Assembly: GCF_057098645.1 (NCBI RefSeq)
Contig: NZ_CM169472.1
DNA length: 64,000 bases
Direction: 5' to 3' (one strand)
Shown: positions 1 through 64,000 of the stretch, one piece after another
How positions within the stretch are numbered: the first letter of the stretch is position 1
Layout: each line of letters begins with the position of its first letter
Made by a program: the position numbers and the translations under genes
Notes under the pieces: generated by a model
The model's database searches: none
The model's input: only the letters and a program-made list of their open reading frames with translations
What the model was told of the DNA's origin: nothing

Positions 1-2268
1 ATGGCCGTTAAAGCCTCCGGGCGTTTTGTCCCTCCGTCAGCATTTGCCGCAGGCACCGGTGAGACGTTTACCGGTGCTTATGCATGGAACGCGCCACGCG
101 AGGCCGTCGGGCGCGAAAGACCCCTTACACGTGACGAGATGCGTCAGGTGCAAGGTGTTTTATCCACGATTAATCGCCTGCCTTACTTTTTGCGCTCGCT
201 GTTTACTTCACGCTATGACTACATCCGGCGCAATAAAAGCCCGGTGCACGGGTTTTATTTCCTCACATCCACTTTTCAGCGCCGTTTATGGCCGCGTATT
301 GAGCGCGTGAATCAGCGCCATGAAATGAACACCGACGCGTCGTTGCTGTTTCTGGCAGAGCGTGACCATTATGCGCGTCTGCCGGGGATGAATGACAAGG
401 AGCTGAAAAAGTTTGCCGCCCGTATCTCATCGCAGCTTTTCATGATGTATGAGGAACTCTGCGATGCATGGGTTGATGCACATGGCGAGAAAGAATCGCT
501 GTTTACAGATGAGGCGCAGGCGCATCTGTATGGTCATGTTGCTGGCGCTGCACGTGCTTTCAATATTTCCCCTCTCTACTGGAAAAAATACCGTAAAGGA
601 CAGATGACCACGAGGCAGGCATATTCTGCCATTGCCCGTCTGTTTAACGATGAGTGGTGGACTCATCAGCTTAAAGGCCAGCGTATGCGCTGGCATGAGG
701 CGTTACTGATTGCTGTCGGGGAGGTCAATAAAGACCGTTCTCCTTATGCCAGTAAACATGCCATTCGTGATGTGCGTGCACGCCGCCAGGCAAATCTGGA
801 ATTTCTTAAATCGTGTGACCTCGAAAACAGGGAAACCGGCGAGCGCATCGACCTTATCAGTAAGGTGATGGGCAGTATTTCTAATCCTGAAATTCGCCGG
901 ATGGAGCTGATGAACACCATCGCCGGTATTGAGCGTTACGCCGCCGCAGAGGGTGATGTGGGGATGTTTATCACTCTGACCGCGCCGTCAAAGTATCACC
1001 CGACACGTCAGGTCGGAAAAGGCGAAAGTAAAACCGTCCAGCTAAATCACGGCTGGAATGATGAGGCATTTAATCCAAAGGATGCGCAGCGTTATCTCTG
1101 CCGCATCTGGAGCCTGATGCGCACGGCATTCAAGGATAATGATTTACAGGTCTACGGTTTGCGAGTCGTCGAGCCACACCACGACGGAACGCCGCACTGG
1201 CATATGATGCTTTTTTGTAATCCACGCCAGCGTAACCAGATTATCGAAATCATGCGTCGCTATGCGCTCAAAGAGGATGGTGACGAAAGAGGAGCCGCGC
1301 GAAACCGTTTTCAGGCAAAACACCTTAACCGGGGCGGTGCTGCGGGATATATCGCGAAATACATCTCAAAAAACATCGATGGCTATGCACTGGATGGTCA
1401 GCTCGATAACGATACCGGCAGGCCGCTGAAAGACACTGCCGCGGCTGTTACCGCATGGGCGTCAACGTGGCGCATTCCGCAATTTAAAACGGTTGGCCTG
1501 CCGACAATGGGGGCTTACCGTGAACTACGCAAATTGCCTCGCGGCGTCAGCATTGCTGATGAGTTTGACGAACGCGTCGAGGCTGCACGCGCTGCCGCAG
1601 ACAGTGGTGATTTTGCGTTGTATATCAGCGCGCAGGGTGGGGCAAATGTTCCGCGCGATTGTCAGACTGTCAGGGTTGCCCGTAGTCCGTCGGATGAAGT
1701 TAACGAGTACGAGGAAGAAGTCGAGAGAGTGGTCGGCATTTACGCGCCGCATCTCGGCGCGCGTCATATTCATATCACCAGAACGACGGACTGGCGCATT
1801 GTTCCGAAAGTGCCGGTCGTTGAGCCTTTGACTTTAAAAAGCGGCATCGCCGCGCCTCGGAGTCCTGTCAATAACTGTGGAAAGCTCACCGGTGGTGATA
1901 CTTCGTTACCGGCTCCCACACCTTCTGAGCACGCCGCAGCAGTGCTTAATCTGGTTGATGACGGTGTTATCGAATGGAATGACCCGGAGGTCGTGAGGGC
2001 GCTCAGAAGCGCATTAAAACACGACCTGAGAAGACCAAACCGTCAGCAAAGAAACGGAAGCCCGTTAAAACCACATGAAATTGCACCATCGGCCAGACTG
2101 ACCCGGTCTGAACGATTGCAAATCACCCGTATCCGTGTTGACCTTGCTCAGAACGGTATCAGGCCGCAGCGATGGGAGCTTGAGGCGTTGGCGCGCGGGG
2201 CAACAGTAATTTATGAAGGTGAGCGGTTTAGTTATGCTGTAAAAGACGATTGGGTGATGTTTTCTTAA
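1..2268 (+). CDS. A: P2 gpA-like replication initiation endonuclease (rolling-circle nickase); ORF starts at window base 1 so the true 5' end may lie upstream
   Basis: 755-aa ORF with HUH-type motif HWHMMLF and tyrosine pair YIAKYISK; synteny A-cos-Q-P as in P2. Confidence 0.9.
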   Translation: MAVKASGRFVPPSAFAAGTGETFTGAYAWNAPREAVGRERPLTRDEMRQVQGVLSTINRLPYFLRSLFTSRYDYIRRNKSPVHGFYFLTSTFQRRLWPRIERVNQRHEMNTDASLLFLAERDHYARLPGMNDKELKKFAARISSQLFMMYEELCDAWVDAHGEKESLFTDEAQAHLYGHVAGAARAFNISPLYWKKYRKGQMTTRQAYSAIARLFNDEWWTHQLKGQRMRWHEALLIAVGEVNKDRSPYASKHAIRDVRARRQANLEFLKSCDLENRETGERIDLISKVMGSISNPEIRRMELMNTIAGIERYAAAEGDVGMFITLTAPSKYHPTRQVGKGESKTVQLNHGWNDEAFNPKDAQRYLCRIWSLMRTAFKDNDLQVYGLRVVEPHHDGTPHWHMMLFCNPRQRNQIIEIMRRYALKEDGDERGAARNRFQAKHLNRGGAAGYIAKYISKNIDGYALDGQLDNDTGRPLKDTAAAVTAWASTWRIPQFKTVGLPTMGAYRELRKLPRGVSIADEFDERVEAARAAADSGDFALYISAQGGANVPRDCQTVRVARSPSDEVNEYEEEVERVVGIYAPHLGARHIHITRTTDWRIVPKVPVVEPLTLKSGIAAPRSPVNNCGKLTGGDTSLPAPTPSEHAAAVLNLVDDGVIEWNDPEVVRALRSALKHDLRRPNRQQRNGSPLKPHEIAPSARLTRSERLQITRIRVDLAQNGIRPQRWELEALARGATVIYEGERFSYAVKDDWVMFS
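1852..1871 (+). other. candidate phage replication origin (A-protein nick region) inside gene A
   Basis: GCGCCTCGGAGTCCTGTCAA in the 3' third of gene A resembles my recollection of the P2 ori nick region; memory-based. Confidence 0.3.
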
Positions 2269-2351
2269 ACTGATGGCATCATGATACATTAACAAATCTG
2301 AAGCAATACTTTAGTAGTCGTGCATTAATAACTTATAAGGAATTATTATCG

Positions 2352-3674
2352 ATGAGTGCGTTAAGGGATGAAGTATCTATGAAGGTTGCGTTCTCTAATG
2401 GCATGATAAACAAATTATGCAAAAGTTTTTTTTATAGTCATGGTAAGGAGCAGCCTTGTATTCAAGTCGGTAAAGCATTAGAAGATTTTGTTTTTTGGCT
2501 TGCATATAATGATGAGGAGATTGCAAAATGTGCTAGTAGGTTATTAAAAGCATATGGCCCCCAATTAGGTATAAGTAACCTTCATAATGCGAAAAGATTA
2601 TTGTTAGGTTTTTGTTCTGAAGCCTTCAATCGCATTGATGCTGATTTTTTGTCGCTTAATCCTGATAAGATTTGTGTTGATGATATTATAACGCAAGTTC
2701 ATAGAAAAAATCTTAGTGAGATGTTTAAGTGTTATATACTTTCACGAATAAAATCCTGTCCATATATTTATAATCTTGGGTGTGCTGGCTTTGATGGGAA
2801 GCTTGAGCTTAGAGAAAATTTATTTTTATATGGCCCGGGGCTAGGGGTGGAATTACTTTCTGATATTAAAGACAAAACTGACATCAAGGTTCCTGTTGAT
2901 TTTTATGATGATGAATATATGCGGCATAAACCAATTGGGAAATATTTTCGACAGTCAAAATCCTGCTTGGTGGTGGCATATGCTTCATCAGAGGATAAAG
3001 CGGTGAAAATGTTTGATAGTTTGTTTGGAGCTTTATGTCTTGCAGTTGATAATCCTTTTGCGATTAATCGAGTTGCTGTTAATAATCTAGTTGAGTCTTT
3101 TGGTGTCGGGAAATATCATGAAAGTGAGTTTCGGGTGAATATTCCGTCTGTAAATAATTTAAATATAACGGATTCAACCTTGGCGATACTTACAAAAATA
3201 CTTTCATCACCTGATAAAAGGATGTTGTCTGCTCTTTCCTTTATAGCGCACGGGTGGAGAGATGACAAACGTGAAAGGTTTTTGAATCAATTTATAGCAT
3301 TGGATGCTATGTATGGAACCAATAATGGTAATAAAAATTCAATTATTGGCGGTGTTTGCAGAGATGCGGCGAAAATTATTGATATTGATTCAAAAATAGG
3401 AATAATCTATGAGCTTAGGTGTAAGTTTGTTCATGGAGATATTTCATCGTTATCTGATAATGATAGCTATCGAAAGTTTATTGATAGCTATGGCGTGGAC
3501 CCTATTGTTTCTCTTTTTGAAATTCTTAAAGAATGCGTCCTTAATTATAATGGTACTTACAAAACGCCAAAAGATGTTGGAAAGGCAGATAGGTCTATTT
3601 GCGTTCCTGCTGAGTTGCTTCCAGCGGTTGAGAGGATGATAGCGGAATACAGTGGAGTTAAAAAAACAAACTAA
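2352..3674 (+). CDS. hypothetical protein; AT-rich cargo gene at the tin/old position of P2; candidate anti-phage defence protein with C-terminal Rx4H (HEPN-like) motif
   Basis: 440-aa ORF, visibly AT-rich and Lys/Ile/Asn-rich unlike flanking phage genes; motif R356-CKFV-H361-GD; sits between gene A and cos. Confidence 0.75.
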   Translation: MSALRDEVSMKVAFSNGMINKLCKSFFYSHGKEQPCIQVGKALEDFVFWLAYNDEEIAKCASRLLKAYGPQLGISNLHNAKRLLLGFCSEAFNRIDADFLSLNPDKICVDDIITQVHRKNLSEMFKCYILSRIKSCPYIYNLGCAGFDGKLELRENLFLYGPGLGVELLSDIKDKTDIKVPVDFYDDEYMRHKPIGKYFRQSKSCLVVAYASSEDKAVKMFDSLFGALCLAVDNPFAINRVAVNNLVESFGVGKYHESEFRVNIPSVNNLNITDSTLAILTKILSSPDKRMLSALSFIAHGWRDDKRERFLNQFIALDAMYGTNNGNKNSIIGGVCRDAAKIIDIDSKIGIIYELRCKFVHGDISSLSDNDSYRKFIDSYGVDPIVSLFEILKECVLNYNGTYKTPKDVGKADRSICVPAELLPAVERMIAEYSGVKKTN

Positions 3675-3815
3675 AGATGTTCTTTTTAGCCTCGCCTGCA
3701 TTAGGTGCATAAATTTGCATTCATTTTCAAATATATCTTTTGACAGCGAGCACCAGAACAGGCGCTTGCCGGGGGGATGATGCACCTGCATTAAAACCGC
3801 CCCATGAAGCGGGCG

Positions 3816-3834
3816 GGCGAGGCGGGGAAAGCAC
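3816..3834. other. cos: cos site (19-nt cohesive-end sequence of P2-type phages)
   Basis: GGCGAGGCGGGGAAAGCAC matches the remembered P2/186 cohesive-end sequence and lies immediately upstream of Q as expected. Confidence 0.6.
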
Positions 3835-3975
3835 TGCGCGCTGGCGGTGGTGCTGATTTTATTTTTTCAGCGTCTGAGCGCGTCGTGAAGGCGCTTAGTC
3901 TGCCCGTTGAGGCGTTGGTGTGTCTGCGGGGTGTTTTGTGCGGTGGTGAGCGTGTGAGGGCGTGATGACGGGGTG

Positions 3976-3998
3976 TAAAAAAGCCGCCCGCAGGCGGC
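3976..3998 (-). terminator. intrinsic terminator downstream of Q (minus strand)
   Basis: GC hairpin GCCGCC-CGCA-GGCGGC followed by a T-run on the minus strand just past the Q stop. Confidence 0.5.
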
Positions 3999-4003
3999 GA
4001 TGT

Positions 4004-5038
4004 TCAGCCGTTGTCAGTGTCCAGTGAGTAGTTTTTAAAGCGGATGACCTCCTGACCGAGCCAGCCGTTTATCTCGCGGATCCTGTCCTGTAGCGGGATA
4101 AGCTCATTGCGGACAAAGACCTTTACCACTTTCTCAATATCACCCAGCGACCCGACGTTCTCCGGCTTGCCGCCCATCAACTGAAAGGGGATGCGGTGCG
4201 CGTCCAGCAGGTCAGCGGCGCTGGCTTTTTTGATATTAAAAAAATCGTCCTTCGTTGCCACTTCACTGAGCGGGATAATTTTAATGCCGTCGGCTTTCCC
4301 CTGCGGGGCATAGAGAAACAGGTTTTTAAAGTTGTTGCGGCCTTTCGACTTGACCATGTTTTCGCGAAGCATTTCGATATCGTTGCGATCCTGCACGGCA
4401 TCGGTGACGTACATGATATATCCGGCATGAGCGCCGTTTTCGTAATACTTGCGGCGGAACAGCGTGGCCGACTCATTCAGCCAGGCAGAATTAAGGGCGC
4501 TGAGATATTCCGGCAGGCCGTACAGCTCCTGATTAATATCCGGCTCCAGCAGGTGAAACACGGAGCCGGGCGCGAAGGCTGTCGGCTCGTTGAAGGACGG
4601 CACCCACCAGTAAACATCCTCCTCCACGCCACGGCGGGTATATTTTGCCGGTGAGGTTTCCAGTCTGATGACCTTACCGGTGGTGCTGTAACGCTTTTCC
4701 AGAAACGCATTACCGAACACCAGAAAATCCAGCACAAAGCGGCTGAAATCCTGCTGGGAAAGCCACGGGTGCGGAATAAACGTTGAAGCCAGAATATTAC
4801 GTTTGACGTAAATCGGTGAGCTGTGATGTACGGCAGCACGCAGGCTTTTTGCCAGACCGGTAAAGCTGACCGGTGGCTCATACCATCTGCCGTTACTGAT
4901 GCACTCGACGTAATCCAGAATGTCACGGCGGTCGAGTACCGGCACCGGTTCACCAAAGGTGAATGCCTCCATTTTCGGGGCGCTGGCGGTCATTTTTTTT
5001 GCCGCAGGTTGCGGTGTTTTCCCTTTTTTCTTGCTCAT
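4004..5038 (-). CDS. Q: portal protein (P2 gpQ-like)
   Basis: 344-aa ORF, same length as P2 Q; position and divergent QP/ONML arrangement. Confidence 0.93.
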   Translation of the reverse strand: MSKKKGKTPQPAAKKMTASAPKMEAFTFGEPVPVLDRRDILDYVECISNGRWYEPPVSFTGLAKSLRAAVHHSSPIYVKRNILASTFIPHPWLSQQDFSRFVLDFLVFGNAFLEKRYSTTGKVIRLETSPAKYTRRGVEEDVYWWVPSFNEPTAFAPGSVFHLLEPDINQELYGLPEYLSALNSAWLNESATLFRRKYYENGAHAGYIMYVTDAVQDRNDIEMLRENMVKSKGRNNFKNLFLYAPQGKADGIKIIPLSEVATKDDFFNIKKASAADLLDAHRIPFQLMGGKPENVGSLGDIEKVVKVFVRNELIPLQDRIREINGWLGQEVIRFKNYSLDTDNG

Positions 5039-6810
5039 CAGTAAAACTCCAGAATGGTGGATGTCAGCGGGGTGCTGATACCGGCGGTGAGTGGCTCATT
5101 TAACAGGGCGTGCATGGTCGCCCAGGCGAGGTCGGCGTGGCTGGCTTCCTCGCTGCGGCTGGCCTCATAGGTGGCGCTGCGTCCGCTGCTGGTCATGGTC
5201 TTGCGGATAGCCATAAACGAGCTGGTGATGTCGGTGGCGCTGACGTCATATTCCAGACAGCCACGGCGAATAACGTCTTTTGCCTTGAGCACCATTGCGG
5301 TTTTCATTTCCGGCGTGTAGCGGATATCGCGTGCGGCGGGATAGAACGAGCGAACGAGCTGGAACACGCCGACACCGAGGCCGGTGGCATCAATTCCGAT
5401 GTATTCGACGTTGTATTTTTCGGTGAGTTTGCGGATGGATTCAGCCTGGGTGGCAAAGTCCATGCCTTTCCACTGGTGACGTTCAAGTATTCTGAATTTG
5501 CCACCGGCCACCACCGGCGGTGCCAGCACCACGCATCCGGCACTGTCGCCACGGTGTGACGGGTCGTAACCAATCCATACCGGGCGGGAGCCGAACGGAT
5601 TGGCGGCAAAGGGTGCATAGTCTTCCCATTCTTCCAGCGTGTCGACCATGCAGCGTTGCAGCTCCTCGAACGGGAACACCGACGCCTTGTCGTCAACAAA
5701 TTCACACATGAACAGGTTTTTAAAATCGTCGGCGCTGTTTTCGCGTTTGAGCTGCTCAATGTCGAACAGCGTGCAGCCACCTTTCAGGGCGTCCTCAATG
5801 GTGACAATCTGTCGCCACTGGCCGTCCGCACAGAGAAGCCCACCGGCAAGGGCGTTATGACTGACGTCGATTTCCACGCGTTCGGCGGCGCTGGCGCGTC
5901 CCCGGTTATACAGTTCACCCGACCAGAACGGGTAGGCGTCGTGCGCCAGCGTGGACGGGGTGGAGAAATAGGTCGAACGCAGGTGACTCTGTGAGGCCAT
6001 ACCTGATGCCACCTTACGCAGTACCTGAAAATTCGGGATCCAGAAAATCTCGTCGACGTACAGGTCGCCGTTATGGCTCTGCGCGGTGTTGGAGTTGGTG
6101 CCGAGAAAAATCAGTTTTGCGCCGTTATTGCCCAGGACAATCGGATCACCGGTCAGGTCAACGTCAACCAGACGGGCAAAGGCGATGATGTATTCGCGGA
6201 ACACATACGCCTGCGTTTTACTGGCCGACAGAAAAATCTGGTTATGACCGGTTTTCAGGGCGCGCAGCAGCGCCTCGCGGGAAAAATAAAATGTCGCGCC
6301 AATCTGGCGGGATTTCAGGATATCGCGGATGCGGTGCTCAAGCCCGGCGCGATACCAGTGCAACTGATAATCGAAAGACTGCTCAAAGAAAATCTGCTCC
6401 AGCTTTTCGATGGCCTCGTCACTGAAAAAATTCTTTTTCGGTTTGCGCCGCCCGCCTTTGTTGCGGTTAGCGACGTTCGGATTAAGGTCTGCCTCGTTGC
6501 CGGTCTGGCTGTAGCGGTTTACCCGTGCCAGTCGTTCAATCTGGCGTCCGAGCAGGTCAATTTCCTTGAAATCACCGCCGGTTTTCTGCGGTTTGATGAT
6601 GAGCTGGGTCAGCCGCGCTTCCAGACTCATTTCGACACGGCTGATGGGGGCAACGCTGTCCCAGCCGTCGCGCTGTTTCCAGCTCTGCACCGTCGGGCGT
6701 TTCATCTGCAACATGGCGGCAATCTGCGGCACGGAAAATCCCTGCCAGTACAGCAGCGCCGCCTGACGACGCGGGTCGTGTAAAAGAGTGGTGTCTGTGG
6801 TGATGGTCAT
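5038..6810 (-). CDS. P: terminase large subunit / ATPase (P2 gpP-like)
   Basis: ORF track 5038..6840; start trimmed to internal Met (MTITTDTT...) giving 590 aa as in P2 P. Confidence 0.9.
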   Translation of the reverse strand: MTITTDTTLLHDPRRQAALLYWQGFSVPQIAAMLQMKRPTVQSWKQRDGWDSVAPISRVEMSLEARLTQLIIKPQKTGGDFKEIDLLGRQIERLARVNRYSQTGNEADLNPNVANRNKGGRRKPKKNFFSDEAIEKLEQIFFEQSFDYQLHWYRAGLEHRIRDILKSRQIGATFYFSREALLRALKTGHNQIFLSASKTQAYVFREYIIAFARLVDVDLTGDPIVLGNNGAKLIFLGTNSNTAQSHNGDLYVDEIFWIPNFQVLRKVASGMASQSHLRSTYFSTPSTLAHDAYPFWSGELYNRGRASAAERVEIDVSHNALAGGLLCADGQWRQIVTIEDALKGGCTLFDIEQLKRENSADDFKNLFMCEFVDDKASVFPFEELQRCMVDTLEEWEDYAPFAANPFGSRPVWIGYDPSHRGDSAGCVVLAPPVVAGGKFRILERHQWKGMDFATQAESIRKLTEKYNVEYIGIDATGLGVGVFQLVRSFYPAARDIRYTPEMKTAMVLKAKDVIRRGCLEYDVSATDITSSFMAIRKTMTSSGRSATYEASRSEEASHADLAWATMHALLNEPLTAGISTPLTSTILEFY

Positions 6811-6983
6811 GAATACCTCGCCGTGATGAATACACGGCAAGGCTACTGAGTCGCGCCCCGCGATTCGCTAAGGTGCTGTTGTGTCAGTGATAAGCCATCC
6901 GGGACTGATGGCGGAGGATGCGCATCGTCGGGAAACTGATGCCGACATGTGACTCCTCTAATCACTATTCAGGACTCCTGACA

Positions 6984-7838
6984 ATGGCAAAAAAAGTCTC
7001 AAAATTCTTTCGTATCGGCGTTGAGGGTGACACCTGTGACGGGCGTGTCATCAGTGCGCAGGATATTCAGGAAATGGCCGAAACCTTTGACCCGCGAGTC
7101 TATGGTTGCCGCATTAACCTGGAACATCTGCGCGGCATCCTGCCTGACGGTATTTTTAAGCGTTATGGCGATGTGGCCGAACTGAAGGCCGAAAAGATTG
7201 ACGATGATTCGGCGCTGAAAGGCAAATGGGCGCTGTTTGCGAAAATCACCCCGACCGATGACCTTATCGCGATGAACAAGGCCGCGCAGAAGGTCTATAC
7301 CTCAATGGAAATTCAGCCGAATTTTGCCAATACCGGCAAATGTTATCTGGTGGGGCTGGCCGTCACCGATGACCCGGCAAGCCTCGGCACGGAATACCTG
7401 GAATTCTGCCGCACGGCAAAACACAACCCTCTGAACCGCTTCAAATTAAGCCCTGAAAACCTGATTTCAGTGGCAACGCCTGTTGAGCTGGAATTTGAAG
7501 ACCTGCCTGAAACCGTGTTCACCGCCCTGACTGAAAAGGTGAAATCCATTTTTGGCCGCAAACAGGCCAGCGATGACGCCCGTCTGAATGACGTGCATGA
7601 AGCGGTGACCGCTGTTGCTGAACATGTGCAGGAAAAACTGAGCGCCACTGAGCAGCGCCTCGCTGAGATGGAAAACGCCTTTTCCGCACTTAAGCAGGAG
7701 GTGACTGACAGGGCGGATGAAACCAGCCAGGCATTCACCCGCCTGAAAAACAGTCTCGACCACACCGAAAGTCTGACCCAGCAGCGCCGCAGCAAGGCCA
7801 CCGGCGGTGGCGGTGACGCCCTGATGACGAACTGCTGA
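6984..7838 (+). CDS. O: capsid scaffolding protein (P2 gpO-like)
   Basis: ORF track 6918..7838; start trimmed to MAKKVSKFF; Ala/Glu-rich coiled-coil C-terminus; synteny. Confidence 0.88.
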   Translation: MAKKVSKFFRIGVEGDTCDGRVISAQDIQEMAETFDPRVYGCRINLEHLRGILPDGIFKRYGDVAELKAEKIDDDSALKGKWALFAKITPTDDLIAMNKAAQKVYTSMEIQPNFANTGKCYLVGLAVTDDPASLGTEYLEFCRTAKHNPLNRFKLSPENLISVATPVELEFEDLPETVFTALTEKVKSIFGRKQASDDARLNDVHEAVTAVAEHVQEKLSATEQRLAEMENAFSALKQEVTDRADETSQAFTRLKNSLDHTESLTQQRRSKATGGGGDALMTNC

Positions 7839-7892
7839 CCGGCGTCAGTCCGGGAAAACCTTCACGATTAACCCTTAATTTCAGGAAAAACT

Positions 7893-8966
7893 ATGCGCCA
7901 GGAAACCCGCTTTAAATTTAATGCCTACCTGTCCCGTGTTGCCGAACTGAACGGCATCGACGCCGGTGATGTGTCGAAAAAATTCACCGTTGAACCGTCG
8001 GTCACCCAGACCCTGATGAACACCATGCAGGAGTCCTCTGACTTTCTGACCCGCATCAACATTGTGCCGGTCAGCGAAATGAAAGGGGAAAAAATTGGTA
8101 TTGGTGTCACCGGCTCCATCGCCAGCACCACAGACACCGCCGGTGGCACCGAGCGTCAGCCGAAGGACTTCTCGAAGCTGGCGTCAAACAAGTACGAATG
8201 CGACCAGATTAACTTCGATTTTTATATCCGCTACAAAACGCTTGACCTGTGGGCGCGTTATCAGGATTTCCAGCTCCGTGTCCGTAACGCCATTATCAAA
8301 CGCCAGTCCCTTGATTTAATCATGGCCGGTTTTAACGGCGTGAGGCGTGCCGAAACCTCTGACCGCAGCAGTAACCAGATGCTGCAGGATGTGGCGGTCG
8401 GCTGGCTGCAGAAATACCGCAATGAAGCCACGGCGCGCGTGATGAGCAAGGTTACTGACGAGGAAGGTCACACGACCTCTGAGGTCATCCGCGTGGGTAA
8501 GGGCGGTGATTATGCCAGCCTCGATGCACTGGTGATGGATGCGACCAACAACCTGATTGAGCCGTGGTATCAGGAAGACCCTGACCTTGTGGTGATTGTG
8601 GGGCGTCAGCTACTGGCGGACAAGTATTTCCCCATCGTCAACAAGGAGCAGGACAACAGCGAGATGCTGGCCGCTGACGTCATCATCAGCCAGAAACGCA
8701 TCGGCAACCTGCCAGCGGTACGCGTCCCGTACTTCCCGGCGGATGCGATGCTCATCACGAAGCTGGAAAACCTGTCCATCTACTACATGGATGACAGCCA
8801 TCGTCGCGTGATTGTGGAAAACCCGAAACTCGACCGCGTGGAGAACTACGAGTCAATGAACATTGATTACGTGGTGGAAGACTACGCCGCCGGTTGTCTG
8901 GTGGAAAAAATTAAGGTCGGTGACTTCTCCACACCGACTAAAGTGACCGCAGAGCCGGGAGCGTAA
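7893..8966 (+). CDS. N: major capsid protein (P2 gpN-like)
   Basis: 357-aa ORF, same length as P2 N; synteny. Confidence 0.93.
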   Translation: MRQETRFKFNAYLSRVAELNGIDAGDVSKKFTVEPSVTQTLMNTMQESSDFLTRINIVPVSEMKGEKIGIGVTGSIASTTDTAGGTERQPKDFSKLASNKYECDQINFDFYIRYKTLDLWARYQDFQLRVRNAIIKRQSLDLIMAGFNGVRRAETSDRSSNQMLQDVAVGWLQKYRNEATARVMSKVTDEEGHTTSEVIRVGKGGDYASLDALVMDATNNLIEPWYQEDPDLVVIVGRQLLADKYFPIVNKEQDNSEMLAADVIISQKRIGNLPAVRVPYFPADAMLITKLENLSIYYMDDSHRRVIVENPKLDRVENYESMNIDYVVEDYAAGCLVEKIKVGDFSTPTKVTAEPGA

Positions 8967-8969
8967 CCG

Positions 8970-9713
8970 ATGACGAGTCCCGCACAGCGCCACATGATGC
9001 GGGTCTCGGCAGCGATGACCGCGCAGCGGGACGCCGCCCCGCTGCGACATGCAACTGTCTATGAGCAGATGCTGGTCAAGCTGGCCGCAGACCAGCGCAC
9101 ACTGAAAGCGATTTATTCAAAAGAGCTGAAGGCCGCGAAAAAACGCGAACTGCTGCCGTTCTGGTTGCCGTGGGTGAACGGCGTGCTGGAGCAGGGCAAA
9201 GGTGCACAGGATGACATTCTGATGACGGTCATGCTGTGGCGTCTGGATACCGGCGATATTGCCGGTGCGCTGGAGATTGCCCGTTATGCCCTGAAGTACG
9301 GTCTGACCATGCCGGGTAAACACCGCCGCACCCCGCCGTACATGTTCACCGAGGAGGTGGCGCTCGCGGCCATGCGCGCCCACGCTGCCGGTGAGTCTGT
9401 GGATACCCGCCTGCTGACGGAGACCCTTGCACTGACCGCCACGGCAGACATGCCTGATGAAGTGCGCGCAAAGCTGCACAAAATCACCGGTCTGTTTCTG
9501 CGTGACGCTGGTGATGCCGCCGGTGCGCTGGCTCACCTGCAACGTGCGACACAGCTCGACTGTCAGGCAGGCGTCAAAAAAGAGATTGAACGACTGGAGC
9601 GGGAGCTGAAACCGAAGCCGGAGCCGCAGCCCAAAGCGGCCACCCGCGCCCCGCGTAAGACCCGGAGCGTGACACCGGCAAAACGTGGACGCCCGAAAAA
9701 GAAAGCCAGTTAA
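8970..9713 (+). CDS. M: terminase small subunit / endonuclease (P2 gpM-like)
   Basis: 247-aa ORF with basic C-terminal tail; synteny. Confidence 0.88.
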   Translation: MTSPAQRHMMRVSAAMTAQRDAAPLRHATVYEQMLVKLAADQRTLKAIYSKELKAAKKRELLPFWLPWVNGVLEQGKGAQDDILMTVMLWRLDTGDIAGALEIARYALKYGLTMPGKHRRTPPYMFTEEVALAAMRAHAAGESVDTRLLTETLALTATADMPDEVRAKLHKITGLFLRDAGDAAGALAHLQRATQLDCQAGVKKEIERLERELKPKPEPQPKAATRAPRKTRSVTPAKRGRPKKKAS

Positions 9714-9812
9714 CAACCGAATGCGCCCCGCGCCAGGGCGGCACGCCGGTCAGTGAGGGTGAATCACCTGACACTGCACCGGCGTCCACCGCCCGACTTT
9801 TCAGAGGTAGTC

Positions 9813-10322
9813 ATGATGACGCTGATTATTCCGCGAAAGGAGGCTCCCGTGTCCGGTGAGGGTACGGTGGTCATCCCGCAACCGGCAGGCGACGAGCCGG
9901 TGATTAAAAACACGTTCTTTTTTCCCGATATCGACCCGAAGCGCGTCCGGGAACGTATGCGCCTTGAGCAGACCGTCGCCCCCGCCCGTCTGCGTGAGGC
10001 CATCAAGTCAGGCATGGCGGAGACAAATGCGGAGCTGTACGAGTACCGCGAACAGAAAATTGCCGCCGGTTTTACGCGTCTGGCGGACGTCCCGGCGGAC
10101 GATATCGACGGTGAAAGCATCAAAGTTTTTTACTACGAGCGCGCCGTGTGTGCGATGGCGACCGCGTCGCTTTATGAGCGTTATCGCGGCGTGGATGCCA
10201 GTGCGAAAGGTGACAAGAAGGCTGACAGCATTGACAGCACCATTGATGAGCTGTGGCGGGATATGCGCTGGGCGGTGGCGCGTATCCAGGACAAACCGCG
10301 CTGCATCGTGAGTCAAATCTGA
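9813..10322 (+). CDS. L: head completion/stabilisation protein (P2 gpL-like)
   Basis: ORF track 9753..10322; start trimmed to MMTLIIP giving 169 aa; stop overlaps X start (ATGA). Confidence 0.88.
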   Translation: MMTLIIPRKEAPVSGEGTVVIPQPAGDEPVIKNTFFFPDIDPKRVRERMRLEQTVAPARLREAIKSGMAETNAELYEYREQKIAAGFTRLADVPADDIDGESIKVFYYERAVCAMATASLYERYRGVDASAKGDKKADSIDSTIDELWRDMRWAVARIQDKPRCIVSQI

Positions 10323-10525
10323 TGAAGACCTTTGCGCTACAGGGCGACACGCTCGACGCCATTTGTGTCTGGTATTACGGGCGCACTGAGGGCGTGGTCG
10401 AAGCCGTGCTCGCCGCAAATCCGGGACTGGCTGAACTGGGGGCGGTGCTGCCGCACGGCACCGCCGTCGAACTGCCCGACGTTCAGACCGCGCCCGTGGC
10501 TGAAACTGTCAATCTGTGGGAGTAA
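10322..10525 (+). CDS. X: tail protein X (LysM-like, P2 gpX-like)
   Basis: 67-aa ORF starting MKTFALQGDTLDAI; synteny. Confidence 0.85.
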   Translation: MKTFALQGDTLDAICVWYYGRTEGVVEAVLAANPGLAELGAVLPHGTAVELPDVQTAPVAETVNLWE

Positions 10526-10528
10526 CGC

Positions 10529-10810
10529 ATGACAGCAGAAGAAAAAAGCGTCCTGTCGCTTTTCATGATTGGGGTGCTGATTGTTGTCGGCAAGGTGCTT
10601 GCCGGTGGTGAACCCATCACCCCGCGTCTGTTTATCGGGCGCATGTTGCTCGGTGGTTTTGTCTCGATGGTTGCCGGTGTTGTTCTGGTGCAGTTTCCTG
10701 ACCTGTCACTGCCTGCGGTGTGCGGCATCGGCTCCATGCTGGGTATCGCCGGTTATCAGGTGATTGAGATTGCCATTCAGCGCCGCTTTAAGGGCAGGGG
10801 GAAACAGTAA
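10529..10810 (+). CDS. Y: holin (P2 gpY-like)
   Basis: 93-aa ORF with hydrophobic helices, immediately upstream of the lysozyme gene. Confidence 0.85.
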   Translation: MTAEEKSVLSLFMIGVLIVVGKVLAGGEPITPRLFIGRMLLGGFVSMVAGVVLVQFPDLSLPAVCGIGSMLGIAGYQVIEIAIQRRFKGRGKQ

Positions 10811-11733
10811 TGCCGGTAATTAACACGCATCAGAATATCGCCGCCTTTCTCGACATGCTGGCGGTGTCCGAAGGGACGGCAAATCATCCGCTGACGAAAA
10901 ACCGGGGCTATGACGTGATAGTCACCGGACTGGACGGGAAGCCGGAAATCTTCACCGACTACAGTGACCACCCGTTCGCGCATGGCCGACCGGCGAAGGT
11001 GTTTAACCGTCGCGGTGAAAAGTCCACGGCCTCCGGTCGCTATCAGCAGCTTTACCTGTTCTGGCCGCACTACCGCAAACAGCTTGCCCTGCCGGATTTC
11101 AGTCCGTTGTCACAGGACAGACTCGCCATTCAGTTGATCCGCGAACGCGGTGCACTGGATGACATCCGGGCGGGACGCATTGAGCGCGCCATTTCACGCT
11201 GTCGCAATATCTGGGCGTCCCTGCCGGGTGCCGGTTACGGTCAGCGTGAGCATTCACTGGAAAAACTGGTCACCGTCTGGCGTACCGGCTTAAACGGAGT
11301 AAACACCATGAAGAAATTATCCCTTTCACTGATGCTGAATGTGTCGCTGGCGCTGATGCTGGCACTGTCACTGATTTACCCGCAGAGCGTGGCCGTCAGT
11401 TTTGTCGCTGCCTGGGCGATTCTGGCGACGGTTATCTGTGTGGTTGCCGGTGGTGTCGGCGTGTATGCCACTGAGTATGTACTTGAGCGCTACGGACGGG
11501 AGCTGCCGCCGGAATCGCTGGCCGTGAAGATTGTCACGTCGCTGTTTTTGCAGCCGGTGCCGTGGTGCAGACGGGCGGCGGGTCTGGTGGTGATGGTGGC
11601 GACGTTTATCTCGCTGGTCGCTGCCGGGTGGATTTTTACTGCACTGATTTATCTCGTGGCGTCGCTGTTTTTCCGGCTGATACGTAAAGCCTGTCGTCAG
11701 CGTTTTGAGGGGCGGGAACTATGTCAAAGCTGA
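10810..11733 (+). CDS. K: endolysin (P2 K-like lysozyme) reading through in frame into a LysA-like membrane domain (307 aa)
   Basis: N-terminal ~165 aa look like P2 K lysozyme; no stop codon before the LysA-like MKKLSLSLMLNV... segment in the same frame. Confidence 0.7.
   Translation: MPVINTHQNIAAFLDMLAVSEGTANHPLTKNRGYDVIVTGLDGKPEIFTDYSDHPFAHGRPAKVFNRRGEKSTASGRYQQLYLFWPHYRKQLALPDFSPLSQDRLAIQLIRERGALDDIRAGRIERAISRCRNIWASLPGAGYGQREHSLEKLVTVWRTGLNGVNTMKKLSLSLMLNVSLALMLALSLIYPQSVAVSFVAAWAILATVICVVAGGVGVYATEYVLERYGRELPPESLAVKIVTSLFLQPVPWCRRAAGLVVMVATFISLVAAGWIFTALIYLVASLFFRLIRKACRQRFEGRELCQS
11308..11733 (+). CDS. lysA: LysA-like membrane protein (possible internal in-frame start within the K reading frame)
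   Basis: ATG at 11308 in frame gives 141 aa, the length I recall for P2 LysA; hydrophobic segments. Confidence 0.5.
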   Translation: MKKLSLSLMLNVSLALMLALSLIYPQSVAVSFVAAWAILATVICVVAGGVGVYATEYVLERYGRELPPESLAVKIVTSLFLQPVPWCRRAAGLVVMVATFISLVAAGWIFTALIYLVASLFFRLIRKACRQRFEGRELCQS

Positions 11734-12146
11734 TGATTGTGCTGGTCGTGTTGTTATCGCTGGCGGTGGCGGGGCTGTTTCTGGCGAAGCATGAAAACGC
11801 CAGCCTGCGCGCCTCGCTGGACAGGGTGAACAACGTCGCCAGTGAACAGCAGACGACCATCACCATGCTGAAAAATCAGCTTCATGTTGCCATCACCAGG
11901 GCAGACAAAAACGAGCTGGCGCAGGTGGCACTGCGTCAGGAACTGGAGAACGCCGCGAAGCGTGAAGCACAGCGCGAGAAAACCATCACGAGGTTACTTA
12001 ATGAAAACGAAGATTTTCGCCGCTGGTATGGCGCTGACCTGCCTGATGCTGTGCGCCGGTTGCACCAGCGTCCGGCCTGCACCGACGCCAGTGATTGTCG
12101 CCAACGCCTGCCCGAAAGTGAGCCTTTGCCCGATGCCGGGCAGTGA
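11721..12146 (+). CDS. lysB: LysB, Rz-like i-spanin
   Basis: 141-aa ORF with N-terminal TM helix and coiled-coil; synteny. Confidence 0.8.
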   Translation: MSKLMIVLVVLLSLAVAGLFLAKHENASLRASLDRVNNVASEQQTTITMLKNQLHVAITRADKNELAQVALRQELENAAKREAQREKTITRLLNENEDFRRWYGADLPDAVRRLHQRPACTDASDCRQRLPESEPLPDAGQ

Positions 12147-12291
12147 CCCGCAGACGAACGGCGATTTAAGTGCCGATATCCGGCAGCTTGAGAACGCGCT
12201 GGCACGCTGTGCCAGCCAGGTAAAAATGATTAAACACTGTCAGGACGAAAACGATGCTCAAACCCGACAGCCTGCGCAGGGCACTGACTGA
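12001..12291 (+). CDS. lysC: LysC, Rz1-like o-spanin lipoprotein embedded in lysB in another frame
   Basis: MKTKIFAAGMALTCLMLCAGC lipobox signal; start trimmed from ORF-track 11884; Pro-rich. Confidence 0.75.
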   Translation: MKTKIFAAGMALTCLMLCAGCTSVRPAPTPVIVANACPKVSLCPMPGSDPQTNGDLSADIRQLENALARCASQVKMIKHCQDENDAQTRQPAQGTD

Positions 12292-12721
12292 TGCCGTCAC
12301 GGTGCTGAAAACCAGCCCCGAGATGCTGCGGATATTCGTGGATAACGGGAGTATTGCCTCCACACTGGCGACGTCACTGTCATTCGAAAAGCGTTACACG
12401 CTCAATGTCATTGTGACCGATTTTACCGATGATTTTGACCTGCTCATCGTGCCGGTGCTGGCGTGGCTGCGGGAAAATCAGCCCGACATCATGACCACCG
12501 ACGAAGGTCAGAAAAAGGGCTTCACGTTTTATGCAGACATCAACAATGACAGCAGCTTTGATATCAGCATCAGCCTGATGCTGACCGAGCGCACGCTGGT
12601 CAGTGAGGTGGACGGCGCACTGCATGTGAAGAATATCCCGGAACCCCCGCCGCCGGAGCCGGTCACCCGCCCGATGGAGCTGTATATCAATGGCGAACTG
12701 GTGAGCAAGTGGGATGAATGA
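12254..12721 (+). CDS. R: tail completion protein (P2 gpR-like)
   Basis: 155-aa ORF, same length as P2 R; synteny. Confidence 0.88.
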   Translation: MLKPDSLRRALTDAVTVLKTSPEMLRIFVDNGSIASTLATSLSFEKRYTLNVIVTDFTDDFDLLIVPVLAWLRENQPDIMTTDEGQKKGFTFYADINNDSSFDISISLMLTERTLVSEVDGALHVKNIPEPPPPEPVTRPMELYINGELVSKWDE

Positions 12722-13163
12722 GTTTAAGCGTTTTGAAGACCGGCTGACCGGAATGATTGAGTCGCTGTCACCGTCAGGGCGTCGGCGACTGGCGGTAGAT
12801 ATTGCGAAGAAACTGCGCCAGCGCCAGCAGCAGCGAATTAAATTACAAAAAGGCCCGGATGGTACGCCGTATGTACCGAGAAAAAACCAACCAGTGCGAA
12901 ATAAGAAAGGCCGGATAAAGCGGGAAATGTTTGTGAAATTACGCACTAACCGGTTTATGAAAGCAACAGCTAGCGAGAGTGCGGCGGTGGTGGAGTTTAC
13001 TGGTAAGGTTGAGTGTATTGCGAGAGTACATCAATTTGGGTTGGCTGATAAGCCTAGTTACAACAGTAAGGCTGTGGTTTATCCTGTTCGTATACTTATG
13101 GGAATCTCAGAGCGTGATACGAAATTTGTTGAAGAAGTTATTATTCGCTACCTATCTCATTAG
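12714..13163 (+). CDS. S: tail completion protein (P2 gpS-like); 3' two-thirds is AT-rich and looks mosaic
   Basis: 149-aa ORF starting MNEFKRFEDRLTG; synteny; composition shift near 12830. Confidence 0.85.
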   Translation: MNEFKRFEDRLTGMIESLSPSGRRRLAVDIAKKLRQRQQQRIKLQKGPDGTPYVPRKNQPVRNKKGRIKREMFVKLRTNRFMKATASESAAVVEFTGKVECIARVHQFGLADKPSYNSKAVVYPVRILMGISERDTKFVEEVIIRYLSH

Positions 13164-13213
13164 GGACGATGAAAATATAGTTTCATCAGCTATATTCTAG
13201 TATATAAAATACT

Positions 13214-13238
13214 AAGGCTACACTAGCCGTGTAGCCTT
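13214..13238. terminator. bidirectional intrinsic terminator between convergent S and the cargo NTPase gene
   Basis: perfect 10-bp stem AAGGCTACAC / GTGTAGCCTT with 5-nt loop, flanked by A/T-rich runs on both sides. Confidence 0.6.
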
Positions 13239-13263
13239 AGTATATGTTTGGGATATTATATAA

Positions 13264-14508
13264 CTAAATCCAGCGAAGGTAGAATAGTAAGTAAGGATCT
13301 CTGATGTCTAATACATCGCTTTCTTGATCCCACTCGATAATACTGCTATTTGCAGCATCGTTGGCAATAGCAGTTGAGTGCTGACATGCACTGGTTATAC
13401 TAGAACCGCTTGGGCTATCGCCATGACATAACGAGGTCACTCGAGATACTAAGTCAGAATAACGAAATGTCAGCGTCGGAGGATTAGAAGCAATGGCTTT
13501 TAATAAAAAGACATAAACATCGCCTTGCCAGCCATCTTTTGATATATATGATTTTCTATCAGAACCACGCACTTTAGGTCCTTCGCGCATTTTATCCACA
13601 ATCGTGCTGTAATCTGCTGACTGAAGTGTACGTTTGCACACTCTTTGCAATGTGGCAATATCTTTTTGATATTTTATTGAAGTATCAGAAGTCTCTCTGA
13701 CATTCATTTCAAAACAAGAGTTTAAGCATAAATATTGCATTAGTTGTGGTGAGCCTGCGGACTCTTTTACTAACTCACTTATAACTTCATCAGAGGCATC
13801 TATATTGAGTAGTTTGAATCCTTTCTGAGCAATAATTTTTAAGGTTGATTCATCCCAATAATCAAAATCAATATTAAATATCCGGCCTCGTAAGTCAGAG
13901 TTACCCCGAAGAACATCATCAGAATGATATGGCACTGATGCACAAATAAATTTGCAGCCATTAGCTATGGCATCTTTTATTTGTCGTGATAGTTCGGCTT
14001 GAGCTTCTTTAGCAATATAGTGAAAATCATCGATAAAGATAACATAATCTGTGTTTGCGATTTCTCGCTTCATTAGTTGAAAGAGATCTATCGCAAATGA
14101 TTCTGAGGTTTGATCTGCTGTACTATAACCAGCGGATGCAGACCCTTTAAGACTACCTTTTGCTAAAATTACACCAGCTTGGGCAGATAATTCTCCTGTA
14201 CTTGAAAATGATGAGGTGCCAGTTTTACTTTGAACTTGGGTTACTGGTACACCAAGTATGTCGAAAACGCGCTTCCATAAATCATTAGCAGATTGAACCC
14301 CTGCTCCAGTTACTTCGATTAGCCTCTGGGTTCCAAGTACTTTCTTAACAAAGACAGTTTTTCCTGATTTTGATGGGCCAGAGATAGAAATCAGCATGGT
14401 GCCCATCTCAAGTGTATCGATTAACTGTTGCTGTTTAGATACTAGGTGATCCTCAACCAGTGTGTGGTTGGGATAACCGCCTGGGATAAAAACCTCTGTC
14501 GCCTTCAT
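13264..14508 (-). CDS. hypothetical P-loop NTPase; AT-rich cargo gene between S and V; candidate anti-phage defence ATPase
   Basis: 414-aa ORF; Walker A GPSKSGKT (aa 44-51, nt 14356..14379); Walker B YVIFIDD (aa 155-161); Ser/Thr/Gly-rich insert between them; opposite strand and lower GC than the phage backbone. Confidence 0.8.
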   Translation of the reverse strand: MKATEVFIPGGYPNHTLVEDHLVSKQQQLIDTLEMGTMLISISGPSKSGKTVFVKKVLGTQRLIEVTGAGVQSANDLWKRVFDILGVPVTQVQSKTGTSSFSSTGELSAQAGVILAKGSLKGSASAGYSTADQTSESFAIDLFQLMKREIANTDYVIFIDDFHYIAKEAQAELSRQIKDAIANGCKFICASVPYHSDDVLRGNSDLRGRIFNIDFDYWDESTLKIIAQKGFKLLNIDASDEVISELVKESAGSPQLMQYLCLNSCFEMNVRETSDTSIKYQKDIATLQRVCKRTLQSADYSTIVDKMREGPKVRGSDRKSYISKDGWQGDVYVFLLKAIASNPPTLTFRYSDLVSRVTSLCHGDSPSGSSITSACQHSTAIANDAANSSIIEWDQESDVLDIRDPYLLFYLRWI

Positions 14509-14549
14509 ATATCAACGCCAACATTATTAATGGTATGCCAATTTTACGT

Positions 14550-14567
14550 TGTAAGAGGATCAATACA
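14550..14567. promoter_or_regulatory. TGT-N12-ACA dyad upstream of V (Ogr/Delta-type late activator site candidate)
   Basis: TGTAAGAGGATCAATACA in the divergent region between the cargo gene and V; spacing to the V start is shorter than expected, so tentative. Confidence 0.3.
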
Positions 14568-14614
14568 AGTTCCATTTATTGCCTGTGAGTGCTGAAAAAT
14601 TCAATATTTGAAAA

Positions 14615-15250
14615 ATGAATATAAATCACTCATTACAAGAGCTTGCGCGTGCACTGCGCAACATGATCCGCACCGGTATTATCGTCGAAACCGACCTTAA
14701 CGCCGGTCGCTGCCGTGTGCAGACCGGCGGCATGTGCACCGACTGGCTTCAGTGGCTGACCCATCGTGCCGGACGTTCGCGCACATGGTGGGCACCTTCC
14801 GTGGGGGAACAGGTGCTGATTCTGGCTGTGGGCGGTGAACTCGACACGGCGTTCGTTCTGCCGGGGATTTATTCCGGCGATAACCCCGCGCCGTCTGCGT
14901 CGGCGGATGCCCTGCATATCCGTTTCCCTGACGGGGCGGTGATTGAGTATGAACCCGAAACCAGTTCACTGACGGTAAGCGGAATTAAAACGGCCAGCGT
15001 GACGGCTTCTGATTTTGTTACTGCCACGGTGCCGGTGGTCACGGTGAAAGCATCAACCCGCGTCACCCTGGACACACCGGAGGTGGTCTGCACCAACAGG
15101 CTGATTACCGGCACGCTGGAAGTGCAGAAGGGCGGGACGATGCGCGGCAACATTGAACACACCGGCGGTGAACTCTCATCAAACGGTAAGGTACTGCATA
15201 CCCATAAACACCCCGGCGACAGTGGCGGCACAACAGGGGGACCTCTATGA
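14615..15250 (+). CDS. V: baseplate spike (P2 gpV-like)
   Basis: 211-aa ORF, same length as P2 V; synteny. Confidence 0.92.
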   Translation: MNINHSLQELARALRNMIRTGIIVETDLNAGRCRVQTGGMCTDWLQWLTHRAGRSRTWWAPSVGEQVLILAVGGELDTAFVLPGIYSGDNPAPSASADALHIRFPDGAVIEYEPETSSLTVSGIKTASVTASDFVTATVPVVTVKASTRVTLDTPEVVCTNRLITGTLEVQKGGTMRGNIEHTGGELSSNGKVLHTHKHPGDSGGTTGGPL

Positions 15251-15594
15251 CAGCGCGTTATCTCGGAATGAATCGCAGTGATGGCCTGACTGTCACTGAC
15301 CTTGAGCATATCAGCCAGAGTATCGGCGATATCCTGCGCACACCGGTCGGCTCACGGGTGATGCGTCGTGATTACGGCTCGTTGCTGGCGTCAATGATTG
15401 ACCAGCCGCAGACCCCGGCGCTTGAGTTGCAGATTAAAGTCGCCTGTTACATGGCAGTGCTGAAATGGGAACCCCGCGTCACCCTGTCATCCGTCACCAC
15501 GGCGCGCAGTTTTGACGGGCGAATGACGGTCACGTTAACCGGCCAGCACAACGACACCGGCCAGCCACTTTCGTTAACCATCCCTGTGAGTTGA
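15247..15594 (+). CDS. W: baseplate wedge protein (P2 gpW-like)
   Basis: 115-aa ORF; synteny. Confidence 0.9.
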   Translation: MTARYLGMNRSDGLTVTDLEHISQSIGDILRTPVGSRVMRRDYGSLLASMIDQPQTPALELQIKVACYMAVLKWEPRVTLSSVTTARSFDGRMTVTLTGQHNDTGQPLSLTIPVS

Positions 15595-15598
15595 AACC

Positions 15599-16507
15599 AT
15601 GCCGATTATCGACCTGAACCAGCTACCCGCACCGGATGTGGTCGAGGAGCTGGACTTTGAAACCATTCTTGCCGAACGCAAGGCGACACTGATTTCCCTT
15701 TACCCGGAAGACCAGCAGGAGGCGGTCGCCCGTACCCTGACACTGGAATCTGAGCCTCTCGTCAAACTGCTGGAGGAAAATGCTTATCGTGAGCTTATCT
15801 GGCGTCAGCGTGTGAATGAGGCTGCACGGGCGGTGATGCTGGCCTGTGCAGCCGGTAATGACCTTGATGTGATTGGTGCCAATTACAACACCACACGCCT
15901 GATTATCACCCCGGCAGATGATTCAACCATCCCGCCGACACCGGCCGTGATGGAATCTGACACCGATTATCGTCTGCGTATTCAGCAGGCGTTTGAAGGT
16001 TTAAGCGTCGCCGGGTCGGTGGGGGCCTATCAGTATCATGGTCGAAGTGCCGACGGGCGTGTCGCAGATATCTCTGTCACCAGTCCTTCTCCGGCCTGCG
16101 TCACCATCTCTGTGCTGTCACGTGAAAATAACGGTGTGGCATCCGAAGACCTGCTGGCGGTGGTGCGCAACGCCCTTAATGGTGAGGACGTCAGACCGGT
16201 GGCCGACCGTGTGACCGTGCAGTCTGCCGTCATCGTTGAATACCAGATAAATGCCACGCTTTACCTTTACCCTGGCCCCGAAAGCGAACCCATTCGCGCT
16301 GCCGCCGTGAAAAAACTGGAAGCGTATATCACGGCACAGCACCGGCTGGGGCGCGACATCCGACTGTCTGCCATTTATGCCGCTTTGCATGTGGAAGGCG
16401 TGCAGCGTGTCGAACTGGCTGCACCGCTGGCCGACATCGTGCTCAACAATACGCAGGCGTCTTTCTGTACCGAATACAGCGTCGTGACCGGAGGCTCGGA
16501 TGAGTGA
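15599..16507 (+). CDS. J: baseplate protein (P2 gpJ-like)
   Basis: 302-aa ORF; synteny. Confidence 0.9.
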   Translation: MPIIDLNQLPAPDVVEELDFETILAERKATLISLYPEDQQEAVARTLTLESEPLVKLLEENAYRELIWRQRVNEAARAVMLACAAGNDLDVIGANYNTTRLIITPADDSTIPPTPAVMESDTDYRLRIQQAFEGLSVAGSVGAYQYHGRSADGRVADISVTSPSPACVTISVLSRENNGVASEDLLAVVRNALNGEDVRPVADRVTVQSAVIVEYQINATLYLYPGPESEPIRAAAVKKLEAYITAQHRLGRDIRLSAIYAALHVEGVQRVELAAPLADIVLNNTQASFCTEYSVVTGGSDE

Positions 16508-17111
16508 TTCGCGACTGCTGCCGACCGGCTCATCACCGCTTGAAGTCGCTGCCGCAAAAGCCTGTGCGGAAATTGAAAAAACGCCGGTCAGTATTCGTGA
16601 GCTGTGGAACCCGGACACCTGCCCGGCAAATCTGCTGCCGTGGCTGGCGTGGTCATTTTCGGTTGACCGCTGGGATGATAAGTGGCCGGAAGCGACAAAA
16701 CGCGCTGTTATCCGCGATGCGTATTTCATTCACTGCCATAAGGGCACTATAGGCGCAATCCGGCGTGTGGTGGAGCCGCTCGGCTATCTGATTGAGGTGA
16801 GGGAGTGGTGGCAGCTCAACGAGGAGCCGGGGACGTTCCGCATCGTTGTTGGCGTGCTTGAGCAGGGTATTACCGAGGAAATGTATCAGGAGCTGGAGCG
16901 CCTCGTTGCTGATGCAAAACCGGCAAGCCGCCATCTGACGGGACTGGCTATCAGTTTAAGTACAACCGGCAACATTTTTGCCGGTGCGGGATGCTATCAC
17001 GGTGACGCCCTGACGGTTTATCCCTACACCCCGGAGGCCATTATTGTCGGAGGGGATTATTTCCCGGCCTCGGCCATTCATTTAATTGATAACCTGAGAG
17101 TAAACGCATGA
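16500..17111 (+). CDS. I: baseplate protein (P2 gpI-like)
   Basis: 203-aa ORF overlapping J stop and H start; synteny. Confidence 0.85.
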   Translation: MSDSRLLPTGSSPLEVAAAKACAEIEKTPVSIRELWNPDTCPANLLPWLAWSFSVDRWDDKWPEATKRAVIRDAYFIHCHKGTIGAIRRVVEPLGYLIEVREWWQLNEEPGTFRIVVGVLEQGITEEMYQELERLVADAKPASRHLTGLAISLSTTGNIFAGAGCYHGDALTVYPYTPEAIIVGGDYFPASAIHLIDNLRVNA

Positions 17112-18388
17112 CAGTGAAATACTACGCCATTCTGACTAATCAGGGCGCAGCACGGCTGGCTAACGCGACGATGCTCGGCAGTAAGCTGAATCTGACGCAA
17201 ATGGCCGTTGGTGATGCGAATGGTGTCTTGCCGACACCAGACCCGGCACAGACAAAACTGATTAACCAGAAACGCATCGCGCCGCTGAATCTTCTGAGTG
17301 TTGACCCGAACAACCAGAGCCAGATTATTGCGGAGCAAATCATCCCTGAGAACGAGGGCGGATTCTGGATCCGTGAGATTGGGCTTTATGATGATGAAGG
17401 CGTACTCATTGCGGTGGCGAACTGCCCGGAAACGTACAAACCGCAGTTGCAGGAAGGCAGTGGTCGTACCCAGACTATCCGCATGATTCTGGTTGTCACG
17501 AATACCGAAGCTATTACGCTGAAAATCGACCCGTCGGTGGTACTGGCGACCCGTAAATACGTGGATGATGAAGTCCTGGAATTAAGGCTGTATGTGGATG
17601 ACCAGATGAGAAACCACATTGCCGCACAGGATCCTCATAGCCAGTATGCACAGAAACATAATCCGACATTTACCGGAGAACCAAAAGCGCCGACGCCTGC
17701 CGCAGGGAATAACACCACGCGGATTGCGACCACTGAGTTTGTTCAGGCCGCTATTACCGCTCTGATTAACGGTGCGCCAGCCACGCTGGACACACTGAAA
17801 GAAATTGCCGCAGCCATTAACAATGACCCGAAATTCAGTACCACCATTAACAATGCGCTGTCAGGTAAGCAGCCACTGGATGAGACGCTGACTCATTTGA
17901 GTGGAAAGGATGTTGCCGGTCTTCTCGCATACCTTGGTTTGGGAGAAGCGGCAAAACGGAATGTGGGCAACGGGGAAAACCAAATCCCTGATATGTCTTT
18001 CTGGACGGCTACTGGTGGCAATGGAAATTTTGTGATTCGTCAACCTGACGGGCTAATCATTCAGATGGTTACTGTAAGTATAAGCGGCCCAGTGGCGATG
18101 AATGGAATGACTGATAATGCTTATGCCATCACAGGTTCTAATAAGTCTTATATTGCCACAGCCACATTGCCCTTTGTATTTCCTAATAAGGTGCTGGGCG
18201 TTATCCCTCTGGTATCAACAACAGCCTATGGTGGTGTATCCAGTAATATTACAGGTTCATACGCGACGGCGGTTTGTTCTTTTGCCGCTGTCAGGGGGAA
18301 TAATACGATTGTGTTCAAAGTCGACAAACCACTGAATGCAGCCTTTCCTTCAGATACCAGCGTCTCAGCGTTAATCATTGGACGGTAA
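17108..18388 (+). CDS. H: tail fibre protein (P2 gpH-like); C-terminal part lies inside the invertible segment
   Basis: 426-aa ORF; crossover site inside the gene at the LGLGE motif; followed by a tail-fibre assembly gene. Confidence 0.88.
   Translation: MTVKYYAILTNQGAARLANATMLGSKLNLTQMAVGDANGVLPTPDPAQTKLINQKRIAPLNLLSVDPNNQSQIIAEQIIPENEGGFWIREIGLYDDEGVLIAVANCPETYKPQLQEGSGRTQTIRMILVVTNTEAITLKIDPSVVLATRKYVDDEVLELRLYVDDQMRNHIAAQDPHSQYAQKHNPTFTGEPKAPTPAAGNNTTRIATTEFVQAAITALINGAPATLDTLKEIAAAINNDPKFSTTINNALSGKQPLDETLTHLSGKDVAGLLAYLGLGEAAKRNVGNGENQIPDMSFWTATGGNGNFVIRQPDGLIIQMVTVSISGPVAMNGMTDNAYAITGSNKSYIATATLPFVFPNKVLGVIPLVSTTAYGGVSSNITGSYATAVCSFAAVRGNNTIVFKVDKPLNAAFPSDTSVSALIIGR
17922..17947. other. 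site-specific recombination (crossover) site of a Gin/Hin-family invertase, left copy, inside H
   Basis: TTCTCGCATACC-TT-GGTTTGGGAGAA; right half is the reverse complement of the left half of the site at 22512..22537. Confidence 0.6.
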
Positions 18389-18390
18389 GA

Positions 18391-18945
18391 ATGAACTCAG
18401 TATTCTTTTCACCCGGAAGTAAAAGTTTTTATCTGCAAGAATTGTTTCCAGAATATGAGGATGCGGGAACGCTTCCTGATGATGTTATTGAAATTACCCG
18501 AGAAACATATGAGCAATTTCTTGGGCTGCATCCAGAAGGGAAAGAAATTGGCGCTGACAGTTCAGGACGGCCAATATGGATTAATTCCCCGCCGCCTTCA
18601 AAAGAGGATGAGGTGCTGGCGGCTGAAATGAAAAAAATATCTTTGGTTTCAGAAGTCAATACCTACATCAATACCCATCAGTGGCCTGGCAAAGCTGCTA
18701 TTGGTCGTCTGAAAGGTGACGAGCTGGAACAATATAATTTATGGCTGGATTATCTGGACGCACTGGAACTGGTTGATACCTCCAGTGCTCCAGATTGCGT
18801 ATTCCGCTCTATTCGATCACGGATTGGCATCGAAGTCCGATCAGCGATTCGCATCCATTCGATCAACCGGGAACTTAACTTTTTCTACCGCTTTTTAACG
18901 CGTTTTTTCGCTGCTTTCCACTACCGGGGGATTTTTCCTCAGTGA
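18391..18945 (+). CDS. G: tail fibre assembly protein (gpG-like) with C-terminus replaced by IS-derived sequence
   Basis: 184-aa ORF; native sequence ends at ...DTSSAPD (nt ~18795), then reads into the IS21-family element. Confidence 0.7.
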   Translation: MNSVFFSPGSKSFYLQELFPEYEDAGTLPDDVIEITRETYEQFLGLHPEGKEIGADSSGRPIWINSPPPSKEDEVLAAEMKKISLVSEVNTYINTHQWPGKAAIGRLKGDELEQYNLWLDYLDALELVDTSSAPDCVFRSIRSRIGIEVRSAIRIHSINRELNFFYRFLTRFFAAFHYRGIFPQ

Positions 18946-19650
18946 CTCTCCCTGAAGGACCACTCGGTGTGAGTTATGTACCAGTCTGTCCAGGATGGCA
19001 TCTGCTGTTGTTGGGTTCTCCATCAGACCATGCCATTTATCTACCGGGAACTGGCTTACCACTATCGTGCTGCTTTGTCCGTAACGATCCTCTATGAGCT
19101 CCAGAAGGTCATTACACTGGGCGTTACTTAACTGTTCCAGCCCCAGATCGTCCAGGATTAGAACCTGTATTTTTTGCAACTGTTTCAGATATTTCAGCCA
19201 GCTGCCATCAACACGTCCCTGAGCCAGTTGTTCCAGTAATCGCCCGGTTCTACAGTACCGGACGCTGTGTTTCTGTCGACATGCCTGTTCGCCCAGCGCA
19301 TTGGCTATCCAGCTCTTGCCACATCCTGTCGGACCGGTTATCAGCAGGTTTTTCCTGTGGGTTATGTAGTGGCCGTTCAGCAGTTCTCTCATCTGTTCAG
19401 CCCGCAGACCTCTTGAGGCCGGATAGCGCAGCCCTTCCGGTGTTGCCTGGTATTTCAGGCCGGCATTTTTTCTCAACCGTGCCACACGGCTGTTTTCCCT
19501 GCTCAGAAGCTCGTCATCAACCAGCAGCGTCAGCCTTTCCTCGAACGACAGTTCGTCGTAGGTCTGAGGCGTTTCCCGCTGCCGTATCAGGCTCCCGGCC
19601 ATCGCCGGGAGTTTCAGTTGGGTCAGTTTGTTTAACAGGTTATCACTCAT
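18895..19650 (-). CDS. istB: IS21-family helper ATPase IstB
   Basis: Walker A GPTGCGKS, Walker B VLILDDLG; start trimmed to MSDNLLNKL within ORF-track 18895..19893. Confidence 0.9.
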   Translation of the reverse strand: MSDNLLNKLTQLKLPAMAGSLIRQRETPQTYDELSFEERLTLLVDDELLSRENSRVARLRKNAGLKYQATPEGLRYPASRGLRAEQMRELLNGHYITHRKNLLITGPTGCGKSWIANALGEQACRQKHSVRYCRTGRLLEQLAQGRVDGSWLKYLKQLQKIQVLILDDLGLEQLSNAQCNDLLELIEDRYGQSSTIVVSQFPVDKWHGLMENPTTADAILDRLVHNSHRVVLQGESLRKNPPVVESSEKTR

Positions 19651-19666
19651 ACTGTTGTTCCTTCTG

Positions 19667-21202
19667 TCAGTGGTAGTAGCCCGGACCACGCAGGTTTTCA
19701 TGCTCTGAAGCATATGCCGGATGTTGTTCGCCCTGGCGGGATAATGGAAGCTCCAGGTTCTCCCGATGGTGACGCAGCAGATTGTCGATAAAGCGTCTGT
19801 CAGGGGCGTTATAGTGCAGGGCAACGTAACAGGCCTTTTCCAGCCGTTCCGGGCCGTATTTTTTCTGAAGTGCCAGCAGCCCCAGAACTGCACGATAAGC
19901 CAGTTCCGGATGGGGTTTTGCCTTCAGCATGGATTCAACCACCCGGCCTGTGGACGGGCCCGTACGTTTTCCCTGCTCGATCAGGCGTTCCGGTGTCCAT
20001 GTCCCGTGCTGCCGGTGGCGCTCTGGCATGTGAAGCGGATTGGTTGTGTGTTTATATTCATGTGTGCTGCGCGGATGTTGCGCCACACACTGCCCCTTGT
20101 GCCAGAGCTGTACCACCGACTGCCCCGCCTTCAGTGACAGACGCTGACCGACCAGTTCGTGTGGAACGGAGTACCAGTGACGGGCATATTCAACGTGGTA
20201 GTCAGGGCCAACCTTCACAGCTTTGTATTCCGTGTATTCATAAGGTGCCAGAGGCAGCGGAGAGAGTGCTGGCGCATCCAGTATGCGGAAGCGTTCTGCA
20301 CGGGTTTGATTGCCGTACCCCTTCATTGGCCGGTTATTCATGTCTGTCAGTAACTCCCTAAGGCGCGCATTCAGCGCCCTGAGCGTGTGGAAGGTTTCAT
20401 TACGGATGCGGGCAAGAAGCCATCGTTCAACGATGAGGACGCCGTTTTCTGCTTTTGGTTTATCTTTAGGTTTGCGTGGTCGGGCCGGGATGATAACCGT
20501 GCCATAGTGCTCAGCCAGTGCCTGATAACTGTCGTTGATGACAGGCTCATATCGATCGGCCTTTTTCACTGCGCTTCTGAGGTTATCGGGGATGAGCAGC
20601 TTCGGTACGCCGCCCAGGAAGGTCAGGCAACGGCTGTGGGCATTTAACCATGACATCATGTCCTGACCTTCGCACGCTTCAACGTAGGTATAGTTGGACG
20701 CCCCCATTACGGCCACGAAGATTGCCACGCGGCGTATCTCACCGGTGTCCGGATTAATAACAGGAACCGTAGGACCACAGAAGTCGATAAAAAGCTTTTC
20801 GCCGGCACGATGCTCCTGGCGCATGGAGAGACGTCGCGTTTTTTTCCACTCCCGGTAGCAACGGCAGAAGTGCGAGTATCCCATCGCTTTGTTACCCGCC
20901 TGTGCCTTGTATTCCATCCACAACAGTTGCCGCGTCACACCTGGTTTTCTCATTTCCGTATCGAAGTACAACATGTCAGGCATTACAAGCTCTGATGCAA
21001 AGGTGTCTTTGGGCGGAAAAATGAGTTTCTCCAGCGTGTCATGGGATATATCAGCAGGTAATGGCCATGACAGAGAAGAGGCTTTGAAGCGGGCAAGAAC
21101 CTCAAAAACGGTTGAGGCGCTGATGTGTAACGTCAGTCCGATACAACGGTTAGTCAGCTTCTTGTCGAACTTGAGCTGAAGGATCTTAAAACAGGTTTCC
21201 AT
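19667..21202 (-). CDS. istA: IS21-family transposase IstA
   Basis: N-terminal HTH then DDE-type core; start trimmed to METCFKIL within ORF-track 19667..21313 (track start is a TTG). Confidence 0.88.
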   Translation of the reverse strand: METCFKILQLKFDKKLTNRCIGLTLHISASTVFEVLARFKASSLSWPLPADISHDTLEKLIFPPKDTFASELVMPDMLYFDTEMRKPGVTRQLLWMEYKAQAGNKAMGYSHFCRCYREWKKTRRLSMRQEHRAGEKLFIDFCGPTVPVINPDTGEIRRVAIFVAVMGASNYTYVEACEGQDMMSWLNAHSRCLTFLGGVPKLLIPDNLRSAVKKADRYEPVINDSYQALAEHYGTVIIPARPRKPKDKPKAENGVLIVERWLLARIRNETFHTLRALNARLRELLTDMNNRPMKGYGNQTRAERFRILDAPALSPLPLAPYEYTEYKAVKVGPDYHVEYARHWYSVPHELVGQRLSLKAGQSVVQLWHKGQCVAQHPRSTHEYKHTTNPLHMPERHRQHGTWTPERLIEQGKRTGPSTGRVVESMLKAKPHPELAYRAVLGLLALQKKYGPERLEKACYVALHYNAPDRRFIDNLLRHHRENLELPLSRQGEQHPAYASEHENLRGPGYYH

Positions 21203-21299
21203 AGTGCTCCTGGATTTTCTCTTTCTGGACATTGACGTCTCCACTGGTTTAAACACGGCAATGGAGACTGTGGTGAAAAGAGTTAATTCCCGGAGTGAC

Positions 21300-21434
21300 T
21301 GGCAGGATGCCAATCAATGATCGGAAGCATGCCAAATCGTGATCGATTGTGATGCCAAACTGTGATCGGAGATGGATGCCAAATCATGATCGATTCGAAT
21401 GCCAAACTGCGATCGATTCAGATGCCATTTTGCA
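21300..21434. repeat. tandem ~20-bp terminal repeats of the IS21-family element (transposase binding sites)
   Basis: five to six copies of GATGCCAAA(C/T)NGTGATCGAT-like units; similar units inverted at the other end (18796..18880). Confidence 0.7.
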
Positions 21435-21450
21435 CCAGATATTGAATGGC

Positions 21451-22056
21451 CTACGCCTCCGGTAGTTCAGGCCAGATGACATCCGGCGCGGTGCTGATAT
21501 CTGTTGCAGTCACCGCGTCAATGTAATCCAGCACAGCGTTAAGCCGGGTTGTTTCTGCCTGCGTCAGCTTCCGCCCGGCCTGCAATTTCAGCTGAATCAG
21601 ACTAATGGAAGCCATAGCCGCATCAATCAGTGACTGGCGCCGTACTTCTGCCGCGTCTACTGCGGCGTTATGCTGTGCCTCAGTGTCGGTCACCCATTTC
21701 TCACCATCCCATTTATCGTATGACGTTAACGGGGCGATAGTGGTTGTATTTTCAGGGTAATCACCCGGAACTGTGATTTCTTTTGATTCTCCTGTTTCGG
21801 TGCTATAGACGATTTCACCGCGATGGTCTGGCACATATTCCCATGAGTTAAAATCTGCAGAACGGCAAATTGCATAACCAGCTTTATATGAGCCAGGAGC
21901 ATCTAAACAGGAACATGCCGGGATACCGACACCCACAGCAAGATATTCAGTTGATGTGGAAATATATTCCCGTGTTTCACCATCATAATTATAAACGGTA
22001 ATGTCTCCGGCCTTTGTGGCGATGAGTTCATTATTTAATACAGCTTTACTTATCAT
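21451..22056 (-). CDS. tail fibre assembly protein, alternative copy in the invertible segment
   Basis: 201-aa ORF ending ...APDVIWPELPEA; directly downstream of the alternative fibre C-terminal cassette. Confidence 0.85.
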   Translation of the reverse strand: MISKAVLNNELIATKAGDITVYNYDGETREYISTSTEYLAVGVGIPACSCLDAPGSYKAGYAICRSADFNSWEYVPDHRGEIVYSTETGESKEITVPGDYPENTTTIAPLTSYDKWDGEKWVTDTEAQHNAAVDAAEVRRQSLIDAAMASISLIQLKLQAGRKLTQAETTRLNAVLDYIDAVTATDISTAPDVIWPELPEA

Positions 22057-22565
22057 GCAGCCCTCACAATATAATTAAAGGCGATGTTACGGGAGCGGGT
22101 TTCAGATGCTGTGCGAACTGAGCGAGATGCGTCGAATGTCCAGTTATAAGCGCCATAACCCTCAATAATTTCGGCTTCCTTTAGACCTGTAGATAATACT
22201 TGCCCATGTTGACTAAATGGCCCTGAACTAAGTACGTCTCTAAAAAGCTGGGTACGCCCAAAAGAACCAACAATATTCTGAATTGCATCATTCTGTGCAG
22301 ATAATAAGTTACGACCAGAGTCAATCCCGCGCCCATCATCCCAGCCACGAATAAATTCACCGCGTAAATCTGGTAATTTTAATGTTGGGTAAGCCTTTGC
22401 CAGATTTGGGTACTTTTCAGAAGAAAATACTGCTCCGTTACATTTTAGCCACCCCATTGGCGGAGTGGCTGAAGGCCACGGAACAGGCACACCAACCGGT
22501 AATGCAGAGCCTTCTCCCAAACCAACGTTTAAGAAAATGCAGAGATTATGTCTAACTGGCATCAT
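22053..22565 (-). CDS. alternative tail fibre C-terminal cassette (promoterless; expressed only after inversion fuses it to H)
   Basis: ORF contains the same NVGLGE junction motif as H at the crossover site; lies between the right crossover site and the alternative assembly gene. Confidence 0.75.
   Translation of the reverse strand: MMPVRHNLCIFLNVGLGEGSALPVGVPVPWPSATPPMGWLKCNGAVFSSEKYPNLAKAYPTLKLPDLRGEFIRGWDDGRGIDSGRNLLSAQNDAIQNIVGSFGRTQLFRDVLSSGPFSQHGQVLSTGLKEAEIIEGYGAYNWTFDASRSVRTASETRSRNIAFNYIVRAA
22512..22537. other. site-specific recombination (crossover) site of a Gin/Hin-family invertase, right copy
   Basis: TTCTCCCAAACC-AA-CGTTTAAGAAAA fits the TTnTCnnAAACC-nn-GGTTTnnGAnAA consensus with one mismatch; adjacent to the invertase gene. 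Confidence 0.65.
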
Positions 22566-22592
22566 CTCCGGTTTTTATTCAGGGGGATGCTC

Positions 22593-23186
22593 ATGCTTAT
22601 TGGCTATGTACGCGTGTCAACAAATGACCAGAACACGGAATTGCAGCGTAATGCGCTGGAGTGCGCAGGATGTGAGCTGATTTTTGAGGACAAAATCAGC
22701 GGCACGAAGTCCGACAGGCCGGGGCTGAAAAAACTGCTCAGAACATTATCGGAAGGTGACACTCTGGTTGTCTGGAAGCTGGACAGGCTGGGGCGTAGTA
22801 TGCGGCATCTGGTCATTCTGGTTGAGGAACTGCGCGAACGCGGCGTTAATTTTCGCAGCCTGACGGATGCTATTGATACCAGCACGCCGATGGGGCGTTT
22901 TTTCTTTCATGTGATGGGTGCCCTGGCTGAAATGGAGCGAGAACTCATTGTCGAGCGGACACGCGCCGGACTGGAAGCGGCCAGAGCCAAAGGTCGTATT
23001 GGTGGCAGACGACCGAAACTCACCGCGAGTGAGTGGGAGCAGGCCGGGCGTTTGCTGGCTGCAGGGGAGTCACGTCAACGCGTGGCACTGATTTTTGATA
23101 TTGGTCTGTCCACGCTCTATAAAAAATTTCCCTCATCAGCGACAAAGAATAAATTGTGTCATCCCTTAGCCAACCGGGACAAATAG
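22593..23186 (+). CDS. serine DNA invertase (Gin/Hin/Cin/Pin family)
   Basis: MLIGYVRVSTNDQ catalytic-serine N-terminus and C-terminal HTH; start trimmed from ORF-track 22548. Confidence 0.9.
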   Translation: MLIGYVRVSTNDQNTELQRNALECAGCELIFEDKISGTKSDRPGLKKLLRTLSEGDTLVVWKLDRLGRSMRHLVILVEELRERGVNFRSLTDAIDTSTPMGRFFFHVMGALAEMERELIVERTRAGLEAARAKGRIGGRRPKLTASEWEQAGRLLAAGESRQRVALIFDIGLSTLYKKFPSSATKNKLCHPLANRDK

Positions 23187-23245
23187 CCTGACATCTCCGG
23201 CACAACTGAAAATATCACTCACCCATTAACCACGGAGTTAAACGG

Positions 23246-24436
23246 ATGAGTGACTATCATCACGGCGTGCAGGTGCTGGAGATTAACGACGGCACCCGCG
23301 TCATTTCCACCGTATCCACGGCCATTGTCGGCATGGTCTGCACGGCCAGCGATGCAGATGCGGAAACCTTCCCCCTCAATAAACCGGTGCTGATTACCAA
23401 TGTGCAGAGCGCAATTGCAAAGGCCGGTAAAAAAGGCACGCTGGCGGCGTCGTTACAGGCCATCGCTGACCAGTCAAAACCGGTCACCGTTGTTGTGCGC
23501 GTGGAAGACGGCACCGGCGACGACGAAGAAACGAAACTTGCGCAGACCGTTTCCAATATCATCGGCACCACCGACGAAAACGGTCAGTACACCGGACTGA
23601 AAGCCCTGCTGGCGGCGGAGTCGGTAACCGGTGTTAAACCGCGTATTCTCGGCGTGCCGGGACTGGATACCAAAGAGGTGGCTGTTGCACTGGCATCAGT
23701 CTGTCAGAAGCTGCGCGCTTTCGGGTATATCAGCGCATGGGGCTGTAAAACCATTTCCGAGGTGAAAGCCTACCGCCAGAATTTCAGCCAGCGTGAGCTG
23801 ATGGTCATCTGGCCGGATTTCCTCGCATGGGATACGGTCGCCAGTACCACTGCCACCGCGTATGCCACCGCCCGTGCACTGGGGCTGCGTGCCAAAATCG
23901 ACCAGGAGCAGGGCTGGCATAAAACGCTGTCCAATGTCGGGGTGAACGGTGTTACCGGCATCAGCGCGTCCGTATTCTGGGATTTGCAGGAGTCCGGCAC
24001 CGATGCTGACCTGCTTAACGAGTCAGGCGTCACAACGCTGATTCGCCGTGACGGTTTCCGCTTCTGGGGTAACCGTACCTGCTCTGATGACCCGCTGTTC
24101 CTCTTTGAAAACTACACCCGCACCGCGCAGGTGCTGGCCGACACGATGGCTGAGGCGCACATGTGGGCGGTGGACAAGCCCATCACCGCAACGCTGATTC
24201 GCGACATCGTTGACGGCATCAATGCCAAATTCCGTGAGCTGAAAACAAACGGCTATATCGTGGATGCGGCCTGCTGGTTCAGCGAAGAATCCAACGATGC
24301 GGAAACCCTCAAGGCCGGAAAACTGTATATCGACTACGACTATACACCGGTGCCTCCTCTCGAAAACCTGACCCTGCGCCAGCGTATTACCGATAAATAC
24401 CTGGCAAATCTGGTCACTTCGGTTAACAGCAATTAA
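23246..24436 (+). CDS. FI: tail sheath protein (P2 gpFI-like)
   Basis: 396-aa ORF, same length as P2 FI; synteny. Confidence 0.93.
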   Translation: MSDYHHGVQVLEINDGTRVISTVSTAIVGMVCTASDADAETFPLNKPVLITNVQSAIAKAGKKGTLAASLQAIADQSKPVTVVVRVEDGTGDDEETKLAQTVSNIIGTTDENGQYTGLKALLAAESVTGVKPRILGVPGLDTKEVAVALASVCQKLRAFGYISAWGCKTISEVKAYRQNFSQRELMVIWPDFLAWDTVASTTATAYATARALGLRAKIDQEQGWHKTLSNVGVNGVTGISASVFWDLQESGTDADLLNESGVTTLIRRDGFRFWGNRTCSDDPLFLFENYTRTAQVLADTMAEAHMWAVDKPITATLIRDIVDGINAKFRELKTNGYIVDAACWFSEESNDAETLKAGKLYIDYDYTPVPPLENLTLRQRITDKYLANLVTSVNSN

Positions 24437-24448
24437 GGAGCCTGACCG

Positions 24449-24967
24449 ATGGCAATGCCGCGCAAACTCAAGTTAATGAACGTCTTTCTGAACGGCTACA
24501 GCTATCAGGGCGTCGCGAAGTCCGTCACGCTGCCAAAACTGACCCGTAAGCTCGAAAACTATCGCGGTGCGGGGATGAACGGCAGCGCACCGGTAGACCT
24601 CGGCCTTGATGACGATGCGCTGTCAATGGAGTGGTCGCTCGGTGGCTTCCCGGATTCGGTTATCTGGGAGCTTTACGCCGCAACCGGTGTGGATGCCGTA
24701 CCGATTCGTTTTGCAGGCTCTTACCAGCGCGACGATACCGGCGAAACGGTGGCCGTCGAGGTGGTCATGCGTGGACGTCAGAAAGAAATCGACACCGGCG
24801 AGGGTAAACAGGGAGAAGACACCGAGTCGAAAATCTCCGTGGTCTGCACCTATTTCCGGCTGACGATGGACGGTAAGGAGCTGGTCGAAATCGACACCAT
24901 CAACATGATTGAGAAGGTGAACGGCGTCGACCGGCTGGAGCAACACCGCCGCAATATCGGCCTGTGA
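24449..24967 (+). CDS. FII: tail tube protein (P2 gpFII-like)
   Basis: 172-aa ORF; synteny. Confidence 0.92.
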   Translation: MAMPRKLKLMNVFLNGYSYQGVAKSVTLPKLTRKLENYRGAGMNGSAPVDLGLDDDALSMEWSLGGFPDSVIWELYAATGVDAVPIRFAGSYQRDDTGETVAVEVVMRGRQKEIDTGEGKQGEDTESKISVVCTYFRLTMDGKELVEIDTINMIEKVNGVDRLEQHRRNIGL

Positions 24968-25023
24968 TTTTCATCCGGTCAGCCTGGCTGACCGGTTAAC
25001 CCCGATTCATAAGTGAGAAAACC

Positions 25024-25299
25024 ATGAACAAAGAAAATGTGATTACCCTGGACAATCCGGTCAAACGTGGTGAGCAGGTTATCGAACAGGTCACGCTGAT
25101 GAAACCCAGTGCCGGGACGCTGCGCGGTGTCAGTCTGGCAGCGGTCGCAAACTCCGAAGTCGATGCACTGATTAAGGTGTTGCCGCGCATGACGGCACCG
25201 ATGCTGACCGAGCAGGAAGTCGCCGCACTGGAACTGCCTGACCTTGTGGCGCTGGCCGGTAAGGTGGTCGGTTTTTTGTCGCCGAACTCGGTGCAGTGA
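25024..25299 (+). CDS. E: tail assembly chaperone (P2 gpE-like)
   Basis: 91-aa ORF between the tube and tape-measure genes. Confidence 0.88.
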   Translation: MNKENVITLDNPVKRGEQVIEQVTLMKPSAGTLRGVSLAAVANSEVDALIKVLPRMTAPMLTEQEVAALELPDLVALAGKVVGFLSPNSVQ

Positions 25300-25451
25300 C
25301 GTTTCCGAAAAATCTCTCGGTCGATGACCTGATGGCGGATGTGGCAGTGATATTTCACTGGCCGCCATCAGAACTGTATCCCATGAGCCTGACCGAACTC
25401 ATCACATGGCGCGAAAAGGCGCTCCGGCGAAGCGGAAACACGAATGAGTAA
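25024..25451 (+). CDS. E': E+E' extended chaperone made by -1 programmed frameshift at T_TTT_TTG (25272..25278)
   Basis: slippery heptamer near the 3' end of E; the -1 frame stays open to 25451, overlapping the T start. Confidence 0.7.
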
Positions 25452-27891
25452 CAATGTAAAATTACAGGTATTGCTCAGGGCTGTTGACCAGGCATCCCGC
25501 CCGTTTAAATCCATCCGCACAGCGAGCAAATCGCTGTCGGGGGATATCCGGGAAACACAAAAATCACTGCGCGAGCTGAACGGTCAGGCGTCCCGTATTG
25601 AGGGATTTCGCAAGACCAGTGCACAGCTTGCCGTGACTGGTCATGCACTTGAAAAGGCACGGCAGGAAGCCGAAGCCCTTGCCACACAGTTTAAAAACAC
25701 CGAACGTCCGACCCGTGCTCAGGCGAAAGTGCTGGAATCCGCAAAGCGTGCGGCGGAGGACTTACAGGCGAAATATAACCGCCTGACGGATTCTGTTAAA
25801 CGCCAGCAGCGGGAACTGGCCGCTGTGGGAATTAATACCCGCAATCTTGCACATGATGAGCAGGGACTGAAAAACCGTATCAGTGAAACCACCGCACAGC
25901 TTAACCGGCAGCGTGATGCGCTGGCGCGTGTCAGTGCACAACAGGCAAAACTTAACGCAGTAAAACAGCGTTATCAGGCCGGAAAAGAACTGGCCGGAAA
26001 TATGGCCTCGGTGGGCGCTGCCGGTGTGGGGATTGCGGCGGCGGGAACGATGGCCGGAGTTAAGTTGCTGATGCCCGGTTATGAGTTTGCGCAGAAAAAC
26101 TCAGAATTGCAGGCCGTGCTCGGAGTGGCAAAAGACTCCGCCGAAATGACCGCACTACGCAAACAGGCGCGCCAGCTCGGTGACAACACCGCCGCCTCGG
26201 CGGATGATGCGGCCGGTGCACAGATAATCATCGCGAAAGCGGGTGGGGATGTTGATGCCATTCAGGCGGCAACGCCGGTCACGCTGAATATGGCGCTGGC
26301 GAACCGCCGCACGATGGAAGAAAACGCCGCCCTGCTGATGGGGATGAAATCCGCCTTTCAGCTTTCAAACGATAAGGTCGCTCATATCGGGGATGTTCTC
26401 TCCATGACGATGAACAAAACCGCCGCCGATTTTGACGGCATGAGCGATGCGCTGACCTATGCCGCACCTGTGGCAAAAAATGCCGGTGTCAGCATTGAAG
26501 AAACCGCCGCAATGGTCGGGGCGCTGCATGATGCAAAAATCACAGGCTCAATGGCGGGGACGGGAAGCCGTGCCGTGTTAAGTCGCCTGCAGGCACCGAC
26601 GGGAAAAGCATGGGATGCACTCAAAGAGCTTGGCGTGAAAACCTCAGACAGTAAGGGGAATACCCGACCAGTATTTACCATTCTGAAAGAAATGCAGGCC
26701 ATCTTTGAGAAAAACCGGCTCGGTACTGCCCAGCAGGCTGAATACATGAAAACTATTTTCGGGGAGGAGGCCAGCTCAGCCGCCGCCGTGCTGATGACTG
26801 CCGCCTCAACCGGAAAGCTGGACAAACTGACCGCCACACTGAAAGCCTCAGACGGTAAAACGGAAGAGCTGGTTAAAATCATGCAGGACAACCTCGGCGG
26901 TGACTTTAAGGAGTTTCAGTCCGCTTATGAGGCGGTGGGGACTGACCTGTTTGACCAGCAGGAAGGCACACTGCGTAAGCTCACGCAGACGGCCACAAAG
27001 TATGTGTTAAAACTCGACGGCTGGATCCAGAAAAACAAATCACTGGCGTCAACCATCGGCCTCATTGTCGGTGGCGCACTGGCGCTTACTGGCATCATCG
27101 GTGCAATTGGTCTTGTAGCCTGGCCGGTTATCACCGGCATTAATGCCATCATCGCGGCAGCAGGCGCAATGGGGGCAATCTTCACGACGGTTGGCAGTGC
27201 TGTTATGACCGCCATCGGGGCGATTAGCTGGCCGGTTGTGGCTGTGGTGGCCGCTATTGTCGCCGGGGCGTTGCTTATCCGTAAATACTGGGAGCCTGTC
27301 AGCGCATTCTTTGGCGGTGTGGTGGAAGGGCTGAAAGCGGCATTTGCGCCGGTGGGGGAACTGTTCACGCCACTTAAGCCGGTGTTTGACTGGCTGGGCG
27401 AAAAGTTACAGGCCGCGTGGCAGTGGTTTAAAAACCTGATTGCCCCGGTCAAAGCCACCCAGGACACCCTGAACCGTTGCCGTGACACGGGCGTCATGTT
27501 CGGGCAGGCACTGGCTGACGCGCTGATGCTGCCGCTTAATGCGTTCAACAAACTGCGCAGCGGTATTGACTGGGTACTGGAAAAACTCGGCGTCATCAAC
27601 AAAGAGTCAGGCACGCTTGACCAGACCGCCGCCAGAACTCATGCCGCCACGTATGGCACCGGTGGTTATATTCCGGCGACCAGCTCTTATGCTGGCTATC
27701 AGGCTTATCAGCCAGTTACGGCACCGGCTGGCCGCTCTTATGTGGACCAGAGTAAAAACGAATATCACATCAACCTGACGGGCGGTACTGCGCCGGGGAC
27801 ACAGCTCGACCGCCAGTTACAGGATGCGCTCGAAAAATACGAGCGGGATAAACGTGCGCGCGCCCGTGCCAGCATGATGCATGACGGTTAA
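25444..27891 (+). CDS. T: tail tape measure protein (P2 gpT-like)
   Basis: 815-aa ORF, coiled-coil N-terminus and Gly/Ala-rich TM segments. Confidence 0.93.
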   Translation: MSNNVKLQVLLRAVDQASRPFKSIRTASKSLSGDIRETQKSLRELNGQASRIEGFRKTSAQLAVTGHALEKARQEAEALATQFKNTERPTRAQAKVLESAKRAAEDLQAKYNRLTDSVKRQQRELAAVGINTRNLAHDEQGLKNRISETTAQLNRQRDALARVSAQQAKLNAVKQRYQAGKELAGNMASVGAAGVGIAAAGTMAGVKLLMPGYEFAQKNSELQAVLGVAKDSAEMTALRKQARQLGDNTAASADDAAGAQIIIAKAGGDVDAIQAATPVTLNMALANRRTMEENAALLMGMKSAFQLSNDKVAHIGDVLSMTMNKTAADFDGMSDALTYAAPVAKNAGVSIEETAAMVGALHDAKITGSMAGTGSRAVLSRLQAPTGKAWDALKELGVKTSDSKGNTRPVFTILKEMQAIFEKNRLGTAQQAEYMKTIFGEEASSAAAVLMTAASTGKLDKLTATLKASDGKTEELVKIMQDNLGGDFKEFQSAYEAVGTDLFDQQEGTLRKLTQTATKYVLKLDGWIQKNKSLASTIGLIVGGALALTGIIGAIGLVAWPVITGINAIIAAAGAMGAIFTTVGSAVMTAIGAISWPVVAVVAAIVAGALLIRKYWEPVSAFFGGVVEGLKAAFAPVGELFTPLKPVFDWLGEKLQAAWQWFKNLIAPVKATQDTLNRCRDTGVMFGQALADALMLPLNAFNKLRSGIDWVLEKLGVINKESGTLDQTAARTHAATYGTGGYIPATSSYAGYQAYQPVTAPAGRSYVDQSKNEYHINLTGGTAPGTQLDRQLQDALEKYERDKRARARASMMHDG

Positions 27892-27905
27892 GGAGGTGAC
27901 GAAAA

Positions 27906-28385
27906 ATGATGCTCGCGTTAGGTATGTTTGTTTTTATGCGCCAGACGCTGCCACACCAGACCATGCAGCGTGAATCAGATTATCGCTGGCCGTCAAATTC
28001 CCGTATCGGTAAACGGGATGCCTTTCAGTTTCTCGGTGTGGGTGAGGAAAACATTACGCTTGCCGGTGTGCTTTATCCCGAACTGACCGGCGGCAAGCTG
28101 ACGATGACCACGCTCAGGCTGATGGCAGAGGAAGGTCGGGCGTGGCCGTTGCTGGATGGCACCGGCATGATTTACGGCATGTATGTCATCAGCAGGGTGA
28201 GTGAAACAGGGAGTATTTTCTTTGCAGACGGCACACCCCGAAAAATTGATTTTACGCTGTCGCTCACCCGCGTGGATGAATCACTGGCCGCGCTTTATGG
28301 CGATATCGGTAAACAGGCGGAATCGCTCATCGGTAAGGCTGGCAGTATGGCGACTAAATTCACGGGGATGACGGGGGCGGGATAA
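27906..28385 (+). CDS. U: tail protein (P2 gpU-like)
   Basis: 159-aa ORF; synteny. Confidence 0.9.
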   Translation: MMLALGMFVFMRQTLPHQTMQRESDYRWPSNSRIGKRDAFQFLGVGEENITLAGVLYPELTGGKLTMTTLRLMAEEGRAWPLLDGTGMIYGMYVISRVSETGSIFFADGTPRKIDFTLSLTRVDESLAALYGDIGKQAESLIGKAGSMATKFTGMTGAG

Positions 28386-29548
28386 TGCTGGATGCGCTGA
28401 CATTTGATGCAGGCAGTACGCTGACGCCGGATTACATGCTGATGCTCGACAGCAGGGATATTACCGGCAATATCAGCGACCGTCTGATGAGCATGACCCT
28501 GACGGATAACCGGGGCTTTGAGGCTGACCAGCTTGATATTGAACTGAACGACGCCGACGGGCAGGTAGGGCTGCCGGTTCGTGGCGCTGTCCTGACGGTG
28601 TATATCGGCTGGAAAGGTTTTGCCCTGGTATGCAAAGGGAAATTTACCGTTGATGAGGTTGAACACCGGGGCGCGCCGGATGTGGTCACCATCCGCGCCC
28701 GGAGTGCAGATTTTCGCGGGACGCTCAATTCCCGCCGGGAAGGCTCCTGGCATGACACCACGCTCGGTGCGATTGTTGAGGCGATTGCCTCCCGTAACAG
28801 GCTGGAAGCCAGTGTCGCTCCGTCACTGGCCGGAATTAAAATCCCGCACATCGATCAGTCGCAGGAGTCTGATGCGAAATTCCTGACCCGTCTAGCAGAA
28901 CGCAACGGCGGTGAGGTGTCGGTAAAAATGGGAAAACTGTTGTTTCTCAAAGCGGGGCAGGGGGTGACGGCCAGCGGTAAAAAAATCCCGCAGATTACCA
29001 TCACCCGCAGCGACGGCGACCGTCATCATTTTGCGATTGCTGACCGTGGAGCCTACACCGGCGTAACGGCAAAGTGGTTACACACCAAAGACCCGAAGCC
29101 ACAAAAGCAGAAGGTAAAACTGAAACGCAAAAAGAAAGAGAAACACCTGCGCGCACTGGAGCACCCGAAAGCGAAACCGGTCACGCAGAAGAAAGCGCCA
29201 AAAGTACCGGAAGCGCGCGAAGGTGAATACATGGCCGGTGAGGCTGACAATGTTTTTGCCCTGACCACGGTATATGCCACGAAAGCGCAGGCCATGCGCG
29301 CCGCTCAGGCGAAGTGGGACAAACTGCAACGGGGCGTCGCGGAGTTCTCCATCAGTCTGGCTACCGGTCGGGCAGATATTTACACGGAAACGCCGGTCAA
29401 AGTGTCAGGCTTTAAGCGCGTCATAGACGAGCAGGACTGGACAATCACTAAGGTGACACACTTTCTGAATAATAGCGGCTTCACGACGTCCTTGGAGCTT
29501 GAGGTCAGGCTTTCTGATGTGGAGTACGAAACAGAAGATGATGAGTGA
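28385..29548 (+). CDS. D: tail protein (P2 gpD-like, late control gene D)
   Basis: 387-aa ORF; synteny. Confidence 0.92.
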   Translation: MLDALTFDAGSTLTPDYMLMLDSRDITGNISDRLMSMTLTDNRGFEADQLDIELNDADGQVGLPVRGAVLTVYIGWKGFALVCKGKFTVDEVEHRGAPDVVTIRARSADFRGTLNSRREGSWHDTTLGAIVEAIASRNRLEASVAPSLAGIKIPHIDQSQESDAKFLTRLAERNGGEVSVKMGKLLFLKAGQGVTASGKKIPQITITRSDGDRHHFAIADRGAYTGVTAKWLHTKDPKPQKQKVKLKRKKKEKHLRALEHPKAKPVTQKKAPKVPEAREGEYMAGEADNVFALTTVYATKAQAMRAAQAKWDKLQRGVAEFSISLATGRADIYTETPVKVSGFKRVIDEQDWTITKVTHFLNNSGFTTSLELEVRLSDVEYETEDDE

Positions 29549-29629
29549 TGTCTTTTGTTTATCTGTTTGTTTTATAAGGATAAATTAACTAAAATGGCAC
29601 CATCAACAAAACCGGAAGAGGTGCTCGCG

Positions 29630-29848
29630 ATGTTTCATTGTCCTTTATGCCAGCATGCCGCACATGCGCGTACAAGTCGCTATATCACTGACACGACAAA
29701 AGAGCGTTATCACCAGTGCCAGAACGTGAATTGCAGCGCCACGTTCATCACTTATGAGTCGGTACAGCGATACATCGTGAAGCCGGGAGAAGTCCACGCC
29801 GTAAGGCCGCACCCGTTGCCGTCAGGGCAGCAAATTATGTGGATGTAA
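29630..29848 (+). CDS. ogr: late transcription activator Ogr (zinc-finger)
   Basis: 72-aa ORF MFHCPLCQHAAH...CQNVNC with four Cys; start trimmed from ORF-track 29555. Confidence 0.9.
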   Translation: MFHCPLCQHAAHARTSRYITDTTKERYHQCQNVNCSATFITYESVQRYIVKPGEVHAVRPHPLPSGQQIMWM

Positions 29849-29860
29849 TTACAAACAGAA

Positions 29861-29886
29861 AGCCCCTCAGTCGAGGGGCTTTTTTT
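29861..29886 (+). terminator. intrinsic terminator after ogr
   Basis: AGCCCCTC-AGTC-GAGGGGCT hairpin followed by TTTTTTT. Confidence 0.75.
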
Positions 29887-29976
29887 GTCGATGTGGTCAA
29901 TGTGTGGACGTGACCAGAAATAAATCCTTTTATTTCATGCAATTAGATATCAAAAAATGTCACCAATAACTGACAT
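29887..29976. other. attR: attR: prophage right attachment region with Int arm-type repeats and a core overlapping the pflA start
   Basis: direct repeats TGTGGTCA / TGTGGACG resemble the P2 Int arm-site consensus TGTGGACA; host-like sequence resumes at ~29962. Confidence 0.5.
29950..29976 (-). pseudogene. pflA: pflA 5' fragment: native start codon plus five codons (MSVIG) fused to phage sequence, reading MSVIGDIF-stop
   Basis: reverse complement ATGTCAGTTATTGGT sits ~191 nt downstream of the pflB stop, where pflA starts in E. coli; the frame hits a stop after 8 codons. Confidence 0.7.
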
Positions 29977-30100
29977 TGCGGTGTTTCTCCAGATGTGGCC
30001 CATCTGAGGCCGTGTTGGTGCGCAGCTCGAAGGCTACGTCGAGTCTGTTTTGGCAGTCACCTTAAAGTATAGATAGCTGACAAAAAAGGCTCTCGTGCTA

Positions 30101-30128
30101 AAAAAGGCCCCACTTTCGTGGAGCCTTT
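30101..30128 (-). terminator. pflB intrinsic terminator
   Basis: imperfect GC hairpin followed by a T-run on the minus strand just downstream of the pflB stop. Confidence 0.55.
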
Positions 30129-30167
30129 ATTGTACGCTTTTTACTGTACGATTTCAGTCAAATCTAA

Positions 30168-32450
<2,283 letters not shown>

Positions 32451-32504
32451 GTAACACCTACCTTCTTAAGTGGATTTTTTATTTACTGCGTACTTCGACA
32501 ACCA

Positions 32505-33362
32505 TTAATGGTGATCGTTTTCACGCAGGTAAATGACCCAGTATGTCAACCCAACCAACAAACCACCGCCGATAATATTACCGATCGTAACCGGAATCAG
32601 GTTATCAGTGATGAAGTTCATCACGGTCAGGTGAGAAAAATTTTCCGGTGCAGAACCGACAGCGGTCCAGAATTCCGGAGATGCGAAGTCGCGGATTACA
32701 ATACCCATCGGGATCATAAACATGTTTGCGATACTGTGCTCAAAACCGCTGGCAACAAACATCGCGACCGGCAGCACCATGATAAACGCTTTGTCCATCA
32801 GGCTGCGGCCAGAATAACTCATCCATACTGCCAGACATACCATCAGGTTTGCCAGGATACCAAGGCAGACGGCCTCAATAAAAGTATGGTGCACTTTGTG
32901 GTCGGCGGTTTGTAGGACGTTTAGTCCCCATTGACCATTTGCGGTCATATACTCGCCGGAAAGCCACATTAAAAGTACAAACAGCAGTGCGCCGACCAGG
33001 TTGCCAAAATAGACATTTAGCCAGTTTTTAGCCAACTGACCCCAGGTGATGCGCCCACTCGCCTTAGCAACAACAATCAACACTGTGGAAGTAAAGAGAT
33101 CGGCTCCGCAGACAACACAAAGAATCAGCCCCAGAGAGAAGCAAATGCCGCCAACCAGTTTTGCCATGCCGAAGGGCATTGTGCCTGTGCCAGTGGTTGC
33201 TGTGATATAGAAGACGAATGCGATTGAGATGAAAACACCGGCGGTAATCGCCAGATAGAAAGTCTTAAGCGGATGTTTCGTTGCTTTATAGACACCCGCC
33301 TCTTCGGCCACTTTGGCCATTGCAGCAGGAAGTAAAAGATCAAAAGGGTTGTCAGCTTTCAC
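32505..33362 (-). CDS. focA: formate channel FocA (GTG start)
   Basis: ORF track 32505..33701; start trimmed to V-KADNPFDLL (GTG), giving ~285 aa; coordinate +/-1 nt. Confidence 0.88.
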   Translation of the reverse strand: MKADNPFDLLLPAAMAKVAEEAGVYKATKHPLKTFYLAITAGVFISIAFVFYITATTGTGTMPFGMAKLVGGICFSLGLILCVVCGADLFTSTVLIVVAKASGRITWGQLAKNWLNVYFGNLVGALLFVLLMWLSGEYMTANGQWGLNVLQTADHKVHHTFIEAVCLGILANLMVCLAVWMSYSGRSLMDKAFIMVLPVAMFVASGFEHSIANMFMIPMGIVIRDFASPEFWTAVGSAPENFSHLTVMNFITDNLIPVTIGNIIGGGLLVGLTYWVIYLRENDHH

Positions 33363-33767
33363 ACTAACTCTCTCTTTATTAAGTCGGCGACGAGATACTA
33401 ACAAAGCATTATAGATGAGAAATTGATATAGATCATATCTCGCCTGGCTTATAGGCCCGTAACTCGCATGGTTTTTATGCAAATACGGAGTAAATATTTG
33501 ATTATCCAAATAAAAATAAATTTTAAAAATTAACAAATGAGTTGAATTTTTTCCGCATCCTCCGCTAAAACAGTTAATTAAAAGGGAGCACCAGGCGAAT
33601 AAAGTAACAATATCGATCGTATTTATTAAATACAAATTACCGATATTTAACCTTATAATTACAATTATTTTATTAATGCAAATATATGTAAAGCGGGGCA
33701 TTAAAAAAACGCCCCGTAATATAACTCAGACGAATCATTAAGCCTACATTGCGTAGGCTATTTGATT
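33363..33767 (-). promoter_or_regulatory. focA-pflB upstream regulatory region (multiple promoters; FNR/ArcA/IHF control from the literature)
   Basis: long AT-rich intergenic region upstream of focA; individual sites not mapped from sequence. Confidence 0.4.
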
Positions 33768-35528
33768 TTATTTTGCCCAGAATGCTGCTTTGGCGCGCTG
33801 CAGCTTTTCGTAGGCCTTCAACAGCGACTGATGTGCAGCAAACGCGTGCAGATCGCTATCTACTGGTTGCAAGCCATAAAACGCCGCTTCGCCGCTCATT
33901 GCCGCACTAGCGGCTTCCACGGCATCTGCGCCGTACATGCGAACAAACGCATTCAGATATTGCAGCGGCTGGCGATCTTCTTCCTGCGCCAGTAATAACA
34001 ACGTTTGCAGGCAGCGATAATAGTTGGCGCGTTCCGGGCTGAATGCCGATGAGTTAAACTCCATCGTCCATTCGGTCCAGACCAGAGCCTGTTCCAGATC
34101 GCCACCAGCCAGCGCCAGCATGGCTTTTAATTCACCGATACGCAGGGTGTACCAACCGTTATCCGACCCGGTCGCCAGACCCAACAGCTCACGCACGCGG
34201 GTAAAGTCATCAAAACCTTCTTCATCCAGTTGCTCGATGAGGTTCAGGTAATCTTCTTTTTCCCACTCGCTGCCTGGTAGCGAAAGAATCGTTTCACGTA
34301 AATGGCTGCCCATACTGTTATTCGCGAGCCACAGATCTTCAGCCGGATAAATATCGGACATGCCAGGCACGATAATACGGCAAGCATAAACGCCCAGATG
34401 CTCGTAATCGGCAATATAAACTTCTTTATCTTCTTTGTTGAAGATAGCCATCAGCGTAGCAAACTCTTCTTCCGTGGTGCCGGAGAAATTCCAGTCCACA
34501 AACGGATAATCGGCATCCTGCTTGAACAGGTCCCAGGAGATTAAACCGCTGGAATCGATAAAGTGCGTTTCGAGGTTGGTATGTTCAGCGACTTCTTCAT
34601 CATCGAAGGTTGGCGGAGTAAACACATCCAAATCTTTCAGGCCACGACCTTGCAGCAGCTCGGTCACGGTACGTTCCAGTGCTACGCCAAAATCAGGATG
34701 CGCACCGAAAGAGGCAAAGCAGGTGCCGTTAGCAGGATTAAACAGTACCACGCAAATCACCGGATACTGGCCGCCAAGGGAACCATCATATGCGAAGATC
34801 GGGAAACCTTCTGCTTCCAGTGTTTCGATCGCTTCAACCACCGCTGGGTAACGCGCCAGCACGTCTGCCGGGATTTCCGGCAAGCTGATGCTTTCAGCAA
34901 TAATGCGGTTTTTCACGTAGCGTTCGAAAACTTCGGACAACCCCTGAACGCGTGCTTCGTTGCGGGTATTGCCAGCGGACATACCGTTAGAAACGTACAG
35001 GTTACCAATGATATTCATCGGAATATAAACGGTCTGATTGTCGGACTGGCGCGTAAACGGCAGACCGCAAATACCACGATCTTCGTTACCGGATTGTAGG
35101 TCAATCAGCATACTGCCGGTCAATTCATTCTCCGGATCGTAAAATGCGCGCAGACGGTCATCGAGCAGCCCTTCTGGCACATCGTCATTTTCGGTCAGTG
35201 GGAACCATTTTTCGTTGGGATAATGCACAAATGGACCGTTGGCGATGGTTTCGCCCAGCCAGAAATCAGCAAAAAAGTAGTTGGTTGAGAGACGCTCGAA
35301 ATATTCACCGAGTGCAGAAGCCAGCGCCGCTTTCTTGGTTGCGCCTTTACCGTTGGTAAAACACAGTGCGCACTCTTTGTCGCGAATATGTACAGACCAG
35401 ACGTTAGGCACGGGATTCAGCCAGGAGGCCTCTTCAATCTGAAAGCCGAGGTCTGAAAGTTTTTGCTGGAAGCGAGCGATGGAATCTTCCAGTGCGGCAT
35501 CTTTGCCGGGGATAAATGTTTGCGTCAT
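33768..35528 (-). CDS. ycaO: YcaO, ribosomal protein S12 methylthiotransferase accessory factor
   Basis: ORF track 33768..35561; start trimmed to MTQTFIPGKD giving 586 aa. Confidence 0.92.
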   Translation of the reverse strand: MTQTFIPGKDAALEDSIARFQQKLSDLGFQIEEASWLNPVPNVWSVHIRDKECALCFTNGKGATKKAALASALGEYFERLSTNYFFADFWLGETIANGPFVHYPNEKWFPLTENDDVPEGLLDDRLRAFYDPENELTGSMLIDLQSGNEDRGICGLPFTRQSDNQTVYIPMNIIGNLYVSNGMSAGNTRNEARVQGLSEVFERYVKNRIIAESISLPEIPADVLARYPAVVEAIETLEAEGFPIFAYDGSLGGQYPVICVVLFNPANGTCFASFGAHPDFGVALERTVTELLQGRGLKDLDVFTPPTFDDEEVAEHTNLETHFIDSSGLISWDLFKQDADYPFVDWNFSGTTEEEFATLMAIFNKEDKEVYIADYEHLGVYACRIIVPGMSDIYPAEDLWLANNSMGSHLRETILSLPGSEWEKEDYLNLIEQLDEEGFDDFTRVRELLGLATGSDNGWYTLRIGELKAMLALAGGDLEQALVWTEWTMEFNSSAFSPERANYYRCLQTLLLLAQEEDRQPLQYLNAFVRMYGADAVEAASAAMSGEAAFYGLQPVDSDLHAFAAHQSLLKAYEKLQRAKAAFWAK

Positions 35529-35657
35529 GAAAATCACTTTAGTCGTACGGAAAGCGCGCAATAATACGGGTTTTATCTCAAAGGCGCTATCACCGCCGCC
35601 ATGCCGATGAACTGTTGACTATGCTTTTAGCGGATAAACCACGTTAAGAGCATAAAA

Positions 35658-36350
35658 ATGAAGGTGTTCGATCTCCACCGTATGGCATTTGATAAAGTGC
35701 CTTTTGATTTCCTTGGCGAAGTTGCACTACGTAGTCTGTATACCTTTGTACTGGTTTTTTTGTTCCTCAAAATGACCGGAAGACGCGGAGTGCGGCAGAT
35801 GTCGCTGTTTGAAGTGTTAATCATTCTGACGCTGGGGTCAGCGGCGGGAGATGTGGCGTTTTATGATGATGTGCCGATGGTCCCGGTACTTATCGTCTTT
35901 ATCACTCTGGCGTTGTTATACCGCCTGGTAATGTGGTTGATGGCACACAGTGAAAAACTGGAAGATCTTCTGGAAGGTAAGCCGGTTGTCATTATTGAAG
36001 ATGGCGAGCTGGCCTGGTCGAAACTCAATAACTCCAACATGACGGAATTTGAGTTCTTTATGGAGCTACGATTGCGCGGTGTAGAGCAGTTGGGGCAAGT
36101 ACGTCTGGCGATTCTCGAAACCAACGGGCAAATCAGTGTCTATTTCTTTGAAGATGACAAGGTGAAACCGGGTTTACTTATTTTACCCAGTGATTGTACT
36201 CAGCGTTACAAAGTGGTGCCGGAGTCGGCGGACTATGCCTGCATCCGTTGTAGTGAAATCATTCATATGAACGCGGGGGAAAAACAATTATGTCCGCGCT
36301 GTGCAAATCCAGAATGGACGAAGGCAAGTCGGGCTAAACGGGTGACCTGA
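35658..36350 (+). CDS. ycaP: DUF421 family inner membrane protein YcaP
   Basis: 230-aa ORF; conserved neighbour of ycaO and serC. Confidence 0.9.
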   Translation: MKVFDLHRMAFDKVPFDFLGEVALRSLYTFVLVFLFLKMTGRRGVRQMSLFEVLIILTLGSAAGDVAFYDDVPMVPVLIVFITLALLYRLVMWLMAHSEKLEDLLEGKPVVIIEDGELAWSKLNNSNMTEFEFFMELRLRGVEQLGQVRLAILETNGQISVYFFEDDKVKPGLLILPSDCTQRYKVVPESADYACIRCSEIIHMNAGEKQLCPRCANPEWTKASRAKRVT

Positions 36351-36548
36351 CAGCAAAAATATCGGTTTTTTGGTAATAATCCGAGAGATTCTGTTGTGTG
36401 ACGCGTGCCGCATTTTTGCCCTCAACGGTTTTACCCATTGCGATGCGTGTCACTGAATGATAAAACCGATAGCCACAGGAATAACATATTACCCGCGGTC
36501 GCAATCGATTGACTGGGGGTTAATGGCAACGCAACGTGGTGAGGGGAA

Positions 36549-37637
36549 ATGGCTCAAATCTTCAATTTTAGTTCTGGTCCGGCAATGCTACCGGCAGAGG
36601 TGCTTAAACAGGCTCAACAGGAACTGCGTGACTGGAACGGTCTTGGTACGTCGGTGATGGAAGTGAGTCACCGTGGCAAAGAGTTCATTCAGGTTGCAGA
36701 GGAAGCCGAGAAGGATTTTCGCGATCTTCTTAATGTCCCCTCCAACTACAAGGTATTATTCTGCCATGGCGGTGGTCGCGGTCAGTTTGCTGCGGTACCG
36801 CTGAATATTCTCGGTGATAAAACCACCGCAGATTATGTTGATGCCGGTTACTGGGCGGCAAGTGCCATTAAAGAAGCGAAAAAATACTGCACGCCTAATG
36901 TCTTTGACGCCAAAGTGACTGTTGATGGTCTGCGCGCGGTTAAGCCAATGCGTGAATGGCAACTCTCTGATAATGCTGCTTATATGCATTACTGCCCGAA
37001 TGAAACCATCGACGGTATCGCCATCGACGAAACGCCAGACTTCGGCAAAGATGTGGTGGTTGCCGCCGACTTCTCTTCAACCATTCTTTCCCGTCCGATT
37101 GACGTCAGCCGTTATGGTGTAATTTACGCTGGCGCGCAGAAAAATATCGGCCCGGCAGGCCTGACAATCGTCATCGTCCGTGAAGATTTGCTGGGCAAAG
37201 CGAATGTCGCGTGTCCGTCGATTCTGGATTATTCCATCCTCAACGATAATGGCTCCATGTTTAACACGCCGCCGACATTTGCCTGGTATCTGTCTGGTCT
37301 GGTCTTTAAATGGCTGAAAGCGAACGGCGGTGTAGCTGAAATGGATAAAATCAATCAGCAAAAAGCAGAACTGCTATATGGGGTGATTGATAACAGCGAT
37401 TTCTACCGCAATGACGTGGCGAAAGCTAACCGTTCGCGGATGAACGTGCCGTTCCAGTTGGCGGACAGTGCGCTTGACAAATTGTTCCTTGAAGAGTCTT
37501 TTGCTGCAGGCCTTCATGCACTGAAAGGTCACCGTGTGGTCGGCGGAATGCGCGCGTCTATTTATAATGCCATGCCGCTGGAAGGCGTTAAAGCGCTGAC
37601 AGACTTCATGGTTGAGTTCGAACGCCGTCACGGTTAA
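36549..37637 (+). CDS. serC: phosphoserine aminotransferase
   Basis: 362-aa ORF starting [15 protein letters not shown]. Confidence 0.95.
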
Positions 37638-37656
37638 TGCCGAAATTTTGCTTAAT

Positions 37657-37684
37657 CCCCACAGCCAGCCTGTGGGGTTTTTAT
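37657..37684 (+). terminator. hairpin plus T-run between serC and aroA (internal attenuator/terminator of the serC-aroA operon)
   Basis: CCCCACA-GCCAGCC-TGTGGGG followed by TTTTTAT. Confidence 0.65.
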
Positions 37685-37707
37685 TTCTGTTGTAGAGAGT
37701 TGAGTTC

Positions 37708-38991
37708 ATGGAATCCCTGACGTTACAACCCATCGCTCGTGTCGATGGCACTATTAATCTGCCCGGTTCCAAGAGCGTTTCTAACCGCGCTTTATTGCTG
37801 GCGGCATTAGCACACGGCAAAACAGTATTAACCAATCTGCTGGATAGCGATGACGTGCGCCATATGCTGAATGCATTAACAGCGTTAGGGGTAAGCTATA
37901 CGCTTTCAGCCGATCGTACACGTTGCGAAATTATCGGTAACGGCGGTCCATTACACGCAGAAGGTGCCCTGGAGTTGTTCCTCGGTAACGCCGGAACGGC
38001 AATGCGTCCGCTGGCGGCAGCTCTTTGTCTGGGTAGCAATGATATTGTGCTGACCGGTGAGCCGCGTATGAAAGAGCGCCCAATTGGTCATCTGGTGGAT
38101 GCGCTGCGCCTGGGCGGGGCGAAGATCATTTACCTGGAACAAGAAAATTATCCGCCGTTGCGTTTACAGGGCGGCTTTACTGGCGGCAACGTTGACGTTG
38201 ATGGCTCCGTTTCCAGCCAATTCCTCACCGCACTGTTAATGACTGCGCCTCTTGCGCCGGAAGATACGGTGATTCGTATTAAAGGCGATCTGGTTTCTAA
38301 ACCTTATATCGACATCACACTCAATCTGATGAAGACGTTTGGTGTTGAAATTGAAAATCAGCACTATCAACAATTTGTCGTAAAAGGCGGGCAGTCTTAT
38401 CAGTCTCCGGGTACTTATTTGGTCGAAGGCGATGCATCTTCGGCTTCTTACTTTCTGGCAGCAGCAGCAATCAAAGGCGGCACTGTAAAAGTGACCGGTA
38501 TTGGACGTAACAGTATGCAGGGTGATATTCGCTTTGCTGATGTGCTGGAAAAAATGGGCGCGACCATTTGCTGGGGCGATGATTATATTTCCTGCACGCG
38601 TGGTGAACTGAACGCTATTGATATGGATATGAACCATATTCCTGATGCGGCGATGACCATTGCCACGGCGGCGTTATTTGCAAAAGGCACCACCACGCTG
38701 CGCAATATCTATAACTGGCGTGTTAAAGAAACCGATCGCCTGTTTGCGATGGCAACAGAACTGCGTAAAGTCGGTGCGGAAGTAGAAGAGGGGCACGATT
38801 ACATTCGTATCACTCCACCGGAAAAACTGAACTTTGCCGAGATCGCGACATACAATGATCACCGGATGGCGATGTGTTTCTCGCTGGTGGCGTTGTCAGA
38901 TACACCAGTGACGATTCTTGATCCCAAATGTACGGCCAAAACATTTCCGGATTATTTCGAGCAGCTGGCGCGGATTAGCCAGGCAGCCTGA
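37708..38991 (+). CDS. aroA: 3-phosphoshikimate 1-carboxyvinyltransferase (EPSP synthase)
   Basis: 427-aa ORF starting [23 protein letters not shown]. Confidence 0.95.
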
Positions 38992-39034
38992 ATGAATAAC
39001 GTCCAATAAATAGCCAAAACTTTCTTTATCAAAA

Positions 39035-39061
39035 CGTCGGCACATTGCCGGCGTTTTTTTT
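39035..39061 (+). terminator. aroA intrinsic terminator
   Basis: hairpin CGTCGGCA-CAT-TGCCGGCG followed by T8. Confidence 0.75.
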
Positions 39062-39159
39062 CGGACCTTGTGAGTCATTTTGATTAATGGTAGCGTCAGT
39101 TGTCAATGTAAGTTGTTGATACATAATATTTATATATGATTAATCAACGGATGATTCAC

Positions 39160-39924
39160 ATGAAGAATACTAAATTACTGCTGGCGATTGTGACCTCTGC
39201 AGCATTACTGACGGGGTGTCAAAATACCCACGGTATTGATACCAATATGGCTATCAGCTCCGGTTTAAATGCCTATAAAGCAGCAACATTAAGCGATGCC
39301 GATGCAAAAGCGATTGCCAATCAGGGCTGTGCCGAAATGGACAGCGGCAATCAAGTCGCAAGTAAATCCAGCAAGTACGGTAAACGTCTGGCAAAAATCG
39401 CCAAAGCATTGGGTAACAATATTAATGGCACGCCGGTCAACTATAAGGTTTATATGACCAGCGACGTCAACGCATGGGCGATGGCGAACGGCTGTGTTCG
39501 TGTTTACAGTGGCCTGATGGACATGATGAACGATAACGAAATTGAAGGCGTTCTGGGCCATGAACTGGGCCACGTCGCGTTGGGTCACTCGCTGGCTGAA
39601 ATGAAAGCTTCTTATGCGATCGTTGCCGCACGCGATGCCATTTCAGCTACCAGCGGTGTGGCTTCCCAGCTTTCCCGCTCACAATTGGGTGATATCGCAG
39701 AAGGCGCTATCAATGCGAAATACTCCCGCGATAAAGAGTCCGAAGCAGATGATTTCTCCTTTGATCTGTTGAAGAAACGTGGCATCAGCACCCAGGGGCT
39801 GGTTGGCAGCTTTGAAAAACTGGCTAGCCTGGATGGCGGTCGCACCCAGTCCATGTTTGACTCTCACCCACCATCAACAGAGCGTGCGCAACACATCCGT
39901 GATCGTATCGCCTCTGGTAAGTAA
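39160..39924 (+). CDS. ycaL: periplasmic metalloprotease lipoprotein YcaL (M48 family)
   Basis: lipobox LLTGC signal and HELGH zinc motif; start trimmed from ORF-track 39136. Confidence 0.9.
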   Translation: MKNTKLLLAIVTSAALLTGCQNTHGIDTNMAISSGLNAYKAATLSDADAKAIANQGCAEMDSGNQVASKSSKYGKRLAKIAKALGNNINGTPVNYKVYMTSDVNAWAMANGCVRVYSGLMDMMNDNEIEGVLGHELGHVALGHSLAEMKASYAIVAARDAISATSGVASQLSRSQLGDIAEGAINAKYSRDKESEADDFSFDLLKKRGISTQGLVGSFEKLASLDGGRTQSMFDSHPPSTERAQHIRDRIASGK

Positions 39925-40022
39925 ATCATTGTCATCTTTCGGGCTGGTCTTCTGCCAGCCCGCTATAATTGCGCAATAAATCCCCATCTGAATACAGACA
40001 AAACTGGTTTTTGCACACAACG

Positions 40023-40052
40023 TTAACGATTTGTGGCGTCGGCGCGTATAAT
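40023..40052 (+). promoter_or_regulatory. sigma70-like promoter upstream of cmk
   Basis: TTAACG -35, 18-nt spacer, TATAAT -10, ~45 nt upstream of the cmk start. Confidence 0.45.
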
Positions 40053-40096
40053 GCGCGCGGTTATGTTAACGGTACGCCTGTTTTAAGGAGATAAAG

Positions 40097-40780
40097 ATGA
40101 CGGCAATTGCCCCGGTTATTACCATTGATGGCCCAAGCGGTGCAGGGAAAGGCACCTTGTGTAAGGCTATGGCGGAAGCGTTGCAATGGCATCTGCTGGA
40201 TTCGGGTGCAATTTATCGCGTACTGGCATTGGCGGCATTACATCACCATGTTGATGTTGCGTCGGAAGACGCGCTGGTGCCGCTGGCATCCCATCTGGAT
40301 GTACGTTTTGTGTCAACCAATGGCAATCTGGAAGTGATCCTCGAAGGGGAAGATGTCAGCGGCGAAATTCGTACTCAGGAAGTGGCGAATGCAGCTTCAC
40401 AAGTCGCGGCATTCCCACGCGTTCGTGAAGCATTATTGCGTCGCCAACGCGCGTTTCGCGAATTACCAGGCCTGATTGCCGATGGCCGCGACATGGGAAC
40501 GGTGGTATTCCCTGATGCGCCAGTGAAAATTTTCCTTGACGCCTCCTCGGAAGAACGTGCGCATCGCCGCATGCTACAGTTGCAGGAGAAGGGCTTTAGT
40601 GTTAACTTTGAGCGCCTTTTGGCCGAGATCAAAGAACGCGACGACCGCGATCGTAACCGAGCGGTAGCGCCACTGGTTCCGGCAGCCGATGCTTTAGTGT
40701 TGGATTCCACCACCTTAAGCATTGAGCAAGTGATTGAAAAAGCGCTACAATACGCGCGCCAGAAATTGGCTCTCGCATAA
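40097..40780 (+). CDS. cmk: cytidylate kinase
   Basis: 227-aa ORF with P-loop GPSGAGKGT. Confidence 0.95.
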
Positions 40781-40890
40781 GCGACCGAATTTGCAGTACC
40801 CCCGTTGCAATGGAATGACAGCGGGTATGTTAAACAACCCCATCCGGCATGGAGCCAGGTGGACGTTAAATATAAACCTGAAGATTAAAC

Positions 40891-42564
40891 ATGACTGAAT
40901 CTTTTGCTCAACTCTTTGAAGAGTCCTTAAAAGAAATCGAAACCCGCCCGGGTTCTATCGTTCGTGGCGTTGTTGTTGCTATCGACAAAGACGTAGTACT
41001 GGTTGACGCTGGTCTGAAATCTGAGTCCGCCATCCCGGCTGAGCAGTTCAAAAACGCCCAGGGCGAGCTGGAAATCCAGGTAGGTGACGAAGTTGACGTT
41101 GCTCTGGACGCAGTAGAAGACGGCTTCGGTGAAACTCTGCTGTCCCGTGAGAAAGCTAAACGTCACGAAGCCTGGATCACGCTGGAAAAAGCTTACGAAG
41201 ATGCTGAAACTGTTACCGGTGTTATCAACGGCAAAGTTAAGGGCGGCTTCACTGTTGAGCTGAACGGTATTCGTGCGTTCCTGCCAGGTTCTCTGGTAGA
41301 CGTTCGTCCGGTGCGTGACACTCTGCACCTGGAAGGCAAAGAGCTTGAATTCAAAGTAATCAAGCTGGATCAGAAGCGCAACAACGTTGTTGTTTCTCGT
41401 CGTGCCGTTATCGAATCCGAAAACAGCGCAGAGCGCGATCAGCTGCTGGAAAACCTGCAGGAAGGCATGGAAGTTAAAGGTATCGTTAAGAACCTCACTG
41501 ACTACGGTGCATTCGTTGATCTGGGCGGCGTTGACGGCCTGCTGCACATCACTGACATGGCCTGGAAACGCGTTAAGCATCCGAGCGAAATCGTCAACGT
41601 GGGCGACGAAATCACTGTTAAAGTGCTGAAGTTCGACCGCGAACGTACCCGTGTATCCCTGGGCCTGAAACAGCTGGGCGAAGATCCGTGGGTAGCTATC
41701 GCTAAACGTTATCCGGAAGGTACCAAACTGACTGGTCGCGTGACCAACCTGACCGACTACGGCTGCTTCGTTGAAATCGAAGAAGGCGTTGAAGGCCTGG
41801 TACACGTTTCCGAAATGGATTGGACCAACAAAAACATCCACCCGTCCAAAGTTGTTAACGTTGGCGATGTAGTGGAAGTTATGGTTCTGGATATCGACGA
41901 AGAACGTCGTCGTATCTCCCTGGGTCTGAAACAGTGCAAAGCTAACCCGTGGCAGCAGTTCGCGGAAACCCACAACAAGGGCGACCGTGTTGAAGGTAAA
42001 ATCAAGTCTATCACTGACTTCGGTATCTTCATCGGCCTGGACGGCGGCATCGACGGCCTGGTTCACCTGTCTGACATCTCCTGGAACGTTGCAGGCGAAG
42101 AAGCAGTTCGTGAATACAAAAAAGGCGACGAAATCGCTGCAGTTGTTCTGCAGGTTGACGCAGAACGTGAACGTATCTCCCTGGGCGTTAAACAGCTCGC
42201 AGAAGATCCGTTCAACAACTGGGTTGCTCTGAACAAGAAAGGCGCTATCGTAACCGGTAAAGTGACTGCAGTTGACGCTAAAGGCGCAACCGTAGAACTG
42301 GCTGATGGCGTTGAAGGTTACCTGCGTGCTTCTGAAGCATCCCGTGACCGCGTTGAAGACGCTACCCTGGTTCTGAGCGTTGGCGACGAAGTTGAAGCTA
42401 AATTCACCGGCGTTGATCGTAAAAACCGCGCAATCAGCCTGTCTGTACGTGCGAAAGACGAAGCTGACGAGAAAGATGCAATCGCAACTGTTAACAAACA
42501 GGAAGATGCAAACTTCTCCAACAACGCAATGGCTGAAGCTTTCAAAGCAGCTAAAGGCGAGTAA
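40891..42564 (+). CDS. rpsA: 30S ribosomal protein S1
   Basis: 557-aa ORF with repeated S1 domains; highly biased codon usage. Confidence 0.97.
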
Positions 42565-42574
42565 TTCTCTGACT

Positions 42575-42600
42575 CTTCGGGATTTTTATTCCGAAGTTTG
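42575..42600 (+). terminator. rpsA terminator-like hairpin
   Basis: CTTCGGGA-TTTTTA-TTCCGAAG hairpin followed by a T-rich stretch. Confidence 0.5.
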
Positions 42601-42723
42601 TTGAGTTTACTTGACAGATTGCAGGTTTCGTCCTGTAATCAAGCACTAAGGGCGGCTACGGCCGCCCTTAATCAATGCAGCAACAGCAGCCGCTTAATTT
42701 GCCTTTAAGGAACCGGAGGAATC

Positions 42724-43008
42724 ATGACCAAGTCAGAATTGATAGAAAGACTTGCCACCCAGCAATCGCACATTCCCGCCAAGACGGTTGAAGATGCAGT
42801 AAAAGAGATGCTGGAGCATATGGCCTCGACTCTTGCGCAGGGCGAGCGTATTGAAATCCGCGGTTTCGGCAGTTTCTCTTTGCACTACCGCGCACCACGT
42901 ACCGGACGTAATCCGAAGACTGGCGATAAAGTAGAACTGGAAGGAAAATACGTTCCTCACTTTAAACCTGGTAAAGAACTGCGCGATCGCGCCAATATTT
43001 ACGGTTAA
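42724..43008 (+). CDS. ihfB: integration host factor beta subunit
   Basis: 94-aa ORF starting [11 protein letters not shown]. Confidence 0.95.
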
Positions 43009-43034
43009 GTTTTTACTCAAACTTGAACGCGAGA

Positions 43035-43058
43035 AAAGCACCTGTCGGGTGCTTTTTT
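43035..43058 (+). terminator. ihfB intrinsic terminator
   Basis: AAAGCACC-TGTCG-GGTGCTTT hairpin followed by TTTT. Confidence 0.75.
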
Positions 43059-43214
43059 CATTTCTCTAATCAGGAGCTGGAAGCTGCCTCGCAGAGTTTT
43101 GAGCAGTTTTCACCCTTTCGTTAAATTCTTCTGAATGTGCCTCGGGGAACGCAAAATTCCCACCAGACAACCGCTCAACAAAGTTGCACACTTTCCATAA
43201 ACAGGGAGGGGTGC

Positions 43215-45479
43215 ATGAAAATAACGACAGTCGGCGTATGCATAATTTGCGGAATTTTTCCGTTGCTGATTTTGCCCCAATTGCCTGGGACATTAACCCT
43301 TGCGTTTCTGACTCTCTTCGCCTGCGTACTGGCATTTATCCCTGTTAAAACCGTCCGTTATATCGCGCTGACGTTGCTGTTTTTCGTTTGGGGCATATTA
43401 TCAGCAAAGCAAATTTTGTGGGCAGGAGAAACCTTAACTGGCGCGACGCAGGATGCAATTGTTGAGATCACTGCTACTGACGGCATGACCACTCATTATG
43501 GTCAAATTACTTATCTACAAGGTCGACGTATATTCCCTGCGCCAGGCCTTGTGCTGTATGGCGAATATCTTCCGCAAGCGGTTTGTGCCGGACAACTGTG
43601 GTCAATGAAACTCAAAGTTCGTGCCGTTCATGGTCAACTTAATGATGGCGGCTTTGATAGCCAGCGTTATGCCATTGCCCTGCATCAGCCGCTCACCGGC
43701 CGCTTTCTGCAGGCAAGTGTTATTGAACCGAATTGTAGCCTGCGTGCACAGTATCTGGCGTCACTACAAACAACGCTGCAACCCTATCCGTGGAATGCGG
43801 TTATTCTTGGTTTAGGTATGGGGGAACGGTTATCCGTCCCTAAAGAAATCAAAAATATCATGCGTGATACTGGAACGGCGCATTTAATGGCGATATCGGG
43901 ATTGCACATCGCTTTTGCGGCGTTGCTGGCTGCCGGACTCATTCGCAGTGGACAAATTTTTCTGCCTGGGCGCTGGATCCACTGGCAAATGCCATTAATT
44001 GGCGGAATCTGCTGTGCTGCTTTTTATGCCTGGCTGACGGGAATGCAACCTCCTGCATTGCGTACCGTTGTGGCGCTTGCTACGTGGGGAATGCTTAAGT
44101 TAAGTGGGCGACAGTGGAGTGGCTGGGATGTATGGATATGTTGTCTGGCGGCAATTTTGCTGATGGATCCTGTTGCCATTCTCTCGCAAAGTTTATGGCT
44201 CTCTGCCGCTGCGGTCGCGGCATTGATATTTTGGTATCAGTGGTTTCCCTGTCCTGAGTGGCAACTGCCGCCGGTATTGCGTGCAGTTGTTTCCCTCATC
44301 CATCTGCAACTGGGAATCACACTTCTGCTTATGCCCGTGCAAATCGTCATATTTCATGGCATTAGCCTGACCTCGTTTATTGCAAATCTATTAGCTATTC
44401 CCTTGGTGACATTTATCACGGTTCCGTTGATCCTCGCCGCGATGGTTGTGCATTTAAGCGGGCCGTTAATCCTGGAGCAAGGGTTATGGTTTCTTGCCGA
44501 CCGGTCTTTGGCTTTACTTTTCTGGGGGTTAAAGAGTTTGCCAGAAGGGTGGATCAACATTGCTGAACGTTGGCAATGGCTATCATTTTCCCCATGGTTC
44601 TTACTGGTGGTATGGCGATTAAACGCCTGGCGAACGTTGCCAGCAATGTGTGTGGCTGTAGGCTTGCTGATGTGCTGGCCGCTGTGGCAAAAACCTCGAC
44701 CTGACGAGTGGCAAGTGTACATGCTTGATGTCGGGCAAGGGCTGGCAATGGTGATAGCCAGAAACGGCAAAGCGATTCTCTATGACACGGGACTGGCCTG
44801 GCCTGAAGGGGATAGTGGGCAACAACTGATTATCCCCTGGCTCCACTGGCATAATCTTGAACCGGAAGGCGTTATTCTGAGTCATGAACATCTGGATCAC
44901 CGGGGAGGGCTGGACTCAATATTGCACACATGGCCGATGTTATGGATCAGAAGTCCGTTAAACTGGGAACATCATCAGCCCTGTGTGCGTGGCGAAGCAT
45001 GGCAATGGCAAGGATTGCGTTTCAGCGTGCACTGGCCTTTACAAGCTAGCAACGATAAAGGAAATAACCATTCCTGTGTGGTTAAGGTTGATGACGGGAC
45101 GAATAGCATTCTTCTAACCGGTGATATTGAAGTCCCCGCTGAACAAAAGATGCTAAGCCGTTACTGGCAGCAAGTGCAGGCAACATTGCTTCAGGTACCT
45201 CACCATGGCAGTAATACCTCATCATCGTTGCCATTAATTCAGCGAGTGAATGGAAAAGTGGCACTCGCATCGGCATCGCGCTATAACGCATGGCGACTGC
45301 CCTCTAACAAAGTTAAGCATCGCTATCAACAACAGGGTTATACGTGGCTTGATACTCCTCATCAGGGGCAAGTAACGGTCGATTTTTCAGCGCAAGGCTG
45401 GCGGATTAGCAGCCTCAGGGAGCAAATTTTACCTCGTTGGTATCATCAGTGGTTTGGCGTGCCAGTGGATAACGGGTAG
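43215..45479 (+). CDS. ycaI: ComEC/Rec2-family inner membrane protein YcaI
   Basis: polytopic N-terminus plus C-terminal metallo-beta-lactamase-like HxHxDH motif; start trimmed from ORF-track 43137. Confidence 0.88.
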   Translation: MKITTVGVCIICGIFPLLILPQLPGTLTLAFLTLFACVLAFIPVKTVRYIALTLLFFVWGILSAKQILWAGETLTGATQDAIVEITATDGMTTHYGQITYLQGRRIFPAPGLVLYGEYLPQAVCAGQLWSMKLKVRAVHGQLNDGGFDSQRYAIALHQPLTGRFLQASVIEPNCSLRAQYLASLQTTLQPYPWNAVILGLGMGERLSVPKEIKNIMRDTGTAHLMAISGLHIAFAALLAAGLIRSGQIFLPGRWIHWQMPLIGGICCAAFYAWLTGMQPPALRTVVALATWGMLKLSGRQWSGWDVWICCLAAILLMDPVAILSQSLWLSAAAVAALIFWYQWFPCPEWQLPPVLRAVVSLIHLQLGITLLLMPVQIVIFHGISLTSFIANLLAIPLVTFITVPLILAAMVVHLSGPLILEQGLWFLADRSLALLFWGLKSLPEGWINIAERWQWLSFSPWFLLVVWRLNAWRTLPAMCVAVGLLMCWPLWQKPRPDEWQVYMLDVGQGLAMVIARNGKAILYDTGLAWPEGDSGQQLIIPWLHWHNLEPEGVILSHEHLDHRGGLDSILHTWPMLWIRSPLNWEHHQPCVRGEAWQWQGLRFSVHWPLQASNDKGNNHSCVVKVDDGTNSILLTGDIEVPAEQKMLSRYWQQVQATLLQVPHHGSNTSSSLPLIQRVNGKVALASASRYNAWRLPSNKVKHRYQQQGYTWLDTPHQGQVTVDFSAQGWRISSLREQILPRWYHQWFGVPVDNG

Positions 45480-45515
45480 AATATGCGGCTATTTCAACAA
45501 ATGCTGGTTTTTTGA

Positions 45516-47264
45516 ATGCATAACGACAAAGATCTCTCTACGTGGCAGACATTCCGCCGACTGTGGCCAACCATTGCGCCTTTTAAAGCGGGTCTGATCG
45601 TGGCGGGCGTAGCGTTAATCCTCAACGCAGCCAGCGATACCTTCATGTTATCGCTCCTTAAGCCACTTCTTGATGATGGCTTTGGTAAAACAGATCGCTC
45701 CGTGCTGGTGTGGATGCCGCTGGTGGTGATCGGGCTGATGATTTTGCGTGGTATCACCAGCTATGTCTCCAGCTACTGTATCTCCTGGGTATCAGGAAAG
45801 GTGGTAATGACCATGCGTCGCCGCCTGTTTGGTCACATGATGGGAATGCCGGTTTCATTCTTTGACAAACAGTCAACGGGTACGCTGTTGTCACGTATCA
45901 CCTACGATTCCGAACAGGTTGCTTCTTCCTCTTCCGGCGCACTGATTACTGTTGTGCGTGAAGGTGCGTCGATCATCGGCCTGTTCATCATGATGTTCTA
46001 TTACAGTTGGCAATTGTCGATCATTTTGATTGTGCTGGCACCGATTGTTTCGATTGCGATTCGCGTAGTATCGAAGCGTTTTCGCAACATCAGTAAAAAC
46101 ATGCAGAACACCATGGGGCAGGTGACCACCAGCGCTGAACAAATGCTGAAAGGCCATAAAGAAGTATTGATTTTCGGTGGTCAGGAAGTGGAAACGAAAC
46201 GCTTCGATAAAGTCAGCAACCGAATGCGTCTTCAGGGGATGAAAATGGTTTCAGCCTCTTCCATCTCTGATCCGATCATTCAGCTGATCGCCTCTTTGGC
46301 GCTGGCGTTTGTTCTGTATGCGGCGAGCTTCCCAAGTGTCATGGATAGCCTGACTGCCGGTACGATTACCGTTGTTTTCTCTTCAATGATTGCACTGATG
46401 CGTCCGCTGAAATCGCTGACCAACGTTAACGCCCAGTTCCAGCGCGGTATGGCGGCTTGTCAGACGCTGTTTACCATTCTGGACAGTGAGCAGGAGAAAG
46501 ACGAAGGTAAGCGCGTGCTCGAGCGTGCGACTGGCGACGTGGAATTCCGCAACGTCACCTTTACTTATCCGGGACGTGACGTACCCGCATTGCGTAACAT
46601 CAACCTGAAAATTCCGGCAGGGAAGACGGTTGCTCTGGTTGGACGCTCTGGTTCAGGTAAATCAACCATCGCCAGCCTGATCACGCGTTTTTACGATATT
46701 GATGAAGGCGAAATCCTGATGGATGGTCACGATCTGCGCGAGTATACTCTGGCGTCGTTACGTAACCAGGTTGCTCTGGTGTCGCAGAATGTCCATCTGT
46801 TTAACGATACGGTTGCTAACAACATTGCTTACGCACGGACTGAACAGTACAGCCGTGAGCAAATTGAAGAAGCGGCGCGTATGGCCTACGCCATGGACTT
46901 CATCAATAAGATGGATAACGGTCTCGATACAGTGATTGGTGAAAACGGCGTGCTGCTCTCTGGCGGTCAGCGTCAGCGTATTGCTATCGCTCGAGCCTTG
47001 TTGCGTGATAGCCCGATTCTGATTCTGGATGAAGCTACCTCGGCTCTGGATACCGAATCCGAACGTGCGATTCAGGCGGCACTGGATGAGTTGCAGAAAA
47101 ACCGTACCTCTCTGGTGATTGCCCACCGCTTGTCTACCATTGAAAAGGCAGACGAAATCGTGGTCGTCGAGGATGGTGTCATTGTGGAACGCGGTACGCA
47201 TAACGATTTGCTTGAGCACCGCGGCGTTTACGCGCAACTTCACAAAATGCAGTTTGGCCAATGA
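45516..47264 (+). CDS. msbA: lipid A flippase, ABC transporter MsbA
   Basis: 582-aa ORF; Walker [10 protein letters not shown] and ABC signature LSGGQRQR. Confidence 0.95.
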
Positions 47265-48247
47265 TCGAAAAAATCTGGTCTGGTGAATCCCCTTTGTGGC
47301 GGCTATTGCTGCCACTCTCCTGGTTGTATGGCCTGGTGAGTGGCGCGATCCGTCTTTGCTATAAACTAAAACTGAAGCGCGCCTGGCGTGCCCCCGTACC
47401 GGTTGTCGTGGTTGGTAATCTCACCGCAGGCGGCAACGGAAAAACCCCGGTCGTTGTCTGGCTGGTGGAACAGTTGCAACAGCGCGGTATTCGCGTGGGG
47501 GTCGTGTCCCGGGGATATGGTGGTAAGGCTGAATCTTATCCGCTGTTATTGTCGGCAGATACCACCACAGCACAGGCGGGTGATGAACCTGTGTTGATTT
47601 ATCAACGCACTGGCGCGCCCGTTGCGGTTTCTCCCGTGCGTTCTGATGCGGTAAAAGCCATTCTGGCGCAACACCCTGATGTGCAGATCATCGTAACCGA
47701 CGACGGTTTACAGCATTACCGTCTGGCGCGTGATGTGGAAATTGTCGTTGTTGATGGTGTGCGTCGCTTTGGCAATGGCTGGTGGTTGCCGGCGGGGCCA
47801 ATGCGTGAGCGAGTGGGGCGCTTAAAGTCAGTTGATGCGGTAATCGTCAACGGCGGTGTCCCCCGCAGCGGTGAAATCCCCATGCATCTGCTGCCGGGTC
47901 AGGCGGTGAATTTACGTACTGGTACGCGTTGTGACGTTGCTCAGCTTGAACATGTGGTGGCGATGGCAGGGATTGGGCATCCGCCGCGCTTTTTTGCCAC
48001 GCTGAAGATGTGCGGCGTACAACCGGAAAAATGTGTACCGCTGGCCGATCATCAGTCTTTGAACCATGCGGATGTCAGCGCGTTGGTAAGCACCGGGCAA
48101 ACGCTGGTAATGACTGAAAAAGATGCGGTGAAATGCCGGGCCTTTGCAGAAGAAAATTGGTGGTATTTGCCCGTTGACGCACAGCTTTCAGGTGATGAAC
48201 CAGCGAAACTGCTTGCGCAACTAACCTCGCTGGCTTCTGGCAACTAG
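47261..48247 (+). CDS. lpxK: tetraacyldisaccharide 4'-kinase
   Basis: 328-aa ORF overlapping the msbA stop; P-loop [11 protein letters not shown]. Confidence 0.93.
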
Positions 48248-48283
48248 TTACGCCGCGGCAGCGTTCGATTGATGGAGTCATGA

Positions 48284-49516
48284 ATGTCGCTGCCGCACCT
48301 CTCCCTTGCTGATGCGCGTAATCTTCACCTTGCCGCGCAAGGCCTGTTAAACAAACCCCGCCGTCGAGCGTCGTTGGAGGATATTCCGGCAACGATCTCC
48401 CGCATGTCCTTGCTGCAAATCGATACCATCAATATTGTTGCCCGTAGCCCATATCTGGTGCTTTTCAGTCGTCTGGGAAATTATCCTGCCCAGTGGCTAG
48501 ATGAGTCTCTGGCGCGTGGCGAATTAATGGAATACTGGGCGCATGAAGCCTGCTTTATGCCACGCAGCGACTTTCGTCTTATTCGCCACCGCATGCAGGC
48601 ACCTGAAAAAATGGGCTGGAAATACAAAGACGCCTGGATGCAGGAACATGAGGCGGAAATTGCACAGTTAATTCAGCATATTCATGATAAGGGGCCGGTA
48701 CGTTCAGCCGATTTTGAGCATCCTCGTAAAGGTGCAAGCGGCTGGTGGGAATGGAAGCCGCATAAACGGCATCTGGAAGGTTTATTTACTGCCGGAAAGG
48801 TGATGGTGATTGAACGGCGCAACTTCCAGCGCGTTTATGATTTAACCCACCGTGTCATGCCTGACTGGGATGATGAGCGCGATCTCGTTTCGCAAACAGA
48901 AGCAGAAATCATCATGCTGGATAACAGTGCGCGTAGCCTGGGAATATTCCGCGAACAGTGGCTGGCAGATTACTATCGGCTGAAACGTCCGGCACTGGCG
49001 GCGTGGCGTGAAGCGAGGGCTGAACAGCAGCAAATCATTGCTGTGCATGTTGAAAAATTGGGCAATCTTTGGCTGCATGCTGATTTGCTGCCGCTACTCG
49101 AGCGAGCGCTGGCCGGAAAGCTCACTGCAACGCACAGCGCGGTACTTTCGCCTTTTGATCCTGTTGTCTGGGATCGCAAACGCGCAGAGCAGCTTTTTGA
49201 TTTTAGCTACCGGCTGGAGTGCTATACCCCAGCGCCGAAACGTCAGTATGGCTATTTTGTTCTGCCATTATTACATCGTGGGCAATTAGTTGGGCGAATG
49301 GATGCCAAAATGCATCGCAAGACAGGCATCCTTGAAGTTATCTCTCTGTGGTTACAGGAAGGCATTAAACCAACGACAATGCTGCAAAAAGGGTTACGTC
49401 AGGCGATTACTGATTTCGCGAGCTGGCAGCAGGCAACGCGGGTGACATTAGGACGCTGCCCGCAAGGTCTCTTTACTGATTGCCGCACTGGCTGGGAAAT
49501 AGACTCCGTCGCATAA
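48284..49516 (+). CDS. ycaQ: winged-helix DNA glycosylase YcaQ
   Basis: 410-aa ORF in conserved position. Confidence 0.88.
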   Translation: MSLPHLSLADARNLHLAAQGLLNKPRRRASLEDIPATISRMSLLQIDTINIVARSPYLVLFSRLGNYPAQWLDESLARGELMEYWAHEACFMPRSDFRLIRHRMQAPEKMGWKYKDAWMQEHEAEIAQLIQHIHDKGPVRSADFEHPRKGASGWWEWKPHKRHLEGLFTAGKVMVIERRNFQRVYDLTHRVMPDWDDERDLVSQTEAEIIMLDNSARSLGIFREQWLADYYRLKRPALAAWREARAEQQQIIAVHVEKLGNLWLHADLLPLLERALAGKLTATHSAVLSPFDPVVWDRKRAEQLFDFSYRLECYTPAPKRQYGYFVLPLLHRGQLVGRMDAKMHRKTGILEVISLWLQEGIKPTTMLQKGLRQAITDFASWQQATRVTLGRCPQGLFTDCRTGWEIDSVA

Positions 49517-49567
49517 ATGATTATGATAAGATTTATGCATTCATAACCCGATCCATCTGGAGGAACT

Positions 49568-50493
<926 letters not shown>

Positions 50494-50646
50494 TTTCACT
50501 TCACGACACTTCAGCCAATTTTGGGAGGAGTGTCGTACCGTTACGATTTTCCTCAATTTTTCTTTTCAACAATTGATCTCATTCAGGTGACATCTTTTAT
50601 ATTGGCGCTCATTATGAAAGCAGTAGCTTTTATGAGGGTAATCTGA

Positions 50647-51540
50647 ATGGAACAGCTGCGTGCCGAATTAAGCCATTTACTGGGCGAAAAACTCAGTCGT
50701 ATTGAGTGCGTCAATGAAAAAGCGGATACGGCGTTGTGGGCTTTGTATGACAGCCAGGGAAACCCAATGCCGTTAATGGCAAGAAGCTTTAGTACGCCCG
50801 GAAAAGCCCGACAACTGGCATGGAAAACCACCATGCTGGCAAGAAGTGGGACTGTCCGTATGCCGACTATTTATGGTGTGATGACGCATGAAGAACACCC
50901 CGGCCCCGATGTCCTGCTACTGGAGCGGATGCGTGGTGTTTCGGTGGAGGCACCAGCCCGAACACCAGAACGCTGGGAACAACTCAAAGACCAAATCGTT
51001 GAAGCCTTACTGGCCTGGCACCGTCAGGACAGTCGCGGTTGCGTCGGCGCGGTCGACAATACTCAGGAAAATTTCTGGCCCTCATGGTACCGGCAACATG
51101 TTGAAGTGCTATGGACCACGCTCAATCAGTTCAATAACACCGGTCTGACGATGCAGGATAAGCGGATCCTGTTTCGCACTCGCGAATGTCTCCCGGCATT
51201 ATTTGAAGGCTTTAACGACAATAGTGTGTTGATTCACGGTAACTTCTGTTTACGCAGCATGCTGAAAGATTCGCGCAGCGATCAGTTACTGGCGATGGTC
51301 GGGCCGGGACTAATGCTTTGGGCACCGCGAGAATACGAACTGTTCCGACTAATGGATAATTCTCTGGCGGAAGATTTGCTCTGGAGTTACCTGCAACGCG
51401 CGCCAGTGGCGGAGTCGTTCATCTGGCGGCGTTGGTTGTATGTGTTATGGGATGAAGTTGCGCAACTGGTTAATACCGGACGATTTAGTCGGCGCAACTT
51501 CGATCTGGCATCAAAATCACTCTTGCCGTGGCTCGCCTGA
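50647..51540 (+). CDS. ycbJ: putative phosphotransferase/kinase-like protein YcbJ
   Basis: 297-aa ORF in conserved position. Confidence 0.85.
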   Translation: MEQLRAELSHLLGEKLSRIECVNEKADTALWALYDSQGNPMPLMARSFSTPGKARQLAWKTTMLARSGTVRMPTIYGVMTHEEHPGPDVLLLERMRGVSVEAPARTPERWEQLKDQIVEALLAWHRQDSRGCVGAVDNTQENFWPSWYRQHVEVLWTTLNQFNNTGLTMQDKRILFRTRECLPALFEGFNDNSVLIHGNFCLRSMLKDSRSDQLLAMVGPGLMLWAPREYELFRLMDNSLAEDLLWSYLQRAPVAESFIWRRWLYVLWDEVAQLVNTGRFSRRNFDLASKSLLPWLA

Positions 51541-52296
51541 CGAACCTTTTAGCCACTGCCAGATACGGCCAAGCGTTTCATAGCCAACACGATCGCTATG
51601 CATCAACCAGACCGGAGAAGGGATTGCCCGTTCCCACGGGTTAAGCGGCGAGTCGATGGCCAGCTGATTCGCCGGGGCTGGTAGCGGATTTAACCCTTCC
51701 TGCTGAAAAAAGATCATCGCCCGCGGCAGATGTGACGCGGAGGTCACCAGCAGGAAAGGGGCGTCACCAATCGCCTGTTTCACTGCCGCAGCTTCTTCTT
51801 CGGTATCTTTTGGCAAATCCAGGGTGATAATTTGCTCGCGCGGCACGCCCAGCGATTGCGCAACTCTGGCACCTACTTCCGCTGTACTCACCGTATTGGT
51901 TTTTGCTACACCTCCCGTGAAGATCAGTTTTGATCCCGGATTTTCGCGCCATAAGCGAATGCCTTCATTCAGGCGTGGCAGACTGTTATTGATTAAATTA
52001 GAGCTCGGTGCCCACTGCGGGTTCCAGGTATAACCACCTCCGAGCACCACGATATAGTCCACTTTTTGCGAATTATTCCATGTCGGATAGGTGCTTTCGA
52101 TGGGACGCAGCAGGCGGTCGGCTACCGGTTGCAAACTCAATAACAAGAGTGCCAGCCACCCAATGCTAATAAAAATCTTCCCGGTTTTTTGAAAACGGCT
52201 AAACCACAGCAGTGCCAGGCCAGCGCCAATAATTAACAACATCAGCGGAAGTGGCAGCAACATATTGCCAATCACTTTTTTCAGTGTAAAAAGCAT
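51517..52296 (-). CDS. elyC: envelope biogenesis factor ElyC (DUF218)
   Basis: 259-aa ORF with N-terminal TM helix; convergent 24-nt overlap with ycbJ. Confidence 0.88.
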   Translation of the reverse strand: MLFTLKKVIGNMLLPLPLMLLIIGAGLALLWFSRFQKTGKIFISIGWLALLLLSLQPVADRLLRPIESTYPTWNNSQKVDYIVVLGGGYTWNPQWAPSSNLINNSLPRLNEGIRLWRENPGSKLIFTGGVAKTNTVSTAEVGARVAQSLGVPREQIITLDLPKDTEEEAAAVKQAIGDAPFLLVTSASHLPRAMIFFQQEGLNPLPAPANQLAIDSPLNPWERAIPSPVWLMHSDRVGYETLGRIWQWLKGSSGEPRQE

Positions 52297-52431
52297 CCTT
52301 TCTGGTTCCTTTTTTAACCATATAGCAAGGGATCGCCAGCGATATTACACCAGACGGGTTCATTCTCGCCGTGGCTGTGACAAAATAGCGTCTTTATCAG
52401 AAAACGTCTTAGCCAACCGGTGGAGAAAGCA

Positions 52432-53217
52432 ATGCAGGATCGCAATTTTGATGATATTGCGGAAAAGTTTTCCCGTAACATTTACGGCACCACCAAAGGG
52501 CAGCTTCGACAGGCTATTCTGTGGCAGGATCTCGATCGCGTGCTGGCGGAAATGGGCCCGCAAAAACTGCGTGTGCTGGATGCGGGCGGTGGAGAAGGGC
52601 AGACTGCAATCAAAATGGCCGAGCGTGGGCATCAGGTTATTTTATGCGATCTTTCTGCGCAGATGATCGACCGCGCAAAACAGGCGGCAGAAGCAAAAGG
52701 TGTGAGCGACAACATGCAATTTATACATTGCGCCGCTCAGGATGTTGCTTCGCATTTGGAAACGCCCGTTGATCTGATATTGTTCCATGCGGTGCTCGAG
52801 TGGGTGGCTGATCCCCGCAGCGTATTGCAGACCTTGTGGTCAGTGTTGCGTCCAGGCGGCGTGTTGTCGTTAATGTTCTACAATGCGCATGGTTTGTTGA
52901 TGCATAACATGGTTGCCGGGAATTTTGATTACGTGCAGGCGGGAATGCCGAAAAAGAAAAAACGGACGCTTTCGCCAGATTATCCACGCGACCCGACGCA
53001 GGTTTATCTGTGGCTGGAAGAAGCTGGTTGGCAAATTATGGGTAAGACAGGCGTTCGCGTGTTTCATGATTATCTGCGCGAGAAGCACCAGCAGCGCGAC
53101 TGCTATGAAGCATTACTTGAATTAGAAACGCGTTATTGCCGTCAGGAACCGTATATTACCCTGGGGCGTTATATTCATGTCACCGCGCGCAAACCGCAGA
53201 GCAAGGATAAAGTATGA
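52432..53217 (+). CDS. cmoM: tRNA cmo5U methyltransferase CmoM (formerly SmtA)
   Basis: SAM-methyltransferase motif VLDAGGGEG; start trimmed from ORF-track 52420. Confidence 0.9.
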
Positions 53218-54536
53218 GTGAATTTTCCCAGACAGTCCCCGAACTGGTTGCCTGGGCCAGAAAAAATGACTTCTCCATTTCGCTGCCGGTAGACCGACTC
53301 TCTTTTCTGCTGGCGGTTGCCACGCTGAACGGCGAGCGTCTGGATGGTGAGATGAGTGAAGGCGAGCTGGTGGATGCATTCCGCCATGTGAGTGATGCGT
53401 TTGAGCAAACCAGCGAAACCATCGGCGTGCGCGCCAACAACGCGATCAACGACATGGTGCGTCAACGTCTGCTGAACCGCTTTACCAGCGAGCAGGCAGA
53501 AGGGAACGCAATTTACCGTCTGACGCCGCTCGGCATCGGCATTACTGACTATTACATCCGTCAGCGCGAGTTTTCTACGCTGCGCCTTTCTATGCAGTTG
53601 TCGATTGTGGCGGGTGAGCTCAAACGCGCAGCAGATGCCGCCGAAGAGGGCGGTGATGAATTTCACTGGCACCGTAATGTCTATGCGCCACTGAAATATT
53701 CGGTAGCAGAAATTTTCGACAGTATCGACCTGACGCAACGTCTGATGGACGAACAGCAGCAGCAGGTGAAGGACGATATCGCCCAGTTGCTGAACAAAGA
53801 CTGGCGGGCGGCGATTTCCAGCTGTGAATTGTTGCTTTCGGAAACTTCCGGAACGCTGCGTGAATTGCAGGATACGCTGGAAGCGGCAGGCGACAAATTG
53901 CAGGCTAATCTGTTGCGCATTCAGGATGCGACGATGACCCATGACGATCTGCATTTCGTCGATCGTCTGGTGTTCGATCTGCAGAGCAAACTCGATCGTA
54001 TTATCAGTTGGGGCCAGCAATCCATCGACTTGTGGATTGGCTACGACCGCCACGTACACAAATTTATTCGTACCGCGATCGATATGGATAAAAACCGCGT
54101 CTTTGCTCAGCGGTTACGTCAGTCGGTACAAACCTATTTTGATGAGCCGTGGGCGCTAACTTATGCCAATGCCGATCGTCTGCTGGATATGCGTGACGAA
54201 GAGATGGCACTGCGCGATGAAGAAGTGACTGGGGAACTTCCTGAGGATCTGGAATACGAAGAGTTTAACGAGATCCGCGAACAGCTGGCGGCGATCATCG
54301 AAGAACAACTTGCTGTGTACAAAACCAGACAAGTGCCGCTGGATCTTGGTCTGGTGGTACGCGAATATCTGTCACAGTATCCGCGTGCACGTCACTTTGA
54401 CGTTGCGCGCATTGTTATTGATCAGGCGGTACGTCTTGGCGTAGCGCAAGCAGATTTCACCGGACTGCCAGCGAAATGGCAGCCGATTAATGATTACGGA
54501 GCCAAGGTACAGGCGCATGTCATCGACAAATATTGA
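53214..54536 (+). CDS. mukF: chromosome partition protein MukF (kleisin)
   Basis: 440-aa ORF; mukFEB operon. Confidence 0.95.
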
Positions 54537-55221
54537 ACAAGTGATGCCGGTTAAGCTGGCGCAGGCGCTGGCGAATCCGTTATTTCCGGCGCTGGACAGC
54601 GCCTTACGTTCAGGCCGCCATATTGGCCTCGACGAACTGGATAATCATGCATTCCTGATGGATTTTCAGGAATATCTGGAAGAGTTTTACGCGCGTTATA
54701 ACGTTGAGCTTATTCGTGCACCGGAAGGGTTCTTCTATTTACGTCCACGTTCCACCACGCTGATCCCTCGTTCCGTCTTGTCGGAACTGGATATGATGGT
54801 CGGGAAAATCCTCTGTTATCTCTATCTCAGCCCGGAACGGCTGGCGAATGAGGGGATTTTCACCCAGCAGGAACTGTACGACGAACTGCTCACCCTGGCC
54901 GATGAAGCGAAACTGCTGAAACTGGTGAACAACCGTTCAACCGGTTCAGACGTTGACCGTCAGAAGTTGCAGGAAAAAGTACGTTCTTCGCTCAACCGTC
55001 TGCGTCGTTTAGGCATGGTGTGGTTTATGGGCCACGACAGCAGCAAGTTCCGCATTACCGAATCGGTGTTCCGCTTCGGAGCCGATGTGCGTGCTGGCGA
55101 CGATCCCCGTGAAGCACAGCGTCGCCTGATTCGTGATGGCGAAGCAATGCCGATTGAAAATCATCTGCAACTCAACGATGAAACCGAAGAGAATCAGCCA
55201 GATAGCGGAGAGGAAGAATAA
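54517..55221 (+). CDS. mukE: chromosome partition protein MukE
   Basis: start trimmed to [16 protein letters not shown] within ORF-track 54490..55221; overlaps mukF 3' end. Confidence 0.9.
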
Positions 55222-58200
55222 TGATTGAACGCGGGAAATTTCGCTCACTGACGCTGATTAACTGGAACGGCTTTTTTGCCCGAACTTTTGACCTTGACGA
55301 GCTGGTCACGACGCTTTCTGGCGGTAACGGGGCGGGTAAATCCACCACCATGGCGGCGTTCGTTACGGCGCTGATCCCCGACCTGACCCTGCTGCATTTC
55401 CGTAACACTACGGAAGCCGGGGCCACCAGCGGTTCGCGCGATAAAGGTCTGCACGGTAAGCTGAAAGCGGGTGTCTGTTATTCGATGCTCGACACCATTA
55501 ACTCGCGCCACCAGCGCGTGGTGGTCGGTGTGCGTCTGCAACAGGTTGCCGGACGCGATCGTAAAGTGGATATCAAACCATTTGCCATTCAGGGACTGCC
55601 GATGTCGGTGCAGCCGACACAGCTGGTGACCGAAACTCTGAACGAACGCCAGGCGCGCGTGCTGCCGCTTAACGAGCTGAAAGACAAGCTCGAGGCGATG
55701 GAAGGCGTGCAGTTTAAACAGTTCAACTCCATTACCGATTACCACTCGCTGATGTTCGATCTGGGCATCATCGCGCGTCGTCTGCGCTCCGCATCTGACC
55801 GTAGCAAATTCTATCGTCTGATCGAAGCTTCGCTGTATGGCGGGATCTCCAGTGCCATTACCCGTTCTCTGCGCGACTACCTGTTGCCGGAAAACAGCGG
55901 CGTGCGTAAAGCGTTCCAGGACATGGAAGCGGCGCTGCGTGAAAACCGCATGACGCTGGAAGCGATTCGTGTCACCCAGTCGGACCGTGACCTGTTTAAG
56001 CATCTGATCAGCGAAGCTACCAACTACGTGGCGGCGGACTACATGCGTCACGCCAACGAGCGCCGTGTCCATCTCGACAAAGCCCTGGAGTTTCGTCGCG
56101 AGCTACATACTTCGCGTCAGCAACTGGCGGCTGAGCAGTACAAACACGTCGATATGGCGCGTGAGCTGGCAGAGCACAACGGTGCCGAAGGCGATCTGGA
56201 AGCGGATTATCAGGCGGCCAGCGATCACCTGAACCTGGTGCAAACCGCACTGCGTCAGCAGGAGAAGATCGAACGCTACGAAGCGGATCTCGATGAGCTG
56301 CAGATCCGTCTGGAAGAGCAAAACGAAGTGGTGGCAGAAGCCATCGAACGCCAGGAAGAGAACGAGGCTCGTGCGGAAGCTGCCGAACTGGAAGTGGACG
56401 AGCTGAAAAGCCAGCTTGCTGACTACCAGCAGGCGCTGGACGTCCAGCAAACGCGCGCGATCCAGTATAACCAGGCGATTGCTGCGCTTAATCGTGCCAA
56501 AGAACTGTGCCATCTGCCGGACTTAACCGCCGACAGCGCCGCCGAATGGCTGGAAACCTTCCAGGCGAAAGAGCTGGAAGCGACTGAAAAAATGCTCTCT
56601 CTTGAGCAGAAAATGAGCATGGCGCAAACCGCGCACAGCCAGTTTGAGCAGGCTTATCAGCTGGTGGTGGCAATCAACGGCCCGCTGGCGCGTAACGAGG
56701 CGTGGGATGTCGCCCGCGAACTGCTGCGCGAAGGGGTCGAGCAGCGTCACCTGGCAGAGCAGGTTCAACCGTTGCGGATGCGCTTAAGTGAACTGGAACA
56801 GCGTCTGCGCGAGCAGCAAGAAGCCGAACGCCTGCTGGCAGATTTCTGCAAACGTCAGGGCAAGAATTTTGATATCGACGAACTGGAAGCCCTGCATCAG
56901 GAGCTGGAAGCGCGTATTGCCTCTCTTTCCGATAGCGTGTCTAACGCCCGCGAAGAGCGTATGGCACTGCGCCAGGAGCAGGAACAGCTGCAGTCTCGCA
57001 TTCAGAGTTTGATGCAGCGTGCACCGGTTTGGCTGGCAGCGCAAAACAGTCTCAACCAGTTGAGTGAACAGTGCGGCGAAGAGTTCTCCTCCAGCCAGGA
57101 CGTCACTGAATATCTGCAACAGTTGCTGGAGCGTGAGCGCGAGGCGATTGTTGAACGCGATGAAGTGGGCGCGCGCAAAAACGCTGTCGATGAAGAGATC
57201 GAACGTTTAAGCCAGCCTGGCGGCTCTGAAGACCAGCGTCTGAATGCGCTGGCGGAGCGTTTTGGCGGCGTGCTGCTGTCAGAAATTTATGACGACGTTA
57301 GCCTGGAAGATGCGCCGTACTTCTCAGCGCTGTATGGCCCGTCACGCCACGCCATCGTGGTGCCAGATCTGTCACAGGTAACCGAACACCTGGAAGGCTT
57401 GACCGATTGCCCGGAAGATCTCTATTTGATCGAAGGGGATCCGCAGTCATTCGATGACAGCGTGTTCAGCGTTGATGAGCTGGAAAAAGCGGTAGTGGTG
57501 AAAATCGCCGATCGTCAGTGGCGTTATTCACGTTTCCCGGAAGTGCCGCTGTTTGGTCGTGCTGCGCGTGAAAGCCGTATTGAAAGCCTCCATGCCGAGC
57601 GTGAAGTGCTTTCCGAACGCTTCGCCACGCTCTCCTTTGATGTACAGAAAACCCAGCGTCTGCATCAGGCGTTCAGCCGCTTTATCGGCAGTCATCTGGC
57701 GGTGGCGTTTGAGTCTGACCCGGAAGCAGAAATCCGTCAACTGAACAGCCGTCGCGTCGAACTGGAGCGGGCGTTGAGTAATCATGAAAATGATAACCAG
57801 CAGCAGCGTATTCAGTTTGAGCAGGCGAAAGAAGGCGTTACGGCGCTGAACCGCATTCTGCCGCGTCTCAACCTGTTGGCTGATGACAGCCTGGCGGATC
57901 GCGTCGATGAAATCCGCGAACGTCTGGATGAAGCCCAGGAAGCCGCGCGTTTTGTTCAGCAGTTTGGCAATCAACTGGCGAAACTGGAACCGATTGTTTC
58001 AGTGTTGCAGAGTGACCCGGAACAGTTCGAACAGTTAAAAGAAGATTACGCGTATTCTCAGCAGATGCAGCGCGATGCCCGTCAGCAGGCGTTTGCCCTG
58101 ACGGAAGTGGTGCAGCGTCGTGCGCACTTTAGCTATTCTGACTCGGCAGAAATGCTTAGCGGTAACAACGATCTCAACGAAAAACTGCGTGAACGTCTGG

Positions 58201-59681
58201 AACAGGCGGAAGCGGAGCGTACCCGCGCTCGCGAAGCGTTGCGCGGTCACGCAGCGCAGTTGAGTCAGTACAACCAGGTGCTGGCTTCGCTGAAAAGTTC
58301 TTACGACACCAAAAAAGAGCTACTCAACGATCTGCAACGTGAATTGCAGGATATCGGCGTGCGTGCTGATAGCGGGGCAGAAGAGCGGGCACGTATTCGC
58401 CGTGACGAGCTGCATGCACAACTGAGCAATAACCGTTCGCGCCGCAATCAACTGGAAAAAGCGCTCACCTTCTGCGAAGCGGAGATGGACAACCTGACCC
58501 GCAAACTGCGCAAGCTGGAGCGTGATTACTTTGAGATGCGCGAGCAGGTAGTGACCGCGAAAGCGGGCTGGTGTGCAGTCATGCGCATGGTGAAAGATAA
58601 CGGCGTTGAACGCCGCTTACACCGTCGTGAGCTGGCTTATCTCTCCGCTGATGATTTGCGTTCCATGTCGGATAAGGCGTTAGGTGCGCTGCGTCTGGCG
58701 GTGGCGGATAACGAACATCTGCGCGACGTGCTGCGCATGTCGGAAGATCCGAAACGTCCGGAGCGTAAAATTCAGTTCTTCGTGGCGGTTTATCAGCATC
58801 TGCGTGAACGTATTCGTCAGGATATTATTCGTACCGATGATCCGGTGGAAGCTATCGAACAGATGGAGATCGAACTTAGCCGTCTGACCGAAGAATTAAC
58901 CTCCCGTGAACAGAAACTGGCGATCAGTTCCCGCAGCGTGGCGAACATCATTCGCAAAACCATTCAGCGCGAACAGAATCGTATCCGTATGCTCAACCAG
59001 GGGTTGCAGAACGTATCGTTTGGTCAGGTGAACAGCGTACGTCTGAACGTGAACGTGCGTGAAACGCACGCCATGCTGTTGGATGTGCTCTCTGAACAGC
59101 ACGAGCAGCATCAGGATCTGTTTAACAGCAACCGTCTGACCTTCTCGGAAGCGCTGGCGAAATTGTATCAGCGTCTTAATCCGCAGATTGATATGGGGCA
59201 GCGCACGCCGCAGACCATTGGCGAAGAACTGCTGGATTACCGCAACTATCTGGAAATGGAAGTTGAGGTTAACCGTGGTTCCGATGGCTGGTTGCGCGCA
59301 GAGTCTGGTGCATTGTCGACCGGTGAGGCGATTGGTACCGGTATGTCGATTCTGGTGATGGTGGTACAAAGCTGGGAAGATGAATCTCGCCGCCTGCGCG
59401 GTAAAGATATCTCTCCTTGCCGCCTGCTGTTCCTCGATGAAGCAGCGCGACTGGATGCTCGTTCTATCGCCACGCTGTTTGAATTGTGTGAACGTTTGCA
59501 AATGCAGCTCATCATCGCAGCGCCGGAAAATATCAGTCCGGAAAAAGGCACCACCTATAAACTGGTACGTAAAGTCTTCCAGAATACCGAACATGTTCAC
59601 GTCGTCGGCCTGCGAGGATTTGCGCCGCAACTCCCTGAAACGCTTCCAGGAAGTGACGAAGCGCCTTCCCAGGCGAGTTAA
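55221..59681 (+). CDS. mukB: chromosome partition SMC-like protein MukB
   Basis: 1486-aa ORF; N-terminal Walker [10 protein letters not shown], long coiled coils, C-terminal Walker B LLFLDEA. Confidence 0.97.
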
Positions 59682-59685
59682 AATG

Positions 59686-59716
59686 AAGGCGGCAGCAATG
59701 CCGCCTTTTCTTTTTC
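59686..59716 (+). terminator. mukB intrinsic terminator
   Basis: AAGGCGGCA-GCAA-TGCCGCCTT hairpin followed by TTTCTTTTT. Confidence 0.75.
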
Positions 59717-59941
59717 CGAAAACTCCGTTTCTGCACTAAAAAAGTGGCACATTACGGCGCGCTTTTCTTTAAACTTCTTTACATTAGGTTATGTAAAAAC
59801 GTATCGGCGTTTATATACTGAAGTTAAGCCTGATGAGTAACAGGCTTGCTCGTCATACTTTCGTGAGTATTGGCGTTGTACAGGCAAGTCGTAAAATAAC
59901 AGCCTGGCTATTCAGAGTATGATAAAAACAGGGGGCAAGGG

Positions 59942-61789
59942 ATGTTGCTTAATATGATGTGTGGTCGTCGGCTGTCGGCAATCAGTTTGTGCCTGGCCGT
60001 AACATTCGCTCCACTGTTCAATGCGCAGGCCGATGAGCCTGAAGTAATCCCTGGCGACAGCCCGGTGGCTGTCAGTGAACAGGGCGAGGCACTGCCGCAG
60101 GCGCAAGCCACGGCAATAATGGCGGGGATCCAGCCATTGCCTGAAGGTGCGGCTGAAAAAGCCCGCACGCAAATCGAATCTCAATTACCCGCAGGTTATA
60201 AGCCGGTTTATCTTAACCAGCTTCAACTGTTGTATGCCGCACGCGATATGCAACCCATGTGGGAAAACCGTGATGCTGTTAAAGCCTTCCAGCAACAGCT
60301 GGCAGAGGTGGCGATTGCTGGTTTCCAGCCGCAGTTTAATAAATGGGTAGAGTTACTGACCGATCCTGGTGTTAACGGGATGGCACGTGACGTGGTGCTC
60401 TCTGATGCGATGATGGGCTATCTCCATTTCATTGCAAATATTCCGGTCAAAGGCACTCGCTGGCTATATAGCAGTAAACCTTATGCGCTTTCAACGCCGC
60501 CGCTTTCGGTGATTAACCAATGGCAGCTAGCGCTGGATAAAGGTCAATTGCCTACGTTTGTTGCAGGACTGGCACCGCAGCATCCGCAATATGCGGCGAT
60601 GCATGAGTCGTTACTGGCCTTACTCAGTGACACCAAACCGTGGCCCCAACTGACCGGCAAAGCAACGTTGCGCCCAGGGCAGTGGAGTAACGACGTACCG
60701 GCGTTGCGCGAAATATTGCAACGCACAGGCATGTTGGACGGGGGGCCGAAAATTACGCTACCTGGCGATGACACGCCAACTGACGCGGTAGTCAGCCCAT
60801 CCGCTGTTACTGTTGAAACAGCAGAAACTAAGCCGATGGACAAGCAAACGACGTCTCGTAGTAAACCTGCGCCTGCCGTTCGTGCCGCCTACGATAATGA
60901 ACTGGTGGAAGCCGTTAAACGTTTTCAGGCATGGCAAGGATTGGGGGCAGATGGTGCTATTGGCCCGGCAACGCGGGACTGGTTAAACGTAACGCCCGCC
61001 CAGCGTGCTGGCGTGTTGGCACTCAACATCCAGCGATTGCGCTTGCTGCCAACAGAGCTTTCTACCGGGATCATGGTTAACATTCCGGCCTATTCGCTGG
61101 TCTACTATCAGAACGGCAATCAGGTGCTGGATTCGCGAGTCATTGTCGGTCGCCCCGATCGCAAAACGCCGATGATGAGCAGTGCCCTTAACAACGTAGT
61201 GGTAAACCCGCCGTGGAACGTACCTCCAACTCTGGCACGCAAAGATATTCTGCCAAAAGTGCGCAACGATCCGGGATATCTCGAAAGCCATGGCTATACG
61301 GTGATGCGCGGCTGGAACAGCAGAGAAGCGATTGACCCATGGCAGGTTGACTGGTCTACAATCACGGCCTCGAATTTACCGTTCCGCTTCCAGCAGGCTC
61401 CAGGCCCACGGAACTCGCTGGGGCGCTATAAATTCAATATGCCGAGTTCAGAGGCCATTTATTTGCATGACACGCCGAACCACAATCTGTTCAAGCGTGA
61501 TACACGCGCATTGAGCTCAGGCTGTGTACGAGTGAATAAAGCTTCCGATCTGGCGAATATGCTGTTGCAGGATGCAGGCTGGAATGACAAACGTATTTCT
61601 GATGCGCTGAAGCAGGGTGATACACGTTACGTCAATATTCGGCAGTCGATTCCGGTGAATCTCTACTACCTGACGGCCTTTGTTGGTGCAGATGGTCGTA
61701 CCCAGTATCGTACAGATATTTACAATTATGATCTGCCTGCGCGATCCAGCTCGCAAATCGTATCGAAAGCGGAACAATTAATCAGGTAA
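59942..61789 (+). CDS. ldtD: L,D-transpeptidase LdtD (YcbB)
   Basis: 615-aa ORF with signal peptide and C-terminal YkuD-type motif (HDTPN...SSGCVR). Confidence 0.92.
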
Positions 61790-61969
61790 ATGAAGTAGTT
61801 CGGGGAAATCAGTTGTCGTAATAATTAGCATGATTGGGGGTGATTCTCTGCAGCCCCCGTCAATGCTGGGGTTGAGTCATCTTGACGTCTGCTTTTCGGG
61901 CGGTTAAGGTGCCTCTTGTGCGCCAGAAGTGCATATAAACGATAACATTGACCTGTAGACTTGATTATC

Positions 61970-62518
61970 ATGGACAAATTCGACGCTAATCGCCGCAAAT
62001 TGCTGGCGCTTGGTGGCGTTGCACTCGGTGCCGCCATCCTGCCGACCCCTGCGTTTGCAACACTCTCTACCCCACGCCCGCGCATTTTGACACTCAATAA
62101 TCTTCATACCGGAGAGTCAATCAAAGCGGAGTTTTTCGATGGCAGAGGCTATATTCAGGAAGAATTGGCAAAACTTAACCATTTTTTCCGCGATTACCGC
62201 GCGAACAAAATAAAGTCCATCGACCCAGGATTATTCGACCAGTTGTATCGCCTGCAAGGGTTGTTAGGCACGCGCAAACCGGTGCAACTCATTTCCGGTT
62301 ATCGTTCCATTGATACCAACAATGAACTACGCGCCCGCAGCCGTGGAGTAGCGAAGAAAAGCTATCACACTAAAGGCCAGGCGATGGATTTCCATATTGA
62401 AGGTATCGCGTTAAGCAATATTCGCAAAGCCGCGTTATCTATGCGCGCAGGTGGTGTAGGATATTACCCACGTAGTAACTTTGTGCATATTGATACCGGG
62501 CCAGCACGGCACTGGTAG
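61970..62518 (+). CDS. mepK: murein endopeptidase MepK (YcbK), Tat-signal peptidase M15-like
   Basis: RRKLLALGG twin-arginine signal; start trimmed from ORF-track 61961. Confidence 0.88.
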   Translation: MDKFDANRRKLLALGGVALGAAILPTPAFATLSTPRPRILTLNNLHTGESIKAEFFDGRGYIQEELAKLNHFFRDYRANKIKSIDPGLFDQLYRLQGLLGTRKPVQLISGYRSIDTNNELRARSRGVAKKSYHTKGQAMDFHIEGIALSNIRKAALSMRAGGVGYYPRSNFVHIDTGPARHW

Positions 62519-62544
62519 TAATTGCTTAACGAAACAGGGGCAGT

Positions 62545-63192
62545 ATGAACTATCGTATTATTCCGGTCACCGCATTCTCCCAGAACTGTTCATTGATCTG
62601 GTGTGAACAAACCCGCCTGGCCGCACTGGTCGATCCTGGCGGCGATGCGGAAAAAATCAAACAGGAAGTTAATGACAGCGGCCTGACACTGATGCAGATC
62701 CTGCTGACGCATGGTCATCTGGACCACGTTGGCGCAGCGGCGGAACTGGCGCAACATTACGGCGTGCCGGTTTTTGGCCCGGAAAAAGAAGATGAGTTCT
62801 GGCTGCAAGGCTTGCCTGCGCAAAGTCGTATGTTTGGTCTGGAAGAGTGTCAGCCGCTGACGCCAGATCGTTGGCTGAAAGAAGGCGATACCATCAGCAT
62901 AGGGAATGTGACTTTACAGGTGTTACATTGCCCTGGGCATACGCCGGGTCATGTCGTGTTTTTTGATGATCGGGCAAAGCTGCTGATTTCTGGCGATGTT
63001 ATTTTCAAAGGCGGAGTAGGGCGCAGTGACTTCCCGCGTGGCGATCATAATCAACTGATTTCTTCAATCAAAGATAAATTGCTGCCACTGGGGGATGACG
63101 TGACATTTATTCCGGGTCACGGACCATTATCCACACTTGGTTATGAACGCCTGCATAATCCCTTCCTGCAAGACGAAATGCCCGTCTGGTAA
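62545..63192 (+). CDS. gloC: hydroxyacylglutathione hydrolase GloC (YcbL), metallo-beta-lactamase fold
   Basis: 215-aa ORF with THGHLDH motif. Confidence 0.92.
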
Positions 63193-63205
63193 GGCACACA
63201 TAAAA

Positions 63206-63227
63206 AAGCCCGCTTTTCAGCGGGCTT
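63206..63227. terminator. bidirectional intrinsic terminator between convergent gloC and aspC
   Basis: AAGCCCGC-TTTTCA-GCGGGCTT hairpin with T-runs on both strands. Confidence 0.75.
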
Positions 63228-63242
63228 CATTGTTTTTAACGC

Positions 63243-64000
63243 TTACAGCACTGCCACAATCGCTTCGCACAGCGGAGCCATGTTATCTGGTGTCATCCCG
63301 GCCACGTTTACGCGACCAGAAGCAACAGCATACACGCCAAACTCTTCGCGCAGACGCAGCACTTGTTCTTTTGTCAGGCCACTGAAGGAGAACATGCCGT
63401 TCTGTTTGATGATAAAGCTGAAGTCGCGGTTTGCGCCTTTTTCCTGCAGCGTATTGACGAACAACTGACGCATACGCTGAATACGCTGGCGCATATCAGT
63501 CAGCTCTTGTTCCCAAATCGCACGTAACGCATCGTTGCTCAGGATGGTGGCAACAACAGAAGCGCCGTGTGCTGGTGGGTTAGAGTAGTTAGCGCGAATC
63601 GCCGCTTTCATTTGGCTGAATGCGCGATCAACGGTTTCACTGTCGGCAGCAACCAGAGTACAAGCGCCAACACGCTCGTTGTACAGGCCAAAGTTTTTAG
63701 AGTAGGAACTGGCAACAATCAGCTCTTTATGCATAGCCGCGAAAGCGCGCAGTCCTTCAGCATCTTCTTCCAGACCACGGGCAAAACCCTGGTAAGCGAA
63801 GTCAAACAGCGGTAACCAGCCTTTCTCAACGGAGAGTTGTGCCAGTGTCTGCCATTGTTCCAGCGTAGGGTCGATACCGGTTGGGTTGTGGCAGCAGCCA
63901 TGGAACAGCACTACGTCGCCAGCCTGAGCTTCGTTCAGGCTGTTAATCAGTGCATCGAAGTCAAGGGTGTGGTTTTCCGCATCATAATAAGCGTATTCAC
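63243..64000 (-). CDS. aspC: aspartate aminotransferase, 3' (C-terminal) part only; gene continues beyond the window end
   Basis: ORF open to the window edge; C-terminal sequence ...[13 protein letters not shown]; conserved neighbour of gloC. Confidence 0.9.

What the first reader, a model, noticed from the sequence alone, without database searches (positions are those of the whole stretch)
17922..22537. Gin/Hin-type invertible tail-fibre segment (host-range switch)
Two 26-bp sites (17922..17947 inside H, 22512..22537 next to a serine invertase gene) are inverted copies sharing the half-site TTCTCCCAAACC. Between them lie the current fibre C-terminus plus an assembly gene on the plus strand, and an alternative fibre C-terminal cassette (22053..22565) plus its own assembly gene (21451..22056) on the minus strand. 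Both fibre versions carry the same LGLGE junction motif at the crossover, so inversion would swap the receptor-binding tip, as in Mu G or P1 C segments. P2 itself has no such switch.
Basis: partly seen in the sequence, partly recalled or inferred. Interest (0 to 1): 0.55.

Follow-up and report, generated by a model that had tools for sequence, protein, structure and literature searches.

The report
Invertible tail-fibre switch carrying an IS21 insertion
This is a real but well-known kind of phage DNA switch, in which a Gin/Cin-type enzyme flips a segment to swap the tip of a P2-like prophage's tail fibre; the one unusual detail is an insertion sequence that landed inside the segment and broke one fibre-assembly gene.

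Summary
Two 26-bp sites, 17922-17947 and 22512-22537, are the only matches to the Gin/Cin crossover-site consensus in the 64 kb (0 expected by chance). They lie in inverted orientation and share the inner half-site plus the 2-bp core (TTGGTTTGGGAGAA).

An intact 197-aa serine invertase (22593-23186) follows. It is 79% identical to Mu Gin, 78% to P1 Cin and 85% to the Fels-2 invertase. Ser9 and the residues that contact the Fis protein and the enhancer DNA are present.

Inverting the segment in silico fuses the constant part of H in frame to the minus-strand cassette. That exact 432-aa hybrid protein is encoded in a public metagenome scaffold, which matches the insertion-free, inverted version of this locus with 1 mismatch in 3506 nt. 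Among 5,426 complete E. coli genomes, 19 hold the current orientation and 30 the inverted one. Two sibling isolates differ only by an exact inversion at the homologous sites.

It accounts for most of the 4.6-kb length and cuts the plus-strand assembly gene after codon 135 of 147.

P2-like phages with this module are already deposited, and inversion in P2-like prophages has been shown experimentally. Verdict: correct, already known, low interest.

The parts
17108..18388 (+). Tail-fibre gene H as currently assembled (426 aa). The constant part runs to the crossover at 17934/17935. The variable tip Sv is 17936-18388.
   Evidence: Pfam Phage_tail_fib covers residues 1-150, with a weak Gp53-like_C match in the tip. 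PHROG tail fibre families match. The exact protein is encoded in GCA_023686665.1.
17922..17947 (+). Left recombination site (gix/cix-type): TTCTCGCATACC TT GGTTTGGGAGAA. It lies inside H and codes for ..LLAYLGLGE..
   Evidence: The site is identical in all relatives examined. The inversion endpoint in the sibling isolates falls here.
18391..18795 (+). 5' 405 nt (codons 1-135) of the tail-fibre assembly gene for Sv, cut by the IS. The ORF reads on into the IS as far as 18945.
   Evidence: Removing 18796-21440 restores a 147-aa Tfa, in which Pfam Caudo_TAP covers residues 9-142. The restored sequence is colinear with IS-free relatives.
18790..18795 (.). Left copy of the 6-bp target-site duplication CCAGAT.
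18796..21434 (-). Intact IS21-family insertion sequence, 2639 bp, with ends TGCG...TGCA. istA is 19667-21202 and istB is 18895-19650, both on the minus strand. Repeated terminal IstA-type motifs lie at 21305-21415 and 18813-18831.
   Evidence: NCBIfam transpos_IS21 at 1e-84 and IS21_help_AAA at 2e-76. It is 99.7-99.9% identical to copies in many E. coli replicons. Five other copies have the same 2639-bp length and 5-6 bp duplications, and IstA and IstB each differ by 1 aa. The terminal repeats are families D1/D2 and I6/I7.
21435..21440 (.). Right copy of the target-site duplication CCAGAT.
21441..21479 (+). Displaced 3' end of the plus-strand tfa (IEWPTPPVVQAR plus stop). It overlaps the 3' end of the minus-strand tfa' convergently.
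   Evidence: The same arrangement is annotated in IS-free relatives.
21451..22056 (-). Alternative tail-fibre assembly gene tfa' (201 aa), intact.
   Evidence: PHROG 105 tail fibre assembly at 1.6e-97. Pfam Caudo_TAP_N and Caudo_TAP are recorded for the relatives' equivalent product: 200 residues in L016 and 201 residues in L017.
22053..22523 (-). Alternative fibre tip cassette Sv'. It has no start codon of its own inside the segment and is read only after inversion fuses it to the constant part of H.
   Evidence: The in-silico inversion gives an in-frame 432-aa H' with a Pfam Collar domain at 287-334. The exact H' is encoded in an ENA metagenome scaffold.
22512..22537 (+). Right recombination site: TTCTCCCAAACC AA CGTTTAAGAAAA, 55 bp upstream of the invertase start.
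   Evidence: In relatives the outer half-site varies while the inner half-site and core are invariant.
22593..23186 (+). Serine DNA invertase (197 aa), Gin/Cin/Hin/Pin subfamily, intact.
   Evidence: It aligns over residues 1-182 with Mu Gin (PDB 3UJ3, 4M6F; E about 1e-94; 143/182 identical). PHROG 125 DNA invertase at 6e-101. It is 100% identical to the invertase of strain PEC408, 85% to Fels-2 and 78% to P1 Cin. Ser9, K46/K47/R50 and Q150/R153/L154 are present.
22611..22682 (+). Stretch homologous to the annotated P1 enhancer of Cin-mediated inversion (cin nt 19-90). Its role as a recombinational enhancer here is presumed, not shown.
   Evidence: P1 annotation. 57 of 72 nt are identical to P1, against 40 of 58 for the next 58 nt. 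This is inference only, because coding constraint confounds the comparison.

Best explanation
The locus is a Gin/Cin/Hin-family invertible segment in the tail-fibre module of a P2-like (Peduovirus) prophage of E. coli. It sits between I/H and FI, where P2 itself carries fun(Z).

Proposed mechanism:
- The invertase (22593-23186) binds the two 26-bp sites, 17922-17947 inside H and 22512-22537 just upstream of its own gene.
- It cuts at the central 2-bp core (TT/AA) and rotates the strands by 180 degrees. This is presumably activated by host Fis bound to an enhancer in the 5' part of the invertase gene.
- The result is inversion of the segment between the cores.

Consequences of each orientation:
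- As sequenced, H (constant residues 1-276) is joined to tip Sv, followed by its chaperone gene tfa.
- After inversion, the same constant part is joined in frame to Sv' (Collar-domain tip), followed by tfa'. A fraction of progeny phage would then carry a different receptor-binding tip.

The IS in this genome:
- An intact IS21-family element has transposed into the segment. It cuts the last 12 codons of the plus-strand tfa and adds 49 IS-encoded residues.
- It leaves both sites, the invertase, the presumed enhancer and the Sv'/tfa' pair untouched.
- The segment should therefore still invert. Only the currently expressed state is likely impaired in fibre assembly; the inverted state should be normal.

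Shown: the sites, the in-frame fusion, an intact invertase, natural occurrence of both orientations with breakpoints at the sites, and the IS structure. Inferred: activity in this particular genome, Fis dependence, the host-range consequence, and loss of function of the Tfa::IS fusion.
For: Sites
- They are unique in the window, with 0 expected by chance.
- They have the architecture of the cixL/cixR sites annotated in P1, whose crossover is placed in the centre of the core.

Invertase
- It is full length and 79% identical to Mu Gin, with catalytic Ser9.
- It carries K46/K47/R50 and Q150/R153/L154. These equal Hin 47/48/51 and 151/154/155, which PMC3798978 reports as uniquely conserved in Fis/enhancer-dependent invertases. 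The numbering offset comes from the 1HCR alignment.
- It is 100% identical to the invertase of PEC408, a genome with the segment in the other orientation.

Fusion
- In-silico inversion gives an in-frame 432-aa H'.

Both orientations in nature
- The IS-free inverted construct matches 30 complete E. coli genomes at 80% coverage or more, 7 of them as one colinear piece at 98.2-98.7%.
- The IS-free current orientation matches 19 genomes.
- The exact H is found in GCA_023686665.1 (IS-free, same orientation, 99.77%).
- The exact H' is found in an ENA scaffold (IS-free, inverted, 1 mismatch in 3506 nt).
- Sibling isolates MEI1A-0323 and MEI2O1-23 are identical over 10,113 bp except for an exact 1905-bp inversion that ends in the shared half-site.

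Context and precedent
- The same gene order is annotated in phages pro483, Peduovirus magyaro and Fels-2.
- Inversion in two P2-like prophages of EPEC E2348/69 was shown by sequencing and PCR (PMC4272514).
- The P1 C segment is 4256 bp, so a 4590-bp segment is within the working range of this family.

IS
-.
- Caudo_TAP spans residues 9-142 of the restored Tfa.
- The conserved C-terminal domain of Tfa proteins mediates trimerisation and assembly (PMC9608196).
Against: - No reads from this isolate are available, so inversion of this IS-bearing copy has not been observed.
- The IS/tfa junction is absent from all 5,426 complete E. coli genomes, and the fusion protein is not on record. No second example exists in either orientation.
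- No consensus sigma-70 promoter for the invertase was found by the simple scan.
- Conservation of the enhancer stretch is confounded by coding constraint. Fis-like 15-mers were found only with a loose pattern.
- In the sibling isolates that differ by inversion, the adjacent invertase is annotated as a frameshifted pseudogene. That inversion may therefore have been catalysed in trans, or the frameshift may be an assembly error.
- Only part of the prophage lies in the window, so its overall integrity is unknown.
Confidence: 0.88

Rival explanations
1. The switch is a locked relic in this genome. The architecture is that of an invertible segment, but the copy no longer flips. Possible causes are the 2.6-kb IS insertion changing the site-enhancer geometry, or the invertase not being expressed. 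The sequenced orientation would then be fixed, with a crippled chaperone.
For: - The IS-bearing version is seen only once and in one orientation.
- No obvious invertase promoter was found.
- The IS disrupts the tfa of the state that is currently expressed. This would be tolerated if the prophage tail fibre is no longer under selection.
- An independent IS21-family insertion (ISEc12) in the same gene in strain EP91A hints at decay of such prophages.
Against: - Both sites, the invertase ORF and the enhancer-homologous stretch are untouched by the IS. The invertase is 100% identical to an allele found in a genome of the opposite orientation.
- The P1 C segment of 4.26 kb inverts, so segment size is not limiting.
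- The intact target duplication and the 99.7-99.9% identity of the IS to other copies indicate a recent insertion. There has been little time for the switch to decay.
Confidence: 0.1
2. The two orientations seen among genomes arise from RecA-dependent homologous recombination or from horizontal exchange of fibre cassettes, not from site-specific inversion by the adjacent recombinase.
For: - Tail-fibre tips are notoriously mosaic. The Sv'/tfa' cassette is about 90% identical to the stf/tfa 3' region of lambdoid phage HK97 (H29/H30).
- The sibling isolates that differ by inversion carry an invertase annotated as a pseudogene.
Against: - The only sequence shared by the two ends is 14 bp, too short for efficient RecA recombination.
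- The breakpoints fall exactly in that sequence in every comparison.
- The inverted interior is identical to the base (0 of 1905 mismatches in the siblings; 1 of 1950 between the window and L017), which excludes import of foreign cassettes.
- An intact Gin-family invertase is always adjacent.
Confidence: 0.02

Closest known systems
Invertible tail-fibre modules of P2-like (Peduoviridae) phages and prophages: Escherichia phage pro483 (KR073661), Peduovirus magyaro ('P2' of O157:H43 T22, KC618326), Salmonella Fels-2 (NC_010463), and the P2-like prophages of EPEC E2348/69
   Same: - The gene order is the same: I - H - tfa - (tfa') - (Sv') - invertase - FI.
- The left site is identical and the inner half-sites are the same.
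- The invertase is 98% identical to that of pro483 and 85% to that of Fels-2.
- pro483 and the T22 phage carry the segment in opposite orientations.
- Inversion was shown experimentally in the EPEC P2-like prophages (PMC4272514).
   Different: - This copy carries a 2639-bp IS21-family element inside the segment that truncates one tfa. This was not found in any of 5,426 complete E. coli genomes.
- Some relatives (the MEI strains; one EPEC prophage) have a third cassette or site, giving more than two states. This window has only two sites.
Phage Mu G segment with Gin
   Same: - The serine invertase is 79% identical over 182 residues.
- The sites are 26 bp with 12-bp half-sites around a 2-bp core.
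- A constant N-terminal fibre part is joined to one of two oppositely oriented tip-plus-chaperone cassettes.
- The invertase gene lies outside the segment with its 5' end next to the right site. This last point is from established knowledge of Mu, not tested here.
   Different: - The tail module is P2-type (H/G homologues) rather than Mu S/U.
- The IS-free segment is 1.95 kb rather than about 3 kb.
- The tip cassettes are different.
Phage P1 C segment with Cin
   Same: - The invertase is 78% identical.
- The cixL/cixR sites have the same architecture and the same TT/AA core.
- P1's enhancer is annotated inside the 5' end of cin (nt 19-90). The homologous stretch here is 57/72 identical.
   Different: - In P1 the 3' end of cin abuts cixL. 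Here the 5' end of the invertase gene faces the segment.
- The C segment is 4256 bp without any IS.
e14 P segment with Pin, and Salmonella H segment with Hin
   Same: They belong to the same Fis/enhancer-dependent invertase subfamily. The Fis-contact residues reported for Hin are conserved here (PMC3798978). e14 also swaps a tail-fibre C-terminus (PMC4272514).
   Different: - Hin flips a promoter for flagellin genes rather than a coding cassette, and hin lies inside its segment.
- e14 is a defective lambdoid element.
- Neither was compared at sequence level here, apart from the Hin DNA-binding domain.

Membership tests
Gin/Hin/Cin/Pin (Din) family DNA-inversion systems | Small serine recombinase: N-terminal resolvase-type catalytic domain with the nucleophilic Ser near residue 9-10, and a C-terminal helix-turn-helix DNA-binding domain | tested here: met
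   Residues 1-182 align with Mu Gin (3UJ3/4M6F, E about 1e-94), and residues 139-188 align with the Hin DNA-binding domain 1HCR. Ser9 is present. PHROG 125 'DNA invertase' scores 6e-101. The 197-residue invertases of L016 and L017 carry PF00239 and PF02796.
Gin/Hin/Cin/Pin (Din) family DNA-inversion systems | Two 26-bp recombination sites in inverted orientation, each with two imperfect 12-bp half-sites around a 2-bp core, and the core identical in both sites | tested here: met
   17922-17947 and 22512-22537 match TTCTCNNAAACCNNGGTTTNNGAGAA with 1 and 2 mismatches. They are the only matches in 64 kb, with 0 in 100 shuffles. The core is TT in both when read in the same sense. The architecture is the same as the annotated P1 cixL/cixR.
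Gin/Hin/Cin/Pin (Din) family DNA-inversion systems | Residues that mediate activation by the Fis/enhancer complex (Hin K47, R/K48, K/R51; Q151, R154, L155) | tested here: met
   K46, K47, R50, Q150, R153 and L154 are present. Window numbering equals Hin minus 1, from the 1HCR alignment. The criterion is taken from PMC3798978.
Gin/Hin/Cin/Pin (Din) family DNA-inversion systems | Cis-acting recombinational enhancer with two Fis-binding sites | tested here: inconclusive
   The stretch homologous to the annotated P1 enhancer is present (22611-22682) and 57/72 identical. It lies in strongly conserved coding sequence, and Fis-like 15-mers were found only with degenerate patterns. Fis binding cannot be tested with these tools.
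Gin/Hin/Cin/Pin (Din) family DNA-inversion systems | The segment is actually found in both orientations, with breakpoints at the sites | tested here: met
   This holds for the element, not for this individual IS-bearing copy. 19 complete genomes have the current orientation and 30 the inverted one. L016 (99.77%) and L017 (99.97%) are in opposite orientations. Sibling isolates differ by an exact inversion.
Invertible tail-fibre (host-range) segments of the Mu G / P1 C type | The crossover lies inside the fibre gene, so that one constant N-terminal part is joined in frame to either of two tip cassettes, each followed by its own assembly gene | tested here: met
   The fusion is in frame. The two tips differ: a weak Gp53-like_C match versus a Collar domain. 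There are two Caudo_TAP chaperone genes. One of them is IS-disrupted in this copy.
Invertible tail-fibre (host-range) segments of the Mu G / P1 C type | The two orientations give phage with different host ranges | not testable with these tools
   This needs induction of the prophage and plating or adsorption assays on strains with different surface receptors.
IS21 family insertion sequences | istA transposase followed by the istB helper ATPase, multiple terminal repeats, TG...CA ends, and a short target duplication | tested here: met
   NCBIfam transpos_IS21 (284 bits, cutoff 160) and IS21_help_AAA (257 bits, cutoff 200). Terminal repeats are seen (D1, D2, I6, I7). The ends are TGCG...TGCA, the target duplication is 6 bp, and the length is the same in five other copies.

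The most novel reading that the evidence does not exclude
The IS21-family insertion may make the switch asymmetric. In the sequenced orientation the fibre tip is made with a truncated chaperone, so particles are probably fibre-defective or poorly infective. In the flipped orientation both the tip and its chaperone are intact. A host-range switch would then have become an on/off switch for infectivity.

A second possibility is that this tfa is a recurrent target of, or is under selection for, IS21-family insertions. An unrelated family member, ISEc12, sits 60 bp away in the same gene and the same orientation in strain EP91A.
Probability: 0.12. Interest if true: 0.3.

Novelty: already known. Interest (0 to 1): 0.15.

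Why it matters
It matters little for discovery. The mechanism is a textbook one. The same module, 99.8-99.97% identical without the IS, is already in public genomes and deposited phages, and inversion in P2-like prophages has been shown experimentally.

Its practical value is for annotation:
- The 'phage tail protein' fragment on the minus strand and the long 'tfa' ORF that reads into the IS should not be taken as independent genes.
- The orientation in any assembly is only the majority state of a flipping population.
- The 4.6-kb size is due to a recent IS insertion.

The IS-bearing copy could serve as a natural test of whether the C-terminal dozen residues of a Tfa chaperone are needed, and of whether a 2.6-kb insertion alters inversion frequency.

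Tried and rejected
- NCBIfam gave no family for H, Sv' or either Tfa. PHROGs and Pfam were used instead.
- The promoter/terminator scan of 22300-23300 found no plus-strand promoter for the invertase, so nothing can be said about its expression.
- I suspected target specificity of the IS because BLAST alignments ran 5-14 nt into the flanks. Comparing six copies showed unrelated flanks and a plain 5-6 bp duplication, so this was rejected.
- A strict Fis-consensus search in the invertase 5' region gave one hit and a loose pattern gave four. One pair has centres 49 bp apart. This is not decisive.
- The exact-sequence look-up of the Tfa::IS fusion protein found nothing. The IS/tfa junction and the full IS-bearing query found no genome. 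I therefore could not test whether the IS-bearing segment occurs in both orientations.
- A third cassette or site, as in shufflon-like relatives, was looked for and is absent here.
- A literature search for 'pro483' returned no description of its invertible segment.
- The metagenome and genome-collection DNA scans were not used. The exact-protein look-ups already returned both orientations.

Full report
**1. What is in the sequence**

The region lies in the tail module of a P2-like prophage of E. coli.
- The chromosomal flank 36400-42600 is 100% identical to O145:H28 genomes (serC-aroA-ycaL-cmk-rpsA), and pflB is at 30168-32450.
- The local gene order is V, W, J, I (14615-17111), H (17108-18388), a tail-fibre assembly gene (from 18391), an IS, a minus-strand assembly gene (21451-22056), a minus-strand fibre fragment (22053-), a serine recombinase gene, then FI, FII and onward from 23246.

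- The left site is 17922-17947, TTCTCGCATACC TT GGTTTGGGAGAA. The right site is 22512-22537, TTCTCCCAAACC AA CGTTTAAGAAAA.
- They form the longest inverted repeat of the region.
- A search with the family consensus TTCTCNNAAACCNNGGTTTNNGAGAA at up to three mismatches finds these two sites and nothing else in 64 kb. No match occurred in any of 100 shuffles.
- The shared 14-mer, made of the inner half-site plus the core, occurs once on each strand.
- The inner half-sites, inside the segment, are identical and encode G-L-G-E in both cassettes. The outer half-sites differ (7 of 12 identical).

**2.

An intact IS21-family element occupies 18796-21434.
- It is 2639 bp long with ends TGCG...TGCA. istA and istB are on the minus strand (NCBIfam equivalog hits above cutoff).
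- Arrays of terminal repeats are visible.
- A 6-bp target duplication, CCAGAT, lies at 18790-18795 and 21435-21440.
- Five other copies from E. coli chromosomes and plasmids have the same length, the same ends and 5-6 bp duplications in unrelated flanks. Their IstA and IstB each differ from this copy by one residue.
- The element is 99.7-99.9% identical to those copies, so the insertion is recent.

Effect on the assembly gene:
- Removing the IS and one duplication copy restores a 147-aa Tfa ending ...SSAPDIEWPTPPVVQAR.
- The restored 3' end overlaps the 3' end of the minus-strand tfa' convergently, exactly as in IS-free relatives.
- The Caudo_TAP domain spans residues 9-142 of the restored protein.
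- The insertion after codon 135 therefore removes the end of the conserved C-terminal domain and appends 49 IS-encoded residues.
- In Tfa proteins the variable N-terminal domain binds the fibre, and the conserved C-terminal domain drives trimerisation and assembly (PMC9608196, citing North et al. 2019). Loss of function of the fusion is plausible but untested.

Of the 4590 bp between the crossover points, 2645 bp are IS plus duplication. The native segment is 1945 bp.

**3. The recombinase**

- The likely start is 22593 (MLIGYVRVST...), preceded by AGGGGGA. The longer ORF from 22548 is an upstream extension.
- The 197-aa protein aligns over residues 1-182 with phage Mu Gin (PDB 3UJ3 and 4M6F, E about 1e-94, 143/182 identical). 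It aligns more weakly with the gamma-delta and Tn3 resolvases and with the Hin DNA-binding domain.
- It is 78% identical to P1 Cin, 85% to the Fels-2 invertase, 98% to that of phage pro483 and 100% to that of E. coli PEC408.
- Ser9 is present.
- McLean et al. (PMC3798978) report that Hin residues K47, R48 and K51 (helix B) and Q151, R154 and L155 (DNA-binding domain helix 1) are uniquely conserved in Fis/enhancer-dependent invertases. The corresponding residues K46, K47, R50, Q150, R153 and L154 are all present (numbering offset).
- In P1 the enhancer of inversion is annotated at cin nt 19-90. The homologous stretch here (22611-22682) is 57/72 identical, against 40/58 for the next 58 nt. This sits in highly conserved coding sequence, so I treat the enhancer as inferred.

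**4. Does inversion make sense, and does it happen?**

The P1 sites annotated by Lobocka and colleagues are cixL, CAATCCTAAACC TT GGTTTAAGAGAA, and cixR, TTCTCTTAAACC AA GGTATTGGATAA. Their crossover is placed in the middle of the core. The sites here have the same architecture and the same core.

Inverting 17934-22525 in silico fuses H residues 1-276 in frame to the minus-strand cassette. The product is a 432-aa H' (...AYLGLGEGSALPVG...RAA) followed directly by tfa'. H' carries a Phage Tail Collar domain at 287-334, while the present H tip has only a weak Gp53-like_C match. The two tips are therefore different.

The comparative test was decisive.
- Among 5,426 complete E. coli genomes, the IS-free current orientation is found at 80% coverage or more in 19 genomes.
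- The IS-free in-silico inverted version is found in 30 genomes, 7 of them as a single colinear alignment at 98.2-98.7%.
- An exact-sequence look-up found the present H (426 aa) in GCA_023686665.1. That copy is IS-free, in the same orientation, and 99.77% identical over 3506 nt.
- The same look-up found the predicted hybrid H' (432 aa, every residue) in an ENA metagenome scaffold. That scaffold matches the inverted IS-free construct with 1 mismatch in 3506 nt.
- Two sibling soil isolates (MEI1A-0323 and MEI2O1-23) are identical over 10,113 bp except for an exact 1905-bp inversion whose ends lie in the shared half-site.
- The deposited phages pro483 and 'P2' of O157:H43 T22 also carry the module in opposite orientations.

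**5. What remains inferred for this copy**

- The IS-bearing version was found nowhere else, so I could not see it in both orientations.
- The IS does not touch the sites, the invertase or the presumed enhancer. The P1 C segment (4256 bp) shows that the family handles segments of this size.
- I rate continued inversion as likely.
- I rate it probable that only the sequenced state (Sv with Tfa::IS) is impaired, while the flipped state (Sv' with Tfa') is intact.
- The simple promoter scan found no invertase promoter.
- Fis dependence, host-range change and the phenotype of the fusion need experiments.

**6. Comparison with what is known**

- Many P2-like phages carry this module at that position: pro483, Peduovirus magyaro, Fels-2, Salmonella phage MET_P1_103_31 and others.
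- Goldberg et al. 2014 showed by deep sequencing and PCR that two P2-like prophages of EPEC E2348/69 undergo such inversions. One has two states. The other has three repeats and four states, with inversions of about 2.2 and 1.8 kb (PMC4272514).
- The locus passes every testable membership criterion of the Gin/Hin/Cin/Pin family. The enhancer remains inconclusive, and the host-range effect cannot be tested here.

**7. Verdict**

The kind of system and this very element, minus the IS, are already known and annotated. The only novelty is an apparently unique, recent IS21-family insertion inside the segment. Interest is low.

Noticed in passing
L003 (E. coli EP91A, NZ_CP149815.1), locus 2637-5215: A different IS21-family element (ISEc12) is inserted in the same plus-strand tfa of a 98%-identical prophage. 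It sits about 60 bp upstream of the insertion point seen in the window, and its istAB genes are in the same orientation. These are two independent IS21-family hits in one 444-bp gene.
   Followed up: partly
L005/L006 (E. coli MEI1A-0323 and MEI2O1-23), locus 6424-7049: The sibling isolates that differ only by an exact inversion of the segment carry an adjacent invertase annotated as frameshifted with an internal stop. Either another invertase acts in trans or the frameshift is an assembly error. These loci also have a third small minus-strand ORF (5908-6225) between the segment and the invertase, which hints at a multi-cassette relative.
   Followed up: no
window 13264-14508 (-): A 414-aa ORF with a P-loop-like motif lies on the opposite strand between tail genes S and V. 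From established knowledge of P2, this is the orf30 cargo position (not checked here). It matches the PADLOC candidate defence family PDC-S59 (E 2.8e-31) and nothing in NCBIfam. The same gene is present in the near-identical prophage of GCA_023686665.1 (L016 3157-4401).
   Followed up: partly
window 1-3674 (+): Two large ORFs (755 aa, which may continue upstream of the window start, and 440 aa) lie just before the portal gene Q. They have no match in NCBIfam or PADLOC. They may be cargo of the variable region next to cos in P2-like phages.
   Followed up: partly
window 21431-22530: The alternative cassette (the Sv' tip plus tfa') is about 90% identical at DNA level to the 3' end of stf plus tfa of lambdoid phage HK97. 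This is an example of tail-fibre tip exchange between unrelated phage types.
   Followed up: no
window 29548-30168: The prophage tail gene D ends at 29548 and chromosomal pflB starts at 30168 on the minus strand. The right prophage end (ogr and attR) must therefore lie in this roughly 600-bp gap. The left part of the prophage (int to A) is outside the window.
   Followed up: no

What the first reader, a model, noticed from the sequence alone, without database searches (positions are those of the whole stretch)
18790..21440. IS21-family insertion inside the invertible segment rewrites the C-terminus of the current assembly gene
An ~2.6-kb istA-istB element with multiple terminal repeats is flanked by the direct repeat CCAGAT. 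Removing it in silico joins ...SSAPD to IEWPTPPVVQAR-stop, a typical assembly-protein C-terminus mirroring APDVIWPELPEA of the alternative copy. The insertion therefore replaces the last ~13 residues of gpG with ~45 IS-encoded residues and more than doubles the invertible segment. Virions assembled in the current orientation may lack functional fibres while the inverted orientation remains intact.
Basis: seen in the sequence. Interest (0 to 1): 0.55.

Follow-up and report, generated by a model that had tools for sequence, protein, structure and literature searches.

The report
Known IS inside phage tail-fibre switch
A well-known jumping gene (ISSso4, IS21 family) has landed near the end of a tail-fibre chaperone gene inside the flip-flop host-range switch of a P2-like prophage of E. 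coli; this is real and cleanly documented, but it is ordinary prophage damage.

Summary
Window 18796-21434 is a 2639-bp intact copy of ISSso4 (IS21 family). It has minus-strand istA and istB, TG...CA ends and multiple terminal repeats, and it is flanked by the 6-bp duplication CCAGAT. Deleting the IS plus one repeat gives a sequence 100.0% identical over 1021 nt to E. coli EA7, where the gene encodes a 147-aa tail fibre assembly protein ending ...SSAPDIEWPTPPVVQAR.

The insertion removes 12 residues, including W138, P139 and P142, which are invariant in 89 homologues. It adds 49 IS-encoded residues.

The IS lies inside a Gin-type invertible segment bounded by crossover sites at 17922-17947 and 22512-22537. 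The segment grows from 1945 to 4590 bp. EA7 carries the same cassette in the opposite orientation.

The alternative fibre tip and its chaperone, the invertase and both crossover sites are intact.

Loss of fibre assembly in the present orientation only is a reasonable inference, but it is untested.

The event is unremarkable. A different IS21-family element (ISEc12) interrupts the same gene 60 bp upstream in strain EP91A. This prophage also carries a second lesion, a 14-bp deletion fusing the endolysin gene to lysA.

Interest is low: a known IS, a known phage module and a known kind of event.

The parts
17108..18388 (+). Tail fibre gene H as currently assembled (426 aa): constant part up to the crossover at about 17934, then variable tip HvA
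   Evidence: ORF. Aligns with pro483 H and lies after I, J, W and V. The collinearity switch against EA7 falls at 17931-17948.
17922..17947 (.). Left 26-bp crossover site, TTCTCGCATACC-TT-GGTTTGGGAGAA, inside H
   Evidence: Inverted repeat I3. Half-site analysis and the EA7 recombinant site are; the orientation breakpoint is.
18391..18795 (+). tfaA (gpG-like tail fibre assembly gene), codons 1-135, still native
   Evidence: 99.9-100% identical to the EA7 gene for WP_032262100.1. Pfam Caudo_TAP PF02413.
18391..18945 (+). Present fusion ORF, 184 aa: Tfa residues 1-135 plus 49 residues read from the IS end (CVFRSIRSRIGIEV...RGIFPQ)
   Evidence: The Pfam match is shortened to model positions 2-124 of 131 and scores 81.2 bits, against 98.5 bits for the restored protein. 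This exact product is not on record in public assemblies.
18790..18795 (.). Target-site duplication CCAGAT, left copy
   Evidence: The empty site in EA7 holds a single copy.
18796..21434 (-). ISSso4 (IS21 family), 2639 bp, intact
   Evidence: 100% identical full-length copies elsewhere. 99.7% over 2639/2639 to the pCT copy that PMC6361801 names ISSso4.
18895..19650 (-). istB, AAA+ helper ATPase, 251 aa
   Evidence: NF038214 at 257.8 bits, cutoff 200. Same coordinates as RefSeq istB WP_001282653.1 in identical copies.
19667..21202 (-). istA, transposase, 511 aa
   Evidence: NF033546 at 284.7 bits, cutoff 160. Matches RefSeq istA WP_045147483.1 in identical copies.
21306..21434 (.). istA-proximal IS end, with at least 5 direct copies of the GATGCCAAnnnnnGATCG(A/G) terminal repeat
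   Evidence: Repeat families D1 and D2 and inverted repeats I1, I2 and I10-13. Motif scan: 5 matches against 0.12 expected.
18796..18865 (.). istB-distal IS end, with 2-3 inverted copies of the same terminal repeat
21435..21440 (.). Target-site duplication CCAGAT, right copy
21441..21479 (+). Orphaned 3' end of tfaA: codons 136-147 (IEWPTPPVVQAR) plus the stop. It overlaps the 3' end of tfaB by 29 bp.
   Evidence: The same 29-bp convergent overlap is annotated in EA7 and pro483.
21451..22056 (-). tfaB, the alternative tail fibre assembly gene (201 aa), intact. Its stop codon lies 10 nt from the duplicated CCAGAT.
   Evidence: ORF. 99.9% identical and ungapped against EA7 tfaE. 88.5% aa identity over the full length of the pro483 homologue.
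22053..22524 (-). HvB, the silent alternative fibre tip, which joins the H constant part after inversion
   Evidence: ORF. 99.9% identical and ungapped against the EA7 H gene, where it is the expressed tip.
22512..22537 (.). Right 26-bp crossover site (reverse complement TTTTCTTAAACG-TT-GGTTTGGGAGAA)
22593..23186 (+). Gin/Pin/Cin-type serine DNA invertase, 197 aa, intact
   Evidence: E 1.6e-94 to Mu Gin (PDB 3UJ3) over residues 1-182 of both. 98% aa identity and the same length as the pro483 invertase.

Best explanation
Shown. A P2-like (Peduovirus) prophage sits next to ycaP-focA-pflB in an E. coli-type chromosome. It carries a Gin-type invertible tail-fibre cassette in which two alternative fibre tips, HvA and HvB, and their chaperones, tfaA and tfaB, are arranged convergently. 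An intact, apparently recently acquired copy of ISSso4 (IS21 family) transposed into codon 135/136 of tfaA and made a 6-bp duplication. tfaA is the chaperone gene that is in the expressed position in this assembly. The invertase, both crossover sites, HvB and tfaB are untouched.

Inferred. The resulting protein keeps the N-terminal fibre-binding domain and the helices of the conserved C-terminal domain. It loses the invariant ...IxWPxxP tail and gains a 49-residue basic, aromatic-rich extension. It is therefore probably a poor or dead chaperone, and particles made in this orientation would lack correctly folded HvA fibres. The invertase should still be able to flip the enlarged 4.6-kb segment. 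In the flipped state HvB and tfaB would be expressed normally, and late-operon transcripts leaving tfaB would run in the sense direction into istA-istB.

Overall this is ordinary IS-mediated prophage decay, not a new system.
For: IS identity and ends.

Duplication and empty site: 100.0% over 1021 nt to EA7.

No other record of this insertion: none of 5426 complete E. coli genomes has the IS at this site, and the junction and the fusion product are absent from public collections. Together with 100% IS identity and a perfect duplication, this suggests a recent, strain-specific event.

Invertible segment: inverted 26-bp sites with the same central TT, the opposite orientation in EA7 with breakpoints inside those sites, and an invertase close to Gin. 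Inversion in P2-like E. coli prophages is documented experimentally (PMC4272514).

Likely functional damage: W138, P139 and P142 are invariant and I136 is nearly invariant in 89 homologues. The Pfam score drops from 98.5 to 81.2 bits with the last model positions lost. The AlphaFold2 model gives pLDDT 94 for residues 131-140, so that stretch is predicted to be ordered. The conserved C-terminal domain of Tfa proteins is held to mediate trimerisation and assembly (PMC9608196, summarising North et al. 2019).

Ordinary decay: ISEc12 sits in the same gene in EP91A, frameshifted and truncated alleles exist in public data, and this prophage has a second lesion in K/lysA.
Against: No experiment or structure shows that the last 12 residues are essential. 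92% of the protein, including all predicted helices (H71-95, H98-103, H109-126), is retained.

I could not inspect model coordinates or model the fibre-chaperone complex.

Whether the prophage is inducible at all is unknown. The int-C-cox-B region lies outside the window, and the K::lysA fusion may already impair lysis.

Continued inversion of the 4.6-kb segment and read-through into istA are inferred only. The simple terminator scan found nothing between tfaB and istA, but it is a weak test.
Confidence: 0.85

Rival explanations
1. The insertion is phenotypically silent. The Tfa::IS fusion still chaperones HvA, because the fibre-binding N-terminal domain and all helices of the C-terminal domain are retained.
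For: Only 12 of 147 residues are lost. The predicted helices end at residue 126. Natural variants tolerate changes and extensions after the WPxxP motif, for example P0005 at 163 aa and P0009.
Against: No full-length homologue among 89 lacks W138, P139 or P142. The region up to residue 140 is predicted ordered with pLDDT 94. A 49-residue basic, aromatic-rich tail is appended.
Confidence: 0.25
2. The prophage was already defective, so the IS hit is neutral decay with no consequence for any virion.
For: A 14-bp deletion between GGCGTACCG repeats fuses endolysin K to LysA, and the best-matching E. coli homologues lack it. Many decayed alleles of this tfa exist. The early region is not visible in the window.
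Against: All other late genes from Q to ogr align full length with phage pro483 at 56-100% aa identity, without truncation. The invertase and both cassettes are intact.
Confidence: 0.35
3. The 3' part of this tfa gene is a preferred target for IS21-family elements, or its disruption is selected. The insertion would then be a recurrent event and not a random one.
For: Two unrelated IS21-family elements, ISSso4 here and ISEc12 in EP91A, are inserted 60 bp apart in the same gene and in the same orientation.
Against: There are only two events. The duplications of eight ISSso4 copies share no consensus. Other lesion types, such as frameshifts and a probable IS1 junction, hit the same gene.
Confidence: 0.1
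4. The IS junctions are an assembly artefact, with a repeat collapsed or misplaced during assembly.
For: No other genome or metagenome record has this junction.
Against: Both junctions are exact IS ends with a perfect 6-bp duplication of a sequence present once in the empty site. That is the signature of transposition, not of misassembly.
Confidence: 0.02

Closest known systems
ISSso4 (IS21 family; Shigella sonnei and E. coli, e.g. the copy in plasmid pCT)
   Same: 2639/2639 nt at 99.7% to the pCT copy and 100% to many E. coli copies. Same istA/istB organisation, TG...CA ends, multiple terminal repeats and 5-7 bp duplications.
   Different: Nothing in the element itself; only its location is new. 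ISfinder could not be queried, so the name rests on the RefSeq family label and on PMC6361801.
Invertible tail-fibre region of Peduovirus pro483 and other P2-like E. coli prophages
   Same: Same gene order: H, tfa (147 aa), a convergent tfa overlapping it by 29 bp, an alternative H tip, a 197-aa invertase, then FI. The late genes are 92-100% identical. Inversion in P2-like prophages has been shown experimentally (PMC4272514).
   Different: The variable cassette is a different allele: tfaA is 46% and HvB 54% identical at the protein level to pro483. pro483 has no IS. The cassette here is 99.9% identical to that of E. coli EA7.
Mu G segment/Gin, P1 C segment/Cin and e14 P segment/Pin (Din family of DNA-inversion systems)
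   Same: The invertase matches Gin at E 1.6e-94. The 26-bp imperfect-dyad crossover sites lie in inverted orientation, one of them inside the fibre gene. Alternative fibre tips and Tfa chaperones are arranged convergently.
   Different: The host phage is P2-type, not Mu or P1. The native segment is only 1.95 kb. The enhancer was not examined.
ISEc12 insertion in the same tfa gene of E. coli EP91A (NZ_CP149815)
   Same: An IS21-family element in the same gene, the same cassette orientation and the same IS orientation, 60 bp upstream.
   Different: A different IS (no meaningful DNA similarity), a different codon (about 115) and a shorter 123-aa truncated product.

Membership tests
IS21 family insertion sequence | Two consecutive genes: istA (transposase) followed by istB (AAA+ helper ATPase) | tested here: met
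   NF033546 at 284.7 bits (cutoff 160) and NF038214 at 257.8 bits (cutoff 200). The genes are co-oriented, 16 nt apart.
IS21 family insertion sequence | Ends 5'-TG...CA-3' with imperfect inverted repeats containing multiple repeated motifs | tested here: met
   The ends read TGCG...TGCA. There are 5 motif matches confined to the ends against 0.12 expected.
IS21 family insertion sequence | Short target-site duplication (4-8 bp) made on insertion | tested here: met
   CCAGAT on both sides and once in the empty site. Other copies have 5-7 bp duplications.
IS21 family insertion sequence | Occurs as a discrete mobile unit in unrelated contexts | tested here: met
   Full-length copies at 99.7% identity or more in chromosomes and plasmids with different neighbours. 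1778 of 5426 genomes have matches, with up to 34 places per genome.
Din-family (Gin/Cin/Pin/Hin) DNA-inversion system | Adjacent small serine invertase with a catalytic N-terminal domain and a C-terminal HTH | tested here: met
   E 1.6e-94 to Gin (PDB 3UJ3) across residues 1-182. The query has ...VRVS..., aligned with VRVA in 3UJ3.
Din-family (Gin/Cin/Pin/Hin) DNA-inversion system | Two 26-bp imperfect-dyad crossover sites in inverted orientation with identical central dinucleotides | tested here: met
   Sites at 17922-17947 and 22512-22537, half-sites of the TTCTCnnAAACC type, central TT in both.
Din-family (Gin/Cin/Pin/Hin) DNA-inversion system | Both orientations of the segment occur | tested here: met
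   EA7 carries the 99.9% identical cassette inverted relative to the flanks, with breakpoints inside the crossover sites and recombinant site halves as expected. This compares genomes. It does not show inversion within this strain.
Din-family (Gin/Cin/Pin/Hin) DNA-inversion system | Fis-dependent recombinational enhancer in cis (usually in the 5' part of the invertase gene) | not tested
   Fis sites are too degenerate for the available scans. The IS does not touch the invertase gene.
Tail fibre assembly protein (Pfam Caudo_TAP PF02413; P2 gpG / Mu gpU / lambda Tfa type) | Match to the family profile over its full length | tested here: met
   Restored protein: 98.5 bits, model positions 2-130 of 131. 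Present fusion: 81.2 bits, model positions 2-124 of 131.
Tail fibre assembly protein (Pfam Caudo_TAP PF02413; P2 gpG / Mu gpU / lambda Tfa type) | Variable N-terminal beta domain plus a conserved C-terminal helical domain, encoded directly downstream of the fibre gene | tested here: met
   AF2 model: strands in residues 4-65, helices at 71-126, mean pLDDT 93. Conservation is concentrated in residues 97-142. The gene starts 3 nt after the H stop.
Tail fibre assembly protein (Pfam Caudo_TAP PF02413; P2 gpG / Mu gpU / lambda Tfa type) | Chaperone activity on the cognate fibre | not testable with these tools
   Needs co-expression or complementation.

The most novel reading that the evidence does not exclude
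The IS converts a two-state host-range switch into an ON/OFF switch. In the present orientation the prophage would make fibre-less, non-infectious particles. After inversion it would make infectious HvB particles, and the phage late tail operon would read in the sense direction through tfaB into istA-istB. Transposase expression would then be coupled both to lytic induction and to the state of the invertase switch, giving phase-variable, phage-driven transposition.
Probability: 0.08. Interest if true: 0.4.

Novelty: already known. Interest (0 to 1): 0.15.

Why it matters
It matters little beyond annotation. The 184-aa ORF should be annotated as an IS-disrupted tail fibre assembly pseudogene, and the 2.6-kb element as ISSso4.

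It is a tidy example of an IS knocking out only one arm of a phase-variable host-range switch. It could serve as a natural orientation-specific mutant for testing whether the conserved C-terminal WPxxP tail of Tfa chaperones is needed.

It also shows that prophage tail-fibre cassettes are hit repeatedly by IS elements.

Tried and rejected
- A PDB sequence search with the restored Tfa gave only chance hits; Mu Tfa (5YVQ) was not retrieved.
- Foldseek of the AF2 model against the PDB gave nothing significant. The nearest thematically relevant hit was the cyanophage Pam3 fibre entry at E 1.6.
- NCBIfam has no model that matches either Tfa or H.
- An exact look-up of the 184-aa fusion product found nothing on record.
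- A 31-nt left-junction pattern had 0 matches in genome contigs and 0 in metagenome contigs. The source genome and any sibling insertions were therefore not found.
- No phage record contains this IS.
- The promoter scan was at background (6 found against 7.4 expected). Terminator-like hits were above the shuffle mean (15 against 6.6) but scattered inside coding sequence, and I draw nothing from them.
- The original North et al. 2019 paper is not in the library, so its conclusions are cited second-hand from PMC9608196.
- Rejected: the idea that the current C-terminus is native. The empty site is 100% identical, and the WPxxP motif is invariant in homologues.
- Rejected: the idea that the 197-aa invertase is extended or damaged. 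It has the same length as the pro483 invertase and is 98% identical to it.
Full report
**What is at the coordinates**

Window 14.6-29.8 kb is the late region of a P2-like (Peduovirus) prophage. Every late gene from Q to ogr aligns over its full length with Escherichia phage pro483, most at 92-100% amino-acid identity. The flanking host DNA, ycaP-focA-pflB-ycaO, matches E. coli at 99.3%.

Downstream of I lie the tail fibre gene H (17108-18388, 426 aa) and, 3 nt later, an ORF of 184 aa (18391-18945). On the other strand are an istB/istA pair, then a 201-aa ORF (21451-22056) and a 170-aa ORF (22053-22565). A serine recombinase gene follows on the plus strand.

**The insertion sequence**

The element runs from 18796 (TGCG...) to 21434 (...TGCA), 2639 bp.

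- **Ends.** A search of 5426 complete E. coli genomes found full-length copies, query positions 1-2639, at 100% identity in unrelated chromosomal and plasmid contexts. Matches occur in 1778 genomes, with up to 34 places per genome.
- **Genes.** IstA (19667-21202, 511 aa) scores 284.7 bits against NCBIfam 'IS21 family transposase' (cutoff 160). IstB (18895-19650, 251 aa) scores 257.8 bits against 'IS21-like element helper ATPase IstB' (cutoff 200).
- **Terminal repeats.** The ends carry the multiple terminal repeats typical of the family. The motif TGCCAAAYYGYGATCGA occurs five times, only at the two ends, against 0.12 expected.
- **Name.** RefSeq labels the identical IstB as 'ISSso4 family'. 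The copy in plasmid pCT, which PMC6361801 names ISSso4, is 99.7% identical over 2639/2639 nt. I therefore call it ISSso4, although ISfinder itself could not be consulted.

**Target-site duplication and empty site**

CCAGAT flanks the element at 18790-18795 and 21435-21440.

Seven other copies show duplications of 5, 6, 6, 6, 7 and 5 bp, plus one junction without a duplication, which probably reflects a rearrangement. Six base pairs is therefore normal for this IS.

Removing the IS and one CCAGAT gives a sequence that matches E. coli EA7 at 100.0% over all 1021 nt tested. A further 26 records match at 99% or more. In EA7 the gene is annotated as a 147-aa tail fibre assembly protein, WP_032262100.1.

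So 12 residues are lost and 49 IS-encoded residues are gained.

I found no other record of this insertion:

- None of the 5426 complete genomes has the IS at this site.
- The fusion protein is not on record.
- The junction is absent from the genome and metagenome collections.

Combined with the 100% identity of the IS to other copies and the perfect duplication, this suggests a recent, strain-specific insertion.

**The invertible segment**

A 26-bp site in H, 17922-17947 (TTCTCGCATACC-TT-GGTTTGGGAGAA), is inverted relative to 22512-22537 (reverse complement TTTTCTTAAACG-TT-GGTTTGGGAGAA).

Against EA7, the interior 17931-22525 is collinear at 99.9% identity apart from the IS. The flanks (H constant part and invertase) align in the reverse direction at only 85-88% identity. 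The breakpoints fall inside the two sites, and EA7 carries the reciprocal combination of site halves. EA7 therefore holds the same cassette in the opposite orientation.

The recombinase (22593-23186, 197 aa) matches Mu Gin (PDB 3UJ3) at E 1.6e-94 over residues 1-182. It has the same length as the pro483 invertase and is 98% identical to it.

Inversion in P2-like prophages of E. coli has been shown experimentally (PMC4272514).

The segment measures 4590 bp with the IS and 1945 bp without it, so 'more than doubles' is correct.

The IS with its duplication ends 10 nt beyond the stop codon of the alternative chaperone gene tfaB. tfaB, the alternative tip HvB, both crossover sites and the invertase are all intact.

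**Likely consequence (inferred)**

- The restored protein matches Pfam Caudo_TAP (PF02413) over model positions 2-130 of 131 at 98.5 bits. The fusion matches only positions 2-124, at 81.2 bits.
- In an alignment of 89 homologues of 50-98% identity, W138, P139 and P142 are invariant and I136 is nearly so. All lie beyond the insertion point at D135.
- An AlphaFold2 model (mean pLDDT 93) shows an N-terminal beta domain and helices at 71-126. Residues 131-140 still have pLDDT 94, so that stretch is predicted to be ordered and not a floppy tail.
- Published work summarised in PMC9608196 assigns fibre binding to the variable N-terminal domain of Tfa proteins, and trimerisation and assembly to the conserved C-terminal domain.

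I therefore think it more likely than not (about 0.6) that the fusion is a defective chaperone. Particles assembled in the present orientation would then lack functional HvA fibres. The flipped orientation, with HvB and tfaB, would be unaffected.

tfaB shares only 27% identity with tfaA, confined to the C-terminal region. Cross-complementation is therefore unlikely. In addition, tfaB is antisense to the late operon in this orientation.

None of this is tested.

**A further inference**

After inversion, istA-istB would lie co-oriented with and immediately downstream of tfaB. The simple scan shows no terminator-like site between them, so late transcripts might read into the transposase genes.

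**Why this is ordinary**

- In E. coli EP91A a different IS21-family element, ISEc12, interrupts the same gene at about codon 115. That is 60 bp upstream of the site here, and the IS is in the same orientation.
- Public protein sets contain frameshifted, truncated and chimeric alleles of the same gene.
- This prophage has a second lesion. A 14-bp deletion between GGCGTACCG direct repeats removes the endolysin stop and fuses K to LysA in one 307-aa ORF. The best-matching E. coli homologues all have the extra 14 nt.

The picture is a prophage accumulating damage. It is not a new mechanism.

**Verdict**

The structural interpretation is supported. The functional interpretation is plausible but unproven.

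Nothing here is novel in kind: a known IS, a known phage module and a known type of event. Interest is 0.15.

Noticed in passing
L011 (E. coli EP91A NZ_CP149815) 5604-8182; equivalent to window 18729-18735: A different IS21-family element (ISEc12, about 2.58 kb, TG...CA ends, 5-7 bp duplication around CAATA) interrupts the same tfa gene at about codon 115. It lies 60 bp upstream of the ISSso4 site, and its istA/istB have the same antisense orientation. This is either coincidence or a local IS21-family target preference.
   Followed up: partly
window 10810-11733 (deletion point near 11278/11279): Endolysin K and LysA form a single 307-aa ORF. A 14-bp deletion between two GGCGTACCG direct repeats removes the K stop codon relative to pro483. 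The best E. coli matches all span 315 nt for this 301-nt query, so they have the extra 14 nt. This is probably a second lesion of the prophage.
   Followed up: partly
window 13264-14508 (-): A 414-aa P-loop protein is inserted between tail genes S and V. It is absent from pro483 and matches the PADLOC candidate defence family PDC-S59 (E 2.8e-31). It is probably an anti-phage cargo gene.
   Followed up: partly
window 2352-3674 (+): A 440-aa ORF lies between replication gene A and portal gene Q, the position of the P2 old/tin cargo hotspot. It has no PADLOC match and its function is unknown.
   Followed up: partly
window 17931-22525 versus L001 (E. coli EA7) 5541-7490: The invertible cassette is 99.9% identical between the two prophages, while the adjoining H constant part and the invertase are only 85-88% identical. 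The cassette appears to be exchanged as a module bounded by the crossover sites.
   Followed up: partly
proteins P0033, P0037, P0038, P0097, P0083, P0035 (homologues of window 18391-18795): Public alleles of this tfa include frameshifts at the A7 run (GAAATGAAAAAAATA). One allele (P0083) ends in ...GNDSNLLIVFYVQIMPDDFVMQLHRF, which I recall as read-through of an IS1 end; this is untested. Another (P0035) is a chimera of Tfa residues 1-79 and the invertase C-terminus, joined at a shared AEM.
   Followed up: no
window 17000-23400: Terminator-like hairpins number 15, against 6.6 +/- 2.5 in shuffles. Several lie on the plus strand inside the IS, antisense to istA/istB. Their significance is unknown.
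   Followed up: no
window 1-2268: The window begins exactly at the ATG of the P2 A-type replication gene (755-aa ORF, 95% identical to pro483 A). The int-C-cox-B region is outside the window, so the completeness of the prophage cannot be judged.
   Followed up: no

What the first reader, a model, noticed from the sequence alone, without database searches (positions are those of the whole stretch)
25272..25278. Conserved -1 programmed frameshift in the tail chaperone gene (E/E')
The slippery heptamer T_TTT_TTG lies near the 3' end of E, and the -1 frame remains open for ~57 codons to 25451, overlapping the tape-measure start. This is the expected chaperone frameshift and supports an intact tail module.
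Basis: partly seen in the sequence, partly recalled or inferred. Interest (0 to 1): 0.2.

Follow-up and report, generated by a model that had tools for sequence, protein, structure and literature searches.

The report
Known P2 tail-chaperone ribosomal frameshift site
This is the well-known ribosome-slipping site that lets a P2-type prophage make two tail-assembly proteins (gpE and gpE+E') from one gene start; it is real and conserved, but it is ordinary and was shown experimentally for phage P2 in 2002.

Summary
TTTTTTG lies at 25272-25278, in register as T_TTT_TTG in gene E (25024-25299, 91 aa). The -1 frame runs 57 sense codons to the TAA at 25449-25451 and overlaps the tape-measure ATG (25444) by 8 nt.

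The motif and the open frame are not statistically unusual on their own. The homology is decisive:
- The -1 peptide hits Pfam PF06528 (Phage_P2_GpE, E=2e-22).
- The window is identical to phage P2 from 25228 to 25451.
- The predicted 142-aa fusion is exactly P2 gpE+E' (NP_046780.1 / O64312).
- In 16 divergent Peduoviridae-type loci, E' always lies in the -1 frame with an in-register slippery heptamer.
- In 75 unique close relatives, substitutions in E' are mainly synonymous only when read in the -1 frame.

Verdict: an already known -1 programmed ribosomal frameshift in a tail assembly chaperone gene, so interest is low.

Two additions:
- A conserved Shine-Dalgarno-like AGGTG(G) lies just upstream of the heptamer and may stimulate the slip. 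I could not test this here, and I found no description of it in the papers I could read.
- The F operon is intact, but an IS21-family insertion truncates a tail-fibre assembly gene elsewhere in the prophage. This qualifies the 'intact tail module' claim.

The parts
25024..25299 (+). Gene E (91 aa), the zero-frame tail assembly chaperone; identical in protein sequence to P2 gpE
   Evidence: ORF; Pfam PF10109 Phage_TAC_7, E=1.5e-12; exact match to TAP_BPP2
25262..25267 (+). Shine-Dalgarno-like AGGTGG (AGGKG / GGNGG classes), a putative upstream stimulator of the slip; function inferred, not shown
   Evidence: Strongest anti-SD-pairing 9-mer in the whole E gene, -12.2 kcal/mol. It meets the published SD-like criteria, as do 11-12 of 17 loci against a 12% background. 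Val81 GTG is invariant in 75 unique sequences.
25272..25278 (+). Slippery heptamer T_TTT_TTG, where P-site tRNA-Phe and A-site tRNA-Leu re-pair one base back
   Evidence: Sequence and register. Same sequence as the annotated P2 site. Kept in 73 of 75 close relatives and 12 of 16 divergent loci.
25278..25451 (+). E' extension in the -1 frame: 57 sense codons plus TAA; made only as the C-terminal part of the 142-aa gpE+E' = join(25024..25278, 25278..25451)
   Evidence: Pfam PF06528 Phage_P2_GpE, E=2e-22. The fusion is exactly NP_046780.1/O64312. Synonymous:nonsynonymous differences are 20851:11174 in the -1 frame, against 2835:32295 and 1986:32362 in the other frames. No conserved start codon of its own.
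25444..27891 (+). Gene T, tape measure protein (815 aa); its ATG overlaps the E' stop by 8 nt
   Evidence: ORF; PF10145; same length as P2 T; weak SD of its own
24449..24967 (+). Gene FII, tail tube protein (172 aa), immediately upstream of E
   Evidence: PF04985, E=2e-60; same length as in P2
23246..24436 (+). Gene FI, tail sheath protein (396 aa), first gene of the F operon
   Evidence: PF04984 / PF17482; same length as in P2
27906..29548 (+). Genes U (27906-28385, 159 aa) and D (28385-29548, 387 aa), which complete the FETUD operon
   Evidence: PF06995 and PF05954; same lengths as in P2

Best explanation
This is the programmed -1 ribosomal frameshift site of a P2-type (Peduovirus) prophage tail operon.

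Most ribosomes translate E (25024-25299) to its TGA and make the 91-aa chaperone gpE. A minority slip, reported as about 10% for P2. With tRNA-Phe on UUU (25273-25275) and tRNA-Leu on UUG (25276-25278), the slipping ribosomes move back one base onto UUU/UUU. They resume at GUC (25278-25280) and read 57 more codons, giving the 142-aa gpE+E' (...GFL|VAELG...).

By analogy with lambda gpG/gpGT, the shared E part binds the tape-measure protein gpT, whose gene follows and overlaps the E' stop. The E' part recruits the tube protein. The fixed slip frequency therefore sets the ratio of the two chaperones needed to build a tail of the right length.

What is shown here: the sequence anatomy, identity to P2, and selection on the -1 frame.
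What is shown elsewhere, for P2: that the fusion is produced and that E' is essential.
What is inferred: the binding partners, and a stimulatory role for the upstream SD-like AGGTGG.
For: - Anatomy and register.
- E = PF10109 and the -1 peptide = PF06528 at E=2e-22; gene order is sheath, tube, E, T, U, D.
- 422 of 428 nt are identical to P2 E..E', and every base from 25228 to 25451 is identical.
- The P2 RefSeq record annotates E+E' as a 2-piece join with a '-1 translational frameshift' site. The phage 186 record says the product is 'probably produced by a translational frameshift'.
- The deduced fusion is exactly NP_046780.1 / UniProt O64312 'Tail assembly protein E''.
- Papers citing the P2 experiment (Christie et al. 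2002): the TTTTTTG site with 91-aa and 142-aa products (PMC3091744); E' lacks an RBS, runs 37 nt back into E, and the T6G lies about 20 nt before the GUG (PMC3931495); efficiency is 2-3 times that of lambda (PMC5009743).
- tblastn of the fusion: 401 of 418 phage records hold at least 80% of it, and nearly every listed hit is two adjacent pieces, i.e. two frames.
- In all 16 divergent loci examined (33-75% identity in E), E' is in the -1 frame. The in-register heptamer in the overlap is TTTTTTG in 12 of them. The other four have TTTTTTC, C_CCT_TTC, A_AAT_TTT or G_GGA_AAG.
- In 75 unique IMG/VR relatives, E and the fusion are always intact, and substitutions in E' are mostly synonymous only in the -1 frame.
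- E' has no conserved start codon. In 186, Kp4860-2, ST16phi5.4 and MAR the first candidate start lies inside the conserved domain.
Against: - Nothing here measures the protein product from this locus. Production and efficiency are carried over from P2.
- U_UU.U_UU.G is not among the efficient -1 motifs in the systematic E. coli reporter study (PMC4066793). There is also no conserved downstream structure. How P2 reaches about 10% is therefore not explained by the heptamer alone.
- The chaperone roles of E and E' are by analogy with lambda. No solved structure or interaction data for this family was found.
- I could not read the primary P2 paper, which is not held. The 10% figure rests on my recollection of its abstract and on the review's '2- to 3-fold higher' statement.
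Confidence: 0.95

Rival explanations
1. Transcriptional slippage. RNA polymerase stutters on the T6 run and adds one U to a fraction of mRNAs, and standard translation of those mRNAs gives E+E'.
For: The site is a homopolymeric T6 run. Some relatives reported in the literature have T7G or T7C (PMC3931495). Inserting one U would give a product with the same reading frame, differing at most at the junction.
Against: - The run is always exactly six T and always in the X_XXY_YYZ codon register, in 75 of 75 close relatives.
- Four divergent lineages have non-homopolymeric heptamers at the same place: C_CCT_TTC, A_AAT_TTT, G_GGA_AAG and T_TTT_TTC. These fit tandem tRNA re-pairing and do not fit polymerase stuttering.
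- From my own knowledge, known bacterial slippage sites usually need runs of about 8-9 or more.
- The P2 record and the literature describe the event as translational.
Confidence: 0.03
2. E' is an independent small gene (51 aa) started at GTG 25296, as NCBI's pipeline annotates it in E. coli genomes ('GpE family phage tail protein'), with no frameshift needed.
For: A GTG lies in the -1 frame at 25296. PGAP and many phage records list E' as a separate CDS.
Against: - There is no SD-like sequence in the 16 nt before GTG 25296 (CGCCGAACTCGGTGCA).
- That start is not conserved. Phage 186 has no candidate start before the Met inside the DDLMAD motif. Kp4860-2, ST16phi5.4 and MAR have none until well inside the conserved domain.
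- The literature states that P2 E' lacks a ribosome-binding site.
- The in-register slippery heptamer is conserved in the E/E' overlap in all lineages, which an independent gene would not require.
Confidence: 0.03
3. A chance motif in a decaying prophage: the heptamer and open frame are relics and nothing functional is made.
For: The heptamer and a 57-codon open frame are individually unremarkable. The prophage carries an IS21 insertion in a tail-fibre assembly gene.
Against: - All F-operon genes are full length and about 97% identical to P2.
- The E' region is base-for-base identical to functional P2.
- There is strong purifying selection on the -1 frame across relatives.
- Identical copies occur in many E. 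coli genomes.
Confidence: 0.02

Closest known systems
Bacteriophage P2 E / E+E' programmed -1 frameshift (Christie, Temple, Bartlett & Goodwin 2002, J Bacteriol 184:6522; RefSeq NC_001895 P2p25/P2p26)
   Same: Same genes, same operon position, same heptamer, the same 37-nt E/E' overlap and the same 8-nt overlap with T. Both protein products are 100% identical. The DNA is identical from 25228 to 25451 and 98.6% identical over E..E'.
   Different: Six substitutions in the 5' two-thirds of E, none of which changes the protein; 5 are at third codon positions. Elsewhere the prophage differs from P2 in the tail-fibre/invertase region and in accessory genes.
Phage lambda G/GT and the general dsDNA-phage tail assembly chaperone frameshift (Levin et al. 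1993; Xu, Hendrix & Duda 2004, 2013, 2014)
   Same: Two overlapping ORFs between the major tail/tube gene and the tape-measure gene. A -1 slip near the end of the first ORF gives a fixed low ratio of long to short product. One relative (Mannheimia PHL101) even uses lambda's G_GGA_AAG.
E. coli dnaX -1 frameshift (A_AAA_AAG with an upstream SD-like element and a downstream hairpin)
   Same: A -1 tandem slip in E. coli with an SD-like sequence a short distance upstream of the heptamer.
   Different: No conserved downstream hairpin here. The heptamer is different and intrinsically weaker. The SD-like element is closer, with 6 nt between AGGTG and the second motif base, and it is untested. The frameshift product here is longer than the zero-frame product, whereas in dnaX it is shorter.

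Membership tests
P2-type E/E+E' tail chaperone -1 frameshift (Peduoviridae) | E homologue (tail assembly chaperone) encoded between the tail tube gene and the tape-measure gene | tested here: met
   PF10109 at E=1.5e-12; flanked by PF04985 (tube) and PF10145 (tape measure); protein identical to P2 gpE
P2-type E/E+E' tail chaperone -1 frameshift (Peduoviridae) | In-register X_XXY_YYZ slippery heptamer (T_TTT_TTG in P2) inside the E/E' overlap near the 3' end of E | tested here: met
   T_TTT_TTG at 25272-25278, 7 codons before the E stop and within the 37-nt overlap; same sequence as the annotated P2 site
P2-type E/E+E' tail chaperone -1 frameshift (Peduoviridae) | -1 frame ORF homologous to P2 E' (PF06528), under selection as protein and lacking its own conserved start/RBS | tested here: met
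   PF06528 at 78.7 bits; synonymous:nonsynonymous pattern is specific to the -1 frame; no conserved start
P2-type E/E+E' tail chaperone -1 frameshift (Peduoviridae) | E' ends at or overlaps the start of the tape-measure gene | tested here: met
   8-nt overlap (ATGAGTAA) in the window. In the 12 relatives with an annotated T start, 9 overlap by 4-26 nt, one abuts, and two have gaps of 40 and 52 nt.
P2-type E/E+E' tail chaperone -1 frameshift (Peduoviridae) | The fusion protein is actually produced (about 10%) and E' is essential for tail assembly | not testable with these tools
   Shown for P2 in the literature (cited). The window is base-identical to P2 over the heptamer, the 44 nt before it and all of E'. 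No expression data for this locus.
Lambda G/GT-type tail assembly chaperones (general class) | Sequence or fold homology to characterised siphophage chaperones | tested here: inconclusive
Lambda G/GT-type tail assembly chaperones (general class) | The short product binds the tape measure, the long product also binds the tube/major tail protein, and neither is in the virion | not testable with these tools
   Known for lambda (PMC5009743). For the P2 family this is inference only.
dnaX-like SD-stimulated -1 frameshift | [quoted passage not shown] | tested here: met
   AGGTG at 25262-25266 lies 6 nt before base 25273 counted from its 3' end, or 11 nt counted from its 5' end. The criterion is met in 11-12 of 17 loci against 12% of background positions. 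Whether the element has any effect is untested.
dnaX-like SD-stimulated -1 frameshift | Downstream stimulatory hairpin or pseudoknot 5-9 nt after the heptamer | tested here: not met
   RNAalifold on 12 lineages predicts 0 pairs. The only strong local stem starts 50 nt downstream and shows 0 compensatory changes in 75 sequences. The literature also reports none for P2.
Transcriptional slippage site | Long homopolymeric run, with no dependence on codon register | tested here: not met
   The run is only T6 and always in register. Non-homopolymeric heptamers replace it in four lineages.

The most novel reading that the evidence does not exclude
The P2-family slip site has a previously undescribed upstream stimulator. 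An internal Shine-Dalgarno-like AGGTG(G/A)T (window 25262-25268) pairs with the 16S rRNA 3' tail of the elongating ribosome just before T_TTT_TTG. This would explain how an intrinsically weak E. coli motif with no downstream structure reaches about 10% frameshifting.

Support:
- It is the strongest anti-SD site in the whole E gene in most TTTTTTG lineages.
- It meets the published SD-stimulator criteria in 11-12 of 17 loci, against a 12% background.
- The Val81 GTG codon inside it never varies in 75 unique sequences, while other Val codons do.
- It is absent from three of the four lineages that use other heptamers. PHL101, the fourth, has a different qualifying motif (GAGG/AGGA) further upstream.

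Against:
- The motif also encodes a conserved K/E/Q-V-V/I peptide.
- The lineages are related to one another.
- Synonymous-resampling P values are only 0.035-0.1 per locus.
- The spacing is at the short end of the stimulatory range.
- I could not read the primary P2 paper to see whether it was already tested.
Probability: 0.3. Interest if true: 0.3.

Novelty: already known. Interest (0 to 1): 0.1.

Why it matters
It matters mainly for annotation. Automated pipelines split this locus into two genes ('phage tail assembly protein' plus a 51-aa 'GpE family phage tail protein' starting at GTG 25296), as seen in every listed E. coli genome and in many phage records. The evidence says the second product is made only as the 142-aa fusion. 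The DNA stretch is found in 1,582 of 5,426 complete E. coli genomes. An intact site is a useful marker that the core tail operon of a P2-type prophage is likely functional. The only open mechanistic point is what raises the efficiency of a weak heptamer. The conserved SD-like element offers a cheap, testable answer.

Tried and rejected
- Heptamer rarity as evidence: rejected. 25 copies were found against about 18 expected.
- Open-frame length as evidence: rejected when taken alone. A -1 frame open for at least 57 codons follows 21-24% of trial positions. It is informative only when restricted to real genes.
- Downstream stimulatory structure:
  - The single-sequence fold gives z = -2.1.
  - The 12-lineage consensus fold has no pairs.
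  - The 10-bp stem at 25329-25338 / 25362-25371 lies 50 nt away, codes for the most conserved peptide motifs, and shows no compensatory change (one search used arm coordinates that were off by one and should be ignored). Rejected as a stimulator.
- Independent initiation of E': rejected on comparative grounds.
- An F rather than V junction residue, as implied by the RefSeq site coordinate 19685: rejected. Only the V form exists in databases and it is NP_046780.1.
- Reading Christie et al. 2002 directly: not held by DOI or by PMC id.
- The search for related loci with the 16-sequence alignment failed because the alignment was too divergent. It was redone with 5 sequences, which returned only relatives at 70% identity or more.
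- NCBIfam has no model hit for E or E'.

Full report
**Observation**

Positions 25272-25278 read TTTTTTG. Gene E is the ORF 25024-25299 (91 aa). Its codons run GGT(25270) TTT(25273) TTG(25276), so the heptamer is in the register T_TTT_TTG needed for tandem tRNA slippage, and it ends 7 codons before the E stop. The -1 frame is closed by a TAA just before 25263 and then stays open to the TAA at 25449-25451. Re-reading G25278 gives 57 sense codons and a 142-aa fusion. The tape-measure ORF starts at ATG 25444, so the E' stop overlaps it by 8 nt. Every factual statement in the finding is therefore correct.

**Is it more than chance?**

The motif and the open frame alone are not.
- TTTTTTG occurs 25 times in the window, against 17.7 +/- 3.9 in shuffles.
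- A -1 frame open for at least 57 codons is seen after about 21% of mechanical ORF ends.
- Restricting the count to 14 real + strand prophage genes is more telling. There are 12 in-register X_XXY_YYZ heptamers in 4711 codons, and only this one is followed by a long -1 frame: 57 codons against 0-15 for the others.

The decisive evidence is homology. The -1 peptide matches Pfam PF06528 'Phage P2 GpE' (78.7 bits, E=2e-22), and E matches PF10109 'Phage_TAC_7'. The neighbours are sheath (FI), tube (FII), tape measure (T), U, D and ogr, in P2 order.

**Identity with P2**

The window carries a P2-type prophage, and 23166-29937 is collinear with the P2 F operon at 97% identity. Over E..E' the window differs from P2 (NC_001895 19430-19857) at 6 of 428 positions. 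All six lie upstream of 25228, and five are at third codon positions. The heptamer, the 44 nt before it and all of E' are identical to P2 base for base.

The P2 record annotates a two-piece E+E' CDS ('shares amino terminus with gpE; -1 frameshift; essential tail protein') and a 'site of -1 translational frameshift'. The phage 186 record says its Orf52 is 'probably produced by a translational frameshift'.

The fusion I derived by re-reading G25278 (...GFLVAELG...) is exactly NP_046780.1 / UniProt O64312 'Tail assembly protein E''. The 91-aa protein is exactly P2 gpE. The alternative junction (F) implied by a literal reading of the RefSeq site coordinate is not on record.

I could not obtain the primary paper, Christie et al. 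2002. Papers citing it agree with what I measured:
- The site is TTTTTTG, with 91-aa and 142-aa products (PMC3091744).
[quoted passage not shown] - Efficiency is 2- to 3-fold higher than lambda's (PMC5009743).

- tblastn of the fusion against 50,697 phage records found 418 records. Of these, 401 hold at least 80% of the fusion, and nearly every listed hit is two adjacent pieces, which means two reading frames.
- I fetched 16 divergent loci, with 33-75% identity in E, from Escherichia, Klebsiella, Yersinia, Salmonella, Burkholderia, Ralstonia, Pseudomonas, Aeromonas, Vibrio, Acidovorax and Mannheimia phages.
- In all 16 the E' homologue is in the -1 frame relative to E, and an in-register slippery heptamer lies in the overlap. 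It is TTTTTTG in 12 loci. The other four have TTTTTTC (Vibrio MAR), C_CCT_TTC (ST16phi5.4), A_AAT_TTT (phage 503458) and the lambda-type G_GGA_AAG (Mannheimia PHL101).
- This turnover of the site, with the frame relationship preserved, argues for tRNA re-pairing and against polymerase stuttering.
- The fusion proteins align along their full length, and E125 and W129 in the -1-encoded half are invariant.
- A scan of IMG/VR gave 75 unique 428-nt E..E' sequences with 76-100% pairwise identity. All encode an intact 91-aa E and an intact 142-aa fusion. 73 carry TTTTTTG and 2 carry TTTTTTC.
- In the E'-unique region, codon differences are 20851 synonymous to 11174 nonsynonymous in the -1 frame. Read in the other two frames they are 2835 to 32295 and 1986 to 32362. 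The -1 frame is therefore the one under protein-level selection.

**Rival explanations**

- *Independent initiation of E'.* NCBI's pipeline annotates E' this way, from GTG 25296. This is unlikely. No SD precedes that GTG. In 186, Kp4860-2, ST16phi5.4 and MAR, no start codon occurs before the conserved domain.
- *Transcriptional slippage.* This is unlikely for the reasons above, and because the run is always exactly T6 and always in register.
- *A dead relic.* This is contradicted by full-length F-operon genes and by identity to functional P2.

**Mechanism**

Most ribosomes terminate at the E stop. A fraction slip back one base on U_UUU_UUG, resume at GUC and add the 57-residue E' domain.

**Stimulators**

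No conserved structure follows the heptamer, in line with the literature. A perfect 10-bp stem at 25329-25338 / 25362-25371 starts 50 nt downstream. It codes for the LMAD and WPPS motifs, shows no compensatory change in 75 sequences, and is absent in distant relatives.

Upstream, AGGTGG (25262-25267) is the strongest anti-SD-pairing site in the whole E gene, at -12.2 kcal/mol. The real RBSs of E and T score only -5.2 and -3.7. The same holds in most TTTTTTG lineages. It does not hold in three of the four lineages with other heptamers or in Kp4860-2. PHL101 carries a weaker GAGG/AGGA further upstream that still meets the criteria below.

By the published criteria for stimulatory SD-like elements (PMC4066793), 11-12 of 17 loci qualify, against 12% of background positions. 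Val81 GTG, inside the motif, is invariant in 75 sequences, whereas other Val codons vary at 0.13-0.66. The same study does not list U_UU.U_UU.G among the efficient E. coli motifs, so a stimulator would make sense.

This remains a lead and not a result. The motif also encodes a conserved peptide, and the lineages are related. Synonymous resampling gives only P of about 0.035-0.1 per locus. The spacing is also short.

**The 'intact tail module' claim**

FI, FII, E, T, U and D all have P2 lengths. Elsewhere, the tail-fibre region is a Cin/Gin-type invertible segment, and an IS21-family element of the ISSso4 type lies inside it. The element cuts the currently expressed tail-fibre assembly gene at about codon 136. 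The prophage's int/C/cox end lies outside the window.

**Verdict**

The feature is the already known P2 E/E+E' frameshift, identical in product to the experimentally studied case, so interest is low.

Noticed in passing
window 25262-25268: SD-like AGGTGGT just upstream of the slippery heptamer. It is the strongest anti-SD-pairing site in the whole E gene (-12.2 kcal/mol, against -5.2 and -3.7 at the real E and T starts). It is conserved in most TTTTTTG lineages, and the Val81 GTG codon inside it is invariant in 75 unique sequences. It may be an undescribed stimulator of the frameshift.
   Followed up: partly
window 25329-25338 / 25362-25371: Perfect 10-bp inverted repeat (CTGATGGCGG / CCGCCATCAG) inside E', starting 50 nt downstream of the heptamer. 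It is kept in 59 of 75 close relatives but shows no compensatory changes, and it is absent in distant relatives. It encodes the conserved LMAD and WPPS motifs, so it is probably a by-product of the protein sequence.
   Followed up: yes
window 25444-25451: The E' stop (TAA) overlaps the T start (ATG) by 8 nt, and T has only a weak SD of its own. An overlap or abutment is found in 10 of the 12 relatives with an annotated T start. Acidovorax phage Alfacinha3, which has a 52-nt gap, has a strong SD before T. This suggests that T translation may be coupled to E+E' termination.
   Followed up: partly
window 25296-25451; L003 1817-1972: RefSeq/PGAP annotates E' in E. coli genomes as a separate 51-aa 'GpE family phage tail protein' starting at GTG, with no frameshift join, and many phage records do the same. 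This looks like a systematic annotation artefact. The stretch occurs in 1,582 of 5,426 complete E. coli genomes.
   Followed up: yes
L001 2686 (P2 record 19685) = window 25279: The P2 RefSeq 'site of -1 translational frameshift' coordinate is one base downstream of the re-read G (window 25278). A literal join at that coordinate would give F at residue 86, but the deposited protein has V, as tandem slippage predicts.
   Followed up: yes
L012 843, L015 852, L016 834, L018 882: Slip-site turnover in relatives. Klebsiella phage ST16-OXA48phi5.4 has C_CCT_TTC, Escherichia phage 503458 has A_AAT_TTT, Vibrio phage MAR has T_TTT_TTC, and Mannheimia phage PHL101 has the lambda-type G_GGA_AAG. All are in register in the E/E' overlap.
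   Followed up: partly
window 17108-23186: The tail-fibre region is an invertible segment. It holds the fibre gene (17108-18388) with tfa (18391-18945), and a convergent alternative tfa' (21451-22056, - strand) with an alternative fibre tip (22053-22565, - strand). 27-nt inverted repeats at 17922-17948 and 22511-22537 are the likely crossover sites. A serine invertase (22548-23186; Resolvase + HTH_7) sits where P2 has fun(Z).
   Followed up: partly
window ~18784-21438: An IS21-family element of the ISSso4 type (istA 19667-21313, istB 18895-19893, both on the - strand) is inserted into the 3' end of the + strand tail-fibre assembly gene at about codon 136. The native C-terminus (PDIEWP...) resumes right after the IS. 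No complete E. coli genome in the collection holds this junction, so the window may come from a Shigella or a similar strain.
   Followed up: partly
window 13264-14508 (-): A 414-aa ORF with an AAA_22-like domain matches the PADLOC candidate defence family PDC-S59 (E=2.7e-31). It sits where P2 has the non-essential orf30, between S and V.
   Followed up: partly
window 2352-3674 (+): A 440-aa ORF with no Pfam, PADLOC or NCBIfam hit occupies the position of P2 orf91/tin/old, next to cos (3787-3834). That locus carries anti-phage genes in P2.
   Followed up: partly
window 1-2268 and 29937-35561: The window starts exactly at the ATG of P2-type gene A, so the int/C/cox/B end of the prophage is outside it. 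P2 homology ends at about 29937, close to the attP core, and pflB (30168-32450), focA and ycaO follow on the - strand.
   Followed up: no
window 29555-29848: The mechanical ogr ORF is 97 aa from a TTG. The P2-like 72-aa Ogr would start at ATG 29630 (MFHCPLCQ...).
   Followed up: no

Follow-up and report, generated by a model that had tools for sequence, protein, structure and literature searches.

The attR junction of a P2-like prophage of PhiD145 attachment type in the first codons of pflA, and a phage-borne leader that probably keeps the gene usable

The window, the whole 64,000-nucleotide stretch of contig NZ_CM169472.1 (assembly GCF_057098645.1) that was analysed here, contains at 29887-29976 the attR junction of a P2-like (Peduovirus) prophage that lies in the first codons of the host gene pflA. 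The features on the two sides of this junction are as follows (coordinates in the window; unstranded where no strand is given):

1-29961: P2-like prophage portion within the window, from the start codon of a gpA-like replication endonuclease gene to attR
28385-29548: gpD-like ORF, a P2-type tail gene before ogr
29630-29848, plus strand: ogr (late-gene activator), the last phage gene before attR; it starts ATG TTT CAT TGT (MFHC) and is annotated ogrK in matching genomes
29859-29882: 10-bp GC-rich hairpin, the rho-independent ogr terminator in the P2 annotation; also terminator-like for transcripts from the pflA promoter side
29889-29916: Int arm-type site, called P arm in P2, in which TGTGGTCA and TGTGGACG are direct repeats; it reads as the P2 P arm
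29917-29961: phage DNA between core and P arm; its distal portion (gaaataaaaggatttatt) agrees with a piece of the annotated P2 IHF site
29950-29976, minus strand: orphan pflA 5' end, the native start codon and codons 2-5 followed by phage DNA (MSVIGDIF-stop)
29962-29974: 13-bp exact identity core GTCAGTTATTGGT (minus-strand reading), common to attR, attL, attB and attP
29963-29970: GTTATTGG, the probable strand-exchange (overlap) region, pflA codons 3-5
29977-30167, minus strand: native pflB-pflA intergenic region of 191 nt, assigned by K-12 identity, with the pflB terminator and the expected location of the native pflA promoter
30168-32450, minus strand: pflB (formate C-acetyltransferase), the host gene upstream of the junction, a 760-aa ORF annotated pflB in matching E. 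coli genomes

The host side of the junction was identified by comparison with the uninterrupted pflB-pflA locus of E. coli K-12 MG1655. The minus strand from 29976 to 29950 reads ATG TCA GTT ATT GGT GAC ATT TTT TGA (MSVIGDIF and a stop), in agreement with the first-pass annotation of this DNA, which had noticed MSVIG followed by a stop about 191 nt past pflB and had taken it for the N-terminus of PflA. The gap between pflB and this ATG is 191 nt in the window and the same in K-12, 199 of the 200 nt upstream of the ATG are identical to K-12 (ungapped comparison anchored on the ATG), and the match to K-12 is complete up to nt 15 of the pflA coding sequence and breaks down from nt 16; the upstream identity and the perfect match through nt 15 together exclude a chance match. 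This N-terminus is correct, since the K-12 PflA translation (MSVIGRIHSFES) and the PDB chains 3c8f and 3cb8, which begin SVIGRIHSFES, identify MSVIG as the genuine PflA N-terminus. The pflA gene is known to possess its own native promoter (PMC12338860). A tblastn search of the entire window with PflA found no pflA body; the other prophage end is thus not in the window, and attL was read in related genomes (below).

On the phage side, the 28-nt stretch 29889-29916 has the sequence of the annotated P2 P arm (AF063097, 24293-24320), which bears out the resemblance to P2 Int arm-type sites that had been noted from the letters. The direct repeats that adjoin the core, TGTGGTCA at 29892-29899 and TGTGGACG at 29903-29910, both on the plus strand, fit the P2-type arm site consensus tgTGGaCa (PMC3448106 section 7). 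Upstream of this arm the window carries P2-type tail, lysis, head and replication genes, with ogr and its terminator hairpin as the final phage gene after the tail genes, and the annotations of matching genomes agree with this; the early genes upstream of the replication gene, Cox, C, int and attL are outside the window. The native pflA promoter had been said to point into ogr antisense, and this direction is right, but the terminator-like hairpin at 29859-29882 intervenes.

The 13-bp core GTCAGTTATTGGT is nt 3-15 of pflA, so the att core does overlap the pflA start as had been proposed. It is the sole exact repeat present at both prophage ends, with one copy in the window and two copies (at 3417 and 37985) that flank the prophage at the corresponding locus of E. 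coli AR_0081. The attP core reads A-GTCA-GTTATTGG-TGAC-A, that is, inverted half-sites GTCA/TGAC around an 8-bp centre, and within the core the attL junctions of E. coli, Citrobacter and Salmonella have only GTTATTGG in common (other lineages differ there). The crossover must lie within the 13 bp of identity, and on these two grounds most likely in GTTATTGG, codons 3-5. The junction had originally been placed in codon 5-6, which is indeed the edge of the identity, but the strand exchange itself would lie somewhat further inside.

An attP rebuilt from the phage sides of attL and attR is 100% identical across the joint to that of the free phage Peduovirus P24A7b, which confirms site-specific integration; it is 97.5-98.9% identical to 13 further phage records, and the pro483 and pro147 records match it only up to the core.

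Is this attachment site new? The first-pass annotation had not known it as a described P2-family integration site, and in this it does not stand. The P2-like phages PhiD145 and PhiD160 have been placed at MG1655 coordinate 950293, and a Pectobacterium prophage is given the same site identity (PMC3448106 Table 1); section 7 of the same paper attributes the site to earlier work and refers to Mandali 2010 for its characterisation. The pflA gene occupies 950340-951080 of the current MG1655 record (NC_000913.3). The offset of about +777 from the older to the current numbering converts 950293 to about nt 11 of pflA, inside GTTATTGG, and by this conversion the attachment site at the pflA start is already described. 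The PhiD145-type site was reportedly first found by Karlsson et al. in 2006. In the searchable literature we did not find pflA named as a P2-like attachment site, and the link is made only through the coordinate in Table 1 of PMC3448106. Like PhiD145 and PhiD160, the prophage in the window has its attachment coordinate inside the 13-bp core, and it has P2-type arm sites, ogr and P2-like structural genes; it is assigned to the PhiD145 type by its attachment coordinate. The alternative of an assembly artefact or an isolated rearrangement in place of site-specific integration is effectively refuted and has a negligible probability in our estimation: no supporting point was found, about 400 independent complete genomes carry these two joints (below), the rebuilt attP exactly matches a free phage, and the published PhiD145/PhiD160 site is inside this core.

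The facts on attL given here come from related genomes, the closest of which is 98.4% identical to the window over its first 12 kb (none of the complete E. coli genomes exceeds this value) and whose junctions are 99.6-99.9% identical. In E. coli AR_0081 the order is focA-pflB-attR-ogr ... Cox-C-int-attL-pflA-ycaD, with int at 36899-37894 of the extracted locus (L001) and pflA annotated as 265 aa; locus L023 has the same layout. The record of CM2010-0578/1 begins at the window's first gene and has ycaK-pflA(265 aa)-int-C-Cox at its far end. The pflA body was thus found where it had been predicted to be, beyond the far prophage end, downstream of int and co-oriented with it. At attL the int stop codon is followed by a 31-nt spacer, a phage leader ORF, and pflA from codon 2 onwards. 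The leader reads ATG AGT AAT TTA ACT AAT TGT AAT ACA ACA GAA AAT ACC GCT ACG GCG GGG GCT ACC AAG and continues directly into TCA GTT ATT GGT CGC ATT CAC, which is pflA from its second codon. The native pflA ATG is thereby changed to AAG, and the ORF opens instead at the phage ATG 60 nt upstream with a 20-codon leader in frame, giving a 265-aa PflA (MSNLTNCNTTENTATAGATK-SVIGRIHSFES...) in which SNLTNCNTTENTATAGATK would be a tryptic peptide. The suggestion that pflA is reconstituted at the far end therefore holds in part: the ORF is kept open across attL at 265 aa in loci L001, L005, L006, L017 and L023 and in the decayed prophages described below, but the native ATG and the native form of the protein are not restored.

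The arrangement is common. The ogr-pflB joint is present in 402 and the int-pflA joint in 404 of 5,426 complete E. coli genomes; about 7.4%, or about 1 in 14, carry both. The exact 265-aa leader-PflA protein was found on at least 1,000 contigs. In Klebsiella pneumoniae, 336 contigs hold a PflA fused to this same leader, and E. albertii has the leader too. A scan of genome contigs with the integrase gave three loci, including Rahnella, and a 60-aa protein query gave fragments only and pointed to the Citrobacter lineage and to one of the decayed prophages (L018). An IMG/VR scan with an integrase alignment returned 80 loci, nearly all of which end at the int stop codon with no junction visible.

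We think it very probable that a P2-like prophage of PhiD145 attachment type is integrated in the start of pflA, that the phage supplies a start codon and leader, and that pflA remains usable. Recombination by the tyrosine integrase placed the phage in the first pflA codons, with exchange probably in GTTATTGG. The native promoter, ribosome-binding site, ATG and codons 2-5 stay at attR as an 8-codon orphan ORF; next come the IHF-like site, the Int P arm and ogr with its terminator hairpin, and the native promoter would there drive this short ORF before its transcription meets the terminator-like hairpin. In the related genomes, where alone this end could be read, the pflA body is displaced by about 33 kb to attL, and the phage DNA just past int gives it an ATG and a leader of 20 codons that runs in frame into pflA codon 2. 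In the lysogen pflA would then be transcribed from phage DNA, likely by read-through of C-int from Pc and possibly with some help from a weak promoter-like site in the P' arm, and the N-terminally extended PflA would still activate pyruvate formate-lyase, so that the phage would occupy the site at no cost to the host's fermentation pathway.

What signals could express the displaced gene? A Pc-like promoter, GTCACA-16-TATAAT, precedes C on the attL side of related genomes, and no terminator-like site was found on the plus strand from C to the end of pflA. Nothing of this kind stands between C-int and pflA, so prophage promoters could plausibly express the gene, and C-int read-through into pflA would be the simplest model in the prophage state. 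A weaker promoter-like match, TTAACC-16-CATAAT, lies over the P' arm, and 47 nt separate the start of its second hexamer from the leader ATG. No specific pflA promoter is claimed, because promoter scans did not exceed shuffled controls (4 promoter-like matches found against 3.8 expected from dinucleotide shuffles) and because the decayed Salmonella prophages have lost the -10-like element that lies between the repeats of the P' arm. The fused pflA is likely to be functionally expressed in the lysogen. A switch by excision (active lysogeny), in which pflA would be regulated by loss of the prophage, was rejected as the main reading since the integrated form also has an open pflA frame.

We collected 11 attL or "fossil" (decayed prophage) junctions from E. 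coli, E. albertii, Citrobacter portucalensis, Rahnella (three variants), Salmonella enterica (two) and three further assemblies. The gene order in Citrobacter portucalensis is Cox-C-Int-pflA, and the Rahnella integrase is 76% identical. Each of the 11 junctions has an ATG and precisely 20 codons ahead of PflA codon 2, and the leader frame is free of stops in every one of them, the other two frames having 1-4 stops each. Met1 and Cys7 of the leader do not vary among the 11, and Asn3, Leu4, Thr5 and Glu11 hardly do. The pooled pN/pS amounts to 0.48 for leader codons 2-11 and 0.72 for codons 12-20, noisy estimates that come from only 20 codons. Conservation of the first leader codons could stem in part from protein-binding sites in attP and not from a function of the peptide, since P2 has Cox sites in the equivalent stretch.

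This last point belongs to a wider alternative, in which integration simply inactivates pflA, the 265-aa ORF is an annotation convenience, the leader is open only because of Cox or Int binding sites, and lysogens are without PflA. The Cox binding sites that the P2 annotation (AF063097) places between the core and the P' arm are in keeping with it, as are a Shine-Dalgarno match ahead of the leader ATG that looks weak when the alignment is inspected by eye, and the failure of the promoter match to rise above chance. We nevertheless regard inactivation as unlikely, for the arrangement is present in 7.4% of complete E. coli genomes, and the fossils keep the ATG, the frame and 20 stop-free codons although the neighbouring integrase has decayed. 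There are five such fossils (L107, L109, L018 and the Salmonella loci L024 and L026), and the leader-pflA ORF is intact in all five. In L107 the integrase is reduced to residues 269-331, in L109 and L018 it is barely recognisable, and the two Salmonella lineages keep a remnant of it between sopD2 and pflA. The match of the Salmonella DNA to the K-12 intergenic region is limited to the first ~67 nt after pflB, so that the native pflA promoter region is gone, and the leader ATG is the only pflA start visible there; in the decayed prophages generally, the leader ATG appears from the sequence to be the sole start of pflA. Loss of the integrase with retention of the leader is the best evidence we have for the fusion as a working gene.

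Could pflA be functional in lysogens and the leader still be absent from the protein? Translation would then begin at a non-canonical start near the junction, and the upstream ORF would be incidental. Some junctions offer a footing for this: the native start position is still an ATG in the Rahnella type, a GTG lies three codons ahead of PflA codon 3 in L107, and one Salmonella gene call begins at an internal ATT. In the E. coli type, on the other hand, there is no in-frame ATG, GTG or TTG between the leader ATG and PflA codon 2, and the stop-free frame with its fixed length of 20 codons in 11 of 11 sequences also speaks against an incidental ORF; we consider such a start highly improbable. Translation from the leader ATG to give the extended 265-aa protein remains our preferred reading. 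An AlphaFold model of this protein predicts leader residues 1-18 to be disordered (pLDDT <50) on a confidently folded body (pTM 0.81). The model, and analogy with other extended forms of PflA, suggest that the PflA body may tolerate an N-terminal extension, and we counted this in favour of a usable fusion.

The junction may be compared with several known systems. Like the P2 attP (locI), the rebuilt site has the order int, P' arm, core, IHF site, P arm, bidirectional terminator and ogr, with the same sequence in the P arm and in part of the IHF site. The core and the core-to-int DNA are unrelated to those of P2, and here the latter codes for a leader in frame with the target gene; P2 itself inserts between genes. 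Phage 21 and the element e14 integrate in icd, an essential metabolic gene, and carry a substitute for the displaced gene end, so that the gene stays functional. They replace the 3' end of icd, leaving the host promoter and start codon untouched, whereas here it is the 5' end that is replaced, together with the promoter, ribosome-binding site and start codon. A closer likeness in this respect is given by the dusA-specific integrases and islands, in which the element replaces the 5' end of a protein-coding gene and the ORF is kept open (Farrugia et al. 2015, PMC4482086), with putative promoters upstream of dusA after insertion (PMC4482086). The dusA elements differ in integrase family and target, and their replacement is a structural beta-strand; here, by contrast, a predicted disordered extension is added and at most one or two native residues are changed.

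Taken as a whole this is an ordinary, known junction with one neat detail, and it alters no major open question. It is a clear example of a phage that targets the 5' end of a core fermentation gene and brings a substitute start with it, and what is added here is that the phage supplies an in-frame leader, which is conserved across genera and survives where the prophage has decayed. The leader cassette has no mention in the searchable literature, which leaves out two primary papers on the site. For the annotation of genomes, a short MSVIGDIF ORF after pflB, or a pflA of 265 aa, is a marker of this prophage and not of a damaged gene. In a lysogen pflA should depend on phage-derived signals, and its expression may shift upon prophage induction. 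Because the leader outlasts the decay of the prophage, a housekeeping gene can acquire phage DNA permanently, and the Salmonella sopD2 locus may be one such case.

In two Salmonella enterica assemblies (GCA_010400525.1, L024 1970-4298, and GCA_025579025.1, L026 1936-4277) the order is pflB, sopD2, about 570 nt, and leader-fused pflA. The ~570-nt stretch holds a decayed P2-type integrase with 70-71% nucleotide identity to the phage side of the E. coli attL (E values of 1e-24 to 1e-26), and the sopD2 calls are by an NCBIfam equivalog model with 660-684 bits. By its sequence the locus looks like the scar of a PhiD145-type prophage of which sopD2 is surviving cargo; sopD2 together with pflA was not found in the searchable literature. 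A broader and more tentative idea, which we judge possible at best, is that PhiD145-type phages carry in attP a dedicated 20-codon cassette for a replacement N-terminus (motif M-x-N-L-T-x-C with its invariant Cys), which would place pflA on phage transcription and translation signals and could survive prophage decay as the only pflA start in whole lineages, the Salmonella pflB-sopD2-pflA locus being one such scar with sopD2 as its cargo.

Several side observations were made on the leader, on PflA and on the prophage in the window. In the attP of the free phage P24A7b (L004 1842-1925) the leader is part of a 27-codon ORF, MSNLTNCNTTENTATAGATKSVIGDIF, that runs across the attP core and is without annotation in the phage record. 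In Providencia and relatives (P0141, P0146, P0257) PflA has a threonine-rich N-terminal extension of similar length, for example MSTTQKTIPTTEISTTSPPA..., and one such extended form is at an ordinary pflB-pflA locus without an integrase (L020 3001-3791, L021). Several public E. coli chromosome records (among them NZ_CP087564.1, NZ_CP135653.1 and NZ_AP040168.1) begin exactly at the same phage replication gene as the window, apparently rotated to this prophage gene rather than to dnaA; in NZ_CP087564.1 the record start splits the prophage across both record ends. Since several records start at this gene, the window is probably the start of a record rotated to the replication endonuclease gene.

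An IS21-family element lies at 18895-21313 (minus strand) in the tail-fibre region of the window prophage (NCBIfam: istA, 548 aa, 284 bits; istB, 332 aa, 257 bits), and because of this insertion the prophage may be defective, perhaps unable to excise or grow. In the relative E. coli AR_0081 a similar IS21-family element (ISEc12) sits in the tape-measure gene instead. Between the replication endonuclease and portal genes, at 2352-3674 (plus strand), is a 440-aa ORF with no match in PADLOC or NCBIfam, whose position suggests an accessory (cargo) gene; the annotations of matching genomes include a HEPN domain-containing protein that is possibly this ORF. A 414-aa ORF at 13264-14508 (minus strand), on the opposite strand within the late-gene block, matches the PADLOC candidate family PDC-S59 (E 2.8e-31) and is possibly a putative defence cargo gene. 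At 21451-23186 a serine recombinase/invertase-like ORF (22548-23186, plus strand) lies beside two minus-strand ORFs of 201 and 170 aa, which suggests an invertible tail-fibre segment of the Gin/Cin kind.

What the first reader, a model, noticed from the sequence alone, without database searches (positions are those of the whole stretch)
42646..42668. Perfect GC-rich hairpin in the rpsA-ihfB intergenic region
AAGGGCGGC-TACG-GCCGCCCTT forms a 9-bp perfect stem without a following T-run, so it is not a classical terminator. It lies between the rpsA terminator-like hairpin and the ihfB start and could be a processing or regulatory structure; it is most likely conserved host sequence.
Basis: seen in the sequence. 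Interest (0 to 1): 0.15.

Follow-up and report, generated by a model that had tools for sequence, protein, structure and literature searches.

The report
rpsA transcript-end hairpin, ihfB mRNA start
The hairpin is real, conserved E. coli sequence: published maps place the end of most ribosomal protein S1 (rpsA) transcripts at it and the start of the ihfB messenger on its first stem base, so it is an ordinary if neatly dual-used RNA stem-loop.

Summary
The hairpin exists. The quoted 22-mer lies at 42648-42669, not 42646-42668. In E. coli it extends to a perfect 10-bp stem (42647-42670) with a UACG loop closed by C-G, and no T-run follows. It is single-copy, present at ≥95% identity over a 38-nt query in 5425 of 5426 complete E. 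coli genomes, not a REP element and not an Rfam family.

Published maps explain it. Term-seq puts a strong, Rho-independent 3' end at window 42673, 3 nt past the stem. Full-length capped reads show rpsA transcripts ending there: about 60-70% stop and the rest read into ihfB. No 3' end is reported at the upstream hairpin with the T-run. Cappable-seq puts a strong ihfB start at 42648, the first A of the stem.

One stem-loop is therefore the 3' terminal hairpin of rpsA mRNA, acting as a leaky terminator or exonuclease stop, and the 5'-terminal stem-loop of monocistronic ihfB mRNA. The second role probably shields that mRNA from RppH/RNase E decay; this is inferred.

A hairpin at this position is kept across gammaproteobacteria with compensatory changes. 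The core is invariant in 12 Enterobacteriaceae genera.

Low interest; known kinds of element.

The parts
40891..42564 (+). rpsA (ribosomal protein S1) coding sequence; its transcripts end at the hairpin
   Evidence: ORF; annotated rpsA in E. coli genomes
42575..42596 (+). H1: weaker hairpin (9 pairs including one G-U) followed by TTTGTT. It looks like a terminator, but no RNA 3' end is reported here
   Evidence: Terminator scan. No 3' end is listed between MG1655 961969 and 963777 in Term-seq; the rpsA-initiated reads retrieved from SMRT-Cappable-seq end at 963777
42611..42616 (+). TTGACA, the likely -35 element of the ihfB promoter
   Evidence: Sequence. ACTTGACAG is conserved in 10 Enterobacteriaceae genera. 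It lies 32-37 nt upstream of the mapped start
42618..42641 (+). H2: inverted repeat GATTGCAGG/CCTGTAATC in the promoter spacer and -10 region. It folds as a hairpin in read-through rpsA RNA
   Evidence: Fold; pair counts (84.8% of cells paired, G-U wobbles, weak evidence)
42634..42642 (+). TGTAATCAA, the -10 region of the ihfB promoter. The exact hexamer is ambiguous: TGTAAT with a 17-nt spacer, or TAATCA
   Evidence: CCTGTAATC is invariant in 10 genera. Its position relative to the start at 42648 fits. The strict consensus scan does not call it
42648..42648 (+). Main ihfB transcription start (A), the first base of the 9-bp stem
   Evidence: Cappable-seq start at U00096.2 962975, score 364.9, log2 enrichment 7.64. 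Coordinate registration checked. SMRT-Cappable-seq start 963751, running to 964164. Checked against MG1655 sequence
42647..42670 (+). The hairpin of the finding (H3): UAAGGGCGGC-UACG-GCCGCCCUUA. The conserved core is 42648-42669
42673..42673 (+). Major RNA 3' end of rpsA transcripts (C of ...GCCGCCCUUAAUC), 51 nt upstream of the ihfB ATG
   Evidence: Term-seq 963777, read counts 9925 and 5221 in two conditions, Rho score 1.34 'No', intrinsic terminator score 14.4. SMRT-Cappable-seq transcript end at 963777 for reads starting at 961720 and 961861. Coordinate checked
42695..42695 (+). Second, weaker Cappable-seq start (T) with no recognisable promoter upstream; unexplained
   Evidence: U00096.2 963022, score 111.7
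42715..42719 (+). GGAGG Shine-Dalgarno sequence of ihfB
   Evidence: Sequence; ACCGGAGGAA is invariant
42724..43008 (+). ihfB (integration host factor beta) coding sequence
43031..43059 (+). Canonical ihfB intrinsic terminator (hairpin plus T6)
   Evidence: Term-seq 3' end at 964165; SMRT transcript end at 964164

Best explanation
The hairpin is one RNA stem-loop used by two transcripts.

(1) Transcripts from the cmk and rpsA promoters. The very stable G+C-rich, UNCG-capped stem forms about 85 nt after the rpsA stop codon and defines the mature 3' end of rpsA mRNA at window 42673. About 60-70% of RNAs that reach it end there and 30-40% continue into ihfB. It therefore behaves as a leaky, Rho-independent terminator and as a 3' protective hairpin, despite its poor U-tract. 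The 3' end and the read-through fraction are shown by published data. Whether the end arises by true termination or by exonuclease trimming back to the stem is not settled.

(2) The ihfB promoter (TTGACA ... TGTAATCAA). It fires at A42648, the first base of the stem. The monocistronic ihfB mRNA therefore begins with a fully paired 5'-terminal stem-loop with no unpaired 5' nucleotides, followed by a 54-nt leader. Because RppH needs at least two unpaired 5' nucleotides, and RNase E's 5'-end sensing needs a single-stranded monophosphorylated end, this should block 5'-end-dependent decay and lengthen the ihfB mRNA lifetime. The position is shown; the stabilising effect is inferred.

Evolution. The hairpin after rpsA is the ancestral element. 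The promoter module in front of it was added in the Escherichia/Citrobacter/Kluyvera group of Enterobacteriaceae.
For: Structure: perfect 9-10 bp stem, -20.1 kcal/mol, present in the minimum-energy and centroid folds.

3' end: Term-seq 963777 = window 42673. Read counts (9925 and 5221) are equal to or higher than those at the canonical ihfB terminator (8916 and 2842). Rho score 1.34 'No'; intrinsic score 14.4. No 3' end is listed at H1.

Full-length 5'-triphosphate reads: 961720 to 963777 has 109 reads ending, 67 passing through and 9 ending within 50 bp downstream. 961861 to 963777 has 38 ending and 15 passing. Read-through rpsA-ihfB operon variants are also listed.

Transcription start: Cappable-seq 962975 (U00096.2) = window 42648, score 364.9, among the three strongest of the 81 plus-strand starts listed for about 20 kb (956802 scores 392.1; the main rpsA start scores 318.6). 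Registration is verified by 62 of 81 purines at +1 and 58 of 81 pyrimidines at -1. An SMRT read class runs 963751 to 964164.

RppH requirement for at least 2 unpaired 5' nucleotides: PMC8565310.

Salmonella ORF-swap: mRNA half-life follows the ihfB untranslated regions. At 7 h, native ihfB is 4.93 min and the ihfB ORF with ihfA UTRs is 2.64 min; native ihfA is 2.19 min and the ihfA ORF with ihfB UTRs is 3.38 min.

Conservation: present at ≥95% identity over a 38-nt query in 5425 of 5426 E. coli genomes, single copy. The one variant examined changes the loop only. The promoter plus hairpin is conserved in 10 genera and the hairpin core is invariant in 12. A hairpin sits between rpsA and ihfB in essentially all 80 gammaproteobacterial loci, mostly capped by UNCG or GNRA loops. 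All 8 of 8 pairs show compensatory changes among 24 distinct Enterobacterales hairpins. Intergenic-region fold z-scores have a median of -3.0, and 59 of 75 are below -2. In Vibrio, Aeromonas and Pseudoalteromonas the corresponding hairpin carries a normal U-run.
Against: The U-tract is poor (UUAAUCAAU) and the simple terminator scan does not call the site.

The 3' end is only 3-4 nt beyond the stem base, 6 nt beyond the last G-C pair. That fits exonuclease trimming at least as well as termination.

Neither sequencing data set separates termination from processing.

The stabilising role of the 5' stem-loop has not been tested for ihfB. The Salmonella swap exchanged both untranslated regions, the effects are modest, and I did not check the Salmonella sequence itself.

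The -10 element is non-canonical (TGTAAT has G at -11; TAATCA lacks T at -7). The start rests on two data sets from one laboratory, plus the older literature's statement that ihfB has its own promoter.

The covariation count is partly circular, because the sequences were picked as the best hairpin of each intergenic region.

Short-intergenic-region species show no consensus promoter in front of the hairpin. The 5' role therefore cannot explain the deep conservation.
Confidence: 0.7

Rival explanations
1. There is no termination. RNA polymerase reads through. The 3' end at 42673 is a decay or processing intermediate, made when 3'-to-5' exonucleases (PNPase, RNase II, RNase R) chew back from downstream cleavage or termination sites and stall at the very stable UNCG-capped stem. 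The hairpin is then purely a 3' stabiliser for rpsA mRNA, and still the 5' stem-loop of ihfB mRNA.
For: The U-tract is poor and the scan does not call the site. The 3' end lies only 3-4 nt from the stem base. In several other Enterobacterales families the tail is not U-rich at all. Term-seq and SMRT-Cappable-seq report steady-state 3' ends, not nascent termination.
Against: The published intrinsic-terminator score is 14.4 against a threshold of 3. Close relatives have a better tail, CCCUUGUUUAA. More distant gammaproteobacteria have a canonical U-run on the equivalent hairpin. A large share of capped full-length reads end exactly here, with few ending in the next 50 nt (9 against 109).
Confidence: 0.25
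2. The inverted repeat works as double-stranded DNA: a palindromic operator at +1 to +22 of the ihfB promoter, bound by a dimeric regulator.
For: It is a perfect 10-bp palindrome overlapping the transcription start. The stem sequence is invariant within Enterobacteriaceae. ihfB is reported to be growth-phase and auto-regulated (papers cited).
Against: Outside Enterobacteriaceae the sequence changes completely while pairing is kept, including G-U pairs that would be mismatches in DNA. Loops are stable RNA tetraloops of the UNCG or GNRA type. The hairpin is kept in species with a 60-nt intergenic region and no promoter in front. An RNA 3' end maps at its base. No regulator with such a G+C-rich site is known to me.
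Confidence: 0.04
3. It is a REP/BIME-type dispersed repeat or another mobile palindromic element that landed between rpsA and ihfB.
For: It is a G+C-rich palindrome in an intergenic region after a highly expressed gene, as REP elements often are.
Against: It occurs at one place per genome in 5425 genomes, even with an 11-base word search at E-value up to 10. There is no other copy in the window within 3 mismatches. There is no match to the REP consensus anywhere in the window. It is orthologous and syntenic across Enterobacterales.
Confidence: 0.01

Closest known systems
Intrinsic (Rho-independent) terminators acting as leaky intercistronic attenuators. Examples recalled from memory are the terminators that set differential expression inside ribosomal-protein and rpsU-dnaG-rpoD type operons.
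   Same: A G+C-rich stem-loop with RNA 3' ends a few nucleotides downstream. It is insensitive to the Rho inhibitor. It shows partial read-through (about 30-40%) into the next gene. The equivalent hairpin in Vibrio, Aeromonas and Pseudoalteromonas has a normal U-run.
   Different: The E. coli tail UUAAUCAAU is not a U-tract. The simple scan does not call it, and the end is unusually close to the stem. Termination by pure RNA polymerase has not been shown, so the end may be produced or refined by exonucleases.
5'-terminal stabilising stem-loops of E. coli mRNAs, with the ompA 5' UTR hairpin as the paradigm. The Belasco laboratory work is cited from memory: Emory, Bouvet and Belasco 1992. The RppH requirement is quoted in PMC8565310.
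   Same: The stem-loop starts at the very 5' end of the primary transcript, here with 0 unpaired nucleotides. The stem is very stable and the leader downstream is unstructured. In Salmonella, half-life tracks with the ihfB untranslated regions.
   Different: The stabilising effect has not been tested for ihfB. The same hairpin is also the 3' end of the upstream gene's mRNA, which is not the case for ompA. The 5' role appears confined to the clade that carries the TTGACA...TGTAATCAA promoter.
3' stabilising hairpins and REP-type exonuclease barriers (for example the malE-malF REP; recalled from memory).
   Same: A stable stem at the 3' end of an abundant upstream cistron's mRNA inside a partly co-transcribed unit. 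It would protect the upstream segment and give differential expression.
   Different: It is single copy, has no REP consensus, and has a short stem with a tetraloop.

Membership tests
Canonical intrinsic terminator | G+C-rich stem-loop of about 5-14 bp with a short loop | tested here: met
   Perfect stem of 9-10 bp, 7 G-C pairs, 4-nt loop, -20.1 kcal/mol
Canonical intrinsic terminator | U-rich tract (at least 5 U in about 8 nt) directly after the stem | tested here: not met
   The tail is UUAAUCAAU and the scan does not call the site. A published composite score nevertheless rates it 14.4 against a threshold of 3. It is therefore not filed as a canonical terminator, only as working like a leaky one
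Canonical intrinsic terminator | RNA 3' ends map just downstream of the stem in vivo and do not depend on Rho | tested here: met
   From published data: Term-seq 963777 = window 42673, Rho score 1.34 'No'; SMRT-Cappable-seq transcript end at 963777
Canonical intrinsic terminator | Termination by purified RNA polymerase in vitro | not testable with these tools
   Needs single-round in vitro transcription
5'-terminal stabilising stem-loop (ompA type) | The stem begins within about 0-2 nt of the 5' end of the primary transcript | tested here: met
   The start at window 42648 is the first paired base
5'-terminal stabilising stem-loop (ompA type) | Removing the stem, or adding unpaired 5' nucleotides, shortens the mRNA half-life in an RppH/RNase E dependent way | not testable with these tools
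   Only indirect evidence exists: in the Salmonella ORF swap, half-lives follow the ihfB untranslated regions
REP / BIME dispersed palindromes | Many dispersed copies per genome sharing the REP consensus | tested here: not met
   One place per genome; no second copy in the window; no REP consensus match in the window
Rho-dependent terminator | Read-through rises when Rho is inhibited with bicyclomycin | tested here: not met
   Published Rho score 1.34, flagged 'No'
Any curated Rfam RNA family | Covariance-model match at or above the gathering score | tested here: not met
   The best overlap is PhrS at 16.8 bits against a gathering score of 37, E = 0.3, a chance hit on the hairpin only

The most novel reading that the evidence does not exclude
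The promoter and the terminator hairpin form one coupled module. Transcripts started at A42648 are themselves partly stopped by the hairpin they begin with, releasing a 5'-triphosphate hairpin RNA of about 26 nt (42648-42673). The fraction that escapes, and hence IhfB output and the IhfB:IhfA ratio, is tuned by growth phase, for example through sigma-S against sigma-70 holoenzyme, ppGpp or NusA. The very high Cappable-seq score (364.9) against few long reads from this start (32) would fit this. It is equally explained by the size selection of long-read libraries.
Probability: 0.1. Interest if true: 0.45.

Novelty: already known. Interest (0 to 1): 0.15.

Why it matters
Little changes for the field. 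This is core E. coli sequence, and its 3' end and 5' start are already in published genome-wide tables, although it is listed there only as an 'orphan' 3' end or a 'novelTTS' and is not discussed individually.

There are two practical points.

(1) A hairpin without a T-run can be the real transcript end while a neighbouring hairpin with a T-run is not. Sequence-only terminator calls in this operon are therefore misleading.

(2) One stem-loop that ends rpsA mRNA and caps the 5' end of ihfB mRNA gives a simple way to uncouple a very highly expressed ribosomal-protein gene from the IHF beta gene. About a third of transcripts still read through, and the ihfB-only message is made long-lived. That may contribute to the reported two-fold excess of IhfB over IhfA and the greater stability of ihfB mRNA in Salmonella (PMC8942017).

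Tried and rejected
- **Rfam scan** of 40500-43300 at E up to 10: only chance hits.
- **Consensus promoter scan:** no call in the intergenic region, because the -10 is non-canonical. No call in front of the hairpin in Mangrovibacter, Enterobacter Ag1 or Yersinia either. I therefore do not claim the 5' role outside the promoter-bearing clade.
- **REP hypothesis:** rejected on copy number and consensus.
- **Supplement searches that gave nothing:** PMC9023263 and PMC11092163 hold no text supplements. PMC4681348 has no entry at these coordinates. The Adams supplements hold no start-site table.
- **Literature not reachable or not found:** Thomason 2015 (dRNA-seq) is not held. Searches for a dedicated description of the rpsA terminator or the ihfB leader found none in the held library.
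- **Covariation inside Enterobacteriaceae:** uninformative, because the stem never varies. The wider comparison is informative but partly circular.
- **Coordinate offsets** of 776 and 778 between U00096.2 and U00096.3: rejected in favour of 777 by base composition at +1 and -1.
- **RNase III site:** considered and dropped, because the stem is too short (my own knowledge).

Full report
**Observation**

The window is E. coli chromosome. It carries cmk (40097-40780), rpsA (40891-42564), ihfB (42724-43008) and ycaI. The rpsA-ihfB spacer is identical to MG1655. Window coordinate plus 921104 gives the NC_000913.3 coordinate across this region.

A tenth pair (T42647-A42670) makes a perfect 10-bp stem with a 4-nt loop. 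The loop UACG closed by C-G is of the UNCG class (my own knowledge).

The isolated hairpin is predicted at -20.1 kcal/mol. It forms in the minimum-energy and centroid folds of the 159-nt spacer, whose fold is far better than shuffles (z = -6.2).

After the G-C stem comes UUAAUCAAU, and the terminator scan does not call the site. 'No T-run' is therefore right. Perfect hairpins of at least 9 bp are about 7-fold enriched in the window over shuffles (10 against 1.4). The sequence has no second copy within 3 mismatches.

**What else is in the spacer**

There are three consecutive hairpins.
- H1 (42575-42596) is followed by TTTGTT and looks like a terminator.
- H2 (42618-42641) lies inside a promoter-like module: TTGACA at 42611-42616, then 17 nt, then TGTAAT at 42634-42639.
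- H3 is the finding.

**Not a repeat, not a known RNA family**

A 38-nt query around the hairpin finds one place per genome in 5425 of 5426 complete E. coli genomes, even with an 11-base word search. The 221-nt region is at least 99% identical in all of them. The one variant I examined changes only the loop, UACG to UAUG. There is no REP consensus in the window and no Rfam family.

**Experimental ends from published data**

*3' end.* The Term-seq tables of Adams et al. 2021 (PMC7815308) list a plus-strand 3' end at 963777 in two growth conditions, with read counts 9925 and 5221. The canonical ihfB terminator at 964165 has 8916 and 2842. The 963777 end is 51 nt upstream of the ihfB ATG. Its Rho score is 1.34 ('No') and its intrinsic-terminator score is 14.4, where 3 or more suggests intrinsic termination. 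No 3' end is listed between 961969 and 963777, so none at H1. Position 963777 is window 42673, the C of ...GCCGCCCUUAAUC. I checked this against the table's own flanking sequence and against MG1655.

*Full-length reads.* SMRT-Cappable-seq (Yan et al. 2018, PMC6131387) gives full-length 5'-triphosphate reads from the rpsA promoters ending at the same base.
- Start 961720: 109 reads end there, 67 pass through, and 9 end within the next 50 bp.
- Start 961861: 38 end there and 15 pass through.

Read-through rpsA-ihfB variants are also listed, along with a separate class running 963751 to 964164 that covers ihfB alone. Roughly 60-70% of rpsA transcripts that reach the hairpin therefore end at it.

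*5' start.* Cappable-seq (Ettwiller et al. 2016, PMC4782308) lists a start at U00096.2 962975 with score 364.9 and log2 enrichment 7.64. It is among the three strongest of the 81 plus-strand starts listed for about 20 kb (956802 scores 392.1; the main rpsA start scores 318.6). I fixed the coordinate conversion (+777) empirically: only that offset gives both 62 of 81 purines at +1 and 58 of 81 pyrimidines at -1. The start is window 42648, the first A of AAGGGCGGC. The ihfB primary transcript therefore begins with the hairpin and has no unpaired 5' nucleotide.

**Comparative evidence**

A scan of one genome per species returned 80 loci with ihfB, almost all with rpsA directly upstream.

Within Enterobacteriaceae, AGGGCGGC-U(A/U)(C/U)G-GCCGCCCU is invariant in 12 genera. 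In 10 of them it is preceded at fixed distance by ACTTGACAG ... CCTGTAATCAA.

In other Enterobacterales families (Yersinia, Rahnella, Hafnia, Edwardsiella, Budvicia, Erwinia, Pantoea, Pectobacterium, Brenneria, Photorhabdus, Proteus, Arsenophonus) the spacer is only 60-100 nt. It holds a single strong hairpin 0-16 nt after the rpsA stop in most of them. The sequence differs, the hairpin is usually capped by a UNCG or GNRA loop, and there is no U-run.

Among 24 distinct hairpins, all 8 core pairs show changes on both sides and 96% of cells are paired, against 38-59% when the partner is slid. This set was chosen as the best hairpin per spacer, so the count is partly circular. A test that does not depend on that choice is the whole-spacer fold z-score: the median is -3.0, and 59 of 75 spacers are below -2.

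In Vibrio, Aeromonas, Pseudoalteromonas and Colwellia the corresponding hairpin is a canonical terminator with a U-run. The hairpin after rpsA is therefore ancestral. The promoter module and H1/H2 are additions in the Escherichia/Citrobacter/Kluyvera group. No consensus promoter is found in front of the hairpin in short-spacer species.

**Mechanism**

*Shown:*
- The hairpin forms the mature 3' end of rpsA mRNA.
- About a third of transcripts read through into ihfB.
- The end does not depend on Rho.
- The ihfB promoter starts on the first stem base.

*Inferred, 3' side.* The end arises at least partly by intrinsic termination at a weak U-tract. The rival is pure exonuclease trimming back to a very stable stem. 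That rival fits the short 3-4 nt overhang and cannot be excluded with steady-state data.

*Inferred, 5' side.* The fully paired 5' end protects monocistronic ihfB mRNA. [quoted passage not shown] RNase E's 5'-end-dependent entry needs a single-stranded monophosphate end, and a 5'-terminal stem-loop is the classical ompA-type stabiliser (my own knowledge).

Salmonella data are consistent with this. ihfB mRNA is more stable than ihfA mRNA (4.93 against 2.19 min at 7 h). In the ORF-swap strain, stability follows the ihfB untranslated regions (3.38 against 2.64 min) (PMC8942017). That experiment swapped both untranslated regions, and I did not check the Salmonella sequence.

**Comparison with known kinds**

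It works like a leaky intrinsic terminator or 3' protective hairpin, and like a 5'-terminal stabilising stem-loop. It fails the U-tract criterion of a canonical terminator, so I do not file it as one. It meets the positional criterion of a 5' stabiliser, but the functional criterion is untested. REP, Rho-dependent terminator and Rfam membership are all rejected.

**Verdict**

This is a real, strongly conserved, functionally explained piece of core E. coli sequence. Both RNA ends are already in published tables, labelled 'orphan' 3' end and 'novelTTS', and neither is discussed individually. The dual use of one stem-loop is neat but belongs to known mechanisms.

Interest is low (0.15). The least ordinary reading still open is that transcripts from the ihfB promoter are themselves attenuated by the hairpin they start with, giving a regulated RNA of about 26 nt. 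I give that about 10%.

Noticed in passing
window 42695: A second Cappable-seq start (U00096.2 963022, score 111.7, log2 enrichment 7.62) lies 29 nt upstream of the ihfB ATG. It begins on a T and has no recognisable -10 or -35 upstream. It may be the 'ihfBp2' that one paper calls sigma-38-preferring; otherwise it is unexplained.
   Followed up: partly
window 42575-42596: H1 looks like a terminator (9 pairs plus TTTGTT). No RNA 3' end is reported there in Term-seq, and the rpsA-initiated reads retrieved from SMRT-Cappable-seq end at the downstream hairpin. Its sequence differs between genera while a hairpin persists at that place.
   Followed up: partly
window 42618-42641: H2 is the inverted repeat GATTGCAGG/CCTGTAATC inside the ihfB promoter spacer and -10 region. 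G-U wobbles on the sense strand in several genera hint at RNA-level pairing in read-through rpsA transcripts rather than a DNA operator. The evidence is weak.
   Followed up: partly
window 42636-42648 and 42669-42675: TAATCAA occurs on both sides of the hairpin. The first copy, AATCAAGCACTAA, is one mismatch from the IHF consensus WATCAANNNNTTR and overlaps the -10 and +1. It is a candidate site for the reported IHF autoregulation of ihfB. I judged this by eye only.
   Followed up: no
window 13209-13243: A 15-bp perfect palindrome, ATACTAAGGCTACAC-TAGCC-GTGTAGCCTTAGTAT, lies in an AT-rich gap between convergent ORFs 12714-13163 (+) and 13264-14508 (-). It is probably a bidirectional terminator. 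It is the longest perfect hairpin in the window.
   Followed up: no
window 43010-43030: Downstream of ihfB the window differs from MG1655. It has a run of 5 T instead of 6 after the stop codon, and C instead of A at 43030, at the foot of the ihfB terminator stem. MG1655 coordinates therefore shift by 1 beyond this point.
   Followed up: yes
L043, L045, L046, L048-L050 (Vibrio spp.), rpsA-ihfB spacer: Vibrio spacers are 200-235 nt. They have a canonical terminator right after rpsA, followed by a long conserved structured region (…GUGUUUGUUGGAAUUGGUAUUAC…) before ihfB. I did not examine it.
   Followed up: no
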